DNA from: an uncultured Thermoleophilia bacterium
Lineage (GTDB): Bacteria > Actinomycetota > Thermoleophilia > UBA2241
Direction of reading: 5' to 3'
Assembly (NCBI GenBank): GCA_963715985.1
Contig: CAVQSP010000014.1
Span: 256,001-320,000, forward strand
Length of the DNA: 64,000 bases
Under the pieces are notes generated by a model. That model saw only the letters and a list, made by a program, of their open reading frames with translations, was not told the DNA's origin and searched no databases. The first letter of the stretch is position 1, and the number at the start of each line of letters is the position of its first letter. Position numbers and translations under genes: made by a program. Shown piece by piece: positions 1 to 64,000 of the stretch.

Positions 1-579
1 CAGCCGGCCCTGTTCGCCTACGCCGGCGGTCGCTGGTACGTGGTCGCCGCCGACGGGCGTGTGATCTGTGAGCAGGCAGTCACGAAGAAGGAGAAGAGCG
101 GCGGCGACCAGCAGGCGACCGCGACCGACGCTGGAGCCTCCGCTGCCGCCGAGACCACGGTGTCGGCACAGGCCGGCGACGGCACAGCTCTGAGCGCCAA
201 GGAGCTGCACGTCCTCGACGTGCTGCAGGCGGGCCCGGATGGGGCCACCCTCGACCTGCCGCGTATGGCCGTCGCCGGGAGTCTGAAGCCGGGCTCCGCG
301 GTCGCGGATGCGGGTGTGCACGACGCGCTCGCCGTGATCGCCGGCCTGCCTTCCTCGCTGCGCGGAGACGTGGCCGTGGCCGAGGCGTCCGGCGACTCGC
401 AGCTGACGCTGCGGTTCGCCGGAGGTCCCCTCGTGGTGTGGGGCGACCCTTCGCGCTCCCAGGCCAAGACACTGGCGTTGCGCGCGGTGCTGTCGCGCTA
501 CCGGGAGGCCGGCAAGACATGCACCTTCGCAGACATCTCGGTGCCCGACCGGGTGCTTGCCCGCCCCGTCCTGAAGTGA
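1..579 (+). CDS. ftsQ: Cell division protein FtsQ/DivIB, C-terminal part (truncated at window start)
   Basis: Lies directly upstream of ftsZ; C-terminus VVWGD..SQAK...ADISVPDRV resembles the FtsQ end motif (WG...K...D.S.P). Confidence 0.8.
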   Translation, partial: QPALFAYAGGRWYVVAADGRVICEQAVTKKEKSGGDQQATATDAGASAAAETTVSAQAGDGTALSAKELHVLDVLQAGPDGATLDLPRMAVAGSLKPGSAVADAGVHDALAVIAGLPSSLRGDVAVAEASGDSQLTLRFAGGPLVVWGDPSRSQAKTLALRAVLSRYREAGKTCTFADISVPDRVLARPVLK

Positions 580-593
580 TGGTGGAGCCTCTG

Positions 594-617
594 CTCAACC
601 TGTGCTTGAGGGTGGAG
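594..617. promoter_or_regulatory. Candidate regulator box upstream of ftsZ (copy 1)
   Basis: Imperfect palindrome CTCAACC-N10-GGTGGAG; 594-613 matches 777-796 at 16/20 positions. Confidence 0.5.
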
Positions 618-644
618 GTAGGCGTGACTGGCGGGCGCCGTTGT

Positions 645-673
645 TTGACACCCCTCAGGGGCCTCAGTATGTT
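645..673 (+). promoter_or_regulatory. Sigma70-type promoter for ftsZ
   Basis: TTGACA (645-650) - 17 nt - TATGTT (668-673). Confidence 0.7.
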
Positions 674-776
674 AACTCCAAGGCTGGAATGCCGGGATCC
701 GGCATGTCCGAATGCGCCTGAGAATCGCTGCAAATCACGCGTTTCAGTGATTGTTGAGTGGGGGCGGGCAGCGGCC

Positions 777-796
777 CTCTACCAGTACATGAGGGT
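777..796. promoter_or_regulatory. Candidate regulator box upstream of ftsZ (copy 2)
   Basis: CTCTACCAGTACATGAGGGT versus CTCAACCTGTGCTTGAGGGT at 594. Confidence 0.45.
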
Positions 797-847
797 CCGC
801 CGGCGACCGCGATGGCGAGCTTCGACCGCCACAGGAGGGTCAGCATC

Positions 848-1936
848 ATGATCGACGCTTCAGCGAACTACCTCGCCGTCATCAAGGTCGTGGGTGTAGG
901 CGGTGGCGGCACCAACGCCGTGAACCGCATGGTCGACGCCGGCCTGCGGGGGGTGGAGTTCATCGCCGTCAACACCGACGCCCAGGCGCTGCAGATGTGC
1001 GATGCGGACGTCAAGATCCACATCGGCAGCAAGATCACCCGTGGTCTCGGTGCCGGCGCGAACCCGGAGATCGGCTACCAGGCCGCGATGGAGAGCAAGG
1101 ACGAGCTGCGCGACGCCATCAAGGGCGCCGACATGGTGTTCGTGACCGCCGGCAAGGGCGGCGGCACCGGCACGGGGGCCGCCCCCGTCATCGCGGAACT
1201 CGCGAAGGAGCTCTCGGCGCTCACCGTCGGCGTCGTGACGCGGCCGTTCGCCTTCGAGGGCAAGCGCCGCGCCCGCCAGGCCTCGGACGGCATCCAGAGC
1301 CTGCGCGACAAGGTCGACACGCTGATCGTCATACCGAACGACCGGCTCTTGCAGGTGGTCGAGCGGCGCACCTCCGTCATCGAGGCGTTCAAGGTCGCCG
1401 ACGACGTGCTGCGCCAGGGCGTGCAGGGCATCACCGACCTCATCACGGTGCCCGGCCTTATCAACCTCGATTTCGCCGACGTGCGCACGATCATGAAGGA
1501 CGCCGGGTCGGCGCTCATGGGCATCGGTGTGGCCGGCGGCGAGAATCGCGCCGTCGAGGCGGCGCGGGCGGCCGTGAGCTCGCCGCTTCTCGAGGCCAGC
1601 GTCGAGGGCGCGCGCGGGATCCTGCTCAACATCACGGGTGGTGGCGACCTGGGCCTCTTCGAGATCAACGAGGCGGCCGAGATCATCTCCAGCGCCGCCG
1701 ACGCCGACTGCAACATCATCTTCGGCGCCGTCATCGACCCCACGCTGGGCGACGAGGTGCGCGTGACCGTGATCGCCACGGGCTTCGACCGCGAGGTGGC
1801 GGAGGAGAAGGCCGCGGCACGCGAGGTGGCCGAAAAGGAGCCCAAGGGCACACCGCTGTTCGCGGAGGAGCGTCGGCCGTCGTTCGACGTGAGTGACGAC
1901 GTGCTCGACATCCCGAGCTTCCTGCGGGACCGCTGA
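848..1936 (+). CDS. ftsZ: Cell division protein FtsZ
   Basis: [17 protein letters not shown] tubulin signature, C-terminal LDIPSFLR; AGGAGG RBS before ATG 848. Confidence 0.99.
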
Positions 1937-2100
1937 ACGCCCCGGGCGAGAGCCACGTCTCCAGGGCACTGAACCGCCGACGCACTCCCGGTCCGCTGGT
2001 CCGGACCGGGGGGCGTCGGAATGCGAGTTGCGCGCCCTCCCGTGGTCGGGTAGTCTCTACCGCCTGACGGCCCCGGTCGGTCCGCGGGCCTCGCGAACCC

Positions 2101-3792
2101 ATGAGAAAGCACAGAAACCTCATCATCCTGCTCGTCATGGCCGTTCTGGTGGCCGTCTCGGTGTGGTTCATCATCCCGCCTGGCGTCAAGACGCACCTCG
2201 GACTCGACCTGCAGGGTGGCCTCGAGATCGTCTACTCGGCCAAGACGGCCGACGGCAAAGCACCCTCCACGGCCGAGATGGACCAGACCATCGGCATCCT
2301 CGACCGCCGCGTCAACGGCCTCGGCGTGACCGAGTCCGCGATCCAGAAGCAGGGTGTGGACCAGGTCTCCGTGGCCCTCCCGGGCATCAAGGACGCCCAG
2401 CAGGCGCTCGACATCATCGGCAAGACGGCCCAGCTCGAGTTCTACAAGGACGACGCCGAGTCGCGCCCCGTGGGTCCCGTGGAGTCCAAAGACGCGGCAC
2501 TCAAGGAGCTCAAGAGCCAGGGCGTCTCGCAGACGGAGATCGATCAGCTCTCCGCCGAGGGCACCACGGACGACTACGCCCTCGTCAGCCGGCCGGCCGA
2601 CTCCGCCGCCGGAACGCCCGAGCAATGGTACGTGTACACGCGTCCGCCGGCGCTCACGGGCGACGCCATCTCCGGCGCTCGTGCCGGCTTCAGCGGCAAT
2701 AACAACAAGCCCAACGTACTCATCGACTTCACCGCGGAGGGCAGCAAGAAGTTCCAGGAGATCACGCGCGAGCTGTACCGCACGGGTCTGCTGAAGAACG
2801 AGCCCCAGACGTTCGCCATCGTGCTGGACAACCAGATGGAGTCGGACCCGTACATCGACTACAACGACCCGAACCTGCGTGACGGCATCAGCGGTGGCGC
2901 CGAGATCAGCGGCGGCAACATGACGGTCAAAGAGTCGCAGAACCTCGCCTTCGTACTCAAGACCGGCGCCCTGCCCGTCAAGCTCGAGCCCACGTACCAG
3001 CAGCAGGTCTCGGCCACGCTGGGCAAAGACTCGCTCAACCAGGGCCTCATCGCCGCGCTCGCCGGTCTGGGCATCGTGCTCATCTACATGTTGGTGTACT
3101 ACCGCTTCCTGGGCCTGGTCGCGGACCTCGCGCTCATCGTGTACGGCATCCTGCTCTGGGGCCTCTTCAACGCCATCCCCGTCACGCTCACGCTGCCCGG
3201 CATCGCCGGCATGATCCTCACCATCGGTGTGGCGGCCGACGCCAACGTCGTCATCTTCGAGCGCATCAAGGAAGAGGTTCGCCGTGGCAAGACGGTGCGT
3301 TCCGCCGTCAACTCCGGGTATGCGCGCGGCTTCAAGACCATCCTCGACGCCAACATCCTGACGATGCTCACGGCCGCCGTGATCTTCGTTTTCGCCACGG
3401 CTTCCCCCAAGGGCTTCGCCCTCACGCTCATCCTCGGCGTGCTCGTCAGTATGCTCACCGCCGTGCTCTTCACGCGCGCCATGCTCGGTGTGCTGGCCGG
3501 CTTCGCCTTCTTCAACAGGCCCTCGTTCATGGGCGTGCGTGCCAGCTCGATCGAGGCCGAGGTCGCGGCCGAGACCCGGTCGGCCGCCTCGCGCCGGCGC
3601 CGCAGCACAGCCGCCGTCGCGACGGCCGGGGCCACCACCTCGGCCACGTCGAGCGCCACCGGCGCCGTGACGGACGCCGCCGGCGCCGCCGTGGTGGAGA
3701 CCACCGCCGCAGCCGCCGATGCGCAGCCTGCGCCGGCCAGCGGCGGGCGCCGTCCGAGTACCTCCCGCAAGAAGAAGAGAAAGCGGAGATAG
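2101..3792 (+). CDS. secD: Protein translocase subunit SecD
   Basis: LGLDLQGG, RVNGLGVTE, LTLPGIAG..LTIG.AADANV.IFERIKEE; Ala/Thr-rich tail ending in basic residues. Confidence 0.97.
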   Translation: MRKHRNLIILLVMAVLVAVSVWFIIPPGVKTHLGLDLQGGLEIVYSAKTADGKAPSTAEMDQTIGILDRRVNGLGVTESAIQKQGVDQVSVALPGIKDAQQALDIIGKTAQLEFYKDDAESRPVGPVESKDAALKELKSQGVSQTEIDQLSAEGTTDDYALVSRPADSAAGTPEQWYVYTRPPALTGDAISGARAGFSGNNNKPNVLIDFTAEGSKKFQEITRELYRTGLLKNEPQTFAIVLDNQMESDPYIDYNDPNLRDGISGGAEISGGNMTVKESQNLAFVLKTGALPVKLEPTYQQQVSATLGKDSLNQGLIAALAGLGIVLIYMLVYYRFLGLVADLALIVYGILLWGLFNAIPVTLTLPGIAGMILTIGVAADANVVIFERIKEEVRRGKTVRSAVNSGYARGFKTILDANILTMLTAAVIFVFATASPKGFALTLILGVLVSMLTAVLFTRAMLGVLAGFAFFNRPSFMGVRASSIEAEVAAETRSAASRRRRSTAAVATAGATTSATSSATGAVTDAAGAAVVETTAAAADAQPAPASGGRRPSTSRKKKRKRR

Positions 3793-3796
3793 GGCC

Positions 3797-4765
3797 GTGA
3801 ACTTCATCCGCAGCATCTACAGCTTCGACTACATGGGCCATAAGAAATGGTGGTTCACGATCTCCGCGATCATCATCATGGCCGGTCTCGTCAGCCTGTT
3901 CGTCAAGGGCGGGGGCAACCCGATCCAGGGTCTCAACTACGGCCTCGAGTTCAAGGAAGGCACGCGCATCAACTTGGGCTTCGTCGAGCAGCCGACGCTG
4001 GCCGAAGTGCGCACCGTGGTATCGAAAGCCGGCTACCCGGACGCGCAGCTGCAGGAGACGCCCAACGTGGCGGGCTCGCAGCAGGCCGGCTTCCAGATCC
4101 AGACCGAGACGCTCACGCCCAGGGAGCAGGGCGACCTCAAGGCGGCCCTCAACGAGGCCTTCACCATCGCCGAGTCCAACGGCACGGAGATCTACAGCTT
4201 GGAGACGGTGGGAGCCACCTTCGGGCGCCAGGTGGTGAGCTCGTCCATCAAGGCGGTGGGCATCGCCCTGCTGCTGATCCTGATCTACGTGACCTTCCGC
4301 TTCCAGTGGAAGTTCGCCGTCGGCGCCATCGTCGCCGAGATCCACGACCTGCTCGTGGTGGTCGGCATCTACTCGCTCACCGGGCGGGAGGTCACCACAG
4401 CGACCATCGCCGCGGTGCTCACAATCCTGGGGTACTCGCTCTACGACACGGTCATCGTGTTCGACCGCATCCGCGAGAACCAGCCCAAGCTCAGCCGCAT
4501 CCCATACGGCGACATGGTCAACGTCTCGATCTGGGAGACCCTGACGCGCTCCATCAACACGACGATGATCGTGCTGCTGCCGGTGCTCTGCCTGCTCTTC
4601 TTCGGCGGGGCCACGCTCAAGGACTTCGCCTTCGCGCTGCTCGTGGGCATCCTCTCCGGCGCTTTCTCCTCCATCTTCGTGGCCAGCCCCATCGTGACGC
4701 TTCTCAGGGAACGCGAGCCTCAGTACAAGAAGATGAAGCTCGCCGCTCGCGCCGACGAGAGCTGA
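3797..4765 (+). CDS. secF: Protein translocase subunit SecF
   Basis: GLEFKEG, LTILGYSLYDTVIVFDRIRE, TLTRSINT; follows secD. Confidence 0.96.
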   Translation: MNFIRSIYSFDYMGHKKWWFTISAIIIMAGLVSLFVKGGGNPIQGLNYGLEFKEGTRINLGFVEQPTLAEVRTVVSKAGYPDAQLQETPNVAGSQQAGFQIQTETLTPREQGDLKAALNEAFTIAESNGTEIYSLETVGATFGRQVVSSSIKAVGIALLLILIYVTFRFQWKFAVGAIVAEIHDLLVVVGIYSLTGREVTTATIAAVLTILGYSLYDTVIVFDRIRENQPKLSRIPYGDMVNVSIWETLTRSINTTMIVLLPVLCLLFFGGATLKDFAFALLVGILSGAFSSIFVASPIVTLLREREPQYKKMKLAARADES

Positions 4766-4805
4766 GGCTGTGCCCGCCGGCGCCTTCGCCGGCGCCGGCG
4801 CTCCA

Positions 4806-4979
4806 CGCGAGGCGACGCTCCACCGGAGCCTCAATCTGTCTCGATCGTCGCTTGAGGCTTGGGTGCCTCCCGGGTCCGTCCTCAAGCTGCCGCAGAGACT
4901 CACGCGGGAACCTCTCAAACCTCTCGTCGTTCGCCTTTACTTCGCTGCCGCTCTCATCTAGCGTCGCGCCGCGAGTCTC
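4806..4979. ncRNA. Candidate structured RNA (6S/Ms1-like or cis switch; unverified)
   Basis: Outer stem 4806-4819/4960-4973; inner perfect 8-bp stems 4827-4834/4852-4859 and alternative 4850-4857/4880-4887; stem 4896-4908/4969-4979; no convincing ORF. Confidence 0.3.
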
Positions 4980-5059
4980 GCTGGGGACGGGGGTCTGCGC
5001 CTGACTCGCAGGCAGGTGCCGCGTGCGGGCCGGCCGCGAAGAAGACGGGGAGGCGCACG

Positions 5060-5506
5060 ATGGCGGCACGTCGGTCAGGCTACACGAGCGTGACGGCGAG
5101 GCGAGGCTCGCGGCTGCGGCTGCGGGACGCGGCGGATGCGGGAGCGCCGCCGGTCCTTGAGCTCTCCGGTGACTTCGACCTCGACACGGTGCCCGAGATC
5201 GACCGCTTTCTGCGCCGCCGCCTCGGCCCCCTGTACCATCGCGAGCACCTGGTGATCGACCTCTCCGCGACCACGTTCGTGGACTCGAGCTTCGTCGCCT
5301 TCGTGGTGAGGCTCCTCAAGGATCTGCGCGCGGGTCGCAAGGAACTCATCCTCGTGAGTCCCGCGGGTCAGGTGCGCAGGGTCCTGGCCCTGGTCGGCCT
5401 GCCCAACCTGGTGCCTGTGTTCGAGTCGGTCCAGGAGGCCCTGGCCGCGCTGACGACGGGACGCCTGCCCATCATCCCGCCGGCGTTCGAGGCCATGCGG
5501 TACTAG
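5060..5506 (+). CDS. STAS-domain anti-sigma-factor antagonist
   Basis: LSGDFDL, LVIDLSATTFVDSS (phosphorylatable Ser), VRRVLALVGL; GGAGG RBS. Confidence 0.88.
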   Translation: MAARRSGYTSVTARRGSRLRLRDAADAGAPPVLELSGDFDLDTVPEIDRFLRRRLGPLYHREHLVIDLSATTFVDSSFVAFVVRLLKDLRAGRKELILVSPAGQVRRVLALVGLPNLVPVFESVQEALAALTTGRLPIIPPAFEAMRY

Positions 5507-5585
5507 GAGAGCGCAGGCCCGGGTCCGAGCAGCGATGCGCGCCCTCCGGCAGGCGGGCGTGTGGGCGGGGTGCGCGGCGCCGGCG

Positions 5586-5909
5586 TCAGCTGGCGCGCCG
5601 CGCGGCGCTGATGTCACCCATGCGCCGGGCGGTCATCACGCGAGCCTGGAAGGCCCTCATGCGACAGGCGTCGCTGCAGTACTTCTTGGCGGGGTTGGTG
5701 GTGACGAACTCGCGATCACACGGCCCGTAGGCGCAGCGCCGTGCGATCTCTTCGCGCCGTGCCGACTTGCGCGCGCTCTGATGGTAGTCCTCCTGCCAGG
5801 CGCCCCCATGCAAGGCACACACGCTCGACGGGTTGTACGCCGACAGACGGGTACCACACCCCTCCACGATGCAGATCCGCCCACTTCCGTATGTTCTGGT
5901 CTTGAGCAT
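5586..5909 (-). CDS. Small two-zinc-finger protein (C-terminal finger CGNR-like)
   Basis: CIVEGC...CALH and CAYGPC...YCSDACRMRAFQAR; GAGG before ATG. Confidence 0.7.
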   Translation of the reverse strand: MLKTRTYGSGRICIVEGCGTRLSAYNPSSVCALHGGAWQEDYHQSARKSARREEIARRCAYGPCDREFVTTNPAKKYCSDACRMRAFQARVMTARRMGDISAARRAS

Positions 5910-6034
5910 GTCCTCGGCCGTTCAGCGAAGTCGCCTTCCGTGCCAGACCGGAAAGACGCTTCGACGGTCCGCGGCATGCGTCCGGGCCTCTCGGGCGCAC
6001 GCCCCCGTGTGGTGGCGTCAGGTCGGCGCCCGAC

Positions 6035-6394
6035 TTACGGCACCGTGGCCTTCATGGCCTCACTCCGCGACGAGTAGATGCCGAAGATGCGGTCGAGGCC
6101 GGTGATCTCGAAGATGCGGATGATGTTCTCGTCCGTGCAGACGATGTCGAGGTTGCCGTTGCGCGGCCGCACGCGTTTGGCGCCGCTCACGAGCACGCCC
6201 AAAGCAGTGGAGTCGATGAAGGTGACCCCGGAAAGGTCGACGATGACTCTGCGCGCGCCGCCCTCGATGCCGTTCACGAGGACCTCTTTGAACTGCGGCG
6301 CGGAATAGATGTCGATCTCACCACCCAGGACCACGACACCCACTTCATCGTTGGGGGTCTCGTATGCGACGCTGAACTGCGGCCGTTCCTCCAT
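6035..6394 (-). CDS. STAS-domain anti-sigma-factor antagonist (RsbV/BldG-like)
   Basis: GGEIDIYSAPQF, VDLSGVTFIDSTALGVL, RIFEITGLD; AGGAGG RBS. Confidence 0.93.
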   Translation of the reverse strand: MEERPQFSVAYETPNDEVGVVVLGGEIDIYSAPQFKEVLVNGIEGGARRVIVDLSGVTFIDSTALGVLVSGAKRVRPRNGNLDIVCTDENIIRIFEITGLDRIFGIYSSRSEAMKATVP

Positions 6395-6461
6395 GCGCGC
6401 CTCCTCTCGTCGCCACACCGGCGGCACGCCGTACGCGGCGGCCCAAGTGCATGTCCGGTTA

Positions 6462-6488
6462 GTTTCCGCAGCGGGGGGCGGCTAAACC
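6462..6488 (-). promoter_or_regulatory. Possible SigB/SigF-type promoter of the STAS gene
   Basis: Minus strand GGTTT-N16-GGAAAC. Confidence 0.35.
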
Positions 6489-6505
6489 CGGGCCATACCG
6501 GGGGC

Positions 6506-8056
6506 TCAGGGTGGCGCTGTGGGGAGGAGGTCCTCCGAGGTGCCCTGCCCGCGCATGGCGTAGGCGGCGATCATGCGGTCGGTGATCCATTCCACCGGGG
6601 CGCGGTCGTCGGTCCAGGGTCTCGCCGCGGGCGCGGCGGCGCGCATGTCGCGGGCGAAGAGCCGGGTGTCGGGAAGCAAGGCCCGGGGGGCGCCCAGCAG
6701 GCGGGTGGCGAGGACCGCCTCAGGCTGCGGCGCGCTCAGGCCGACCACGAACTGGTTGAAGCGCAGCGCCTGCCAGGTGACGACCTGAGGGAACTCCGTG
6801 GCCAGCGTGCCTGCCACCGCGCTTGCGAGGCGGTGGTCGCCCGGCACTGTCGTGACGTTGAGCGCCACGATGCCACCGGGTGCCAGGCGCCGCCGGACGA
6901 GGCGGAAGAACTCCTGCGTGGTGAGGTAGAAGGGCACGTAGGGCTGACGGTAGGCGTCGATGAGGATGAGGTCGTAGCGCGCGTCCGTCGTCCTCAGATA
7001 GGGGCGAGCGTCGGCCGTGTGCACGGTGAGCCGGGGGTTGTCGCCGAGCCCGAACCAGCGGCGCCCGGCGGCCGTCACGGCGGGGTCGATCTCGACACCG
7101 TCGATGTGCGCCTCCGGGTAGTACACGCCGAAGGCGCGGGCGGTGGTGCCACCGGCGTTGCCGAGGATCGCCACGCGGGCGGCCGGGCGCCCGAGGAGCG
7201 GCGGGGCGGTGAGGAACATGTCCCACTCGCCCCCGGTGAGCACGGTGTCGGCGCGCCACATAGAGTGGACGGCGAGGCCCTCGTTGAGGTAGAGCAGACG
7301 CTCGGGCCCGTTCTGCACCACCTGGATGAACTGGTAGCGGGACTCCTCTTCGTGAATGAGCCCCGGTGCGGCCTTGACCACGCCGGGCGGCACCGCCAGC
7401 AGGCCGCCGATGACCGCGGCCACGATCAGCCCGGGCACGAGACGCCGGCCGAGCAGCGGCAGGGCGGCGACGGCAATGATGAGGGCGGCGCACAGCATGG
7501 TGCGCTGCGTGCCGATGAGCGGGATGGTGACGAGCGCGGGGAGAAAGGTGCCCAGGATGCTCCCCGCCGTCGAGAGCGCGAAGATGCGGCCGGCCACGCG
7601 ACCGGCGTCGTCGACGCCGGTCGCCGCCAGCCGCACGGCGAAGGGCGTCACCATGCCGAGCAGGATGACCGGCGGCGCGAACAGCAGCAGCGACGCCGCG
7701 AAGGAACCGACCACGGCGCCCGTGGACAGGGTGTCCAGGCCGCGGACCGAGAGGTCGAGGAAGGGCCGGGCCACGAAGGGGATCGCGGCCACCAGCGCGG
7801 CCGCGACGAGGACGATGGTCGCGAGCAGCGGGGCTGAGGGGCGGCGGTCCGCCCAGCGGCCGCCCAGCCAGTAGCCGAGCGACAGCGACACCAGGATGAG
7901 GCCGATCACGTTGGCCCACACCGCCGTCGACGAGCCGTAGTACGGCGCCAGCAGACGCGAGGCGCAGATCTCGGTGGCCATGGAGCCGATGCCCGCGAAG
8001 AAGACGAGGGCGGTGAGGGCGCGGCGGCGCGGCGGGGATGCGTGTGCGTCGGTCAC
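6506..8056 (-). CDS. Fused membrane domain / spermidine-synthase-like SAM-fold protein
   Basis: About 7 N-terminal TM segments, then EESRYQFIQV, ILGNAGG, VEIDP, DARPYL, YDLILIDAY, WTDDRAPVE. Confidence 0.85.
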   Translation of the reverse strand: MTDAHASPPRRRALTALVFFAGIGSMATEICASRLLAPYYGSSTAVWANVIGLILVSLSLGYWLGGRWADRRPSAPLLATIVLVAAALVAAIPFVARPFLDLSVRGLDTLSTGAVVGSFAASLLLFAPPVILLGMVTPFAVRLAATGVDDAGRVAGRIFALSTAGSILGTFLPALVTIPLIGTQRTMLCAALIIAVAALPLLGRRLVPGLIVAAVIGGLLAVPPGVVKAAPGLIHEEESRYQFIQVVQNGPERLLYLNEGLAVHSMWRADTVLTGGEWDMFLTAPPLLGRPAARVAILGNAGGTTARAFGVYYPEAHIDGVEIDPAVTAAGRRWFGLGDNPRLTVHTADARPYLRTTDARYDLILIDAYRQPYVPFYLTTQEFFRLVRRRLAPGGIVALNVTTVPGDHRLASAVAGTLATEFPQVVTWQALRFNQFVVGLSAPQPEAVLATRLLGAPRALLPDTRLFARDMRAAAPAARPWTDDRAPVEWITDRMIAAYAMRGQGTSEDLLPTAPP

Positions 8057-8130
8057 GGGGTGACAGTGTACCGGACGGCCGGGGCGGGCGGCGCGCTGCG
8101 GCGGTCAGGTGCGCGGCGAAGGGAAGAAAC

Positions 8131-8206
8131 TGGTGGAGGTAAGCGGGCTCGAACCGCTGACCTTCTGGCTGCCAGCCAGACGCTCTCCCAGCTGAGCTAT
8201 ACCCCC
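8131..8206 (-). tRNA. tRNA-Ala (GGC)
   Basis: GGGGGTATAGCTCAGCTGGGAGAGCG...CT-GGC-AG...GGTTCGAGCCC...TACCTCCACCA; G3:U70 pair; encoded CCA. Confidence 0.97.
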
Positions 8207-8302
8207 ACCGAGGGGCGCCGGACGACTCCGGCGGCAACGAAGTATACCCAGAGCCCGGGGGTGTCGCAACTCGGCGGGCGAGGCCGGCGCGTGCACGCGA
8301 CC

Positions 8303-8361
8303 GCCGCGCTCGCGGCGGGGTCGGCGCGTACGCCATGCCGCGCTCGCGGCGGGGTCGGCGC
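8303..8361. repeat. 25-bp exact direct repeat, two copies, between tRNA-Ala and leuS
   Basis: GCCGCGCTCGCGGCGGGGTCGGCGC at 8303-8327 and 8337-8361. Confidence 0.8.
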
Positions 8362-8448
8362 CGGCGACGCTCATGTACAATCAGGCGCTGAGCGCCGGCG
8401 CCCGGCAGAGCCGCCGGCGCGTCGCCGACCGCCGCCCGAAAGGACCGT

Positions 8449-10926
<2,478 letters not shown>

Positions 10927-10963
10927 AGTCCGGCGGCGCCCGGCCGCGCCCGGCCGCGCCCGT

Positions 10964-11389
10964 CTAGCCCAGCGCGGCCTTGAGCGTCTCGATCGCCGCG
11001 GCTTCGTCCGGCCCCACGCCCTTGGCGGCTTCCGCGGTCGCCTGCGCGATGCCGAGGATGAAGCTCTTGAAGGCATCGAGGTCGTCCGGGGACTTGGCGG
11101 CGACCAGCGCCGCGGCCTCGCGCACCCGGGTACTTACTTCGCCGGCCATGTCGGCCATGTCGTGGGTGACCGTCTTGTCGTGACCGATCTTGACGTCGGC
11201 GGCCAGGTCGTGGACGAGCGGGCTCTGCGTGCTCGCCTTGGCCTTCGCCATGAACTTCGCGGCCGCGCTGGCCTCCTTGAACGTGTCCCAGAACCCGTGG
11301 TCGGCCACCGCCAGGTAGGCCATCGTGTCGGTCACCGCCCACTGCAGCGTGTGCCACTCGTCGCCGGTGAACATCGCTTTGCTCGTCAT
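10964..11389 (-). CDS. Hypothetical helical protein
   Basis: GGAGG RBS, GC3-biased ORF, C-terminal AEAAKGVGPDEAAAIE. Confidence 0.7.
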   Translation of the reverse strand: MTSKAMFTGDEWHTLQWAVTDTMAYLAVADHGFWDTFKEASAAAKFMAKAKASTQSPLVHDLAADVKIGHDKTVTHDMADMAGEVSTRVREAAALVAAKSPDDLDAFKSFILGIAQATAEAAKGVGPDEAAAIETLKAALG

Positions 11390-11568
11390 CGTGCCTCCCG
11401 GGATCCAGGTCGTCATTGTGCCGTTGCCCGACGATACCCGACTCCACGTCACCCCGTGAAATCGCCCCTCCGGGGCGATGCGCGGCGCGCGCACCCTCCG
11501 TAGTCTCCGTCTGGACGGACGCCGGACACGTCTCCGCCGTCCGGCACGCCCCAGACCCGGAGGTCGCC

Positions 11569-12222
11569 ATGCAGTTCTCGCGCCGCCAGATCGTCGCCTA
11601 CGTCGCGGTGGCCGCGGTCGTCGCGGCTGTCGGCGTGAGGTACGTCGTCGCCCCTCGGGCGGCCGGGCCTGCCGGAGAGCAGCCGTTCGTGCTCAGCAGC
11701 GAGGCGCCGGGTCGGCCCTCCTCCTCCGCGTCACCGTCCGCCGCTGAGGCGAGCCCCGCGGCCGACGCGCTCGTGTACGTGTGCGGCGCGGTGCGCACGC
11801 CGGGCGTGGTGCGCGTGCCGGCCGGCGCGCGCGTGGCCGACGCCCTCGACCTGGCCGGCGGGCCCACGTCACGGGCGGAGCTGGCGGCGGTGAACCTGGC
11901 CGCCAAGGTCGTGGACGGCCAGCAGATCCTGGTGCCCGAGAAGGGGCAGGCAGCGGCGGCGCCGGCGACGGCCTCGGCCGCCGGGGCGGGATCGTCCACG
12001 GGCGCGGGCCTCGCGGCGGCGCCTGCCGGCGGCCTCGTCAACATCAACACGGCCACGCTCGAGCAGCTGGACGCGCTGCAGGGGGTGGGGCCCTCCACGG
12101 CGCAGAAGATCATCGACTACCGCACGGCCAACGGGCCGTTCTCCAGCATCGACGACATCAAGAACGTGTCCGGCATCGGCGACGCCAAGTTCGCCGCCAT
12201 GAAGGACGCCATCACGGTGTGA
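11569..12222 (+). CDS. comEA: Competence DNA-binding protein ComEA
   Basis: N-terminal TM, SLBB (VYVCGAV..PGV...RVADAL..AGG), HhH (VNINTAT...LQGVGP...VSGIG). Confidence 0.95.
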   Translation: MQFSRRQIVAYVAVAAVVAAVGVRYVVAPRAAGPAGEQPFVLSSEAPGRPSSSASPSAAEASPAADALVYVCGAVRTPGVVRVPAGARVADALDLAGGPTSRAELAAVNLAAKVVDGQQILVPEKGQAAAAPATASAAGAGSSTGAGLAAAPAGGLVNINTATLEQLDALQGVGPSTAQKIIDYRTANGPFSSIDDIKNVSGIGDAKFAAMKDAITV

Positions 12223-14610
12223 CGTCCGGTGCTCCGCCGCGTCGCGCCCCCGCACTTCATCGTCGCAGGCTACTGTGCGGGGCTCTGTCTGGCGCTCGTC
12301 CTGAGCGTTCCCGGGTGGTGCGTGGCCCTGGCGCTCGTGGCGCCGGTGGCGGGCCTCTGGTTCGTCCTGTGCGCGTCTCTCGCGCCGGCGCCTCGCCCGC
12401 GCCGCTGATGGCTGCGCCGTTCCTGCTGGCGGCGCTGTTCCTGGTCGCCGGGCTTGCGGTCGGGGGCGCGCGGCTCGCGACCCTGGGGCACTCGGTGCTG
12501 ACGCCGTGGAGAGGGCACACGGTGTCGGTGGCCGCCGTCCTCATCGACCTGCCCGCCGTCAAGGAGCAGGAGGCCACGCTCGCCGTCGAGGTCCGCGACG
12601 TGAACGGCGTCGCGCTGTCGGAGCCGGCTCACCTGCGCCTGCGCCTCGACGACGGGCAGAGGCTGCCGCCCGGGTCCACCGGCCCTCTGGTGGAAGGGGT
12701 GGAGATCGCGCTGGCCGGCGTGCGCGTGGAGCCACTGCCGGAGCCGCGCCCCGGCGCCTTCGACTACGGGCGCTACCTGCGGCGACGCGGCGAACACGTC
12801 GTCCTCGAGGGCGACTTCTCGTCGCTGCGCGTCACCGGCCGTCGCGGCGGCTTCTCGGGCGCCGTGGACCGGCTGCGGGCCGCCTCGCGCGCCCACTTGA
12901 GGCAAGGCGTGCACGCGCCGGTCGCCGAGGTGCTGCAGGGCATGGTGCTGGGCGACGATGAGGGCGTTGACCAGGGGGCCATCGACAGCTTTCGCCGCAG
13001 CGGGCTGCTGCACATCATGGCCGTGTCCGGCGAGAACGTCGTCCTGCTGTGTACCATGTGGGCGTTCGCGTTCTCGCTGCTCGGCATCCCGCGCCTGCTC
13101 CGCACAGCGCTGCTGCTGCCCGTGGTGATCGTCTACGTCCTGCTCACCGGCGCGTCCCCTTCCATCGTGCGGGCGGGGGTCTCCGGCGCACTCGGGCTGC
13201 TCGCCGTCATGGCGTCGCGTCCCGCCGACGGGTGGCTGCTGTGGCTGGTACCGGCCGCGTGGCTGCTCACGGTCAACCCCAACAACCTCTTCGACGTGAG
13301 CTTCCAGCTCTCGTTCGGCGCCGTCGCGGGTCTGCTGGTGCTCGCGCGGCCGCTGACGCGCGCCTTCCGCTGGCTGCCCGGCCCGCTCCCGGCGCAGGCA
13401 GGCGTCACCACGGCGGCGAGCCTGTCCACGGCGCCGGTCTCCATGCTCACGTTCGGGTCCGCGTCGCTCGTCAGCGTGCCGGCCAACCTCGTCGGCGGCT
13501 TCGTCCTCGGCCCCATCATGTTCCTGGGCATGCTGTCACTCCTGTTGGGGTTCGTGGCCGGCCGGCTGTCGGCACCGCTCAACATCGTCGCCGGGCTGTT
13601 CATCGGCTTTCTGCTGGACGTGGCTCACCACTTCGGCGGCCTGCCGTGGGCCGTCTTCGAGTGGCAGGGCGTCTCCCTGCGCTTGCTCCTGGTCGGAGCG
13701 CTGCTGCTGGAACTCGCCGTCGTATGGGTCGTGGCGGCGCGCGCCGGCGGCGGCCTCGTGGCGTTCGTCGCCGACCGCCGCCGGCGCGCGCCGCTCGTGG
13801 CCGTGACGGCGGGGCTCGTCGCGCTCGTCATACTCCTGGCTCCCGCCGGCGCCGTCGCGCCGCACCGGCCCACGCTCACCTTTCTGGATGTCGGCGAAGG
13901 CGCCGCGCGCGCTCCTGCAGGTGCCGGACGGCCCCACGGTGCTCGTTGACGCGGGCCCGGCTCCGCTGGCCCGCACTCTCCGCGCGCACGCCGTACGCCG
14001 CATCGACGTGCTCGTGCTCTCGCACGGCCACGCCGACCACACGGCCGGCCTCGCGGACGTGATCGGCAGCATCCCCATCGGCACCGCCCTCCTGCCGCGC
14101 CCACCGGACCCCTCGCCGGCGCTGGAGGGGCTGGCGCGCCGGCTCACTGCCGCCGGGGCCACCGTGCGCTGGTGTCAGGTGCCGGCAGCGCTCGGTGGCG
14201 CCGGCTGGGGCGTGCGCATCCTGCCCACCTCTCCTCCCGAGGGCGAAGCGGGCAACCAGAGCGAGAACGACGCCGCCCTGGTCGTGCTGGTCGACCTGCG
14301 CGGGAGCCGTCTGCTGCTGCCCGGCGACGCCGAGGGTGATGTGCTGGCGGGGCTGCACCTGCCGCCGTGCACCGTCGTGGAACTGCCGCACCACGGCAGT
14401 CGCGGAGGGCTCGATGCGGCCGAGCTCGCGCGGCTGGCGCCGCGGCTCGCGGTGGTCTCCGTGGGTCCCAACACCTACGGCCACCCGACGCCGGAGATGC
14501 TGCAGCTGCTTGCAGACCATGGCGTACCCTGGGCGCGCACCGACCAGCGCGGCGACATCGCGGTGGCCGCCACGGAGCGCGGGCTCGAGGTCACGGCCGC
14601 GGGAGGGTGA
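12219..14610 (+). CDS. comEC: DNA internalization protein ComEC/Rec2 (frameshifted near 12250, 12380 and 13905)
   Basis: PGAFDYGRYL, SGLLHIMAVSGEN, TGASPSIVRA, DVSFQLSF, FLDVGEG, SHGHADH, HHGS, YGHP; split across frames. Confidence 0.9.
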
Positions 14611-14629
14611 CCGCCCGGTGCCGCTCGGC

Positions 14630-15390
14630 TCAGATCTCCTTGCGCCGGAACACGTACACGGCGGCGATCACGAAGACGGCCGCCAGCACGAGTGTGGTCG
14701 CGAGGGGCAGCGCCAGCGCCACGTCGCGGCCCTTCAGGAGAGCGTCGTTGGCGGCGAGCAGCCCCGCGGGGGTGCGGTCTCGCACGGCCGGGAAGCCGGT
14801 GAGCACGAACAGCGCCACGTACACGCCGATCCCCAGACCGGCGGCGGGCGCCTGGCGGCCCATCGCCGCCGAGAGCAGCACCATCAGGGTGACGAACATC
14901 GCTGCCAGGGCCAGCCACAGACCGACTGACTCCAGGAACAGGGCGACGTGCCCTGCGTCGAAGAGCGCGGCGGTCACGGCGATGCACAGGGCGCTGCCCA
15001 GCGCCGTGGCGGCCACGAGCAGCACGAGGCCGGCCACGGACTTGGCGGTGATGAAGGAGGCCCGCGAGAGCGGCTTGGTGAGCACCAGCGCGGACGTCCC
15101 CGCGCGGTGTTCCGCCGCCACCGAAGCGGCGCCGGTGATGATGACCACCAGGAGAGCGAGCTGCGCGAGGTTGCCCAGGAACTGCAGGTACGCGTCCGTG
15201 GCGGTGGGCGTGGGGAACTGGATGGTCACCCCCGGGGTCCGCTGGGCGGTCATCTTGAGGAGCGCAGGCGTAGCGGCGGCGAGGATAGGTGTGCTCACGC
15301 CGAGGAACACGAGGACGCCGGGCAACACCCACAGGCGCCAGGTCTTGCGCGTCTCGAGGAGTTCCTTCCTCAGGAAGGCGGCGAACCCGC

Positions 15391-15394
<4 letters not shown>
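14630..15394 (-). CDS. ABC-2 type transporter permease
   Basis: FLRKELLE start, EHRAGTSALVLTKPLSR motif, about 6 TM segments. Confidence 0.88.
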
Positions 15395-16320
<926 letters not shown>

Positions 16321-16331
16321 GCCCCGTTCAC

Positions 16332-16664
16332 TCACGGCTTCGTGTCGTCGGGCGTCGAGGGCGCCGGGCCGTACAGGAGGTCGGCGGCCGCCTGGGTGCG
16401 ACTGTGCGCGTCCGGGTCGCCGGCCGGCGCGGGCTCCGGCGCCGGCGGCTGCTCGCGACCGATGGCGAGGTAGATGATCGAGCCCACGAGGTTGAAGAGG
16501 ATCACGAGCACGATCCACACCCACTTGCGGCCACCGAGCACCGCGGGACGGCGCACGATGTCGACGATGCAGAAGACGACGAGGCAGAGCTCCACGACGC
16601 CGAGGACGATGACGGCGACGAGGGCGCCCGTCGGCAGCACGACGTCCGCACCAAGAAGTCCCAT
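16332..16664 (-). CDS. PLDc_N-domain small membrane protein
   Basis: DIVRR...KWVWIVLVILFNLVGSIIYLAIGR motif. Confidence 0.8.
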   Translation of the reverse strand: MGLLGADVVLPTGALVAVIVLGVVELCLVVFCIVDIVRRPAVLGGRKWVWIVLVILFNLVGSIIYLAIGREQPPAPEPAPAGDPDAHSRTQAAADLLYGPAPSTPDDTKP

Positions 16665-16728
16665 CAGCGATGATCCCTTCACTCGAAGCCCTGCCGGCGG
16701 AATCGTAGCGCACGGGACAGGGCCCCGT

Positions 16729-16778
16729 CGACGCGCCGGGGGCCGGACCGCCTGCGGCAGCCGGCCCCCGGCGCGTCG
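16729..16778 (-). terminator. Hairpin downstream of the multicopper oxidase gene
   Basis: 18-bp perfect inverted repeat 16729-16746/16761-16778. Confidence 0.65.
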
Positions 16779-16786
16779 GTGCTGGG

Positions 16787-18914
16787 TCAGTTCACGACGC
16801 GGTACGGGCGCATCATCTCGTTGTCCTCGTGCTCGAGGATGTGGCAGTGCCAGACGAACAGCCCGGCGATGTCGAAACGCGCCTTGATGCGCGTGATCTC
16901 ACCGGGGTAGGCGATGACCGTGTCTTTGTACCCCACCTCCCAGGGCTCCGGCTGAAGCACCGCGCCGGCACCCATGTCGCCGTGGGGCGACGTCTCGGTG
17001 TCCATCACCTCGCGACTCACCACCTGGAACTGCACCAGGTGGACGTGGATGGGATGCGCATCGACGGTGAGGTTGTGGAAGGCCCACTGCTCCACCTGAG
17101 CCCTTCTTGACCGTCTCGGTCACGGGGTCCATCCAGTTCATCGGGTGCGTCGTACCGGAGGAGGGGTCGAACGTGCCGAGCAGTGCCTCCTGGGGGCCGA
17201 ACGGCTCACCGTCCGCGTCGTACACGATGCTGTCGTCCTCTTCGTTGACGTTCACGCTCATGGACATCATCTCGTTGAGGCTGAGATCGCGGCTCTTCGT
17301 GGCCACGGGCAGGTCGGTGAGCTGCGGAAGCCTGAGGGCCGACGGCGGGACGGTGGTGTCGGCGCCCTGCCGCGCGACCACGCGGAACTGCATCACCTGG
17401 CCGGTGGTGCCCGGATCGGACGGCTCGAACGCCTCGCCGACCTCCCCGCCCCCGAACGGCTCATCGGGGCCGACGTTCTTGAGCACGATGCGGGTGCCGG
17501 CGGGGACGTTGGTGAAGTCCACGATCACGTCGGCTCGCTCAGCCGGACCCAGCAGCAGCTCCGTGAGGCGCACCGGGTTCGGCAGGAACCCGCCCTCGGT
17601 CCCGATCTGCCAGAAGGGCATGCCGTTCTCCATCTCGAGGATGAGGAACCTGGACTGGGTGCCGTTGAGGAAGCGGAACCGGTAGCGCTGCTGCTCCACC
17701 TGAAGGTACGGCCAGGTGCGGCCGTTGACGACCATGGTGTTGCCGAAGAACTCCGGGTTCCAGATGGGCGAGATGTCGCTCATGTGGCCTCCGCCCGGGA
17801 CCATGTCGGGGATGAACGGGATGTCCAGCACACCGGCATCCGGGAACTGCTTGGGCTCCTGCCCCGGCACGTTCAGCCCCTCGAAGAAGGCCCGGTTGTC
17901 CGGGTAGAACAGCGATCCGTCGGCGTTGAACGAGCGGTCCTGGATGGCGATGGGGATCTCCCGGTACTGCTTGCCGGCGGCGTCGCCGCGCTGGGGCGCC
18001 GGGCCCGGGAGCTTGCCGGCCGGCATGTCGTCGGGTCCGCCGCGGATCAGGTAGAAGCCGGCCGGCCCCGCGTACACGTTGACGCGCGTCATGCCGAGGC
18101 TGTGGTCGTGATACCAGAGGGTACTGGCGCGCTGGTCGTTGGGGTACTGGAAGACGGCCGTCCCCGGTTGCCACGTCACGCCCAGACGCTGCCTGGATTC
18201 CTTCTTGAACTGCTCGTAGAAGGTGCCGCCTGTGGCGTACCCGGCCGGGATGTCCTTGGCCGCGGGAAGGTACCAGGCCTCCGGGTACCCGTCACTGTCT
18301 TCCGTGGTGTGAGCGCCGTGCACGTGCACGACCATCGGCACCGGCCCCTTGTACTCATCCTGGACCATGCCGTGAGTGTCCGTGCCTCCGGGGCCGCCCG
18401 CGGGATTGGCCCAGTGGAGGGTCTGGTCCACCGGCAGGATGTGCGGCAGGTAGTTGCCGTTGGCGTCCACCAGGCCGTTGATCCATTTCACCCTGACGGG
18501 GCGCTTCCAGCTCGCCTCGATGGTGAAGGACGGGTAGTTCAGGGTACCCCCGTCGGCGGCCGGACGAGGGTCCTTGGCGGAGGCGAAGCTCCACACGGTG
18601 GTGGGGCTCACGTTGTTGGCGGCCGACCATGTCTTGGGCAAGATGAACTGCCGGAACTGCTTGACGACGATCTCGTAGTAGTCCACCTTCTTGCCCTTGA
18701 TGCCGGTCGTCGCCGTCAGCGGCATGGCCGGCGGGATCACGAGCGGCTCGACGTACTTGGGTATGGTCCGTGGATCCAGAGACCCGCCCGGCACGGGCTC
18801 GGTCTCAGGGGGTTCTGCCGCCGCGACCGGCACGACGAGCAGCGCGAGGCCCAGCAGGATCAGCGCGAGGAAACCTCCCCGACCGGTCCGCAGACGGCCG
18901 ATCTGAGCGTGCAT
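16787..18914 (-). CDS. Secreted multicopper oxidase, CotA/bilirubin-oxidase-like (frameshift near 17100)
   Basis: HVHG, WYHDH, HPIHVHL and WHCHILEHEDNEMM copper motifs; signal peptide; last domain in another frame. Confidence 0.92.
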
Positions 18915-19001
18915 GTTGCCCTCCCCGTTCTTGACTCTCCCCAAGCCCCTGCGCCGGGGGGAGGCCTCCAGTGAGACTGCTAGCGCAGCTCCGGCACGGT
19001 T

Positions 19002-19029
19002 ATGCCCACGGTGCAGCAGCGCCGAAACC
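19002..19029 (-). promoter_or_regulatory. Possible SigB/SigF-type promoter of the multicopper oxidase
   Basis: Minus strand GGTTT-N17-GGGCAT. Confidence 0.4.
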
Positions 19030-19097
19030 GGACAGAGTTTGTCTTGCTTACCCGGGACGGGAACCGGGTCCCTGCGCCGTGCTATCCTTCTGCCGCC

Positions 19098-20117
19098 GTG
19101 AGCGACCCCCAGCCCCTCGATCCCGTGTACCTCATCGTCGGCACCGACCGGCCCAAGGTGCGGCGCGCCCTGCAGCGCTTGCGGCAGCGCGCCGTGAAGG
19201 AGAGCGGCAGCGACCTCAACGTCAGCACCTTCGACGCCGCCGGCGGACCGCCCACGGAGGTCGTGCGGGATGTGCTGCAGGCTGCGGCCACCCCGGGCCT
19301 CGCCCTGGGCGCGCGCGTCATCATCGTGACCAACGTGCACGCCTTCAAGGTCGCCCAGCGGAAGGAGCTCGTGGCGTACATCCACGATCCCACTCCGGAC
19401 ACCGTTCTCGCCCTCGAGGGCGAGAAGGTGGCCAAGGACGACGCCCTCTACAAGACCGTGCTCAAGGCGGGGCGGGTGCTGAGCTTCGAGCTGCCCAAGA
19501 AGTACGAGATGGCGGTGTGGGTGCGGCAGATGGCCGAGGCGGCGGGGCTCGCGATGGGCACGCCGGCGGCGCGCCACCTGCTCGACGTGTGCGGGGAGGA
19601 CCCCTCGCACGCCGAGCGTCTCGAGCGTGAGATCGACAAGCTCGCCGCCTACTGCCGCGGCGCCGAGGCCACCGTGGACGACATCGACGCCGTGTGCGTG
19701 CCGGACGACGAGGTGCGCATCTTCGACCTCATGGACGCCGTCGGCCACCGCGAGCGCGAGCGCGCCTTCGCCCTGCTGGAGGCGGTGTTCGCCTCCGGCG
19801 ACCCGCGCGACGACGCCAACGCCGTGCTGTACAGCCTGCGGCGGCACATCGGCCTGCTCGACAGGGCGCTGGCGATCCAGCACTCGGACCAGTCTTCAGC
19901 CGCCAAGGAGCTGGGAGTGCACCCCTTCACGGCGCGCAAGCTGCTCGAACAGCGCCGCTCGTACGACCGCCGCCGCGTGGACCGCGCCTACAGGGCGCTG
20001 GCGGCGGCGGAGACGGGCATGCGGGGCAGGGCGCCGGCCACGCTGGAGACGGCGGCCGGCGTCAACAACAGCGACCGCCTGGTGCTGGAGATGGCGCTGG
20101 CCCGGCTGCTCTCGTAG
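19098..20117 (+). CDS. holA: DNA polymerase III delta subunit
   Basis: PVYLIVG, REIDKLAAY, IFDLMDAV, LGVHPF; conserved comEC-holA-rpsT neighbourhood. Confidence 0.9.
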   Translation: MSDPQPLDPVYLIVGTDRPKVRRALQRLRQRAVKESGSDLNVSTFDAAGGPPTEVVRDVLQAAATPGLALGARVIIVTNVHAFKVAQRKELVAYIHDPTPDTVLALEGEKVAKDDALYKTVLKAGRVLSFELPKKYEMAVWVRQMAEAAGLAMGTPAARHLLDVCGEDPSHAERLEREIDKLAAYCRGAEATVDDIDAVCVPDDEVRIFDLMDAVGHRERERAFALLEAVFASGDPRDDANAVLYSLRRHIGLLDRALAIQHSDQSSAAKELGVHPFTARKLLEQRRSYDRRRVDRAYRALAAAETGMRGRAPATLETAAGVNNSDRLVLEMALARLLS

Positions 20118-20157
20118 GGGCCGGCGGCCGCAGGCGGCCCGGTCTCGGGGCCGTGCG

Positions 20158-20212
20158 CACAGACGGCGAGGCGGGCGGGCCGTACCGCGGCCCGCCCGCC
20201 TCGCCGTCTGTG
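20158..20212. terminator. Bidirectional terminator-like hairpin between convergent holA and rpsT
   Basis: 25-bp perfect inverted repeat 20158-20182/20188-20212. Confidence 0.75.
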
Positions 20213-20224
20213 GCGCTCAGACCG

Positions 20225-20491
20225 TCAGGAGGAGAGCTGCGCCAGCGTGTGCGCGACCTGGCTCTTCTTGCGGGCGGCGTTGTTCTTGTGCAGGATGCCC
20301 TTGGCCGCAGCCTTGTCGATGCGCGAGGTGAGGAAGGTGGCGGTGGCGCGGGCCTCGTCGGCCTGCTGCTCGGCGACCTGGTCCTCCAGACGCTTGAACA
20401 GCGTCTTGAGCGTGGACTTGCTGTGCCGGTTGCGCAGCCGCTGCTTGGCGGCGAGGCGGATGCGCTTCTTCTGCTGCTTGATGTTGGCCAC
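20225..20491 (-). CDS. rpsT: 30S ribosomal protein S20
   Basis: MANIKQQKKR...RN...KS.LKT...IDKAAAKGILHKNNAARKKS. Confidence 0.98.
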   Translation of the reverse strand: MANIKQQKKRIRLAAKQRLRNRHSKSTLKTLFKRLEDQVAEQQADEARATATFLTSRIDKAAAKGILHKNNAARKKSQVAHTLAQLSS

Positions 20492-20689
20492 GTGATCCCT
20501 TCGATCGGGCTGGTTGCGTGACGTGTCGAGGCAGTGGGGACTGCGTCCGGACGGAGGATGCTACCACAGGCGCGCGAGGCGGGGCAAACGTGACCGGAGA
20601 GGCTGGTCCAGCGGCCGACACCTCGGGCTCTGCCGAGCACGTGGTCGGGACGATGGCGGCTACGCTCCATCGCCGGTGCCTCATCGACA

Positions 20690-21044
20690 CGACGACCGCG
20701 AGGCGGCGGCGCGCGCCGGCGGAGCCGAGGTCCTGGCCGCCGACGTGACGCACCAGCCCGAGGTGGAGCGGATCGCCGAGCGGACGATCGCCCGCGTCGG
20801 CCGCATCGACATCTGGGTGAACAACGTCGGGCGCGCCATCACGCGGCCTCTGGACGAGCTCGGCGGGGAAGACGTCGTGGCCATGATCCGCGTCAACGTG
20901 ACGTCGGCACTCTGGAGGATGCGGCCCTGCTCCCCCACTTCGAGACGCAGGGGACCTGCGTCCTCTGCACCGTGTCTTCGATGCTGGCGCGCGTCCCGCC
21001 GGCGCGACGATCCGTGCTTCGCTGCTCGGCCGGTGGTACCGTGA
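20690..21044 (+). pseudogene. Short-chain dehydrogenase fragment
   Basis: ADVT...GRIDIWVNNVG...MIRVNV is SDR-like, but there is no N-terminal GxxxGxG and no intact YxxxK. Confidence 0.6.
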
Positions 21045-21051
21045 CCCGGAC

Positions 21052-22223
21052 ATGGGGACCTTGCGCCACCGGCTTCGCACGCTCCTGCTCGCGATCCTTG
21101 CGCTGGCGGCGCTGTGCGCCATCGGCTGCGCCTCGCAGAGAGTGGGCGAGGCAGCCGGTGGGAGCGTCGCCGCCGCGGCGGCCGTCGCCTCCTCACCCTG
21201 GCCGAGCGTGCCGCCGGGCGGGCAGACGCGGTCGGCAACTCGCGGGGTGGTCGGACCGACGGCTCGCTGCGCAGCTCGTCGTGTGCAGCGTGCCGGCGGA
21301 CGATCCGCTCGCAGGACGCCGCTACGCGCGCATGGGCGTCGGCGGTGTCGTGATCCTCGGCGCCGGCGCGAAAGGCGACATCGGCAAGGACCTGGCCGAC
21401 CTCCTGCGCGCCGCGCCCCACGGCATCAAGCCCTTCATCGCCAGCGACGAGGAGGGAGGGCAGGTCCAGCGGCTGCGGTACGTCATCTACCCGCTGCCGT
21501 CGGCGCGGGTGATGGGCCGGTGGAGCGTCGCCAGGACGATGGAGACGGCCAAGGACTACGGTGCCCGGCTCCGCAAGCTCCACGTCTCCGTCGTGTTCGG
21601 GCCGGTCGCGGACCTGGACGTCCCCGGCCGGTACATGAGCGGGCTGGACCGGTGCTTCTCCTCGCGGCCGCAGGTCGTCGGCGGTCACGTGGCGGCGTGG
21701 GTGACCGGCCTCAGATCCTCGGGGGTCCTCGCGACGGTCAAGCACTGGCCTGGTCACGGCTGGGCCGCGGACACCCACGGCGGCGCGGCGCGCATCCCTT
21801 CGCTCTCTCGTCTCCGCAGGGAGGACATGGTCCCCTTCGAGCGAGCCTTCGCGGCCGGGGTGTCGCTGGTCATGGTCGGTCACCTGCAGTCGAAGGGGCT
21901 CACGGAGGACGACACCCCCGCCAGTCTCTCGCCCTCAGCCATGCGCTACTTGCGCGCGCGCGTGGGCGACGACACGGTCATCATCACGGACTCGCTCTCG
22001 ATGGCCGCTACGACCAAGGCGCTGGGGATCGAGCACGCCGGCGGCGGCCGTGCGCGCTCTCCGGGCAGGCGCCGACCTCGCGCTCTTCGCCTCCGCGAGT
22101 CCGCGAGAGGTGATCGACGCGGTCACGGCGGCCATCCGTTCCGGGCGGCTGCCGCGAAAGCAGGCGGAGGCCTCGGTGTTGAGGAGCCTCGCGCTGAAGA
22201 GGGCGGCCGACCTGGCTCTCTGA
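21052..22223 (+). CDS. Secreted/lipoprotein GH3 beta-N-acetylhexosaminidase, NagZ-like (frameshifts near 21225 and 22035)
   Basis: SDEEGGQVQR, PVADL, KHWPGHG..DTH, TDSLSM, AGADLAL; signal peptide ending AIGC. Confidence 0.85.
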
Positions 22224-22400
22224 GGCATCGGCGGGCGGGCGTCCAGGGCAGCAGTCGTACAACCGGCTCCCGGGCCGGCGGGCCGCCTCTGCTAGACTGG
22301 CCGCCGGCCGCCGGGGGCCGGGCAGCACTTCGCCGCACGACGTCGAAGAGTCCTCCGGCCTCTCGGTCGTCCTCGAGACAGGAGCCGGGCGAGTGAGGAC

Positions 22401-23981
22401 ATGAGCGAACACACGCGCAAGCTGGCCCTGGCGGCGGTCGTCGTGGCTTCCGCCACCGCGGTCTCGCGGCTCACCGGGCTCGGGCGCGAGGTCATCACGG
22501 CTGCGGTCTACGGCGTCGACCCCCAGTACAACACGTTCGTGTCGGTGTCGGTGATCCCCCAGCTCGTGCAGCAGCTCTTCGCCGACGCGGCCATCAGCGC
22601 CGCTTTCGTGCCCGTGTTCACGTCGCTGCTCGCCAAAGGCGAGAGGGAGCGCGCCTTTCGCCTGGCCGCCAACCTGCTGGGTCTGATCGTCGTCGTCGTG
22701 GGCGCCGCGGTCGTGCTCCTCGCCCTGCTCGCAGGCCCGCTGACCGCATGGATGTATCCGGAGCTCACCGCCACCACCGCGGGCGCCGACCTGGCGGCGC
22801 AGCTCCTTCGCATCCTGGTGCCGACCATCCTCTTCCTCTCGCTGGCCGGCGCGATCAGCGGCGTGCTGTACTCGCTGGAGCGGTTCACCATGCCGGCCGT
22901 GGTGTCCATCGTCTGGAACCTGACGATCATCGTCGCGATCCTGCTCTTCCAGGACACGCTCGGCGTCGACGCCATCGCCTGGGGCATGCTCGTGGGCACG
23001 GTGCTGGAAGTGGTCCTGCTGGCCGGCGCCATGCGTCAGGCGGATCGCTGGCTGTGGCCGCGCTTCGGACTCCGCGACCCGCTCCTCGGCCGGGTGCTGC
23101 TGCTGATGGTGCCGATCACGATCACGCTCGGCATCCTGAACTTCAACGCCCTCATCGGCACCTGGTTCGCGCAGTTCGTCAGCGACAGCGCGGCGGCCGA
23201 GATCGGCTACGCCTTTCGCCTCTACCAGCTGCCGCAGGGCATCTTCGCGGTGACGATCGGGACGGTGCTGTTCCCCTCGCTGTCGCGGTTCGCGGCGGAG
23301 CACGACGAGGGGCGCTTCCGCGACACGGTGTCGATGGGCGTGCGGCAGATGGTGTTCGTCTCGCTACCGTTCGTGGCCTGGTTCGTGGTGATGCCCGAGG
23401 CCTTCGTGCGGCTGATCTACGAGCGCGGCCAGTTCGACGCGCAGGCCACGAGGGAAGTGGCCGGCGCGCTCGCCTTCTTCGCCGTGGGCCTCGCCTTCGC
23501 CAACGCCAACATCATGTTCAATCGTGCCTTCCAGAGCATGCAGCGGCCGCTCCTGCCCATGTACGTGAGCTTCGGCAACCTCGCCGTCAACGTCCTGCTG
23601 TGCTGGCTGCTGTACAAGCCCCTGGGCGTCGCCGGTATCACGCTCAGCATGGCGACGGTCTCCGCCGTCAACTTCTTCGCGCTCTTCGTGCTGCTGAGGC
23701 GGCGCGTGGGGCGCATCGACGGCCGCAAGATGGCCGGCGCGGCGGGTGGAGCACTGCTCTGCGCCGGCGCCCTGGCCGCCGTCTCGTACGGCGCGTGGTG
23801 GGCGCTCCGGGACTACGCCGCGGCCGGGTTCTGGCCGCTGCTCGCGAGCGTCGTCGCGGCAGTCCTCGCCGGCGGCGCGGTCTACCTTGCGCTCGCCCGC
23901 CTGTTGAAGCTCGAAGAGCTCTCCGTGGTGCGGCAGCTGCTGCGCCGCCGCCGGCGGACGAGAGGGTCCTCCGCCGGCTGA
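22401..23981 (+). CDS. murJ: Lipid II flippase MurJ
   Basis: [36 protein letters not shown]; many TM segments. Confidence 0.93.
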
Positions 23982-24025
23982 CCCTCGGGCGACCGCCCCG
24001 CCCGCAGCCTGTATCATTGGCGGTC

Positions 24026-25844
24026 GTGACTTCTCTCGACCACATCCGCAACTTCAGCATCATCGCGCACATCGACCACGGCAAGTCGACGCTGGCCGAC
24101 CGCATCCTCGAGTCCACGGGCACGGTGGCGCACCGCGACATGAAGGAGCAGCTCCTCGACAAGATGGAGCTGGAGCGCGAGCGCGGCATCACGATCAAGA
24201 GCCAGGCCGTGCGCATCACATACCAGGCCCGCGACGGTCAGGCCTATCAGCTGAACCTCATCGATACCCCCGGCCATGTGGACTTCACCTACGAGGTCTC
24301 GCGCAGCCTCGCCGCCTGTGAGGGGGCCGTGCTCTTGGTCGACTCCACGCAGGGCGTGGAGGCACAGACCGTTGCCAACGCCTACCTCGCCATCGACAAC
24401 AATCTCGAGATCATCCCCGTGCTCAACAAGATCGACCTGCCGGCCAGCAACGTGCCGGAGGCCGAGCTGGAGCTGCACGAGCTCACCGGCGCCACGCACG
24501 ACGAGATCCTCACCGTTTCGGCCAAGACCGGCGCCGGCGTGGACGAGGTGCTGGAGGCGGTGGTCGCGCGCACGCCGCCGCCGGAGGGCGACACCGACGC
24601 CGCCCCGCGCGCCCTCATCTTCGACAGCGAGTACGACCAGTACCGCGGCGTGATCGCCTACGTGCGGGTCATGGACGGGGGGTTTGCCAAGCGGCAGCTC
24701 GTGACGCTCATGAGTACCGGGCAGGACGCGGAGATCGAGGAGCTCGGCTACTTCGGCCCCGAGATGAAGCCGACCGACCGGCTCGAGACCGGGGAGGTCG
24801 GCTACATCATCACCGGCGTCAAGGACGTCTCGCAGGTGCGCGTGGGGGACACGATCACGGACCGCAAGCGGCCGGCCGGCGAAGCCCTGCCGGGCTACAA
24901 GGTCGTGCAGCCGATGGTGTTCACCGGCCTCTTCCCGACGGAGGGGGACAAGTTCGAGGAGCTCCGCGACGCGCTCGAGAAGCTCAAGCTCAACGACGCG
25001 GCGCTCACGTACGAACCCGAGAGCTCGGTCGCCCTCGGCTTCGGCTTCCGCTGCGGCTTCCTGGGGCTCCTGCACATGGACATCGTGCGCGAGCGCCTCG
25101 AGCGCGAGTACGGCCTCGAGCTCATCACCACCATGCCCAACGTGGAGTACCACGCCTACCTGACCAACGGGAAGACGACGATCGTGCGCAACCCCGCGCA
25201 GATGCCGGAGGCGACGTTCGTCGACCACGTCGAGGAGCCGTTCGTGGCGGCCAGCATCCTCGTGCCCACGGAGTTCGTCGGCACGATCATGGAGCTGTGC
25301 CAGGGCCGCCGCGCCGACTTCGTCGACATGAAGTACCTCTCGCCGGAGCGTGTGGAGATGCACTACAAGCTGCCGCTCGGCGAGATCGTCCTGGACTTCT
25401 TCGACCAGCTCAAGACGCGCACGCGTGGCTACGCGTCACTGGACTACGAGTACTCCGGCTACCGGCAGAGCGACCTGGTCAAGCTCGACATCCTGCTCGC
25501 CGGCGAGCCCGTCGACGCGCTGTCGCTCATCACGCCGCGCGAACGCGCCCACTCTGCGCGGCAAGGCGCTCGTCACCAAGCTGCGCCAGAAGATCCCTCG
25601 CCAGCTGTTCGAGGTGCCGGTGCAGGCGGCGATCGGCAACAAGGTCGTGGCCCGCGAGACGGTCAAGGCGGTGCGCAAGGACGTCACCGCCAAGTGCTAC
25701 GGCGGGGACATCAGCCGCAAGCGCAAGCTGCTCGAGAAGCAGAAGGAAGGCAAGAAGCGGATGAAGCAGCTCGGCGTGGTCGAGGTGCCGCAGGAGGCCT
25801 TCCTGGCCGTGCTCGAACTGGAGCCCGGCGACAAGGACCGCTGA
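24026..25844 (+). CDS. lepA: Elongation factor 4 (frameshift near 25553)
   Basis: [43 protein letters not shown]; [18 protein letters not shown] in another frame. Confidence 0.97.
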
Positions 25845-26477
25845 TGGGCGGCGCCCCCGCAGCTCAGGGGCCGGGCGGCGGGGCGCGTCATCATGCGGCG
25901 TCGCCAGCCGCCGCGGCGACGCGCTTCGCGGCTCCGGAGCTCCGCTTTCACGCGTCGTTCCTCGCGGCGCTGCGGGAGTATCACGCCGAGGGCCGGCATC
26001 ACGAGCTGGACGAAGACCTGCTCGCGGACCCGCCCGAGTTCGCCCGCTACGTCGCCGCGGTCAACGCCGGGGTCGAGCGTCCGGGGGAGCCGGACTTCTA
26101 CCTGGCCGCCCTGCGCGGCGAGCAAGCGGCCGCGTGGCCGGACGGGTACGCGCCCCAGACCGTGCTGTGGTGGGTCGCCGGCGACGAGTACCTCGGCCGG
26201 CTCTCGATCCGCCACTGCCTGACGCCGCATCTGCTGCGCGAGGGCGGCACCATCGGCTTCGAGGTCCGGCCGAGCGCGCGGCGGCGAGGCCACGCCACGG
26301 CCATGCTGGCCGCGGCGCTGCCGCTCGCCGCCGCGCTCGGCGTCGATCCCGCCCGCGTGGACTGCGACGCCGCCAACACGGCGTCCCGCCGGGTGATCGA
26401 GATCGAACGGCGGTGTCCTCGACGAGGAGCGGGACGGCTCGCTCTTCTTCTGGGTGCCGACGTCACCGGGCAGATGA
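25844..26477 (+). CDS. GNAT family acetyltransferase (frameshift near 26403)
   Basis: [39 protein letters not shown], then NGGVLDEE...FWVPT in another frame. Confidence 0.85.
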
Positions 26478-27841
26478 CCGGACGCGCGGACGAGGCGGGG
26501 CGCGCCTTCGGCGGCCCGGTACGCCATGTGTACGTGCACGTGCCGTTTTGCCGCGCGAAGTGCGACTACTGCGACTTCGCCTCGGTGGCGGCGTGTGAAC
26601 CGGGCGCCGGGGCGAGCGGTGGCGCGGGCGGCATCGACGAGGCGAACGCCGTCTTCGACGCCTTCGTCGACGGTGTGGCCGCCGAGTGGGAGCGGGAACG
26701 GGCGGCGCACGACGTGCGCCGCCTCCGCACGCTGTACCTCGGCGGCGGCACGCCCAGCCTGCTGGGACCGGAACGGCTCGAGCGGCTTCTCGAGCTCTTC
26801 CGGCCGCATCTCACGCCCCACGCTGAGGTGACCGTGGAGGCCAACCCGGAGGACGTCGACGAGGCGTTCGCGGCGTGGGCGGCGGCCGCGCCGGTCGCCG
26901 GCGGAGCCGGCGCGGGGCGCGGCCTTCGCATCTCGCTCGGCGTGCAGAGCTTCGCGCCGCAGCTGCGTGCGGCGCTCGGGCGGCGGACGCAGGCAGATCC
27001 GGCCGCGGCCTTCTCGCGCCTGCGGCGCGCCGGCCTGCGCGTGCTCTCCCTCGACCTGATCCACGGCATCCCCGGCCAGACGGAGGACGACCTCGAGGCC
27101 GACATCGCCGCCGTGGTCGGCCTGGGCCCGGGACACGTGTCCTGGTACGAGCTCACGCTGGCGGCCGGCACGCCGCTGGCGGCGCGGCTGGCGGCCGGCA
27201 CGCCGCCGGCGCAGCGGCCGGCGGACGGTCCCGGCGGCGCTCGGGCGTGCGACGCCGGCGCTGCTCGCGAGCCGGACGCACCCGGCGCGGGCGCCGCCGA
27301 CCCGGCCGGCGCGGGCGCTGCTCGCGAGCCGGACGCACCCGCCGCGGGCGCCGCCGACCCGGCCGACGCGGCCGCCGCTCGCTACCGCCGCATCGTCCGC
27401 GCCCTCACGCGCGCCGGCTACGACTGGTACGAGGTCAGCAACTTCGCTCTGCCGGGCCGCAAGGCGCGCCACAACCTGGCGTACTGGCGCGCCCGGCCGT
27501 ACCTGGGCCTGGGGCCCGGCTCCGTGAGCACCGTCGGGGCGCGGCGCTGGACGGACCTGCCGGGCCCCGCGCCGTGGGGCACGGCGCTAGCCGCCGGCAC
27601 GCCGCCGCCACGCGACTTCGAGGACCTCGTCGACGGCGTCCGCGCCCGCGAGCGCCTGCTGCTCGCGGCCCGTTGCGGCGACCCCGTGCCGCTCGCCGAG
27701 GTCGACGGCGTCGTCGACCGGCGGGTGGCCGCGCAGCTCGCCGCGGCCGGATTGGTTTCCCTGCACAGTGGTACAATCCGGGTGACGCGAAAGGGGCGGT
27801 ACGTAGCCGGCGAGGTATGCGTACGTCTGTTTCGCGCTTAG
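26474..27841 (+). CDS. hemW: Radical SAM heme chaperone HemW
   Basis: [47 protein letters not shown]; sits between lepA and hrcA. Confidence 0.92.
27257..27370 (+). repeat. In-frame 57-bp tandem duplication inside hemW
   Basis: Two near-identical units encoding GAAREPDAP(G/A)AGAADPA(G/D)A. Confidence 0.9.
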
Positions 27842-27864
27842 CACTTAAGGGAGACGTGTTGCCG
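27838..27864 (+). promoter_or_regulatory. Degenerate CIRCE element over the hrcA RBS/start
   Basis: TTAGCACTT-N9-GTGTTGCCG versus consensus TTAGCACTC-N9-GAGTGCTAA; only the left arm is good; TACAAT -10 at about 27772. Confidence 0.45.
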
Positions 27865-28878
27865 CTCACATCACGACAGGAACAGGTACTGCGGGCCGTC
27901 ATCGAGGAGTACATCACCTCGGGCGCGCCGGTGGGCTCCAAGTATCTCAGCCAGCGCTTCACCTTCGGTGTGGCCGCCTCCACCATCCGCAACGACCTCG
28001 CCGATCTCGAGGACATGGGCATGCTCGCCCACCCCCACACGTCGGCGGGGCGCGTGCCCACCGACGTGGGCTACCGCCACTACGTGGACGTCATCGCCGG
28101 CGAGCGGCGCGAGGCGCCGCCGGCCTTCGCAGTCGAGCGAGACAGGGCGCGCAGCGAGATCGACGACGCCCTGCGAGAGACGGCCGAGGCGCTGTCGCGT
28201 GTCACCGAGCTCCTGGCGGTGGTCTCGGCGCCGGCGATGAGCACGTCGAGCATCCGCCACGTGGAGGTCCTCTCGCTGCAGCCTCACCTCGTGATGGTCG
28301 TGGTCATCACCACGTCAGGGCAGGTGACCAAGCGCGTCTTCAATCTGTCGGACGCTGTGGACGAGGGCCTCGCCGAGTTCGCCCGCGTGTACCTCAACGA
28401 GCGCCTCGTGGGCGCGCAGCTCGGCACGCGCCGCGCCGCCGCCGCCTTCGAGAGCCTCGAGCTGCGCCCGAAGGAGCGTGCCTTCCTCGACACCGTGCGC
28501 CCGGCCTTCGAGGCGCCGGGCCCGGGCGATGTGGAGGGCCTGCACTTCGGCGGCACGTCGCGGCTCTTCGACAACCTCAGCCGCGAGGGCGCCGGGCACC
28601 TGCACGAGGTGCTCGAGATGCTCGAGCAGCGGTACAACCTTCTCGAACTGCTCGCGGACGCCCTCCGCGAGGACGGCGTGTTCCTGCGCATCGGCCACGA
28701 GATGACGAGCCCGTCCCTGCAGGAGTGCTCCCTCGTCGCCGCCAACTACGGGGTGGCCAACCGCAACCTCGGCACGGTGAGCGTGCTCGGGCCCACCCGC
28801 ATGGACTACCAGGGCGTCATCGCCACGGTGCGCGCCACAGCCGACAGCCTCAGTACCTACCTGGAAGAGATCTGGTGA
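27856..28878 (+). CDS. hrcA: Heat-inducible transcription repressor HrcA
   Basis: PVGSK, STIRNDLADLE, PHTSAGRVPTD.GYR.YVD, GPTRMDY. Confidence 0.97.
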   Translation: MLPLTSRQEQVLRAVIEEYITSGAPVGSKYLSQRFTFGVAASTIRNDLADLEDMGMLAHPHTSAGRVPTDVGYRHYVDVIAGERREAPPAFAVERDRARSEIDDALRETAEALSRVTELLAVVSAPAMSTSSIRHVEVLSLQPHLVMVVVITTSGQVTKRVFNLSDAVDEGLAEFARVYLNERLVGAQLGTRRAAAAFESLELRPKERAFLDTVRPAFEAPGPGDVEGLHFGGTSRLFDNLSREGAGHLHEVLEMLEQRYNLLELLADALREDGVFLRIGHEMTSPSLQECSLVAANYGVANRNLGTVSVLGPTRMDYQGVIATVRATADSLSTYLEEIW

Positions 28879-28899
28879 CACGTTGACCTGTTTGCAGTC

Positions 28900-30048
28900 A
28901 TGAAGCGCGACTACTACGACGTGCTCGGCGTGCGCCGCGACGCCGACCAGGACGAGATCAAGAAGGCCTTCCGCCGGCTGGCCCGCGAGTGTCATCCGGA
29001 CGTGAACCCCGGCGACCCCGAGTGCGAGGCCCAGTTCAAGGAGGCCGCCGAGGCCTACGAGGTCCTCAACGACGCGGAAACGCGTGCGGCCTACGACCGC
29101 TACGGGTTCGACGGGCTCCGGGGCCGGCGCATGACCGACTTCGAGCACGTCGGCTTCAACGACCTGTTCAACATCTTCTTCGGCGGCGGCATGTTCGACT
29201 CGGTGCTGCGCGACGCCGGGGGCATGTGGGGCGGTGCCGCGGGCAGCGCGCCGCAGCCGCGCGGCGATGACGTGGAGTCCGTGCTCGATCTCACCTTTGC
29301 GGAGTCCGTGTTCGGGGTCTCCAAGGGTGTCGAGGTGCGCGCCGACGCGACCTGCGCCACCTGCGGGGGCAGCGGCGCCCGCCCGGGCACCGGGCGCGAC
29401 ACCTGCCCGCAGTGTCACGGCAGCGGCCGCATGCGCGAGGTGTCGAGCCTCGGCGGCTTCGGGCAGTTCATCCGCACGAGCACGTGCAGCCTCTGCCGCG
29501 GTCAGGGCTCCATCGTGCAGGACCCGTGCGAGGACTGCCGCGGCGCCGGGCGCCTGCGCGCCACGCGCACCGTCACCGTGGACGTGCCGGCCGGCATCGC
29601 CGATGGCCAGCGCCTTCGCCTCACAGGGGAGGGCGGCGCCGGCGCTCAGGGCGGCCGACCCGGCGACCTGTACGTGGCCATCGCCGTCGAGCCGCACGAC
29701 CACTTCGTGCGCGACGGCGACGACCTGGTCTACCGCCTCGACGTCACCATGGTCGACGCGGCGCTGGGTACCACGGCCTACGTACCTGCGCTCGACGGCG
29801 ACCTGGAGGTCGAGCTCAAGCCCGGCACCCAGCCCGGGGAGGTCAAGACGTTCCGTAGCCGCGGCGTGCCGGTGCTGCAGGGCCACGGCCGCGGCGACCT
29901 CAAGGTCCTCGTCAACGTCCAGGTGCCGCGCCACCTCACCGAGGAGCAGCGGGACCTGCTGGAGCAGTTCGCCGCGCTCACCGGCGACGCCAACTACGAG
30001 CCCGACCAGAGCTTCCTCGACAAGGTACGGGCCGTCTTCCGGCAGTGA
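28900..30048 (+). CDS. dnaJ: Chaperone DnaJ
   Basis: DYYDVLGV, HPD, four CxxCxGxG repeats, GDLYV. Confidence 0.98.
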   Translation: MKRDYYDVLGVRRDADQDEIKKAFRRLARECHPDVNPGDPECEAQFKEAAEAYEVLNDAETRAAYDRYGFDGLRGRRMTDFEHVGFNDLFNIFFGGGMFDSVLRDAGGMWGGAAGSAPQPRGDDVESVLDLTFAESVFGVSKGVEVRADATCATCGGSGARPGTGRDTCPQCHGSGRMREVSSLGGFGQFIRTSTCSLCRGQGSIVQDPCEDCRGAGRLRATRTVTVDVPAGIADGQRLRLTGEGGAGAQGGRPGDLYVAIAVEPHDHFVRDGDDLVYRLDVTMVDAALGTTAYVPALDGDLEVELKPGTQPGEVKTFRSRGVPVLQGHGRGDLKVLVNVQVPRHLTEEQRDLLEQFAALTGDANYEPDQSFLDKVRAVFRQ

Positions 30049-30980
30049 CGTGCCCGGTCTACACGCGGTACACGCTGCGGCTCCCTGCGGCGGCGGTACC
30101 CGGTGGCGGCGGGGTCCGGGCAGCCGAGGTGCCCGACGACTGGTCGGGCGCCGCAGCGTACGCCACGCCGGACGAGCCGCCGGAGTACGCCCACCCCGAG
30201 GCGGTCGCCCTCGTCGCGTCTCTGCAGCCCGGCGGCTGGCTGGAGGAGGACGACGGCGACACCATCGTGTTCTGGCTGGAGGAGGGCGCCGAGGCGGCGG
30301 ATGCGGTCGCCGGCGGCCTCACCCGGCTCCGCGCGCTCGGGCGGCTCGAAGCCGCGCCCGAGCGCCCCGGCTGGGAGGTCGCCTGGCGGGCCTTCCACCG
30401 GCCGCAGGTCGTGGGCCAGCTGTACGTGCGTCCGCCCTGGTACCCCGCCCGCGACGACCTGCTCGACGTGGTCGTGGAGGCGGGCCAGGGGTTCGGCACC
30501 GGCGGGCATCCCACCACGCGCCAGTGCCTGGAGGAGCTCCAGGAGATCGCTCCGCGCTCGTTGCTGGACCTCGGGTGCGGCTCGGGCGTGGTCTCGCTGG
30601 CGGCGCTGCGGCTGGGCTTCACCCCTGTGTGGGGCGTGGACGCGGATCCCGCGGCGCTGCGGTCGGCGGATGAGAACGCCGTGCGCAACGGCCTCGCTCC
30701 CGCGTTCAGCGCCGGCGATGTCACCGCGGATGACTGTGCGCTGCCGGAGGCGGCCACAGTGGTCGCCAACATCGCCTTGAGACCCATCCTGCGGCTGGCG
30801 CGCCGCTTCGGCGCCGGCCCGGGCGCAGAGGCGCCGGCGCTGCATCCGGACCACCTGCTGCTCGCGGGGCTCCTGGTGGAGCAGGCGGACGAGGCTGTGG
30901 CCGCGTTCCCGGCCTACGAGGAGCTGCGGCGCCGCGACGACGGGGAGTGGGCGCTGGTCCACCTCGTGAGGCGCGCGTGA
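30045..30980 (+). CDS. prmA: Ribosomal protein L11 methyltransferase
   Basis: GQGFGTGGHPTT, LDLGCGSG, VANI; follows dnaJ. Confidence 0.9.
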   Translation: MTCPVYTRYTLRLPAAAVPGGGGVRAAEVPDDWSGAAAYATPDEPPEYAHPEAVALVASLQPGGWLEEDDGDTIVFWLEEGAEAADAVAGGLTRLRALGRLEAAPERPGWEVAWRAFHRPQVVGQLYVRPPWYPARDDLLDVVVEAGQGFGTGGHPTTRQCLEELQEIAPRSLLDLGCGSGVVSLAALRLGFTPVWGVDADPAALRSADENAVRNGLAPAFSAGDVTADDCALPEAATVVANIALRPILRLARRFGAGPGAEAPALHPDHLLLAGLLVEQADEAVAAFPAYEELRRRDDGEWALVHLVRRA

Positions 30981-32263
30981 CCACCGTCGGTTCGGCGTTC
31001 GTGGGCTGCAAGGTCAGCCAGGCCGACGGGGAGGAGGCGCTTGCGGGCCTCGCCGCCGCCGGCCTGTCCACGTCGGCGGCGCGACGGGACGCGGACGTCG
31101 TGGTCTTGCATACGTGCTGCGTGACGGCGGAGGCCGAACGCAAGTCCCGCCGCATGGCGCGGCGCCTCGCCGCGGACGGCCGGCGTGTGCTGGTCGCGGG
31201 CTGCGCCGCGGTGCTGCACCCGGAGCAGTTCCAGGGGGACGGCCTCGAGGTGGTGGGCAGGCCGGACTGGGCGGCGGTGGCGGCGGGACTGCACGAGCGG
31301 AGTGAGTCGTCCGGCGGTTCGCAGGCCGTGGATGCGGCAGGGGTCGCGGACGCCGCCGGGGCCGCCGACGCCGAGTCGCCCGCCGCGGACAGGGCGGCGA
31401 CCGGCGGGCGCACGCGCTTCATACTCAAGGTCCAGGACGGCTGCAGCGGGAGTTGCAGTTTCTGTGTGGTGCGGCTGGTGCGGGGGCGGCCGCGCAGCAC
31501 GCCCCTGGGCGACGTTCTCGCGGCCGCCCGCACGGCTCTCGAGGGGGAATGCGGCGAGGTCGTGCTCAGCGGCGTCGACCTCGGCGCCTGGCGGGACGGT
31601 GAGCTACGCCTGCCGGACCTCGTGGGCGCACTGGCAGACCTGCCGGGGCTGGCCCGGCTGCGGCTCTCGTCGCTCGAGCCGCGGCACCTCGACGACGCCC
31701 TGCTGGCGGCGCTCGCGCACCCGCGAGTCGCCAGACACCTGCACGTGCCGCTGCAGTCGGCGGACGACGGCGTGCTGCGCGCCATGCGCAGGCCCTACAC
31801 GTACCGCGCGTACCTGGACGCCGCCGCCCGCATGCAGGCCCGTCTCGGCGACTGTATGCTCAGTACCGACGTGATCGCGGGATTCCCGGCAGAGGACGAG
31901 GCGGCCTTCGAGCGCACGCTGGCGGCGCTGGAGAGCGGCCTCTTCGGCCGCGTGCACGTGTTCGCCTACTCGGCGCGGCCGGGGACGGCGGCGGCGGAGC
32001 TGCCGGCCCTGCCGGCCGCGCTCGTCAAGGAGCGCACGCGCCGCGCGCTGGCGGCCGCCGAGGCGGCCGCACGCGCCGCGCGCCGCGCCTCCCTGGGCAG
32101 GCCGGCGGAGGTGCTCGTGGAGGACTGCCGCGGCGGTCTCTGGAGGGGGTACAGTTCGGAGTACATCCGCTACTACCTCGAGGGGACCGCCGCCCCGGGT
32201 ACGCTGGTCGCCGCCGTGGCCGGCGAAGAGTACGAGGATGGAGTGAAAGGACGCATCGCATGA
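30977..32263 (+). CDS. mtaB: tRNA t6A methylthiotransferase MtaB-like
   Basis: GCKVSQ, HTCCVT, GC, KVQDGCSGSCSFC, RLSSLEP, HLHVPLQS, HVFAYS.RPGT. Confidence 0.88.
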   Translation: MTTVGSAFVGCKVSQADGEEALAGLAAAGLSTSAARRDADVVVLHTCCVTAEAERKSRRMARRLAADGRRVLVAGCAAVLHPEQFQGDGLEVVGRPDWAAVAAGLHERSESSGGSQAVDAAGVADAAGAADAESPAADRAATGGRTRFILKVQDGCSGSCSFCVVRLVRGRPRSTPLGDVLAAARTALEGECGEVVLSGVDLGAWRDGELRLPDLVGALADLPGLARLRLSSLEPRHLDDALLAALAHPRVARHLHVPLQSADDGVLRAMRRPYTYRAYLDAAARMQARLGDCMLSTDVIAGFPAEDEAAFERTLAALESGLFGRVHVFAYSARPGTAAAELPALPAALVKERTRRALAAAEAAARAARRASLGRPAEVLVEDCRGGLWRGYSSEYIRYYLEGTAAPGTLVAAVAGEEYEDGVKGRIA

Positions 32264-32718
32264 GAGAGCTCGGCGTCATCGAGCAGCGCATCAAGGACGA
32301 TTCCACGGCCGCCCTCAAGGCCGCCGACAAGCGGCGCCGCGACGCCCTGTCGTCGTTCGTCGCGGCGCTCAAGAAGGAGCGCATCGACAGCCGCAGGCAG
32401 CCCACGGAGGCCGACGAGCTCACGGTGCTCAAGCGCGAGAAGAAGCGCCGCGCCGAGGCCATCGAGCTCTACGACGGGGCAGGCCGCACGGACCTCGCCG
32501 ACCAGGAGCGCTACGAGTTCGTGCTGCTGAGCGGGTACATGCCGGAGGAGCTCGGCGACGAGGAGCTCGAGGCGCTGGTGGACGAGGGCATCGCCGCCAC
32601 CCAAGCCGCGACGCCCAGGGACATGGGCAAGGTCATGGGCTGGCTCAAGCCCAAGGTGGCCGGCCGTGCGGACGGGAAGAAGCTGAGCGCTCTCGTCCGC
32701 GAGAAGCTCGGGGGGTGA
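32260..32718 (+). CDS. yqeY: GatB/YqeY domain protein
   Basis: KKRRAEAIELY..AGR.DLA..E, DMGKVMG, GRADGK. Confidence 0.92.
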   Translation: MRELGVIEQRIKDDSTAALKAADKRRRDALSSFVAALKKERIDSRRQPTEADELTVLKREKKRRAEAIELYDGAGRTDLADQERYEFVLLSGYMPEELGDEELEALVDEGIAATQAATPRDMGKVMGWLKPKVAGRADGKKLSALVREKLGG

Positions 32719-33737
32719 CGGTGCCGCAGCTCACGCGCACGGTCATCGACCTCGACAGCAACAGCATCGCGCAGGCGCTGGCCGGGGACCACGACGCGCA
32801 CCTCAAGATCCTCGAGAACCGCCTGGATTGCACGCTGACGATGCGCGGCAACGTGCTCATCCTCGAGGGGAGGGACGAGGCCGTGAGCCAGGCGCGCTCG
32901 GCGCTGGAGGAGCTCCTCACCGTGATCGCCTCCGGACGCCCGGTGAACCCCGCCATGGTCGAGTCCCTCATGGACATCGCCGTGAACTCCTCGGGCAAAC
33001 CGTCCGAGGTGTACGGCGATGTGGTGTGGACGCACCGCGGACGGCAGATCGGCCCGCGTACCGTCAACCAGAAGCTGTACGTGGACGCCATCCGCAGCAG
33101 GACGATCACGTTCGGCATCGGCCCGGCGGGCACCGGCAAGACCTACCTGGCCACGGCGATGGCCGTGAGCTCGTTCTTCTCCAAGCAGGTGGGGCGCATC
33201 ATCCTCACCCGCCCGGCCGTGGAGGCGGGGGAGAGCCTCGGCTTCCTGCCCGGCACCGTGTCCGAGAAGGTCGACCCCTACTTCCGCCCCTTGTTCGACG
33301 CCCTCTACGACATGATCGAACCGGAGAAGCTGGCGACGCTCATCGAGAAGGGCGAGATCGAGGTGGCGCCGCTGGCGTTCATGCGCGGGCGCACGCTCAA
33401 CGACTCGTTCATCATCCTCGACGAGGCGCAGAACACCTCGCCGGAGCAGATGAAGATGTTCCTCACGCGCCTGGGCTTCGGCTCCAAGATGGTGGTCACC
33501 GGCGACGTCACGCAGATCGACCTGCCGCACAGCCGCACGTCGGGGCTCGTCACCGTGCCCGAGGTCCTCGAGGAGATCGACGACATCGCCATCACGCACT
33601 TCGACGGTCACGACGTGGTGCGGCACAAGCTGGTGCAGCGCATCGTCAACGCCTATCGCGACCACGATGAGCGCCTGGCGGCGAGCAGGCCGGCGCCGCG
33701 GCGCGGCGAGCGCCCGCCGCGGGAGGCCGGCTCGTGA
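32715..33737 (+). CDS. phoH: PhoH family ATPase
   Basis: GPAGTGKTYLA, RPAVEAGE.LGFLPG, MRGRTL, DEAQN, GDVTQIDLP. Confidence 0.96.
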   Translation: MTVPQLTRTVIDLDSNSIAQALAGDHDAHLKILENRLDCTLTMRGNVLILEGRDEAVSQARSALEELLTVIASGRPVNPAMVESLMDIAVNSSGKPSEVYGDVVWTHRGRQIGPRTVNQKLYVDAIRSRTITFGIGPAGTGKTYLATAMAVSSFFSKQVGRIILTRPAVEAGESLGFLPGTVSEKVDPYFRPLFDALYDMIEPEKLATLIEKGEIEVAPLAFMRGRTLNDSFIILDEAQNTSPEQMKMFLTRLGFGSKMVVTGDVTQIDLPHSRTSGLVTVPEVLEEIDDIAITHFDGHDVVRHKLVQRIVNAYRDHDERLAASRPAPRRGERPPREAGS

Positions 33738-34213
33738 ACCTCGTCGAGGTCTACAACGCCACCCGCACTGAGGTCGACGAGGAGGCCGTGGCGGCGCTCG
33801 TCGACTGCGTGCTTGCGGCCGAAGGCGTGCTGAATGCGGAGCTCGGCGTGGAGCTCGTCGGCGAGCGCCGCATCCGCGACCTCAACCGCGAGCACCGCGG
33901 TAAGGACGAGGTCACCGACGTGCTCTCGTTCCCGCTCGAAGAGGCGGACGAGGAGCCTGACGCGGCGGCGGAGGGCGAGGGCGGCCCGCCGCGCCTGCTC
34001 GGCGACATCGTGATCTGCGCGCGCCGGGCGCTGCGCCAGGCGCGCGCCGACGGCCTGCCGCCGGCCTTCGAGCTCGCGGTGCTCCTCGCCCACGGCACCC
34101 TGCACCTGCTCGGCCACGACCATGAGACCGACGCCGGGCAGATGGCGCTGCGCCAGGCCGAGGTCCTGGAGCTCGTGCGCTGGGAGGGCCTGCTTGTCTC
34201 AACGCCGAGGTAA
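33734..34213 (+). CDS. ybeY: rRNA maturation endoribonuclease YbeY
   Basis: TDVLSFP, LGDIVI, HGTLHLLGHDH. Confidence 0.96.
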   Translation: MNLVEVYNATRTEVDEEAVAALVDCVLAAEGVLNAELGVELVGERRIRDLNREHRGKDEVTDVLSFPLEEADEEPDAAAEGEGGPPRLLGDIVICARRALRQARADGLPPAFELAVLLAHGTLHLLGHDHETDAGQMALRQAEVLELVRWEGLLVSTPR

Positions 34214-34916
34214 CCTTCTCCACAGCTTCAACTGGGCGTTCGACGGCATCGTCTACGCGCTCCGTCACGAGCGCAACATGTGGATCCACTTCACCGTCGC
34301 CGGCCTGGTGCTCGTGGCCGCCCTCTTCTTCGCGCTCACCCGGCTCGAGGTGATCGCACTGCTCGTGGCCATCTCCTTCGTGCTCATCACCGAGATGTTC
34401 AACACCGCCATCGAGCACGTCGTCGACCTGGTCACCGACGAGGACGACCCGCGCGCCCGAGCCGCCAAGGACGTGGCGGCGGGCGCGGTGCTCGTTGCCG
34501 CCGTCAACGCCATCGCCGTGGCGTACCTGGTCTTCTACGACAAGATCACGTACGTCCCGTACACGCTGCTCAGCAAGCTGCGCAGCTCGCCCATCGACGT
34601 CACCGTGATCGCCCTCTTCATCGTCATCCTGGTGGCCGTCGCCGTGAAGGCCATCACTCACCGGGGCACGGCGTTCCGCGGCGGCCTGCCGTCGGCGCAC
34701 GCCGCCGTCGCCTTCGGCGCCTGGGTGGCGGTCACCGTGGTGGCCACAAGTACGGGCTACGCGCTGCCCATCTCGGCGATCACGCTGTTCCTCGCCTTCC
34801 TCGTCGCCCAGAGCCGCGTACAGACCGGCGTCCACACCTTCCCTGAGGTGGCGCTGGGCGCCGCCCTCGGCATCGTCGTCACGCTGGTCGTGTTCCGCGT
34901 GTGGTACCCGCTGTGA
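34194..34916 (+). CDS. dgkA: Diacylglycerol/undecaprenol kinase fused to a PAP2-like domain
   Basis: SF.WAFDGI...ERNM.IH, EMFNTAIE..VD, AKDVAAGAV; C-terminal GGLPSAHAA...SRV..GVHT..EV; TTG start after GGAGG. Confidence 0.9.
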   Translation: MSQRRGNLLHSFNWAFDGIVYALRHERNMWIHFTVAGLVLVAALFFALTRLEVIALLVAISFVLITEMFNTAIEHVVDLVTDEDDPRARAAKDVAAGAVLVAAVNAIAVAYLVFYDKITYVPYTLLSKLRSSPIDVTVIALFIVILVAVAVKAITHRGTAFRGGLPSAHAAVAFGAWVAVTVVATSTGYALPISAITLFLAFLVAQSRVQTGVHTFPEVALGAALGIVVTLVVFRVWYPL

Positions 34917-35341
34917 GCCGCGCCCCGAACGACGCCGATCTCGCCCTGTTCGCGGAGGCCGAGGCGCTCGCGTCCCGGGCCTACGCGCCCTACTCGGGGT
35001 TCACCGTGGGCGCCGTGGTGGTGGACGCCTGCGGGCGCTGCCACCCCGGCGTGAACGTGGAGAACGCCTCCTACCCCGTCGGGCTCTGCGCCGAGCGCGC
35101 GGCGCTCGGCGCACTGGTCACGGCCGGCGAGCGCCGCGTGGGCGCCGTCGCCGTCTCCGCCGGTCCCGGCCGCGACTGCCTGCCGTGCGGCATGTGCCTG
35201 CAGGCGCTGGCCGAGTTCGGAGATCCGGAGATCGTGGCGCGGGCCGGGGGCGAGGTACGCGTGTTCCGTCTGCAGGAGTTGCTCGCGGCGCCGTTCGCCG
35301 CGGCCGGCGGCACCTGGCCGGGCGCGGAGGGCGGCCGGTGA
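34913..35341 (+). CDS. cdd: Cytidine deaminase
   Basis: AYAPYSGF.VGA, NVENASY, CAERAA, PCGMCLQ. Confidence 0.95.
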   Translation: MSRAPNDADLALFAEAEALASRAYAPYSGFTVGAVVVDACGRCHPGVNVENASYPVGLCAERAALGALVTAGERRVGAVAVSAGPGRDCLPCGMCLQALAEFGDPEIVARAGGEVRVFRLQELLAAPFAAAGGTWPGAEGGR

Positions 35342-36225
35342 GCGGCGACTTCCACTCCGGGTTCGTCGCCGTGTTCGGCCGCCCCAACGTGGGCAAGTCC
35401 ACGCTGGTGAACGCCCTCGTGGGACGCAAGGTCAGCATCGTCAGCGACCACCCGCAGACCACGCGCCGGCGCATCACCGGCGTGGCCAATCTCGAGGGCT
35501 GCCAGCTGGTGCTGCTGGACCTGCCCGGCTTCCAGAAGCCGTTCGACTCGCTCACGCGCCGCATGCAGACCGCGGTGGACGACGCGCTCTCCGAGGTGGA
35601 TGCGGCCCTCGTGCTCCTCAACGCCGACGAGGCCTTCGGAGCCGGCGACCGGTTCGTGGTACGCGCGGTCGCCGGCGCCGCTCTGCCGGCCTTCGTGGCC
35701 CTCAACAAGATCGACCTCGTGGACGGTCCGCGTCTGGGGACGCGGCTGGAGGAGGCGCGCACCCTCGCCGGCGACCGCGAGGTGCTGCCGGTGTCGGCTC
35801 TGCGCGGTGATGGGCTCGCCGAGCTCCTCGCCCTGCTCGCCGCCGCCATGCCGCCGGGCCCCGTGTACTTCCCCGCCGGCGAGCACAGCGACCAGCCGCT
35901 CGAGCTGCTCATCGCCGAGCTGGTCCGCGAGCAGGCCCTGCGCCGCACCCGCGACGAGGTCCCGCACGCCGTGGCCGTGGAGGTCACGGGCATCGTGGAA
36001 CGCACCGACCGGCCGCTGGTGGAGATCGAGGCCATCCTCATCGTGGAGACCGAATCGCAGAAGGCGATCGTGGTCGGCAAGGGGGGCCGTGTGGTCAAGG
36101 CCATCGGCAGCTCGGCCCGCCACGAGATCGAGTCCATCCTCGGCGTGCAGGTGTTCCTCGACCTGCGCGTCAAGGTACGCAAGCGCTGGCGCCGCGACGA
36201 CCGCTACATCGAGCGGCTCCTCTGA
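35338..36225 (+). CDS. era: GTPase Era
   Basis: GRPNVGKSTL, PQTTR, DLPG, NKID, KH domain VVGKGG. Confidence 0.96.
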   Translation: MSGDFHSGFVAVFGRPNVGKSTLVNALVGRKVSIVSDHPQTTRRRITGVANLEGCQLVLLDLPGFQKPFDSLTRRMQTAVDDALSEVDAALVLLNADEAFGAGDRFVVRAVAGAALPAFVALNKIDLVDGPRLGTRLEEARTLAGDREVLPVSALRGDGLAELLALLAAAMPPGPVYFPAGEHSDQPLELLIAELVREQALRRTRDEVPHAVAVEVTGIVERTDRPLVEIEAILIVETESQKAIVVGKGGRVVKAIGSSARHEIESILGVQVFLDLRVKVRKRWRRDDRYIERLL

Positions 36226-36301
36226 CGGGGCCCTCCCGGCCCGTTTGCTATACTCGAGGCACGTTCAGCCCCGTCTGTCGTCTCCCGGAAGGACCTGCGG
36301 C

Positions 36302-36988
36302 GTGCACGCCGAGGAGCTCGCCAAGACCATCGACCACACGCTGCTCAAGGCCGACACCACCAATCCCGACGTGGAGAGGCTCTGCCGCGAGGCGGCCAGG
36401 TATCACTTCGCGGCTGTCTGCGTGTTCCCGCACTTCGTGCCGCTGGCCTCCGAGCTCCTCCGCACGGCGGACGTCAAGGTGTGCTCGGTGATCTCGTTCC
36501 CCTACGGCGCGGACTCGCTGCGCGCCAAGGTCGTCGGCGCCGAGGAGGCCGTCGCGCAGGGCGCCGACGAGATCGACGTGGTCATCAACATCCCCGCCTT
36601 CCTCTCCGGCGACTTCGGGCACGTGCGCAACGAGCTGGCCAGTGTGGTGCGCACCGTGCGCATGAAGGCGATGAACTCCGGGCGCGGGCAGGTGGTGGTC
36701 AAGGCCATCGTCGAGACCTGCTACCTCACCATCAAGATGAAGCGCATGGCCTGCAGGATCTGCGAGCAAGCCGGCGTGGACTTCGTCAAGACCTCCACCG
36801 GCTGCGGGCCCAAGGGCGCCACGGTGCAGGACGTGGAGATCCTCCGCGACTGCCTGGACGAGCACATCGGCGTCAAGGCGTCGGGCGGCATCCGCACCCT
36901 GCGCGACGTGGAGCTCATGGTCAACGCAGGGGCCGTGCGTATCGGTACGAGCGCCGGCGTGGCCATCATGAAGGAGTTCGCCGGCTGA
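36302..36988 (+). CDS. deoC: Deoxyribose-phosphate aldolase
   Basis: [40 protein letters not shown]. Confidence 0.96.
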
Positions 36989-37026
36989 CGGCCGTCCCGC
37001 CGGCTGCCCCCGAAAGGACGGTCGTC

Positions 37027-37392
37027 ATCGATCCCCAGGCCTTCCTCGACCTCGTACGCTTCGACGCCGCCGGTCTGGCGCCGTGCATCGTGCAGGATGC
37101 GGCGACCGGCGAGGTGCTCATGGTCGCGTACGCCGACGCGCAGGCCCTGACCGCCACGCTGGCCACCGGCGAGGCGCACTTCTGGAGCCGCAGCCGTCGC
37201 GAGCTGTGGCACAAAGGCGGCACGAGCGGCAACGTGCAGCGCGTGCTCACGGCGAGTCTGGACTGCGACCATGACGCGGTGCTGCTGAGAGTGGAACCGG
37301 CCGGACCCGCCTGCCACACCGGCGCCGTGAGCTGCTTCCGCGCGGAGGCGAGCGGGGGCGCGGTGCTCGAGGTGCGTCCGGAGCGCCCGTGA
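37027..37392 (+). CDS. hisI: Phosphoribosyl-AMP cyclohydrolase (start codon uncertain)
   Basis: VQDA.TGEVLM, FWSRSR.ELW.KG.TSGN, DCDHD, ACHTG..SCF. Confidence 0.92.
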
Positions 37393-39177
37393 GCTCGGCG
37401 TCCGGCGGCGCCGCCTTCGCGGCGGCGCCGGAGGCGGCCGCAGACGCGTCGTCCGGGGGCGCCCCATCGCACGGCGCGGACCCGTCGCACGGCAGCGCGG
37501 CGCCGCACGACCCCGCCCCGCCCCGCCGGCGCTCCGCCTCCGGGGGCGTCGTGATCGCCCTGCTCGCCGCCATCCTCGTGCTCGCCGCCGTGCTGCGGCT
37601 CAAGGGCATCGGCTGGGGCCTGCCGCTGAGCCTCGATCAACGTCGACGAGAGCACGGTCGTCCCCAAGGCGTTCGGGGCTGCCCGCGGGGGCCTGAACCC
37701 GCAGTTCTTCTACTACCCGTCGCTCTTCTTCTACCTTGTCGGCGGGGTGTACCTGCTGGCGGCGCCGGTGCTGTGGGCGTTCAAGGGTGCGAACCCACTG
37801 GCCGTGGCCTCGTTCGTCGTGGACCCGACGCCGTACTTCCTGCTCGGCCGTCTCGTCTCGGCGGCGGCCGGCGTCGCCTCCGTGTACCTGCTGTACCGTC
37901 TCGGCCGGGAGGCCTTCGGCCGCCCGGCCGGTCTCGTCGCGGCGCTCTTCCTGGCGGTGGCGCCGCTCCACGTCGCCTACTCGCACATGGCCGTCACCGA
38001 CGTCACCGCCACGGCGCTCTCGCTGCTCGCGCTCCTCCTGCTGCTCCGTGCGGCGCGGGGCGCCGGCGTCCGCTGGCTGCTCGCCGGCGCGCTCGTGGCC
38101 GGCCTCGCCACGTCCACCAAGTACAACCTCGGCCTGCTGGTGCTCCCGGCGACGGTGGCGGGCGTGTACGCCGGCAGGGCCGCGGCCCGCGCCGCGGCGG
38201 CGGGGACCGCCGCGCAGGTGGCCGGCGGAGCGGCCGGCGCCGCCGCCCGCGTGTGGGCGTGGGCGCGTCTGCTGGGCCTGCGCGTCTACCTGCCCATGCT
38301 CGCCGCCTTCCTCGTAGGGTCGCCGTTCATCGTCCTCGACCCCGGCCACTTCCTGCACGACTTCCTGCGCCAGAACCGCATCATGGCGCGCGGGTGGCTG
38401 GGCTTCGAGCACACCGGCAACGGCCTCTGGTACAACCTGCACGTCAACCTCCAGGGGACGCTGGGCGTGGTGCTGCTCGTCCTTGGGCTCGCGGGGCTCG
38501 CGTGGGCGCTGTGGCGCCACACGCGACTCGACCTGCTGCTGGCGCCCTACGCGATCGTCTACGTGGCCTACATCAGCACGTGGAAGGAGCTTGCCGACCG
38601 CTACCTGCTGCCCGTGGTGCCGCTGCTGATCCTGCTCGCGGTGCGGCTGTGCCTCGAGCTTGCCGGCGCCCGCCCCTCGTGGCGCAAGGTCGCCGTGCCC
38701 GTCGTGGCGGTGCTTCTCGCCGTCGCCGTGGTGGCGCCGCTGACCGCGTCTCTCGACGTCGACCGGGCCCTCGCGGGCACCGACACGCGGGCGCGGGCCA
38801 AGGCGTGGATCGAGGGCAACGTGCCGGCCGGGAGCGTCGTGGCGCTGGAGACCAGCGGCCCGCAGCTCGTGCGTGGGAGGGACGTGAAGTACTACGAGGC
38901 GGCAGGCCGTGACGCGACCGCCTATCGGGTGATCCGCCTGCGCCTGCCGGCGCCCGACATCGCCAACAGGAGCCACGACCTCGCGTGGCTGCGCGAACGC
39001 GACGTGGACTACGTGGTCGTGAGCTCCAAGGTGTACGACCGCGTTCTGGCGGCGGCGGAGCACTACCCGGGGGTCGCCGCCTTCTACCGCGAGCTGGACG
39101 AGCAGGCGACGCTGGTGAAGACGTTCTCGCCGGGGCCGGGCGAGCAGGGTCCTACGCTCAAGCTGTACAGGCTCTGA
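37389..39177 (+). CDS. GT-C fold glycosyltransferase, PMT/ArnT-like (frameshift near 37635)
   Basis: NVDE after the first [38 protein letters not shown]; many TM segments. Confidence 0.85.
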
Positions 39178-39252
39178 GCCCGGCCTCTCCGGCCTGCGGC
39201 GTGCGCCCCGCAGCTCGGCGCCGTGCGCAGCTGGGCCGCCTGTCCCTCCGCC

Positions 39253-40359
39253 TCACGTCTGCGCCGGGTGCGGGCGCTCCATCTCGCACGCCTCCGCCGC
39301 CGCCTCCTCGATCTCGCCCTCGGCGATGGGCCTGCGGCCCGGGCGCACCACGAAGTAGGCGATGAAGCCCGGCGGGATGGGCAGCCAGAAGTTGATCAAG
39401 CGGTAGACGAGCACCACGGCAACGGCTGTGGCGGAGGGCACGCCGAAGCTCACGTACAGGGCGATCATGATGCCTTCGACTGCCCCCAGACCCCCCGGAG
39501 TGGGGGCGAGCGTGCCGATGGCGTAGGCCACTACGTAGCCGACGGCGAGGTAGCCGAAGCCGATGTGGTAGTCGAAGGCCCAGAAGGTCACGTACAGGCA
39601 CAACAGGTCGAAGGCCCAGAAGGCGCAGGCCAGGGCCGTGGTGGTGCGGAAGGCGCCGCGGTGCGACGTCATGCGGCGCATACCGGCGAAGAGGTTGTCC
39701 AGCCAGCCGTCGATGTGGTCCTCCTGGATCACCTTCCGGCGCCAGATCCGGTTGACGATGTGCGCCACCTGCTGCGCCCGGCGGCGCATCCGCGCACGGT
39801 GGTTGTAGAGGTACACGCCGTAGCTGGTGAGCCAGAGGATGAAGCCGATGAGCACGATCCCGACCACGTACCCCGCTATGGACTCGCCGCGGGCGATCAC
39901 CAGCCAGAGGAGCGCCAGCGCGAACACGAACCACAGCACGATGTAGTTGAAGAACTGCTGCGCCGCGATGGCCACGAAGATCAGGCCGTGAGGCACGCGG
40001 TGCTTGCGCAGGGCGTTGTAGGTGACGACCCAGCCGCCGACGCCGCCGGCGGAGAGGATGTGGCTCACGGCGAGGCCGCTCAGGGTGATGGCCAGCACCT
40101 CGCGAAGGCGCAGGTGGATGTCCAGCACCTTGAGGATGTAGCGGGTCAGGTTCGCGTAGCCGAGCAGCGCCATGACCTCGAGGGCGATGGCGGCGGCCAG
40201 CAGCACCCAGCTCGCCCTGGTGAGCAGCGCGACCGTCTGCTCCGTGTCCACCAGCTTCGGGAGCAGCAGGTAGAGCACGAGGACGATGACGGCGAAGACG
40301 ATGATGTGGCGGATGGTCTTCTTGATGGGTGGCCTCCCCCGGCCGCGGGCGTCCGCCAA
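39253..40359 (-). CDS. UPF0104 / lysylphosphatidylglycerol-synthase TM-domain flippase-like protein (paralog 1)
   Basis: SAGGVGG, PTPGGLGAVEG, VLVYRLINFWLP. Confidence 0.88.
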   Translation of the reverse strand: MADARGRGRPPIKKTIRHIIVFAVIVLVLYLLLPKLVDTEQTVALLTRASWVLLAAAIALEVMALLGYANLTRYILKVLDIHLRLREVLAITLSGLAVSHILSAGGVGGWVVTYNALRKHRVPHGLIFVAIAAQQFFNYIVLWFVFALALLWLVIARGESIAGYVVGIVLIGFILWLTSYGVYLYNHRARMRRRAQQVAHIVNRIWRRKVIQEDHIDGWLDNLFAGMRRMTSHRGAFRTTTALACAFWAFDLLCLYVTFWAFDYHIGFGYLAVGYVVAYAIGTLAPTPGGLGAVEGIMIALYVSFGVPSATAVAVVLVYRLINFWLPIPPGFIAYFVVRPGRRPIAEGEIEEAAAEACEMERPHPAQT

Positions 40360-40416
40360 GGGGAAGACAGTACCATACGGGCCGCGGGGGAAGGGTGGCG
40401 CGCGGCCCCAGGGGGC

Positions 40417-41446
40417 TCAGGTCTGGCTGGCCTGGCGCAGGCTCGCGTAGGTGGCGAGTCCCGCCGGGATGGGCAGCCAGAAGTTGATGAGGCGGTACAC
40501 GAGCACCACGGCTACGGCGGCGCTGGAGCCCGTGCCGAAGCCGGCCAGCAGCGCGATCATCACCGCCTCCACGGCGCCGAGCCCACCCGGCGTGGGGGAG
40601 AAGGTGCCCACCACGTTGGCCACGCCGTAGGCGATGAGCACGTAGTACACGGGCACCCACTGGTGAAAGGCGAGCATGACGGCCAGCAGGCAGAGGATGT
40701 CGAAGCCCCAGTAGCCGGCTGAATGGCCCACCGTGCGCAGGTGCCCGCGCCCGTCGTGGCGCAGCCGCCGCCAGCCGTCCACCACGCCGTCCAGCCACTC
40801 GTCGAGCTGCTGGTAGGGGACGCGCAGCCGGCTCCAGCGCCGGCCCAGCCAGTCCACCACCTGGCGGCCCCGACGCCGCAGCGCGGTGGGGTGGTTCAGC
40901 AGCCAGAAGCCGTACACGCTGAGCGCCAGCAGGAGCGTGACCAGAGCCGCGGCGACGGCCATCGCCAGGTCGTTGGCCTCGCCGCGCAGCACCAGGGCGA
41001 GAAGGCCGATACCGAAGAGGAGGAAGAGGACGCTGTACGCGAAGGCGTTCTGGAAGATCACGGCGATGAGTACGAGAGAGTGCGGCATGCCGCGCTTCTG
41101 CAGCACGCGGTAGGTGACGGCGGCGCCGCCCACGCCGCCGGCGGAGAAGAGGTGGGCGGCGGCGAGGCCGGCGAGGTTGATGCGCAGCGCCAGGACCAGC
41201 GTGACGGGGAACTGCAGCAGGCCGAGCAGGCGCCGGAACAGCATGGAGTAGAAGACCAGCGACGACCGTCTCCACGGCCACGGCGAGGACGAGGAAGCCC
41301 CAGCTCGCCTGGCGCACCAGATCCACCGCGTGGGCCTGCCCGGCCAGTCGCGGCAGGATGAGGAAGAGCGCCACCACGATGACGAGGAAGATGATGGCGG
41401 CGCGCAGCGGGTGGCCGCGCCGCGGCGGCGACTCGTCGGGCGGCAT
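40417..41446 (-). CDS. UPF0104 flippase-like protein (paralog 2; frameshift near 41265)
   Basis: SAGGVGG, PTPGGLGAVEA, VLVYRLINFWLP; N-terminus in another frame. Confidence 0.85.
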
Positions 41447-41450
41447 GGAG

Positions 41451-41873
41451 TCAGCGGCGGGCGTCGCGCCCGCCTCTCCGCTGCCGGGTGCGCGAGCCCC
41501 CTCCGAGCACCTCCGACTCTATCTCCTGGCGCCGCACCCAGGCGTAGGCCACGGCCACCGGCACGCCCGTGAACGGGATGGCGCACAGCACGAGCCAGCC
41601 CCAGCGCCCGGCCTTGAACGTCACGTACACGGCGTACACGCAGGTCACCGCCCAACCGGTGAGCAGGACGAGGCCCCACACCGCGGCAACGGGAGCCGGG
41701 ATGAACGTGACGTGGAGGGCCAGGGCGAACGCGCGCAGGAGGAACAGGACGAGGGTGAGGGACGAGACGAGGAAGAGGTTGGCCACCCGGCGCAGTTCAA
41801 GCTGGAGCTCGGGGTCGACGGCGACCCCGGGCCGGTCCCTGTCGAAGCTCATGCGGTCGCGCAGTCGTGTCAT
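41451..41873 (-). CDS. Hypothetical membrane protein
   Basis: Three hydrophobic segments; abuts the flippase gene. Confidence 0.6.
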   Translation of the reverse strand: MTRLRDRMSFDRDRPGVAVDPELQLELRRVANLFLVSSLTLVLFLLRAFALALHVTFIPAPVAAVWGLVLLTGWAVTCVYAVYVTFKAGRWGWLVLCAIPFTGVPVAVAYAWVRRQEIESEVLGGGSRTRQRRGGRDARR

Positions 41874-42210
41874 GCCCGTGCCCTGGCGAGGATGGCGCGA
41901 CAGGCACGCACGGCCCGTTGCGAGGACGCCCACAGTCTCGGCGATGGGCTCGCCGAACACAACCTGGGGCCCAGTGGGGACGGTGACAACGGTCCTTGCG
42001 GCTTGCATCGGCGGGCGGACTTTGGTTGACTGGCGGTCCACCGAACAACTGAGGCGTGCCGCGCGCCCCTCCATGCGTTCGCCCCCTAAATCGCTCGCAC
42101 GTTGCTTGCTGTGCGTGTGGAGAGACGTCTCTGCGGTCACGCGGAAAGCCCCGCCGGCGCCCTGCCCCCGCTCTGCCGCGCCCTAAGGGAAACCACGTCG
42201 AAAGGACACC

Positions 42211-42876
42211 GTGACCCGACGGACCAGCCGGATCGCGATGCTCGCATCGTTGCTCGTCGCTTTCACACTGTTTGCCGGTCTGCTCGTCTCCGACGCCGGC
42301 GCCACCACCTCGCTGCGCGGAAGGCTGCACATCGCCCAGCGAGAGCTCGACCGGGCCAACAAGCGACTCGAAGCCGCAAAGGCGGCCCTCGCGGCGGCTC
42401 AGGCGGCCGACGAATCGGCCGCCCCCGCGCCCTCCGGCGCCGCCAACGCCGCGCCCTCCCCCGATGTGGCCGATCTCCAGGCTGCGGTCGACGAGGCTCG
42501 GGACACCGTGCGCACCTGGAGCAGGAAGGTCGACCGCCTGGCCGCGGCCGTCAAGCAGGAAGAAGACATCGACGCCTGGGAGAAGAAGGGCGAGTGGATG
42601 CCCATCATCAGGATCGCGGCCGACAAATACGACGTCAGGGCCGACGGCATCTACCGCATGATGATGCGCGAGTCGGGCGGCGACCCCCGGGCGGGCGCCA
42701 GCTCCCAGTTCAAGGGCCTGTTCCAGTACTGGACGGGGACCTGGAAGAACGACTGGAACCCATGGCGCGACGAGAACATCTACGACGGCAGCTCGCAGAT
42801 CTTCGCGACGGCCTACGCCATCCACAAGGGTATGGGCCCGCAGATGTGGACGACGACGTTCGCGTCGCAGTATTGA
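42211..42876 (+). CDS. Secreted coiled-coil plus lytic transglycosylase (SLT/Rpf-like) protein
   Basis: Signal peptide, coiled coil, MMRESGG (catalytic Glu) and KGLFQY motifs; AAGGA RBS. Confidence 0.8.
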   Translation: MTRRTSRIAMLASLLVAFTLFAGLLVSDAGATTSLRGRLHIAQRELDRANKRLEAAKAALAAAQAADESAAPAPSGAANAAPSPDVADLQAAVDEARDTVRTWSRKVDRLAAAVKQEEDIDAWEKKGEWMPIIRIAADKYDVRADGIYRMMMRESGGDPRAGASSQFKGLFQYWTGTWKNDWNPWRDENIYDGSSQIFATAYAIHKGMGPQMWTTTFASQY

Positions 42877-42960
42877 CCGCTGCAGATGGGTCAACGCAGG
42901 GTGCACCCAATGCACACCCTGCCCTGACCGCCGCACAGGGCTGACCCGGGCACGCCCGGG

Positions 42961-42999
42961 ACGAGAGGCCGCCGGACCCCGCGTCCGGCGGCCTCTCGT
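42961..42999 (+). terminator. Hairpin after the transglycosylase gene
   Basis: ACGAGAGGCCGCCGGAC-loop-GTCCGGCGGCCTCTCGT. Confidence 0.7.
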
Positions 43000-43142
43000 G
43001 CTTCCGGGGGAGAGCGTCCCCGTCGCCGGCGCGGCTCAGACCGACGGCGCGCCGGGCCAGGCTCCCGCGGAACTCGGACGGGCGCGCCGGCGCCGGCCCA
43101 CTCGCGGCGCCGGTGCGGTACACTTCCCGCACCACACTTCGT

Positions 43143-43229
43143 GCCGGAGTGGCGGAACTGGTAGACGCGCTGGACTCAAAACCCGGTGCCCGAGAGGGCG
43201 TGTGGGTTCAAATCCCACCTTCGGCACCA
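43143..43229 (+). tRNA. tRNA-Leu (CAA)
   Basis: GCCGGAGTGGCGGAACTGGTAGACGCG...CT-CAA-AA, long variable arm, GGTTCAAATCCC, ends ACCA. Confidence 0.95.
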
Positions 43230-43357
43230 ACGTCCCCGACCCGGTCGTGGCCCGCCGCCGGTCGTGGCTTCTGGTAGCATATCCGTTCGGACCGACGTCC
43301 CGCGGCGGGGTACACGTCGCCGCCAGTCCCCGGGTGGCACGGAGAGGAGCTTGGCGC

Positions 43358-44041
43358 ATGACTGTGCGTCTCTTGGGGCTCGACTGCAGCCCTCGCGACA
43401 GAAGCAACAGCGGCATCATGCTCGAGACGGCGTTCGCGGGGCTCGACGAGAAGTACCCCGGCCAGGCCGAGCACGACATCGTCCACCTGCGGGACATCGC
43501 CATCGAGCCCTGCAAGGCGTGCAACGTGTGCGGCAAGACCAAGGATGGGCGCTTCATCCCCTGCGTGCGCGTGGACGACGATGACGTGCAGGCCGTCCTC
43601 GACCAGATGGTGGCCGCCGACGGCATCCTCGTGGCCACGCCCGTCTACTTCGGGCTGCCCACCGACCTGTTCTCGAAGTTCATCATGCGCACGCGGCCGC
43701 TGCGCCATCAGGACTTCAAGCTGGCCAATCGCCCTGTGGGCGTGATGGCCGTGGCCGGGCGCCGCTCCGGCGGCGCCGAGACGGCGATCATCGCCACCTG
43801 GCTGCCGTTCATCCGCAACGGCTGCCTCGTCGTGGGCAACGGCGACGGCACCTGCCAGTTCGGCGCCTACGGCTGGGCCGGTCCCCGCGGCCACATCCTC
43901 AGCGACGAGTGGGGCCTCGAACAGAGCTTCCAGACCGCCGAGCGCGTGTTCACCCTGGCCGGGCTGCTCAAGGCGGGCGCCGAGGCCACGGGCTTCGTGA
44001 ACCCCATGAAGTTCTCGTACAGTGCCGGGACGAGGTCCTGA
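43358..44041 (+). CDS. Iron-sulfur flavoprotein (Isf / NADPH-dependent FMN reductase family)
   Basis: SPR..SNS, CKACNVC-x10-C, ADGILVATPVYFG, RSGGAE; AGGAG RBS. Confidence 0.88.
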   Translation: MTVRLLGLDCSPRDRSNSGIMLETAFAGLDEKYPGQAEHDIVHLRDIAIEPCKACNVCGKTKDGRFIPCVRVDDDDVQAVLDQMVAADGILVATPVYFGLPTDLFSKFIMRTRPLRHQDFKLANRPVGVMAVAGRRSGGAETAIIATWLPFIRNGCLVVGNGDGTCQFGAYGWAGPRGHILSDEWGLEQSFQTAERVFTLAGLLKAGAEATGFVNPMKFSYSAGTRS

Positions 44042-44080
44042 CCGATACCGTCCCTCGACCCGCGAGGAGCCCACGACACC

Positions 44081-44329
44081 ATGACCGACGCCGAGACCAT
44101 CCTTGAGTTCATCCGCGACGAGGCCGACCTGGAAGAAGACGAGGTCGGCCCCGACACCTCGCTGTTCCGCGACCAGCTGCTCGACTCGATGAACCTCACG
44201 GCGCTCATCGCGTTTCTCGAAGAGACCTTCTCCATCAAGGTGAAGCCCATGGACATCGTCTTCGAGAACCTGGACACCGTGAGCCACATGCTGGCCTACG
44301 TCGCGCGCAAGAAGGCGGGCGATGCCTGA
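44081..44329 (+). CDS. Acyl carrier protein (DltC-like)
   Basis: 82 aa acidic protein, LLDSM phosphopantetheine Ser, FLEETFSI, ENLDTV. Confidence 0.93.
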   Translation: MTDAETILEFIRDEADLEEDEVGPDTSLFRDQLLDSMNLTALIAFLEETFSIKVKPMDIVFENLDTVSHMLAYVARKKAGDA

Positions 44330-44522
44330 GGCATCCCCTCAGGGTTCACAGGCCGAGACCTCCCCGGAGCCCGCCGCCGCCGAGACGCCGCGCACGAGCT
44401 GGTTCTTCTACGGCCTCGGGCTGAGCCTGCAGACGCTGCTCTGGTTCCTGCTCTTCCTGGCGATCATCGTCGCCGTGCTCGTCGGCGGCCAGCTCACCGA
44501 GTTCCGCTACGTGGGCTTCTGA
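44322..44522 (+). CDS. DltX-like single-TM peptide with C-terminal Tyr motif
   Basis: One TM helix followed by terminal FRYVGF; start overlaps the ACP stop. Confidence 0.8.
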   Translation: MPEASPQGSQAETSPEPAAAETPRTSWFFYGLGLSLQTLLWFLLFLAIIVAVLVGGQLTEFRYVGF

Positions 44523-44541
44523 CCACCCGCCCTCCCGGCAC

Positions 44542-46116
44542 ATGCCCTCCGACTTCATGACCGACGCGGTCGCCCGCCTGCGGGGCTGGGCCGCGGAACG
44601 CCCGGATGCGGTGCTTCTGCTCACGCGCGGGCGCACCTACACGTACGCCGACGTGCTCGAGCGCGCGTCTGCCGTGGCCGCCGGTCTGCGTGCCGCCGGT
44701 GGCGGCCGCGGCCGCCGCGTCGCTCTGCTTCTGGAGGAGTACGACGAGTTCTTCGTCTGCATGCTCGGCGTGTGGCTGGCGGGGGCCGTGGTCGTACCGC
44801 TCAACACGAGCCTGCCCCGCGCCGACGTCGCCTGGCTGCTCGGCAAGTGCGCGCCGGACCTGCTCGTGCTGCCCGGTGGCGATGCGGCCGCACGCGGCAC
44901 CGCGGGCACGGCCGGCGACGGCGGCCCGCTGCGGCTCGCCGTCGCCGCCGGCCCGGACGGCCGCGTCGAGGGCGTGGTGCCGGTCGGGGAGGCGGGCTCT
45001 GCGTCAGGCGCTTCGTCCGGCCGGCCGTCACGGGCCGGGGACGCCCCGGAGCCTGTGCGCGAGGACGAGACTGCGATGATCATGTTCACCTCGGGCACCA
45101 CCGGGCTGCCCAAGGGCGTCTGCCAGACCCTGCGCGCCGTCTCCAGCAACGCGGGGCACGTGTCGGCGGTGCTGGGCCTGCGCCCCGAGGACCGCATCTT
45201 CATCAACACGCCGCCGTACTTCACGAGCGGCATCTGCCACTTCCTCACGCTGCTCGCCGCCGGCGGCGGTCTGGCCGGTCAGCTGGGGTTCTTCTTCGGC
45301 GCCGGATTGCTGGGAGAGATGGAGGCACAGGGCTGCACCGGCTTCGGCGGGGCGCCCGCGCACCTGGTGCGCGTGGTCGAGCCGCTGGAGGAGCCCCGCG
45401 AGCACGCCTTCCGCTTCTGGGTGAGCAGCGGCGACCACCTTCCGCTGCACGTGATCGAGAAGTTCCGCCGGGTGCTCCCCGGCGTGGACCTCTTCAACAT
45501 GTACGGGCTCACCGAGGTGAGCGGCCGGCTGTGCGTGCTGCCGCCGGCCGAGCTCCACACGCTGGAGGGCTCCGTGGGCCGCCCCATCGGGGACATGCGC
45601 GTGGTGGCGCGGCGCGGCGAAGGCGCCGAGGCGGCGCCCGGCGAGACCGGCGAATTGTTCGTGACGGGCTCGCTGCTCATGCAGGGCTACCTGGACGAGC
45701 CCGAGATCACGGAGCGCACGCTCACAGAGCACGGGCTCAAGACGGGCGACTTCGGGCACGTGGACGCGAGCGGCGCCGTGTGGATCGCCGGGCGCAAGGA
45801 CGACATCATCAAGCGCGGCGGCGAGAAGGTGAGCATCGTGCACGTGCAGCAGGCTCTGCAGGGCCTGGGCCGCTTCGCCGACGTGGCCGTGCTCGCCGCC
45901 CCCGACGACATCCTCGGGCACGTGCCCGTGGCCTTCGTCGTGCCGCACGACAGGGAGGGGTTCAAAGCCTCCCGGCTGCTCCGCGAGCTGCGCGGCGTGC
46001 TGCCGTCCGCCTCCCTGCCCAGCCGCGTGATCGCCGTGGACGAGATCCCGCGCACCGGGTCCGGCAAGGCCATCCGCGCCCGCCTGGAGGAGTTGCTCGC
46101 GGAGGACGCCCGGTGA
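44542..46116 (+). CDS. Stand-alone adenylate-forming (AMP-binding) ligase
   Basis: FTSGTTGLPKG, NMYGLTE, TGD, GRKDDIIKRGGEKV, PRTGSGK. Confidence 0.93.
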   Translation: MPSDFMTDAVARLRGWAAERPDAVLLLTRGRTYTYADVLERASAVAAGLRAAGGGRGRRVALLLEEYDEFFVCMLGVWLAGAVVVPLNTSLPRADVAWLLGKCAPDLLVLPGGDAAARGTAGTAGDGGPLRLAVAAGPDGRVEGVVPVGEAGSASGASSGRPSRAGDAPEPVREDETAMIMFTSGTTGLPKGVCQTLRAVSSNAGHVSAVLGLRPEDRIFINTPPYFTSGICHFLTLLAAGGGLAGQLGFFFGAGLLGEMEAQGCTGFGGAPAHLVRVVEPLEEPREHAFRFWVSSGDHLPLHVIEKFRRVLPGVDLFNMYGLTEVSGRLCVLPPAELHTLEGSVGRPIGDMRVVARRGEGAEAAPGETGELFVTGSLLMQGYLDEPEITERTLTEHGLKTGDFGHVDASGAVWIAGRKDDIIKRGGEKVSIVHVQQALQGLGRFADVAVLAAPDDILGHVPVAFVVPHDREGFKASRLLRELRGVLPSASLPSRVIAVDEIPRTGSGKAIRARLEELLAEDAR

Positions 46117-47180
46117 GGGGCTTCAGGGCCGGCTTCCGCAACCGCAACCCGCTCGTCCTTGTCGTCGCCGGCCTGCTCCTCCTGCCGGCGCTCCTCGGTT
46201 TCCAGTACTACTTCACGAGCGGCGCCTGGAGCGACGTGCCGCTCAAGTATTGGCTGCGCAACCCCACCGACTCGTTCACCTACGTCTCCTGGACCGTGGG
46301 TCACACCAAGCTGCAACCGCCGCCCGCTCCCGCCCTGTATCTGACGGGCGGCTCGTCGGCCCGCGAGGCCCTCGTCAGCGGGGCCGGCCTGGCCGCCGAC
46401 GTGCGCACACTGGGCGGGCCCAGCATCAGCGCCTGGGACCTGGGCTTCATCAACCAGAACTTCGCCGAGACTCTGGCGATCGCCGACAACGTGCCCGCCG
46501 ACGGATCCTGGGTGCTGGTCGGTGTGAACCTGGGACGCTTCGCGTCGTACCCGGCCGCGAACGAGCGCCAGGTGGTGGGTCGCGACCTCCTGCTCAAGAG
46601 CGCCTTCCTGCACAGCTACGTAGCGGACACCTACGGCCACTACACGTACTCGTTCACGATCCTGCCGGGCATCTTCTCGTACCTCACCAGCTATGCGAAG
46701 AAGGACGGCACGAGACTGCTCGAGGGCAAGCTCCCGGCGAGGGAGTACCGCCAGCACCAGTACACCGTGGCCAAGAACCACAGCGACGCCCAGAAGCGGC
46801 GCATGGTCAAGACGTGGCTGGCCGACCGCTACCCCGTGTTCCGCCACAACCTCAAGTACAACCTGGCCATGCTCGAGCAGATCCTCGTGCGCTGCCGCCA
46901 GCGCGGTGTGCACGCCGTGATCGTGGAGCTGCCGCTCAACCGCGACATCGTCGGCAAGCGCTTCGAGAAGGCCATCGTGCTGTACCGCGTGCCTACGATG
47001 GCCCTTGCTGCCGAGTACGACGCGCCCTACGTGGACGTGAACGCCGCGGCCGCAGTGCCGAACCGCGACTTCCACGACCTCTCGCATCTCGTGGAGCCGG
47101 GCCGCGTGCTGTGGCAGCGGCAGCTGGCCAAGGCGCTGGTGCCGCTGCTCGGCGCGGCCACCCCGGGAGGCACGCAGTGA
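46113..47180 (+). CDS. DltD-like SGNH-fold acyltransferase 1
   Basis: N-terminal TM anchor, LTGGSSARE (block I Ser), FHDLSHL (DxxH). Confidence 0.72.
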   Translation: MRGFRAGFRNRNPLVLVVAGLLLLPALLGFQYYFTSGAWSDVPLKYWLRNPTDSFTYVSWTVGHTKLQPPPAPALYLTGGSSAREALVSGAGLAADVRTLGGPSISAWDLGFINQNFAETLAIADNVPADGSWVLVGVNLGRFASYPAANERQVVGRDLLLKSAFLHSYVADTYGHYTYSFTILPGIFSYLTSYAKKDGTRLLEGKLPAREYRQHQYTVAKNHSDAQKRRMVKTWLADRYPVFRHNLKYNLAMLEQILVRCRQRGVHAVIVELPLNRDIVGKRFEKAIVLYRVPTMALAAEYDAPYVDVNAAAAVPNRDFHDLSHLVEPGRVLWQRQLAKALVPLLGAATPGGTQ

Positions 47181-48427
47181 AGATCTACTTCACCGTGTAC
47201 CTCATCCCGGTGGTCGTCATCGCGCTGCTGGTGTTCTGGCTCGCCCTGCGCCGTCAGGAGCGCGCCAAGCTCGTCTTCCTCGCCCTGCTCTCGGTGGGCG
47301 CACTGGCCGTGCTCAACCCGGTCTTCGCGGCCATCGCTGTGGGGCTGGTGCTGATCGCCCACCAGCTGGTGGAGCTCAAGCGGCGCGGCCGCCTCAGCGG
47401 CGGCCGCGTGGTCCTGCTCATCGTGCTCATCGGTGTGGTCACGCTGGCAATCGGCAAGTACGGGCAGCGTGGTGCCATGGCGGTGTGGGGCGACGACGAC
47501 TGGATCGTCGGCCGCCTCATCATGCCGCTGGGCATCAGCTACTTCGTGTTCCGCCTGCTCCAGTACGTGTTCGACTGCATGCGCGGCGTGATCCAGGAGA
47601 ACTCGTTCCTGCGCCTCGTCGCCTTCGTGATGTTCATCCCCACCTTCCCGGCCGGCCCCCTGGAGACCTACCAGGGGTTCTACGAGAAGCGCAGCTACCA
47701 CTTCGACCGCCAGCTCTTCTACCTCGGCCTCCGGCGCATCGCCCTCGGCTACTTCAAGAAGGTCTTCGTGGTCGACTTCCTGTTCTCGATCTTCTTCCAG
47801 GGCATCATCGACGCGGTCAAGGTGGCACACCCCGACTGGAGCGGCATGAACCAGCTCGTGCCGCTGGCCTACGTGATCATCGTGTTCGTGCGCGCCTACT
47901 TCGACCTCTCCGCGTACACCGACCTCGCGATCGGCTTCTCGGCTCTGTTCGGCTTCCGCATCATGGAGAACTTCCACCTGCCCTTCCTGCAGAAGAACCT
48001 CAGCGACTTCTGGCGCAGCTGGCACATCTCCCTCTCCACGTGGTGCCGCAACAACGTGTACTTCCCGGTGTTCGGCCTCACGCGCAAGGTCTGGCTGGGG
48101 CTCTACGCGAGCATGCTCACCATGGGCCTCTGGCACTACGTGGACCTGCAGTGGCTCGCCTGGGGCCTGTACCACGGGACCGGGCTGGTGGTGTTCTCGC
48201 GCTGGGAGCGCTGGAAGAAGAAGCGCCGCAAGGCGCGCAAGAAGGCCGGCAAGCCCCCGGCGGCGGGCTACGAGAAGTTCCTGGGCTGGATCGGCTATCC
48301 CGCCACCTTCCTCTACGTGGCGCTGGGGTACGCGTTCGTCTCGTCGGTCACGTTCCAGCACGCACTCGCCCTCTTCTACAACGCACTCATCGGCCCCATA
48401 CTCTGGCTGACCGGTCATCCTCTGTGA
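47177..48427 (+). CDS. MBOAT family acyltransferase (DltB/AlgI-like)
   Basis: PLGISYFVFR, PAGP, DLSAYTDLAIG, ENF..PF...SDFWRSWHISLSTW, GLWH, WGLYHG. Confidence 0.95.
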   Translation: MKIYFTVYLIPVVVIALLVFWLALRRQERAKLVFLALLSVGALAVLNPVFAAIAVGLVLIAHQLVELKRRGRLSGGRVVLLIVLIGVVTLAIGKYGQRGAMAVWGDDDWIVGRLIMPLGISYFVFRLLQYVFDCMRGVIQENSFLRLVAFVMFIPTFPAGPLETYQGFYEKRSYHFDRQLFYLGLRRIALGYFKKVFVVDFLFSIFFQGIIDAVKVAHPDWSGMNQLVPLAYVIIVFVRAYFDLSAYTDLAIGFSALFGFRIMENFHLPFLQKNLSDFWRSWHISLSTWCRNNVYFPVFGLTRKVWLGLYASMLTMGLWHYVDLQWLAWGLYHGTGLVVFSRWERWKKKRRKARKKAGKPPAAGYEKFLGWIGYPATFLYVALGYAFVSSVTFQHALALFYNALIGPILWLTGHPL

Positions 48428-48431
48428 TGGG

Positions 48432-49643
48432 ATGAGTGTGGCGGTGGCAAAGGAACCCGTCAGCGCCGGCGGCGGGCCGGCGCGCCCGCGCCGCGCAGCC
48501 TTCGCCCGAGGGTTCCGCCAGCGGAACCCTCTGGTGCTCGTCGCCGCGGCGTTGCTCGCCGGCCTGCTGATCCTGCTGGCGCAGCAGGTCTTTCTCCGTG
48601 GCGGTTTCACCGCCGTCTCCGAGGGTCGCTTCCTGCGCATCGAGAACGACGACTACGTCCACCTCGCCTACAGGCTCGCGCAGCTCAAGAAGGACCCGCC
48701 GGTGGGCCCGACCCTGTACCTCTTCGGCGGCTCCGGGGCGATGGAGTCCATCGTGAGTCAGCGCTCGCTGGCGCAGCAGCTCGAGCGCGACGGCGCCGGC
48801 GAGGTCAACGTGATCAGCCTCGCGGCGCACCGCGAGACCCTGGCCGCGACGCTCGCGCTCATCGACAACCTGCCGCCGGGCCAGGTGGCCCTTGCCGTGG
48901 GCCTCACGCCGATGCGCTTCACCACCTCACCGGCAGAGGACGCCGGGCTGCTGCAGGGCAAGCCGATCATCGTGAAGAGCCCCCGGCTGGCCGAGCTGGG
49001 GCCGCGCCTCTACGGTAAGGACTCGCGCTTCTGGGGGCTGCTGCCGGGCATGTTCGACTACGCCGGCGCCTACATCCGCGAGCGCGCCAGCGCCCCCTTC
49101 TGGGGCGTGCGCATCCCCTACGCCCACCACTACTGGCAGAAGGGGGAGACCGGCGCCCTGCCGCTGGCCAAGCGCCGCAACGTGCTCTCGGTGCTGGCTC
49201 GCGACCAGCGGCTGTACGCGGAGAACGCGGACTACAACTTCGAGGTGCTCAGGGAGATCCTGCGCCTGGCCGGCGAGCGCGGGTTCTCCGTGGTGCTGTG
49301 GGACCAGCCCCTCAACGGCTCGGCGGCCGGCCCGGACTGGGCCGGGGTGGTGCCGGCCTACCGCAGGCGCGCCGAGGCGCTGGCGCGCGAGGCCGGCGTG
49401 CCGTATGTGCACCCCGGCGACACCGCCCGCCTGGAGGACGCCGACTTCGCCGACCTCTTCCACCTGCTTGACCGCGGGCGGCTCAAGTGGCAGCCGTCGT
49501 TCTCGAGGGAAGTGACCGCGGCCATCGGCCTGCTGGGCGGCAGCGCCGCGGCCGTGCCCGTCGGCATGGACCAGCCTGCGCCGCCCCCGCTGCCGGAGCC
49601 GTCGCTCTCGCCGATCCTGCCGACGGCTGCGCCCGCGCCTTAG
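48432..49643 (+). CDS. DltD-like SGNH-fold acyltransferase 2
   Basis: N-terminal TM, LFGGSGAME, FADLFHL (DxxH); shares GFR.RNPLVLV with paralog 1. Confidence 0.7.
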   Translation: MSVAVAKEPVSAGGGPARPRRAAFARGFRQRNPLVLVAAALLAGLLILLAQQVFLRGGFTAVSEGRFLRIENDDYVHLAYRLAQLKKDPPVGPTLYLFGGSGAMESIVSQRSLAQQLERDGAGEVNVISLAAHRETLAATLALIDNLPPGQVALAVGLTPMRFTTSPAEDAGLLQGKPIIVKSPRLAELGPRLYGKDSRFWGLLPGMFDYAGAYIRERASAPFWGVRIPYAHHYWQKGETGALPLAKRRNVLSVLARDQRLYAENADYNFEVLREILRLAGERGFSVVLWDQPLNGSAAGPDWAGVVPAYRRRAEALAREAGVPYVHPGDTARLEDADFADLFHLLDRGRLKWQPSFSREVTAAIGLLGGSAAAVPVGMDQPAPPPLPEPSLSPILPTAAPAP

Positions 49644-49644
49644 A

Positions 49645-49765
49645 GAGCGGTGTGCCTGCGCGCATCGAGCGGTTGCCGCGGCGCCCCACTCGCTGGTTTG
49701 CCTGCGGCCGCTAGTGAGCGGTGTGCCTGCGGCGCCCCACTCGCTGGTTTGCCTGCGGCCGCTAG
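49645..49765. repeat. CTAG-bounded ~51-bp repeat, two tandem copies (first degenerate)
   Basis: GAGCGGTGTGCCTGCGGCGCCCCACTCGCTGGTTTGCCTGCGGCCGCTAG; reverse complement recurs at 57179. Confidence 0.9.
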
Positions 49766-50829
49766 CCGCGCGGGATGAAGCGCGCCGCGTCCCAGCCGTC
49801 GGCCACGCGGCGCGCCACCGCGGCCGCCAGCAGGGCGCCGGCCTCGGCGTCGTCGGGCTGCATGACCTCGAACGCCGAGTGCATGTTGCGCACGGGGATG
49901 CTGAAGGAGAGCGTCGCCGCGGTGCCTGCCGCCATGAACTCCTCGGCGTCGGTGGACGTGCGCCCGGGCATGGCTTTGACCTGTACAGGGATGCCCTCTT
50001 CCGCGGCCACCTCGCGTGCCAGCTGCAGCAGGGCCTGATTGCCGGCGGCGCCGCGGTGCAGCACCGGGCCGGCGCCGAGCTTGACCTCGCCGCCGAGCTT
50101 CTTGGCGTCGTTGCCGGGGTCGTCGCTGGCGAAGTCCACGTCGACCACGATGATCACGTCGGGACACAGGCGCCGGGCCGCGGCCTTGGCGCCCATGAAG
50201 GTGGTCTCCTCGTGCACCGTCGTCAGGGCAGTGAGACGGGCGGCCGCGGGCCGCTCCGCGTAGAGCTCCAGGGCGCGGGCGGCCACGTACACGCCGGCAC
50301 GGTCGTCGAACGCCGGTGAGCCGTAGCGCCCGTTGGCCAGCGGCAGGAAGACGGGCGGGAACGTGATGGGGTCGCCGACGCGCACCAGGGCGAGCGCCTC
50401 CTCGCGGGAGGTGGCCCCCACGTCCAGCCACTGCTCGTGCAGCTCCGGCGCCCGCGAGCGCTCTTCCTTGGTCATCTTGTGCGAGGGGCGGCGGCCCACG
50501 ACGCCGTTCACCGGCCCGTCCGGGCCGTGCACGACGAGGTTGCGGCCCGGCAGCAGCTGCGGGTCCACGCCGCCGATCTTGTCGAACGAGATGAAGCCGT
50601 CGTCGTCCACGTAGGTGACGATGAGGCCGATCTGGTCGTTGTGCGCCGTGACGACCACGTGAGGGATGCCGTCCGGCTGCACGTCGGCCCAGACGTTGCC
50701 GAGCGGGTCGCCGTCCACGGCGGCGATGGGGGAGAGGCGCCGGCGAACGACCTCCTGGGCAGGCGCCTCGAAACCGGTGGGCGCCGGCGCGGCGCACAAC
50801 TCACGCAGGAAGTCGAGATCGGTCGGCAT
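49762..50829 (-). CDS. M42 family metallopeptidase
   Basis: PTGFE, AHNDQIG, IGGVDP, FDDRAG, HEET, DVD, STDA, RNMHS. Confidence 0.9.
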   Translation of the reverse strand: MPTDLDFLRELCAAPAPTGFEAPAQEVVRRRLSPIAAVDGDPLGNVWADVQPDGIPHVVVTAHNDQIGLIVTYVDDDGFISFDKIGGVDPQLLPGRNLVVHGPDGPVNGVVGRRPSHKMTKEERSRAPELHEQWLDVGATSREEALALVRVGDPITFPPVFLPLANGRYGSPAFDDRAGVYVAARALELYAERPAAARLTALTTVHEETTFMGAKAAARRLCPDVIIVVDVDFASDDPGNDAKKLGGEVKLGAGPVLHRGAAGNQALLQLAREVAAEEGIPVQVKAMPGRTSTDAEEFMAAGTAATLSFSIPVRNMHSAFEVMQPDDAEAGALLAAAVARRVADGWDAARFIPRG

Positions 50830-51001
50830 GGGTCCCTCCGCGGTCGCACGTGAGTGGGTCGTGCCGGCTCGAGAGGCCGGCGAGCTGAGGGAATCCTATC
50901 GCACGCCGGCCCGGACGGTTCCGGCCGCCGGGCCGCCCGCCACCTGGGCTCGCGCGGTCGGCGGTCCGTCCGCTGCCCGGCCCGCCCCGCCGTAGTATCG
51001 T

Positions 51002-52675
51002 GTGCGCATCGACCCTACGCCTGGCATCCCAACGCGCTCCGCGCAGCGCCGATCCGCGGCCCGCCGCCGCCAGCTCGCGCGACGCCGCGGCGCTCGCGCT
51101 GCTCGTCGGCGTGGTGGTCCTCGCCCTCATCCTGTGGCGGGCGGCGGCCTGCGCCTGCGGAGGCACGCCCGAGGTCAAGGTCACGTACGGCCCCGTGCCG
51201 CCTGCGCCCATCCCGTCGCTCACCGGCGACGGCGTCAAGGTGGGCACCTTCCTCGGCAACTATTCGCGTCGTTTCTACGGGCTGGGTCCAGTGCCCTCAC
51301 GCCTCGACGTGCTTTGGAAGGTGCGTCTGGGCGAGGGCTGGACCAGCGGCAAAGAGGTCACCGACCCGCCCAACAAGTGGGCCGGCAGCGGCTGGACCGG
51401 TATGCCCAACGTGGTCGTGGACAGGGGCAAGACGTACATCGTGGTGGGCGGATACGACCACCGACTCCGCCGCCTGGACGCCGTCACGGGCGACGTGGTC
51501 TGGGAGTACAAGTACGACGACATCATCAAGAGCAGCCCGTCGGTGTTCAAGAACCCGCAGCCCGCGGGCCGCCGACGATGCATACATCGTCTGCGCCGGG
51601 TCGCGGCGCGGGTATCCGCTCGCGATCGACGACCCCAACGTGGCTCCGTACCGGGCCGTCACGTTCGGCAGCGGCAAGGAGCTCTGGCGGCTGCCGGTGC
51701 CGAAGACGGCCTCCTACAGCCGCGACACGGACGGCAGCGGTTTCTTCCTGGACGGGCGCCAGTACATCGGCGTGGAGAGCGGGTGGTTCTACGCCCTCGA
51801 CCCGCTGCAGACCACCGCGTGGAACGGCTTCAAGAAGCCGCAGATCGTCGCCCGGCGCCTGCTGCTCGGCGACGAGCGCGCCGCCGTCTCACGGCGGCAA
51901 CCTCGTGCTCGAATCGTCGGCCTCCGTGCTGGGCAGCCGCATCTACATCGCCTCAGGGGCCGGTCACGTGTACGGCATGCGGCGCGGTGATCTCGCCGTG
52001 ACGTGGGACTACTTCACCGGCTCGGACCTCGACGGCACCGTGGTGCCCACGCGCCGCGGCAAGCTGCTGGTGCCCGTGGAGAAGCAGTACATCAAGGGCC
52101 ACGGCGGAGTGCTCGGCCTCGATCCCACCAAGCCCCCCGAGTCCGCCACGGAGTGGTTCTTCCCCACCGACGAACGCAAGGTGGGGGAGTGGCGCGGCGG
52201 CCTGATCGGCTCCTGCGCCGTCAACGACGAGTACAACCGCGACGGCAAGCTGCCGGCGCTCATCGCCTTCAACGCCATCGACGGGAACACGCACCTGGTC
52301 TCCCAGGACACGATGAGCGGGCAGACCGTCAAGGGTCCCAACCTCGAGCCCGGCCTGCAGACCCCGGTGGAGGTGGCCAAGCTGTGGAACACCGGCGCCG
52401 TCTCCACGCCGCTGCTCCTCGCCGACACGCTCATCACCGCCGCCTACGACCAGCGGGTCCATCTCTACCACCTGACGTTCACGCCCTCCGAGCTGGGTCT
52501 CGAGGGCGCGTTGCCCAGCGCCAACGGCGACGGCAAGTACTGGCGCGTGAGCGTCACCGAGACCGACCAGTTCTTCGCCGGCGCCGGCTTCGAGAGCACC
52601 CCCACACTGTGGGACGGGCGCGTGTACGTGGGCTGCCGCGACGGCTGGTTCTACTGCCTGGGCGACAGACCCTGA
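51002..52675 (+). CDS. Membrane-anchored PQQ-like beta-propeller protein (frameshifts near 51090, 51570 and 51885)
   Basis: TM anchor; WTGMP, GGYD..L..LDAVTG..VW, KSSPS, ESTP.LWDGRVYVG.RDG repeats spread over three frames. Confidence 0.75.
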   Translation: MRIDPTPGIPTRSAQRRSAARRRQLARRRGARAARRRGGPRPHPVAGGGLRLRRHARGQGHVRPRAACAHPVAHRRRRQGGHLPRQLFASFLRAGSSALTPRRALEGASGRGLDQRQRGHRPAQQVGRQRLDRYAQRGRGQGQDVHRGGRIRPPTPPPGRRHGRRGLGVQVRRHHQEQPVGVQEPAARGPPTMHTSSAPGRGAGIRSRSTTPTWLRTGPSRSAAARSSGGCRCRRRPPTAATRTAAVSSWTGASTSAWRAGGSTPSTRCRPPRGTASRSRRSSPGACCSATSAPPSHGGNLVLESSASVLGSRIYIASGAGHVYGMRRGDLAVTWDYFTGSDLDGTVVPTRRGKLLVPVEKQYIKGHGGVLGLDPTKPPESATEWFFPTDERKVGEWRGGLIGSCAVNDEYNRDGKLPALIAFNAIDGNTHLVSQDTMSGQTVKGPNLEPGLQTPVEVAKLWNTGAVSTPLLLADTLITAAYDQRVHLYHLTFTPSELGLEGALPSANGDGKYWRVSVTETDQFFAGAGFESTPTLWDGRVYVGCRDGWFYCLGDRP

Positions 52676-52700
52676 CGGCGGGCGCCCGCGCCGGCGGCGC

Positions 52701-54521
52701 TCACGGGAGGAGCTTCTGCGCCGCTGCGACCGCGCGCAGTGCCTCCTGAAGGCTCACGCGCGCCAGCGGCCTGAGCTTCTCGGTGTCGATGACGTTGTGC
52801 GGAGGGATGCCCTTCTGGATGAGCTTGGCATGATGGAGCAGGCGCACCTCCGACATGCTGGCGTAGGCCTCGTTGAGGCCACGGGCCTGGTCGGCGAAGG
52901 CGGGGCTCAGCTCCTGTACGGTCACGAGGCGCTCCACCGTGCCGCCCGCCGACACGCCTCTCGAGAAGGCGTAGAAGCGGGCCAGGTTTATCACGGGCAG
53001 AAGGCCGCTCTTCTTGATGTCGACGGGGCCGGTGAGCCGACCCCGGAACCCCAGGGGCGAGGGGATCTGCGAGGCCAGGTGGGCCAGGCCGCTCAGAAAG
53101 CCGCCGTGCCTTGGCGCCCTGCGCATGACTGCGCTGAGCGGCGTCACGATGTCGAGGTCCCCTGCCACGCGACGGAAGTCGAAGGCGATGCTGGCGCGCA
53201 GGAGGTTGTTCCAGTCCCACACCTGCAGGCAGCGCGCGAACACTTCCACCCAGGCGCTTTGCGAGAGGCGCCAGTGGGGGTCGCGGGCCAGGACTCCCGA
53301 CTCGTCGAAGCTGAAGCCGCACCGCGCGAGCCCGCTGTTGACCTCGTCGGCCACGAGCGCGAAGTAACCCTTCGCCTCCGGGTCGTCCGTGTCCTCAAAC
53401 GCGAGGGCGTTGTCCTGGTCGGAGGCCAGTGTGAGCTCGTTGCGGGCGCTGCTCCCGAGCGCGAGCCAGGCGAACGGCACCGGAGGTGGGCCGTGACGGG
53501 CGATGGAGAGCTCGAGGAGGCGGCTCGTCATCACATCGCTCAGCAGTGTGATGACGCGGGTCACCGTCGGCGCGTCGAGGTGCGCGTCCAGAAGACCGAC
53601 GAACAGGCCGGGAAGCTGCGCCGCGGCCGCCACCACGGCGTCATCGTCGTGAGCCGTGCTGATGGACCAGCGCAGCGCGAAGGGGCTGAGCGCATCGAGG
53701 TTCATCAGGCTGCCCGCCGACACCACGCCCAGCACGTGCCCGTCTCTGCCCACCACGGGGAGGTGGTTCACCCCGGCCTGCATCATCTCGATGCTGGCTT
53801 GTGGGGCGAGGATATCCTCGCTCACCGTGGCCACGGGAATGGTCATGATGGCGCTCACCGGCACCTCCGGCGACACGCCGACGGCGAGGACCTTCTTGCG
53901 CAGGTCGGCGTCGGTGACGATGCCGAGCCCCTCGCTCGTCTCCACGAGCAGCGCCGTCACGATCTCGTCGCTCATCAGTCGCGCCGCTTCGCGAACGGTG
54001 GTGTCCGGCGGGCAGAACACCGGCGCCCGCCGGATGAGCGAGGTGACCGGCACGCTGCGCACGTCCGGCATGGAACGCACCGCGTCGGTGGCGCGCACGA
54101 GCCGGTCACGGAAGCCGCGGGCCACCATGGTGACACCTTCGGGACGGCTGAGCACGGCGATGGCCTCGTCACGGGGCAGGAGGTACAGGTCCGTGTCCTC
54201 GCGGGCCCTCACCGTGAACTCCGGGGCGAGGCCCGAGAGCAGGGTGGGGTGGCCGAAGAGCTGTCCCTTGGTGACGACGTCGACGACGAAGCCCTTGTGG
54301 TCGATCTCCATGGTGCCGTCGCGGACCACGTAGAGGTGGTCGCCGGGGCGGCCGTTCTCCACCAGCACCGCCTCGCCGGTGACGGCGTGGCGCTCGACGA
54401 CGGCGGCCGCCACACGCTCCAGCTCGGGTCGCTCGAGGGCGTCGAACGGCTGGTACCGCCCCAGGAAGCGGGCGATCTCCCTGACGCGGTCAGATGCCGC
54501 GGCTGATGTGACCGCCGTCAT
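52701..54521 (-). CDS. cNMP-binding / CBS-pair / DUF294 nucleotidyltransferase protein (copy 1)
   Basis: YQPFDAL, LYVVRDG, GQLFG (cNMP); GIVTDADLR, HLPVV (CBS); LGSSARNE....SDQDNAL (GS..DxD); DIKKSGL.P. Confidence 0.92.
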   Translation of the reverse strand: MTAVTSAAASDRVREIARFLGRYQPFDALERPELERVAAAVVERHAVTGEAVLVENGRPGDHLYVVRDGTMEIDHKGFVVDVVTKGQLFGHPTLLSGLAPEFTVRAREDTDLYLLPRDEAIAVLSRPEGVTMVARGFRDRLVRATDAVRSMPDVRSVPVTSLIRRAPVFCPPDTTVREAARLMSDEIVTALLVETSEGLGIVTDADLRKKVLAVGVSPEVPVSAIMTIPVATVSEDILAPQASIEMMQAGVNHLPVVGRDGHVLGVVSAGSLMNLDALSPFALRWSISTAHDDDAVVAAAAQLPGLFVGLLDAHLDAPTVTRVITLLSDVMTSRLLELSIARHGPPPVPFAWLALGSSARNELTLASDQDNALAFEDTDDPEAKGYFALVADEVNSGLARCGFSFDESGVLARDPHWRLSQSAWVEVFARCLQVWDWNNLLRASIAFDFRRVAGDLDIVTPLSAVMRRAPRHGGFLSGLAHLASQIPSPLGFRGRLTGPVDIKKSGLLPVINLARFYAFSRGVSAGGTVERLVTVQELSPAFADQARGLNEAYASMSEVRLLHHAKLIQKGIPPHNVIDTEKLRPLARVSLQEALRAVAAAQKLLP

Positions 54522-54633
54522 CTCGTCCGTGTCCGACCTCCTGCAGACGGACCGCGGGACGTACCTCCCCGCGGCCGCGATGGTCCGCGGCCAAGGATAG
54601 CAGCCGCCGCGCGCACGCCAGTGTTGACCTGCC

Positions 54634-55395
54634 TCAAGCCAGCCCCTGGGCGCGCAGGTACGCGAGACTGGCGAGCACGTCGTCCGGGTGCTTGTGCTCG
54701 ATGACCACCGTGGCGCCGGCGGCGCGCGCCACCACGAGCACCGCGGCGGCGTCCACGACGCCCGTCCCCAGGGGCAGGTGCTCGTCGCCGCCCGCCGGTC
54801 CGTGGTTGTCGTGGAGGTGCACGAGGCGCAGCGGCGCGCGCGGGTCGGCCAGCCACGCGGACAGCGTCCGGGACGCTGCGGCGTGGCCGGCGTCGAGCGC
54901 CACGCCCAGCCCGCACAGGTCGATGTCGCCGGGGCTCACGAAGTGGGAGAAGCCGGCCACCGGCATGTTCTCCACGACCACGGGCACGCCGTACTGGTCC
55001 TGCAGCTCGCGCAGCTCGCAGAGCGACCGCTGCAGCGCCGCCACCACGGCCGGCTGCCGCGGCGCGATGCGGCGCTGCCGGTCCGGATGCACGAGGTACG
55101 TGGAGGCGCCCAGAACGGCGGCGATCTTGAGGTGGCGGCGATGCAGCTCCACGCCGGCCCGCCGCTTGATCTCGCTCGTGCTGCCCAGATCGACCCGGAA
55201 GAAGGGTCCGTGCACGCTGATCGGCACGCCGAGCCGTGCCACCGCGCGCGCGTTGTCGATCTCGAGCAGGGAGTGGTGGCCGTAGGAGGTGACCTCCGCC
55301 GCGAGGGCGAGCTCGCGTATGGCGCGCAGGACGGCATCGAGGGGCAGACCGGAGTACGCCCCGGTGGAGATCGCGATGTCGTGCGGAGGCTCCAC
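54634..55395 (-). CDS. Endonuclease IV / xylose-isomerase-like TIM barrel metalloenzyme (paralog 1)
   Basis: SVHGP, VHP, ENMP, DAGH, HLHDN, DEH, IEH. Confidence 0.87.
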   Translation of the reverse strand: MEPPHDIAISTGAYSGLPLDAVLRAIRELALAAEVTSYGHHSLLEIDNARAVARLGVPISVHGPFFRVDLGSTSEIKRRAGVELHRRHLKIAAVLGASTYLVHPDRQRRIAPRQPAVVAALQRSLCELRELQDQYGVPVVVENMPVAGFSHFVSPGDIDLCGLGVALDAGHAAASRTLSAWLADPRAPLRLVHLHDNHGPAGGDEHLPLGTGVVDAAAVLVVARAAGATVVIEHKHPDDVLASLAYLRAQGLA

Positions 55396-55478
55396 GGCCT
55401 CCCCAGTATCGCACGAAGGTCGCGGCCTCAGGGGGGCGGTGCACCTACGGCGCCCCGCTCGTCGAGTCCGCTGCTGCC

Positions 55479-57095
55479 TCAATCCGGGGCGTAGACCTCC
55501 ACGCAGTCCTTGCCACGGAGCTTGGCTTCGTACAGGGCCTTGTCGGTCTTCTGCACCAGGTCTTCGGCGTCGGCCGCGTGCAAGGGGAGCGTTGCCACCC
55601 CGATGCTGGCGGTGATGCCGTCCCATGGAGCACCCTCCGACGACACCTGCAGGCGGGCGATCGCGGCGCGGATGCGCTCTGCTGTGGCGACCGCGCCGTC
55701 GGGTGTGACCCTGTCGGCCAGCACGGAGTCGGTGCTCGGGAGGACGACCATGAACTCCTCGCCGCCGTACCGCGCGGCGACGTCGACGCCGTGCCGCACC
55801 TGCCCGCGCAGAACCTCGCCAACCGCACGCAGTACCTCATCGCCGAAGAGGTGCCCGAAGCGGTCGTTGACGCTCTTGAAGTCGTCGAGGTCCAGCATCA
55901 GCAGGGAGACCGGCTGGCCGTAGCGACGGGCGCGGGCCACCTCGTCCCGCAGACGTGTCCAGAACTGGCGGTGATTGGCGAGGCCCGTGAGGCTGTCGGT
56001 GGTTGCCTGTACTTCGATCGTGGTCTTCTGCTCCTGCAGGCGGCGGTACAGCTGGGCATTGTGGATGGCGACTGCGGCCTGCTCTCCAAGGGCCACGCAA
56101 AGTGCCGTCTCCTGCTCGCTGAAGTGGCGCGGGTAGGCGGTCTCGCTGACTTCGAGCGCGCCTACAACGGCGTCGCCCATGATCAGCGGCACCATGAGCG
56201 ACGACTGCTCCTGCCACTCGGCGAGTTGGGTGCGGGCGTGCGGGTCCAGGTCGGGGTCGTCGAGGCGGACCTCAACGGGACGCCGCGTGCGGACCACGGC
56301 GAGATCCTGGGGCAGCCCGTCCAGCGGGTAGACGGCGCCGAGTGGCTCTTCGAACACGTGATCGGGGTCGCGCTGGTACTCGGCCAGCCACACCATGGCG
56401 TCGCCCTCAGGGTCGTACTCGTAGATGTAGCTGCAGGCGGCGTCGAGGGCGCGCGCGGCCTGCCGGCACACGACCTCGAGCACCTCGTCGATGTCCAGGG
56501 TGGAGATCATCGCCTTGGACGAGTCGATGAGGGCCGTGAGCTGGCGGTTTCGCTCCTCCACCGCCCGCGTCACACGGGCGTTGCGGAGCGCGATGCCGGC
56601 GAGCGCGGCCATGCGGCGCACCAGCGTCGTCTCCGTCTCGTCGAAGGTGCGCGGGCGCTCCTTCTCGGTGAGCTCGAGGATGCCGAGCACCTCATCATCG
56701 TGGGTGATCGGCGCCCAGACGGCGGCCAGCTCACCCCAGTAGGCCATGCTCTCGAAACCGCCCGTGGCCGCGTCCACGGGGTCCTCGGGGTGCGAGACGA
56801 CCACCTCGCGCCGCGTGATCACGGCCTCGAAGTCGGGGATCTCCACGAGCGCGTGCATCTCGCCGACCCAGGTGCGGTCGCGGGGCGTGAGCCCGCGTGA
56901 CCAGATCGCCAGGGCGCGCAGCGCATCGTGTTCCGGCAGGTAGTCATAGATGCAGCACTCGTAGCAGCCGAGCGCCCTGGCGATCTCCTCGGCCAGGATG
57001 GCAAGGGTCTCCGGCAGCACGCTGCCGCCGTCGCCTTCATCGCGCAGAACGACGAAGGAGCGGCCGTCCGTGTAGATGTCGTCCCCATGTTCCAT
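55479..57095 (-). CDS. GAF-GAF-GGDEF diguanylate cyclase
   Basis: Two GAF-like repeats, TDSLTGLAN, DLDDFK.VND.FGH..GD, RYGGEEF, DKALYEAK..GK. Confidence 0.94.
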   Translation of the reverse strand: MEHGDDIYTDGRSFVVLRDEGDGGSVLPETLAILAEEIARALGCYECCIYDYLPEHDALRALAIWSRGLTPRDRTWVGEMHALVEIPDFEAVITRREVVVSHPEDPVDAATGGFESMAYWGELAAVWAPITHDDEVLGILELTEKERPRTFDETETTLVRRMAALAGIALRNARVTRAVEERNRQLTALIDSSKAMISTLDIDEVLEVVCRQAARALDAACSYIYEYDPEGDAMVWLAEYQRDPDHVFEEPLGAVYPLDGLPQDLAVVRTRRPVEVRLDDPDLDPHARTQLAEWQEQSSLMVPLIMGDAVVGALEVSETAYPRHFSEQETALCVALGEQAAVAIHNAQLYRRLQEQKTTIEVQATTDSLTGLANHRQFWTRLRDEVARARRYGQPVSLLMLDLDDFKSVNDRFGHLFGDEVLRAVGEVLRGQVRHGVDVAARYGGEEFMVVLPSTDSVLADRVTPDGAVATAERIRAAIARLQVSSEGAPWDGITASIGVATLPLHAADAEDLVQKTDKALYEAKLRGKDCVEVYAPD

Positions 57096-57178
57096 GGCCC
57101 TTCAGTAGGTCAGGTCGACCGCAACGGCGCTTGCCAACATGGAACGTTCGTTCATTCGCTGAGGGCCGGACGCGCGGT

Positions 57179-57234
57179 CTAGCGGCCGCAGGCAAACCAG
57201 CGAGTGGGGCGCCGCAGGCACACCGCTCAGCTAG
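57179..57234. repeat. CTAG-bounded ~51-bp repeat, third copy (inverted)
   Basis: CTAGCGGCCGCAGGCAAACCAGCGAGTGGGGCGCCGCAGGCACACCGCTCAGCTAG. Confidence 0.9.
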
Positions 57235-58439
57235 TAGCGCACCATGAGCTTCCTCGTGGCCGCCGTGAGCCCATCCACGGTGAGCTCGAACATGGGGAAG
57301 ACCTCGCGCACCTTGCGGATCGTGACGCTGCCGTAGGCGTGCTCCCAGTCACCCGCGGGGATGGTGTTGAGCCACACCGAGTGGTCGAAGTGGTGGCGCA
57401 GGCGCTTGAGCCAGTCGATGCCGGGCTCGTCGTTGCCGTGGCCCCACCAGATGATGCCGTCGCGGGCCATGAGCTCGCTGGGGGCCATGGCCGCGTCGCC
57501 GACGAGGATGAGCTTGTAGTCGCTGGGCAGCTCCTGCAGCACGCGGCGCGTGGAGACGGCCTCCGACGTCGACATGCGCGTGGTCGTGTACAGCCAGTCG
57601 TACACGCAGTTGTGGAAGTAGTAGAAGCGCAGGTCCTTGAAGTGCGAGCTGCGGTTCACGGCGCTGAAGAGCTGGCTGCAGAGGCGGATGTAGGGGTGCA
57701 TGGAGCCGCCCACGTCCATCAGCAGGATGACCTTGACGGCGTTCTTGCGGCTCTTGCGCCACACCAGGCTGAGACGGCCGGCGTTGCCGGCCGTCTCGTC
57801 GATGGTCTCGTCGAGGTCCAGTTCGTCGGGGACGCCCTCGGTGCGCGACGAGAGCTGGCGCAGGCGCCGCAGGGCGAGCTCGAACTGGCGCACGCCGACC
57901 TCCTGGTCGGTGCGGTAGCCGCGGTAACGGCGCTCTCCGGCCACCTTGACGGCGGAGCGGTTGCGGCTCTCGCCGCCCACACGGATGCCGCCGGGGTGGA
58001 AGCCGCTGTGGCCGAACGGACTGGTGCCGCCGGTGCCCACCCAGCGGTTGCCGCCGTGGTGGGCCTCGTCCTGCTCGCGCAGGCGTTCCTCGAAGAGCTT
58101 CTGCAGCGCCTCGAGGTCGAGATCCTCCATGGCGGCCGCCAGCAGCCGGCGCTCCTCATCCGTGAGCCACGGCATATCGAGCGGGTCCGCGAGCCACTCC
58201 CAGACCTCTTCCTCGATCTTCAGCGGCGTCTCGATGCCGTTGAACATCGCCGCGAACGCCTGGTCGTACTGGTCGAAGTACGCCTCGGACTTGACGAGGA
58301 TGCTGCGCGCCACGGCGTAGAACTGGTCGAGGCCGGCCGGGGCGAGACCGAGCGCCAGGGCGCGCATGAGCGCCAGCCACTCGGTCACGGTGACCGGCAC
58401 GCCGTAGGCGCGGAGCAGGAAGAAGAAGTCGGTGAACAT
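57231..58439 (-). CDS. VWA-domain CoxE-like protein
   Basis: MDVGGSM MIDAS variant, YFHNCVY, VGDAAMAPSEL, WLN; adjacent to the MoxR ATPase. Confidence 0.9.
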   Translation of the reverse strand: MFTDFFFLLRAYGVPVTVTEWLALMRALALGLAPAGLDQFYAVARSILVKSEAYFDQYDQAFAAMFNGIETPLKIEEEVWEWLADPLDMPWLTDEERRLLAAAMEDLDLEALQKLFEERLREQDEAHHGGNRWVGTGGTSPFGHSGFHPGGIRVGGESRNRSAVKVAGERRYRGYRTDQEVGVRQFELALRRLRQLSSRTEGVPDELDLDETIDETAGNAGRLSLVWRKSRKNAVKVILLMDVGGSMHPYIRLCSQLFSAVNRSSHFKDLRFYYFHNCVYDWLYTTTRMSTSEAVSTRRVLQELPSDYKLILVGDAAMAPSELMARDGIIWWGHGNDEPGIDWLKRLRHHFDHSVWLNTIPAGDWEHAYGSVTIRKVREVFPMFELTVDGLTAATRKLMVRY

Positions 58440-58460
58440 GGCGCCTGGACCGCTGCGGCG

Positions 58461-58565
58461 CTACCGGCGCCTGAGGACGCGGACGGCGGTGAAGACGAGG
58501 AGGGCGGCCAGGGCGAGCACGATGACGGCCGCCGCGACGACCTCGAAGGACCCTACCTGTGGCAC
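58461..58565 (-). CDS. 34-aa single-TM microprotein
   Basis: AGGAGGT RBS then GTG; MPQVGSFEVVAAAVIVLALAALLVFTAVRVLRRR fills the gap between the MoxR and VWA genes. Confidence 0.65.
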   Translation of the reverse strand: MPQVGSFEVVAAAVIVLALAALLVFTAVRVLRRR

Positions 58566-58594
58566 GCCGTCCACCTCCTCGCGGCCCGCGCGTC

Positions 58595-59428
58595 CTACCG
58601 CCTGCGGCCCCCGGCCAGCGCGCGCTGCGCCACGTCCACGTCGTGGTCCTTCTTGAGGAGCACGCCCATGAACGGGAGGCGCGCGGCGATCTCCTGCGGG
58701 TCGACGCCGCCGCGCGCCAGCGCCTGCACCCAGTCGATGAGCTCGCTGGTACTGGGCTTCTTCTGCAGGCCGGGCACGTCGCGCAGCCAGTAGAACGCCT
58801 GGATGGCGAGGTCGAGCAGGCGTTTGTCCAGCTGCGGCACGTGCACGTGCACGATGCGCTCCATCATCGCCTGGTCGGGGAACTCGATGTAGTGGAACAC
58901 GCAGCGCCGCAGAAAGGCGTCCGGCAGCTCCTTCTCCGCGTTCGACGTGATGAGCACGATCGGCCGCTGGACGGCCTGGACGGTCTCGCGCGTCTCGGGG
59001 ATGTGGAACTCCATCTGGTCGAGCTCCCACAGCAGGTCGTTGGGGAACTCGAGGTCGGCCTTGTCGATCTCGTCGATGAGGAGCACCACGCGCTCCTCGC
59101 TCGAGAACGCCTGGCCCAGCTTGCCGAGCTTGATGTACCGGGCGATGTCGCTCACGTCGCTCTCGCCGAACTGGCCGTCGTAGAGGCGCTGCACGGTGTC
59201 GTAGACGTACAGGCCGTCCTGCGCCTTGGTCGTCGACTTGATGTTCCACACGACGAGCGGCATCCGCAGGCCGGCGGCGATGCTCTGGGCGAGCATGGTC
59301 TTGCCCGTGCCGGGCTCGCCCTTGATGAGCAGCGGCCGGCTGAGCTGCACGGCGACGTTGACGGTCTGCATGAGGTCGGGCGCGGCGATGTAGTCGCTGG
59401 TGCCCGCGTAGGTGGACGGCTGGCTCAT
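58595..59428 (-). CDS. MoxR family AAA+ ATPase
   Basis: RPLLIKGEPGTGKT, LIDEIDKAD, ITSN.EKELPDAFLRRC, KKPSTSE. Confidence 0.94.
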   Translation of the reverse strand: MSQPSTYAGTSDYIAAPDLMQTVNVAVQLSRPLLIKGEPGTGKTMLAQSIAAGLRMPLVVWNIKSTTKAQDGLYVYDTVQRLYDGQFGESDVSDIARYIKLGKLGQAFSSEERVVLLIDEIDKADLEFPNDLLWELDQMEFHIPETRETVQAVQRPIVLITSNAEKELPDAFLRRCVFHYIEFPDQAMMERIVHVHVPQLDKRLLDLAIQAFYWLRDVPGLQKKPSTSELIDWVQALARGGVDPQEIAARLPFMGVLLKKDHDVDVAQRALAGGRRR

Positions 59429-59513
59429 GGCGTGCGCTTTCGGTCGTTGGACGAACGTGGGGGCGCCGAAGCGGCACCCGACGAAGTCTATCAGACCGGG
59501 CCGGCGCCCCGGC

Positions 59514-61349
59514 TCAGGGCTTCGTGCCGCCGCTGCCGGGAAACCGCTTGCGCGCGGCCGCGACTTCGCGCAGCGCCTCCTGCAGGTTGGCGCGCGTGAT
59601 GGGCCGCAGGATCTGCGTGTCGATGATGTTGCCGGGCGCCCTGCCGGCGCGCAGTTGTGCGGCGTGCAGGTCGAGCTGGATCTGGGTGACGTTGATGAAC
59701 GCGTCGCGCAGGGTCTTCTCACAGTCCAGGGTCCGCTCGTCGATCCCGCAGACCGCAGACAGGCGCTCGAGCGTGCCCTGGCTGGTGACGCCGCGGGCGA
59801 AGGCCTGGTACCGCGCCAGGTTCTGGATGGGCACGAGGCAGTCTTTCTTGATGTCCAGCCAGCCCTCCAGACGCTGCAGAAAGCCCAGTGGGAGGCGCAT
59901 GCCGGTGCCCAGGCGCGCGAGCCCGCGAAGAAAGCGGGGGTGCTCGGGCACCGTGCGCATGATCTCCGTGAGGGCCTGGTCCACGTTGAGCTCGCCGGTC
60001 ACCTGGCGGTAGTCGAAGCAGACGCTGGCGCGGGCCATGCGGTCCAGGTCCCGCCCCTCCAGGCAGTACGAGAAGATCTCCTGCCACCCACTGAGCGTGG
60101 TGCGCCACTGGCGAGTGCTCGCGAGGACGCCGTGCGGGTCGGCCGGCAACCCACAGAGAGTGAGGCCATGGTTGACGTCCACGGCCACGCGTTCGAAGTA
60201 CTCGTCGACCGCCGGGTCGTCGGTGTCGGCATAGGCCAGCCCGTTGTCCTGGTCCGAGGCCAGGGTGAGTTCGCTGCGCGCCGCGCTGCCGAAGGCGAGC
60301 CAGGCGAAGGGCACCGGCGGCGCGCCGTGGCGGGCGATGGCGAGCTCCAGCAACCGCGCCGTGAGCGAGTCGGCGAGCACGGTGAGCACCCTGGTCAGCG
60401 AGGGCGCGTCGAGGTGCGCCTCGCGCAGGTCGAGGAAGAGCTTGGGCACGTCGGCGGAGAGAGCGATGAGCTCCTCCTCGTCCCGCGCCCACTGCAGCGA
60501 GCGTCGCAGCGCGAACGGGCTCCGCGCCTCCAGCGTCATCAGGTTGCTGGCCGAGAGGATCCCCAGCACCGTCCCGTCCGCGTCCACCACCGGCATGTGG
60601 TTCACGCCGGCCGACATCATGGCGATGCTGGCCTCGGGCGCGAGCGAGTCGGCGCCGATGGTGTGCACCGGCGTGCTCATGATGGCGCTCACCGGCTCAT
60701 CCCGCGACATCTTGCCGACGACGACCTTGTCGCGCATGTCCACATCGGTGACGATGCCGAGGCCGTCGCGCAGACGCACGAGGATGGCCGAGCGCCCTCC
60801 CGCGGCCATGATCTCGGCGGCCTCGCGGATGCTGGTGTCGGGGTCGCAGAACAGCGGCTTGCTGCGCACCACGGCGGTCACCGGCAGGGTGCGCACCTCA
60901 GGAAGGGCGCTCATCGAGCGTGCGGCCTGGATGAGACGCTCGCGCTGATTGGCGGCCAGCCAGCGCACGCCGCCCGGGTGGCACAGGAGCCCGAGGGCCA
61001 CGTCGCGGGGGATGCAGTAGAGGGTGGTGGCGCTGCGCGCCTTCACCGTGAACTCGGGCGCCAGCCCGGTCAGCAGCGTCGGGTGGCCGAACACGTCGCC
61101 GCCGGTGATCATCGCCACCAGCACGTCGCTGCGCGTGAGCTCCATGGTGCCGTCGTGCACCACGAAGAGCTCGGTGCCGGGCGGGCCGCCCTCGACGAGG
61201 ACGTCCTCGCCGGCGCGGACGCGGCGCCGTGTCACGGAAGCGGCCACGCGGAGGAGCTCGTCGTCCGCGAGGGAGCCGAAGGGCTCGACGCCGCCGAGGA
61301 ACGCGGCGACGCTCTGCGCGCTGCTGGCCTCGCCGGCCCTGGTGCTCAC
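59514..61349 (-). CDS. cNMP-binding / CBS-pair / DUF294 nucleotidyltransferase protein (copy 2)
   Basis: VEPFGSL, LFVVHDG, GDVFGHP; GIVTDVDMR, HMPVV; FGSAARSE....SDQDNGL; DIKK. Confidence 0.92.
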   Translation of the reverse strand: MSTRAGEASSAQSVAAFLGGVEPFGSLADDELLRVAASVTRRRVRAGEDVLVEGGPPGTELFVVHDGTMELTRSDVLVAMITGGDVFGHPTLLTGLAPEFTVKARSATTLYCIPRDVALGLLCHPGGVRWLAANQRERLIQAARSMSALPEVRTLPVTAVVRSKPLFCDPDTSIREAAEIMAAGGRSAILVRLRDGLGIVTDVDMRDKVVVGKMSRDEPVSAIMSTPVHTIGADSLAPEASIAMMSAGVNHMPVVDADGTVLGILSASNLMTLEARSPFALRRSLQWARDEEELIALSADVPKLFLDLREAHLDAPSLTRVLTVLADSLTARLLELAIARHGAPPVPFAWLAFGSAARSELTLASDQDNGLAYADTDDPAVDEYFERVAVDVNHGLTLCGLPADPHGVLASTRQWRTTLSGWQEIFSYCLEGRDLDRMARASVCFDYRQVTGELNVDQALTEIMRTVPEHPRFLRGLARLGTGMRLPLGFLQRLEGWLDIKKDCLVPIQNLARYQAFARGVTSQGTLERLSAVCGIDERTLDCEKTLRDAFINVTQIQLDLHAAQLRAGRAPGNIIDTQILRPITRANLQEALREVAAARKRFPGSGGTKP

Positions 61350-61360
61350 GGCGGCTCCTC

Positions 61361-62137
61361 TCAGTCCGGGTGTTGCGTGAGCAGGCCCCGCGACCTCAGA
61401 TAGTCGAAGCTCTGCTGCACCTCGTCCTCGTCCTTGTGCTCCAGGATGATGGTGGCGCCGATGGCGCGTGCGGCGGCGATGACCGGCCCCGCGTCCACGA
61501 CGCCGGTCCCGCACGGGTCGTGCAGGTCGCCACCGTGCGTGCCGAGATTGTCGTGCAGGTGCACGTGGCGGATGTCGTGGTCGGTGGGCGCCAGCCAGGC
61601 GTCCAGCGTGTCCGTGATGGCGGCGTGGCCGGCGTCCAGCACCACGGCGAGTCCCCTGACGTCCAGGTCGCCCGGGGCCACGAAGTGGGAGTGGCGCGCG
61701 AACGGGAGGTTCTCGACGGCGATCGGCATGCCGCACTCCGCCTGCAGCTCGGTGAGCTCCTCGAACGCCTGCTCCATCATGGCCACCACGCGGCGGCTGC
61801 GCACGCGCGGCTTGCGCTGGACGTCCGGGTGCACGACGTAGAGGCCGGCGCCCAGCTCGGCGGCGGCGGCGATGTGGCGGCGGTGCATGTCCATGGCCAT
61901 CTTGTGGGCGGAGCCCCAGCGGCTGCCCAGCTCGAAGTGCGCGAACGGGCCGTGCACGCTGAACGGCAGGCCCGCCACTTCGAGCACGCGCGCGTTGGCC
62001 GGCTCGAGGATGGAGTGCGGTCCTAGGGAGAGCACCTCCGCAAACGCGGTGAGCTCGGAGATGCGCAGGAGGGCAGAGGCGAGGGAGAGGTTCAGGTACG
62101 CCCCGGTGGAGATGCCGATGTCCGAGATGCACTGCAC
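61361..62137 (-). CDS. Endonuclease IV-like TIM barrel metalloenzyme (paralog 2)
   Basis: SVHGP, VHP, ENLP, DAGH, HLHDN, DLH, LEH. Confidence 0.87.
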   Translation of the reverse strand: MQCISDIGISTGAYLNLSLASALLRISELTAFAEVLSLGPHSILEPANARVLEVAGLPFSVHGPFAHFELGSRWGSAHKMAMDMHRRHIAAAAELGAGLYVVHPDVQRKPRVRSRRVVAMMEQAFEELTELQAECGMPIAVENLPFARHSHFVAPGDLDVRGLAVVLDAGHAAITDTLDAWLAPTDHDIRHVHLHDNLGTHGGDLHDPCGTGVVDAGPVIAAARAIGATIILEHKDEDEVQQSFDYLRSRGLLTQHPD

Positions 62138-62211
62138 GCTGCGAGTATCGCACATGCGCCGAGACTCGGGTGGGTGCGTCGGACCCGGCCGCCGCGCTCG
62201 GGACGCTTTGG

Positions 62212-63000
62212 TCAGGTCAGAAGTCCGGTCTCCCGCAGGTGCTCGAGGCTCGCGACCACGTACTCGTCGCGGTCGTGCTCGAGCACGACGGAGGCGCCGG
62301 CGGCGCGCGCGGCGGCCAGCACGGCTGCCGTGTCCACCACGCCGGTGCCCAGCGCCAGGTGCGGGTCGGCGTCATCGCCGGACCCGGCGTTGGAGTGGAG
62401 GTGCATGTGGCGCAGCGTGGCCTTGGGGTCCCCCAGCCAGGCGTCCAGGCACCCGGTGATGCTGGCGTGGCCGACGTCCAGGAGCAGCCCGAGGCCCTGC
62501 AGGTCGAGGTCGCCCGGGTGCGTGAAGTGAGAGTGTCCGGCGCCGGGCATGTTCTCGACGACGATCTCGATGCCGTACTGGTCCTGCAGCTCGAGCAGCC
62601 TCGTGAAGGAGGCGGCGAGCGCCGTCAGCACGAGCTCGTCACGCGGCGCGCCGTCCACCGGTCGCCAGTCGGGGTGCACCACGTACAGGCGCGCGCCGAT
62701 CTCGGCACTGGCCTCGAGGTGGCGGCGGTGCTCGTCGAGCGCCTCCAGCCTTGCGCTCTCGTCCACGTCGGCGATGCCCGTGTAGCCGAAGGGGCCGTGC
62801 ACGGTGTAGTCCAGGCCCGCCGCGGCGGCCGTGCGACGGTTGCGAGGGCTGAGCAGCGTGTGCAGGCCGAAGCTGCGGATCTCGGCGGACGGCGCCATCC
62901 CGGCCTCGACCTGCAGCTCCGCGATGCGGGCGAGGGCGGGGGTGAGCAGGGTGTCCGCGTACGCGCTGGTGGAGATGCCGATGTCGGGAAGGCCGGGCAC
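62212..63000 (-). CDS. Endonuclease IV-like TIM barrel metalloenzyme (paralog 3)
   Basis: TVHGP, VHP, ENMP, DVGH, HLHSN, DPH, LEH. Confidence 0.87.
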   Translation of the reverse strand: MPGLPDIGISTSAYADTLLTPALARIAELQVEAGMAPSAEIRSFGLHTLLSPRNRRTAAAAGLDYTVHGPFGYTGIADVDESARLEALDEHRRHLEASAEIGARLYVVHPDWRPVDGAPRDELVLTALAASFTRLLELQDQYGIEIVVENMPGAGHSHFTHPGDLDLQGLGLLLDVGHASITGCLDAWLGDPKATLRHMHLHSNAGSGDDADPHLALGTGVVDTAAVLAAARAAGASVVLEHDRDEYVVASLEHLRETGLLT

Positions 63001-63116
63001 GGGACACCAGTATGGCAGAGTACGTGGCGGCCTGCCGCCGGCTCGCGGTGGCGCCTCGGCACGGGTCGCCGGCGCCGCGGAGGTTCGTCCGCCGCTCGCG
63101 CGGGTAGGCTGCCCGC

Positions 63117-64000
63117 ATGGATACTTCACTGCGCAACAAGAACTCGGGCGTCGGGGAGTCGGTACGCTCGCCTTGCAGAGCTGCCCCTGGAGGTGGAGGA
63201 GTACTCGGTGGAGCGCGCCGAGCTGGACGTCTCCAGCGGCTTTCTCCGCGTCACCACCACCGTCGTGCTGCGCGGGGGCGGCTTCGAGGGGCGCGGGGAG
63301 GACGTCACCTACGCGGCCGAGGACCACGACGACTTCCCGGCGGCACTGCCGCTGGCCGGGTCGTGGTCGTTCGGCGGCTTCTCAGAGCATCTCGGCGGCC
63401 TGGACCTGTTCCCCGGCAGGCCCCCGCAGCAGGAGTTCTTCCGCCGGTACCGGCGCTGGGGCTTCGAGAGCGCCGCGCTGGACCTGGCCCTGCGACAGCG
63501 GGGCCAGTCGCTGGGGGCGGCGCTCGGGCGCGAGTACCGGCCGGTGCGCTTCGCCGTCTCCACGCGCCTGGACATCATGCCGTGGCTTGCCGTGGACCCC
63601 CGGCTGGAGTTCAAGCTCGACCCCACTCCCGAGTGGGACCTCGAGACGATGCGCCGCATCGCCGCCACGGGTCGGGTGCGCGTCATCGACTTCAAGTCGT
63701 TCTACGAGGGTTCTCCAGTGGACAACCCACCTGACCCGGTCCAGTACCGCGACGCGGCCGACACCTTCACCGGCGCCGTGCTCGAGGATCCAGCGCTGAC
63801 CGGGCCTGCCAGAGACGCTCTGAGCGGGGAAGAGGCCCGCTTCAGCTTCGACGCGCCCGTCCATTCGTGGGCCGACGTGGAGGCTCTCACCGGGCGAGTG
63901 CGTGAGGGAGCGCCGGGCGGTGCGGACGGCCTCCCGGCCCTTCGCCACCTCAACATCAAGCCGTCGCGCTTCGGCTCGGTGCGCGCGCTGCTGGAGTGTA
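63117..64000 (+). CDS. Enolase-superfamily-like protein (probable frameshift near 63160; truncated at window end)
   Basis: Frame from 63163 reads YARLAELPLEV...RVTTTVVL...GRGEDVTY...WGFESAALDLAL...FKLD...DFK...EDP...SFDAP...NIKPSRFGS. Confidence 0.7.

Follow-up and report, generated by a model that had tools for sequence, protein, structure and literature searches.

Based on the analysis of a 64,000-nt stretch of DNA (the window), we suggest that seven genes at positions 43358-49643 encode a carrier-protein-fed trans-membrane acyl relay, which has the architecture of the Dlt pathway and probably constitutes a separate, paralogous system; we give this reading a probability of roughly 70%. In the literature searched, Dlt is the one described MBOAT relay we found that is fed by a carrier protein and has its Tyr shuttle on a microprotein of its own, and a description of the system reported here was not found there.

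Organization of the operon

The seven open reading frames (ORFs), g1 to g7, are all co-oriented on the + strand and begin after a tRNA-Leu(CAA) gene identified by ARAGORN (43143-43229, + strand), which forms the upstream boundary of the block. Read from the DNA, g2 and g3 overlap by 8 nt and the g4/g5 and g5/g6 junctions each overlap in a GTGA, while gaps of 39, 19 and 4 nt separate g1/g2, g3/g4 and g6/g7, respectively. The ORF list, ARAGORN and the DNA thereby bear out what had been read from the sequence alone, i.e. a tightly packed block with three overlapping junctions. In a Pfam scan, g3, g5 and g7 matched no family at E<=0.01, and for proteins like those of the operon the protein collection has only generic names (WrbA, acyl carrier protein, long-chain acyl-CoA synthetase, AlgI and hypothetical protein). 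We also considered a mobile island inserted at the tRNA gene and set it aside: no integrase-like ORF is present among the flanking ORFs scanned, and the block tracks the phylogeny of the order.

MBOAT, microprotein and SGNH proteins

The g6 protein (47177-48427, + strand) is a DltB-type MBOAT by its sequence features. It matches the Pfam MBOAT family (PF03062; 2.1e-19, 70.4 bits against a threshold of 27), and its only PDB matches are the DltB structures 6bug and 8jem (1e-33). The DltB active-site residues His289 and His336, a numbering confirmed in the accessible part of PMC11035591, align with H283 and H320 of g6, and both are invariant in 31 sequences. The C-terminus (...TGHPL) has no fused FxYxxF motif, and g6 in this way combines the two features by which we recognize DltB, both histidines and the lack of a fused motif, while scoring 157.8 bits against the DltB model TIGR04091 (cut-off 375). 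Unlike g6, the AlgI-type MBOATs of the same genome end in FLYFKF. In 28 other actinobacterial MBOAT loci, a crude longest-ORF pick returned a fused motif in 11, a count that is unreliable because most of the remaining picks were wrong-frame ORFs in GC-rich DNA. Among the 150 metagenomic 50%-identity representatives nearest to g6, the 88 full-length proteins match the DltB model only and all 88 stay under its cut-off (109-208 bits versus 375); a C-terminal FxYxxF is found in none of the 130 representatives in the length bins 370-440 aa and at least 490 aa. In approximately 40 of these representatives, the N-terminus is extended by 140-185 residues that have no counterpart in g6. On these alignments and scores, g6 belongs to the split-type DltB-like MBOATs, a large set that has not been studied.

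Elsewhere in the same genome, on contig C17, a cluster of the acyl-CoA type has MBOATs ending in FLYFKF beside DUF459 SGNH proteins.

In the accessible text of a 2025 mechanistic paper (PMC12148441), FXYXXF is the acyl-Tyr shuttle motif and resides on DltX, separately from DltB. In the operon, g6 has no fused FxYxxF and the motif is supplied in trans by g3, the split arrangement of DltB and DltX. The g3 gene (44322-44522, + strand) encodes a 66-aa single-pass membrane microprotein, the DltX counterpart and presumed acyl-Tyr shuttle, in which one hydrophobic segment (residues 28-62) is followed by the C-terminal hexapeptide FRYVGF, a fit to FxYxxF; this is the architecture of DltX. In all 46 related loci with a micro-ORF ending in FxYxxF, that micro-ORF ends in LTEFRYVGF, far above chance, and the same nine residues are also invariant in the 31-sequence alignment. 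The protein collection holds 323 relatives of g3, and none of the 120 listed has a Pfam domain. A DltX-named family was not among the Pfam matches of g3 at E<=10, a scan in which a hydrophobic query of 66 aa has little power, and its alignment with a real DltX-like micro-ORF (38% identity, 39 aa) is weak and prone to composition effects. The orientation of g3 is not settled by the positive-inside rule.

The two proteins flanking g6 were predicted from the sequence alone to have an SGNH fold, and this prediction holds for g5 by modelling and for g7 by homology. The g5 protein (46113-47180, + strand), the DltD counterpart and a member of the MBOAT-proximal orthologue group, is N-terminally anchored and predicted to be extracytoplasmic, and its structural model has the SGNH fold with a DltD-like extent. 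The second paralogue, g7 (48432-49643, + strand), is 32% identical to g5 (E 2e-44), retains the triad and belongs to an orthologue group of its own (35 members, support 0.999). Across the 125 family members related to g5 and g7, the Ser/Asp/His triad is invariant, and together the fold, the Ser nucleophile and the DxxH pair place them in the SGNH superfamily. Similarity to DltD itself is remote: g5 and g7 have no NCBIfam match at E<=0.01, the DltD model TIGR04092 (cut-off 150 bits) included; hhalign of the g5 profile with a real DltD gives a probability of 10% (E 0.003) and covers the DxxH block alone; and in structure searches with g5, DltD lies outside the 50 top Z rows of a Foldseek-seeded comparison and at ranks 37 and 41 in a wide search. 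One to three SGNH paralogues are encoded upstream of the MBOAT gene and one downstream, with orphans elsewhere in the genome.

These data also bear on a different division of labor, in which the MBOAT hands the carrier-bound acyl group directly to a membrane lipid or a small molecule, the SGNH proteins act as trimming or recycling esterases or lipases, and there is no Tyr relay to a polymer. We consider this scheme unlikely. It leaves unexplained the invariant FxYxxF microprotein, which is translationally coupled to the carrier gene, as well as the missing fused motif of g6 and the resemblance of g5 to DltD in anchor and extent.

Ligase and carrier protein

The g4 gene (44542-46116, + strand) encodes a predicted adenylating acyl-carrier-protein ligase with Pfam AMP-binding (1.9e-67) and AMP-binding_C (1.7e-12) domains. 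Its best NCBIfam match is PRK06187 (270 bits, under the cut-off of that model). Against the DltA equivalog TIGR01734, g4 scores 85.2 bits with a cut-off of 559.85, similarly to another, unrelated ligase of the same genome (86.2 bits), and its identity to a genuine DltA of the phylum is 22%. In LgrA, EntF and actinobacterial DltA, the amino group is bound by the Asp of an FDxS motif; g4 instead has Thr228 (FTSG) at the aligned position, lacking the Asp by which DltA is recognized, and this Thr is invariant in 21/21 orthologues. At ten pocket positions g4 reads TSCGVSMGRK and the real DltA DVFIICTAVK, with 9/10 differing, and among the orthologues the g4 positions are invariant or identical in 20/21. 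Applied to E. coli EntF for validation, this read-out gave the expected residues, with pocket position 278 located as three residues before the conserved Pro; the read-out borrows positions from NRPSs and g4 is overall nearer to fatty-acyl-CoA ligases, so that the residues may not all line the pocket. An invariant Arg329 falls at a pocket-floor position among the small residues G269, S296 and G328. The sequence-only reading had proposed that the ligase pocket differs from that for D-alanine, and the distance to the DltA cut-off and the replacement of Asp by Thr228 agree with it: on sequence, g4 is predicted to be made for an acid other than D-alanine and not to be a D-Ala-type ligase.

The same data can be asked whether another amino acid or amino-acyl group, e.g. 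glycine or a beta-amino acid, is transferred instead of a plain carboxylic acid. LgrA synthetase is the highest-ranking PDB entry for g4 by summed score, the beta-amino-acid-selective 3wvn is also among the matches, and g4 scores 184 bits with TIGR01733, a model for amino-acid adenylation. However, the LgrA score sums three stretches, the best of which reaches 91 bits, the TIGR01733 score is under its cut-off of 317.4, and the best single-domain matches are the fatty-acyl-CoA ligases FadD5 and FadD13. With the amino-binding Asp replaced throughout the orthologues in addition, we regard an amino-acyl substrate as quite improbable.

The carrier protein g2 (44081-44329, + strand), the DltC counterpart, has 82 aa and a Pfam PP-binding domain (3e-10, 40.6 bits, above the gathering score of 20.8). 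It scores 29 bits against the DltC model NF003464 (cut-off 68) and 37.8 bits against generic ACP models, also under their cut-off. It is 27% identical (E 1e-6) to a real actinobacterial DltC, with which it shares the LLDSM serine motif.

Comparison with a genuine actinobacterial dlt operon

As a positive control, a genuine dlt operon from another Actinomycetota genome (G246, locus L121) was scored with the same library. Its DltB scores 480.6 bits (cut-off 375; real actinobacterial DltB proteins score 480.6 and 443.6) and its DltD 234.4 (cut-off 150), while DltA passes the subfamily model PRK04813 (486 versus 476) and stays below the equivalog cut-off of 559.85 with 490.9 bits. The parts of the operon thus fall short of Dlt cut-offs cleared by genuine Dlt proteins of the phylum, and on these scores the operon is best described as a paralogous system apart from Dlt. 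A strongly diverged but genuine Dlt system that still transfers D-alanine would account for the five roles, the split MBOAT/microprotein arrangement and the LLDSM motif of g2; we nevertheless find it highly improbable in view of the control, the low identity of g4 to DltA, the equal TIGR01734 score of an unrelated ligase, and the Thr at the Asp position together with the other pocket differences. A TagB/TagF-type polymerase was not found in the 88.8%-complete genome and, therefore, the acceptor of the classical Dlt pathway is not apparent here.

Flavoprotein

The redox enzyme expected in the operon is g1 (43358-44041, + strand), an FMN_red-family flavoprotein (Pfam FMN_red 8.2e-21, 74.6 bits versus 24) with a CxxCxxC...C motif. 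Across 25 orthologues, the four cysteines, C52xxC55xxC58...C69, show a conservation of at least 90%. We take this compact motif to be the Isf signature, and in combination with the FMN_red domain it makes g1 a putative Isf-like protein. The sole PDB match is the flavone reductase FLR (7d38, 2.3e-9), over the N-terminal 110 residues. FLR, an FMN ene-reductase according to the accessible text of PMC7862272, has the FMN_red fold in common with g1, whereas g1 lacks its C-terminal subdomains (227 vs 310 aa). The AF2 model of g1 is poor (pLDDT 59.6), and the ESM Atlas returned generic FMN_red clusters only.

Conservation and distribution

The five-gene core (g2-g6, i.e. carrier protein, microprotein, ligase, SGNH protein and MBOAT) is present in all 40 loci long enough to judge and all seven genes in 34 of them; g1 is missing in one (L043) and g7 in five. 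Of 89 genomes from a single Thermoleophilia order, 75 have the MBOAT g6. In the same 89 genomes, g4, g6 and g1 are jointly present in 72 and jointly absent in 11, and there is no case of g6 or g1 without g4. In 41 related loci, the operon likewise follows this tRNA-Leu, whereas in the complete genome G423 the tRNA-Leu gene abuts an M42 peptidase gene, with the whole block cleanly absent and the flanks kept. The block is gained or lost as a unit. That the gene set is conserved together elsewhere, as the sequence-only reading requires, holds for the core in all judged loci and for the seven genes in most of them, with the restrictions that conservation is confined to one order and that g1 and g7 are dispensable in some species. 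Because the set is confined to this order and the flanking genes are syntenic both upstream and downstream, the co-occurrence is partly inherited linkage. That the seven genes are nothing but syntenic neighbors co-inherited in one clade would fit the conserved flanks and the loci lacking g1 or g7, but we give it hardly any credence given the overlapping start and stop codons, the five complementary roles, the lack of any g6 or g1 without g4 in the 89 genomes, and the loss of exactly this block in G423. Among the matches listed in a search of sequencing runs there were 24 DNA rows, from metagenomes of wetlands and soils, and no RNA run.

Model for the acyl relay

The following scheme of the relay is inferred in each of its chemical steps, in the topology of g3 and in the acyl group and acceptor, as is any action of g1 on the carrier-bound acyl group. 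In this scheme, g4 would adenylate a carboxylic acid other than an alpha-amino acid and load it onto g2, at the phosphopantetheine arm. From there, g6 as the MBOAT would move the acyl group across the membrane to g3, onto Tyr63 of its C-terminal FRYVGF. The next to accept it, on their catalytic Ser, would be the membrane-anchored g5 and g7, perhaps along with orphan paralogues encoded elsewhere in the genome, and the SGNH proteins would finally esterify one or more extracytoplasmic acceptors.

Going further, we speculate, with the odds clearly against it, that the relay installs an anionic or polar non-amino acyl group, e.g. a dicarboxylic-acid half-ester, and in this way adds negative surface charge, the opposite of D-alanylation. 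In this version, g1 might tailor the carrier-bound acyl group, e.g. by reducing an enoyl thioester, and one MBOAT-microprotein hub might serve an entire family of SGNH transferases (g5 and its tandem copy, g7 and the orphans) for several different envelope acceptors.

If the relay operates as suggested, the Dlt mechanism would be a general platform for the export of diverse acyl groups, and a widespread uncultured actinobacterial order of wetlands and soils would decorate its envelope with a chemistry that nobody has looked for. Because the ligase-carrier pair is small and soluble, the acyl group is directly open to a test in vitro.

Relation to known acylation systems

MBOATs of the PatA/PatB and AlgI/AlgJ/AlgX type are fed by acyl-CoA and bear the shuttle motif themselves, on two additional helices at the C-terminus, and in the accessible part of the paper that describes this, MBOAT acylation pathways other than Dlt have neither a carrier protein nor a DltX-like microprotein (PMC12148441). 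By contrast with these acyl-CoA-fed MBOAT-SGNH pairs, the operon encodes both. Its design principle is instead that of DltXABCD, the pathway for D-alanylation of teichoic acids in Bacillota, with which Gram-positive bacteria attach D-alanine to the cell surface: both systems have a free-standing adenylating ligase, a small carrier protein, an approximately 400-aa MBOAT with both active-site histidines and no fused shuttle motif, a single-pass microprotein ending in FxYxxF and an N-terminally anchored SGNH-fold protein. However, g2 and g4-g7 are far under the curated Dlt cut-offs or have no match, Thr takes the place of the amino-binding Asp, and the operon differs from DltXABCD in its gene order, in its extra SGNH paralogues and in the added flavoprotein gene.

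Organization of the operon and its surroundings

We read the conserved seven-gene block that directly follows a tRNA-Leu(CAA) gene (43143-43229) as a predicted acyl relay of the Dlt type with a loader for a substrate other than an amino acid, and we put the probability of this reading at roughly 0.7. The DNA of the window, on contig C14 of its genome (G000), is GC-rich and actinobacterial. On the forward strand, g1 (43358-44041, 227 aa) encodes a flavoprotein (FMN_red, Pfam 8.2e-21), g2 (44081-44329, 82 aa) a carrier (PP-binding, 3e-10), g3 (44322-44522, 66 aa) a microprotein, g4 (44542-46116, 524 aa) a ligase (AMP-binding, 1.9e-67, plus AMP-binding_C, 1.7e-12), g5 (46113-47180, 355 aa) a predicted SGNH protein, g6 (47177-48427, 416 aa) an MBOAT (2.1e-19) and g7 (48432-49643, 403 aa) a second predicted SGNH protein; g3, g5 and g7 have no Pfam match at E<=0.01. 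Open reading frame coordinates and direct reading of the DNA confirm seven co-oriented, packed genes with three overlapping junctions, as the sequence-only reading had described: an 8-nt overlap joins g2 and g3, the two genes at both g4/g5 and g5/g6 have GTGA in common, and the other junctions are spaced by 39, 19 and 4 nt. No sigma-70-like promoter turned up in a consensus scan of 42800-50000, a method that is little informative for such an organism.

Just upstream, on the opposite strand, lie two paralogous LPG_synthase_TM (MprF flippase-like) genes (39253-40359, Pfam 3.5e-37; 40417-41679, Pfam 4.3e-29), which are syntenic with the operon in many loci. Between these and the tRNA gene are two conserved genes that match no Pfam family (41451-42140, reverse strand; 42211-42876, forward strand); neither adjoins the tRNA in G423, a genome that also has no operon. 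Downstream, within the conserved synteny, are genes for a cNMP-binding/CBS/DUF294 nucleotidyltransferase (52701-54521) and a GAF-GGDEF diguanylate cyclase (55479-57095), both on the reverse strand.

The block is gained or lost as a unit

A pattern scan of species-representative genomes gave 77 loci, nearly all from MAGs labelled Thermoleophilia; 52 hold the operon, and 40 extend far enough to accommodate the full set of seven. The gene set recurs together, as had been proposed: g2-g6 are present in 40/40 of these judgeable loci and all seven genes in 34, with g1 missing in one (L043) and g7 in five (L027, L034, L040, L051 and L052). Upstream SGNH copies number two in 19 loci and three in one. 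At the place of g1, L043 has an opposite-strand gene (4841-5647, reverse strand) for a 269-aa multi-pass membrane protein, which may resemble a heliorhodopsin-type sequence. In six MAG contigs (L035, L053, L055, L057, L013 and L018), operon genes are split into in-frame pieces or carry a stop codon; these are probably indel errors, so the apparent pseudogenes there are untrustworthy.

Synteny extends into the flanks: upstream are era, hisI, the LPG_synthase_TM genes, a pair of unnamed genes and tRNA-Leu, and downstream come genes for an M42 peptidase, a propeller protein and GGDEF or DUF294 proteins, so that conserved order by itself is weak evidence. Among 401 evenly sampled Actinomycetota genomes, a tally that includes five flagged as unpublished, a close g6 was found only in G000 and one congeneric genome (74% identity), the next best match having 38%. 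The order consists of one family with 89 genomes, 32 of them of high quality; g6 is present in 75 (28 of the high-quality genomes), g4 in 78 (29) and g1 in 75 (28). When these presence tables were compared by hand, all three genes were missing in 11 genomes, for instance G423 (98% complete, one contig), G435 (97%) and G463 (95%), and no case of g6 or g1 without g4 was seen among the 89. Three genomes, all fragmented, have g4 without g6, and three (G421, G477 and G478) have g4 without g1. The neighbourhood in G423 comprises era, hisI, LPG_synthase_TM, tRNA-Leu(CAA), the M42 peptidase and the propeller gene, with no trace of g1-g7 in the interval from the tRNA to the peptidase. The block, together with g1, behaves as a single insertion/deletion unit.

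The ligase is unlikely to load an alpha-amino acid

The closest NCBIfam models on g4 are fatty-acyl-CoA-ligase subfamilies (PRK06187, 270 bits), all under cut-off; the DltA equivalog, with its cut-off of 559.85, reaches 85 bits on g4, and an unrelated ligase of G000 scores no worse. LgrA, the top PDB entry, owes its rank to the sum of three stretches, the best of 91 bits, and the best single-domain matches are FadD5 and FadD13. In alignment with both LgrA adenylation domains, E. coli EntF and a real actinobacterial DltA, Thr228 of g4, within the invariant NTPPYFTSGICHF, takes the place of the Asp that binds the amino group in FDxS. Motif anchors served to locate the ten classical specificity positions, the numbering of which reportedly comes from work on gramicidin PheA. 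Applied to E. coli EntF, this rule returned DVWHFSLVDK, the serine code. The read-out for g4 is TSCGVSMGRK as opposed to DVFIICTAVK for actinobacterial DltA, and all ten g4 positions are invariant or conserved in 20/21 orthologues. Thr228 at the Asp position and the divergent pocket code together make an alpha-amino acid an unlikely substrate, and the earlier proposal of a ligase pocket that is not of the D-Ala type is upheld. Small residues in the pocket, together with Arg329, which is invariant, suggest that the distal group is polar or anionic; we regard this as a lead rather than a prediction. That g4 is DltA itself is ruled out by the equivalog score, by Thr228 in place of Asp and by 22% identity to the real DltA of the Actinomycetota genome G246.

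The CxxCxxC...C motif of g1 is at least 90% conserved, and the sole solved relative of g1 is a flavone reductase, described in an excerpt of PMC7862272 as an FMN ene-reductase. g1 accompanies the block, yet at least one species does without it; the enzyme may modify the acyl group on the carrier or be a mere passenger. As for the acceptor, G000 (88.8% complete) yielded no TagB/TagF-type glycerophosphotransferase, and therefore a classical teichoic acid is not evident; the genome has two LCP ligases. The acceptor is more likely another glycoconjugate of the wall or membrane.

Two SGNH proteins with a DltD-like outline

g7 is a paralogue of g5, with 32% identity across 343 residues (E 2e-44). 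In an alignment of 36 g5 relatives, G79-G80-S81 and D322-x-x-H325 are invariant, and an AlphaFold2 model of g5 from this alignment has a mean pLDDT of 89.7. DltD crystal structures top the Foldseek ranking of the model (6o93, E 2.4e-4, followed by 3bma and 6pfx); the fold is therefore SGNH, with a DltD-like overall extent. With the homology of g7 and the invariant Ser, Asp and His, the model bears out the claim that the operon encodes two SGNH-fold proteins. The tie of the g5 family to DltD is marginal at the sequence level; weak Pfam matches among the 36 members are to DltD in 4, DUF1574 in 12 and Lipase_GDSL_2 in 35, and hhalign of the g5 profile against real DltD gave a probability of 10%. 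Both proteins have a single N-terminal hydrophobic segment preceded by an Arg-rich stretch (3 and 5 K+R, respectively, no D/E), an arrangement that fits an outward-facing catalytic domain.

Across the family, of which we assembled 125 members in the window and the related loci, Ser81, Asp322 and His325 (g5 numbering) are kept without exception. The family tree has four groups, each matching a gene position: the MBOAT-proximal upstream copy (55 sequences, g5 included), an additional upstream copy (20 members, support 1.0), the copy downstream (35 members, g7 included, support 0.999) and orphans at other genome sites (14 sequences, support 1.0), the neighbours of which include neither MBOAT nor carrier genes.

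The microprotein and the MBOAT

As the sequence-only reading had noted, g3 contains a single hydrophobic segment and terminates in FRYVGF. This matches FxYxxF, which excerpts of the literature give as the acyl-Tyr shuttle hexapeptide of DltX (PMC12148441), with FLYFGF as the DltX motif (PMC11035591). The last nine residues, LTEFRYVGF, are constant in 46/46 related loci having a micro-ORF ending in FxYxxF, while the N-terminal third varies freely; a 31-sequence alignment has the same invariant C-terminus and variable N-terminal third. The protein collection holds 323 relatives of g3, and the 120 listed carry no Pfam domain.

The only solved structures matching g6 are of DltB (6bug, 8jem; 1e-33). 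H283 and H320, invariant across 31 g6 orthologues, align to DltB His289 and His336, a numbering that agrees with the excerpted text of PMC11035591. In NCBIfam, g6 matches the DltB equivalog alone, scoring 157.8 bits where the cut-off is 375. g6 ends in TGHPL, unlike the two AlgI-type MBOATs of G000 on contig C17 (533 and 490 aa), both of which end in a fused FLYFKF shuttle motif, and g6 is thus a split-type MBOAT like DltB. The C17 cluster (232000-246000) is of the classical kind, in the order DUF459 SGNH, an unnamed gene, the 533-aa MBOAT, DUF459, the 490-aa MBOAT and DUF459.

A g6 profile search of 1.84 billion representatives returned 4148 proteins at E<=1e-30. Among the best 150 of these, all 88 full-length representatives match the DltB model alone and below cut-off (109-208 bits), and a C-terminal FxYxxF is present in none of 90 short and 40 long g6-like representatives. 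These scores and the missing fused motif place g6 in a large group of split MBOATs that resemble DltB but are distinct from it. P0341, P0342, P0345 and about 37 further representatives are split-type DltB-like MBOATs of 490-583 aa in which the MBOAT core is preceded by an additional membrane anchor at the N-terminus and some 140-185 residues of unassigned fold.

Comparison with Dlt and other MBOAT systems

Our literature search found no published description of this seven-gene system, and the names of its products in the protein collection are generic only. Our analysis adds an in-phylum Dlt control, the EntF-validated pocket read-out and the co-loss pattern with the clean deletion in G423, as well as counts of the genes that are optional, the division of the SGNH proteins into four orthologue groups and the split type of all nearest MBOAT relatives.

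In MBOAT pathways other than Dlt, the shuttle motif is fused to the MBOAT C-terminus, with neither a microprotein nor a carrier protein, as stated in an excerpt of PMC12148441. The positive control for Dlt itself consisted of real dlt genes in two further Actinomycetota genomes, G246 and G194. In G246, a genuine dlt operon (contig C1, 63000-75000) has DltA, DltB, DltC (82 aa) and DltD; three of these proteins clear the cut-offs of their models, DltA at the subfamily level (486 > 476), DltB (480.6 > 375) and DltD (234.4 > 150). A DltX-like micro-ORF of 53 aa, ending in PEFVYEQF, is placed after dltD in this operon rather than first. In G194, DltB scores 443.6 and DltD 169.3. Thus, the models are able to detect actinobacterial Dlt proteins. 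Next to the 22% identity of the ligases, g6 is 28% identical to DltB and g2 27% identical to DltC of G246. These comparisons set the window operon apart from Dlt as a different system.
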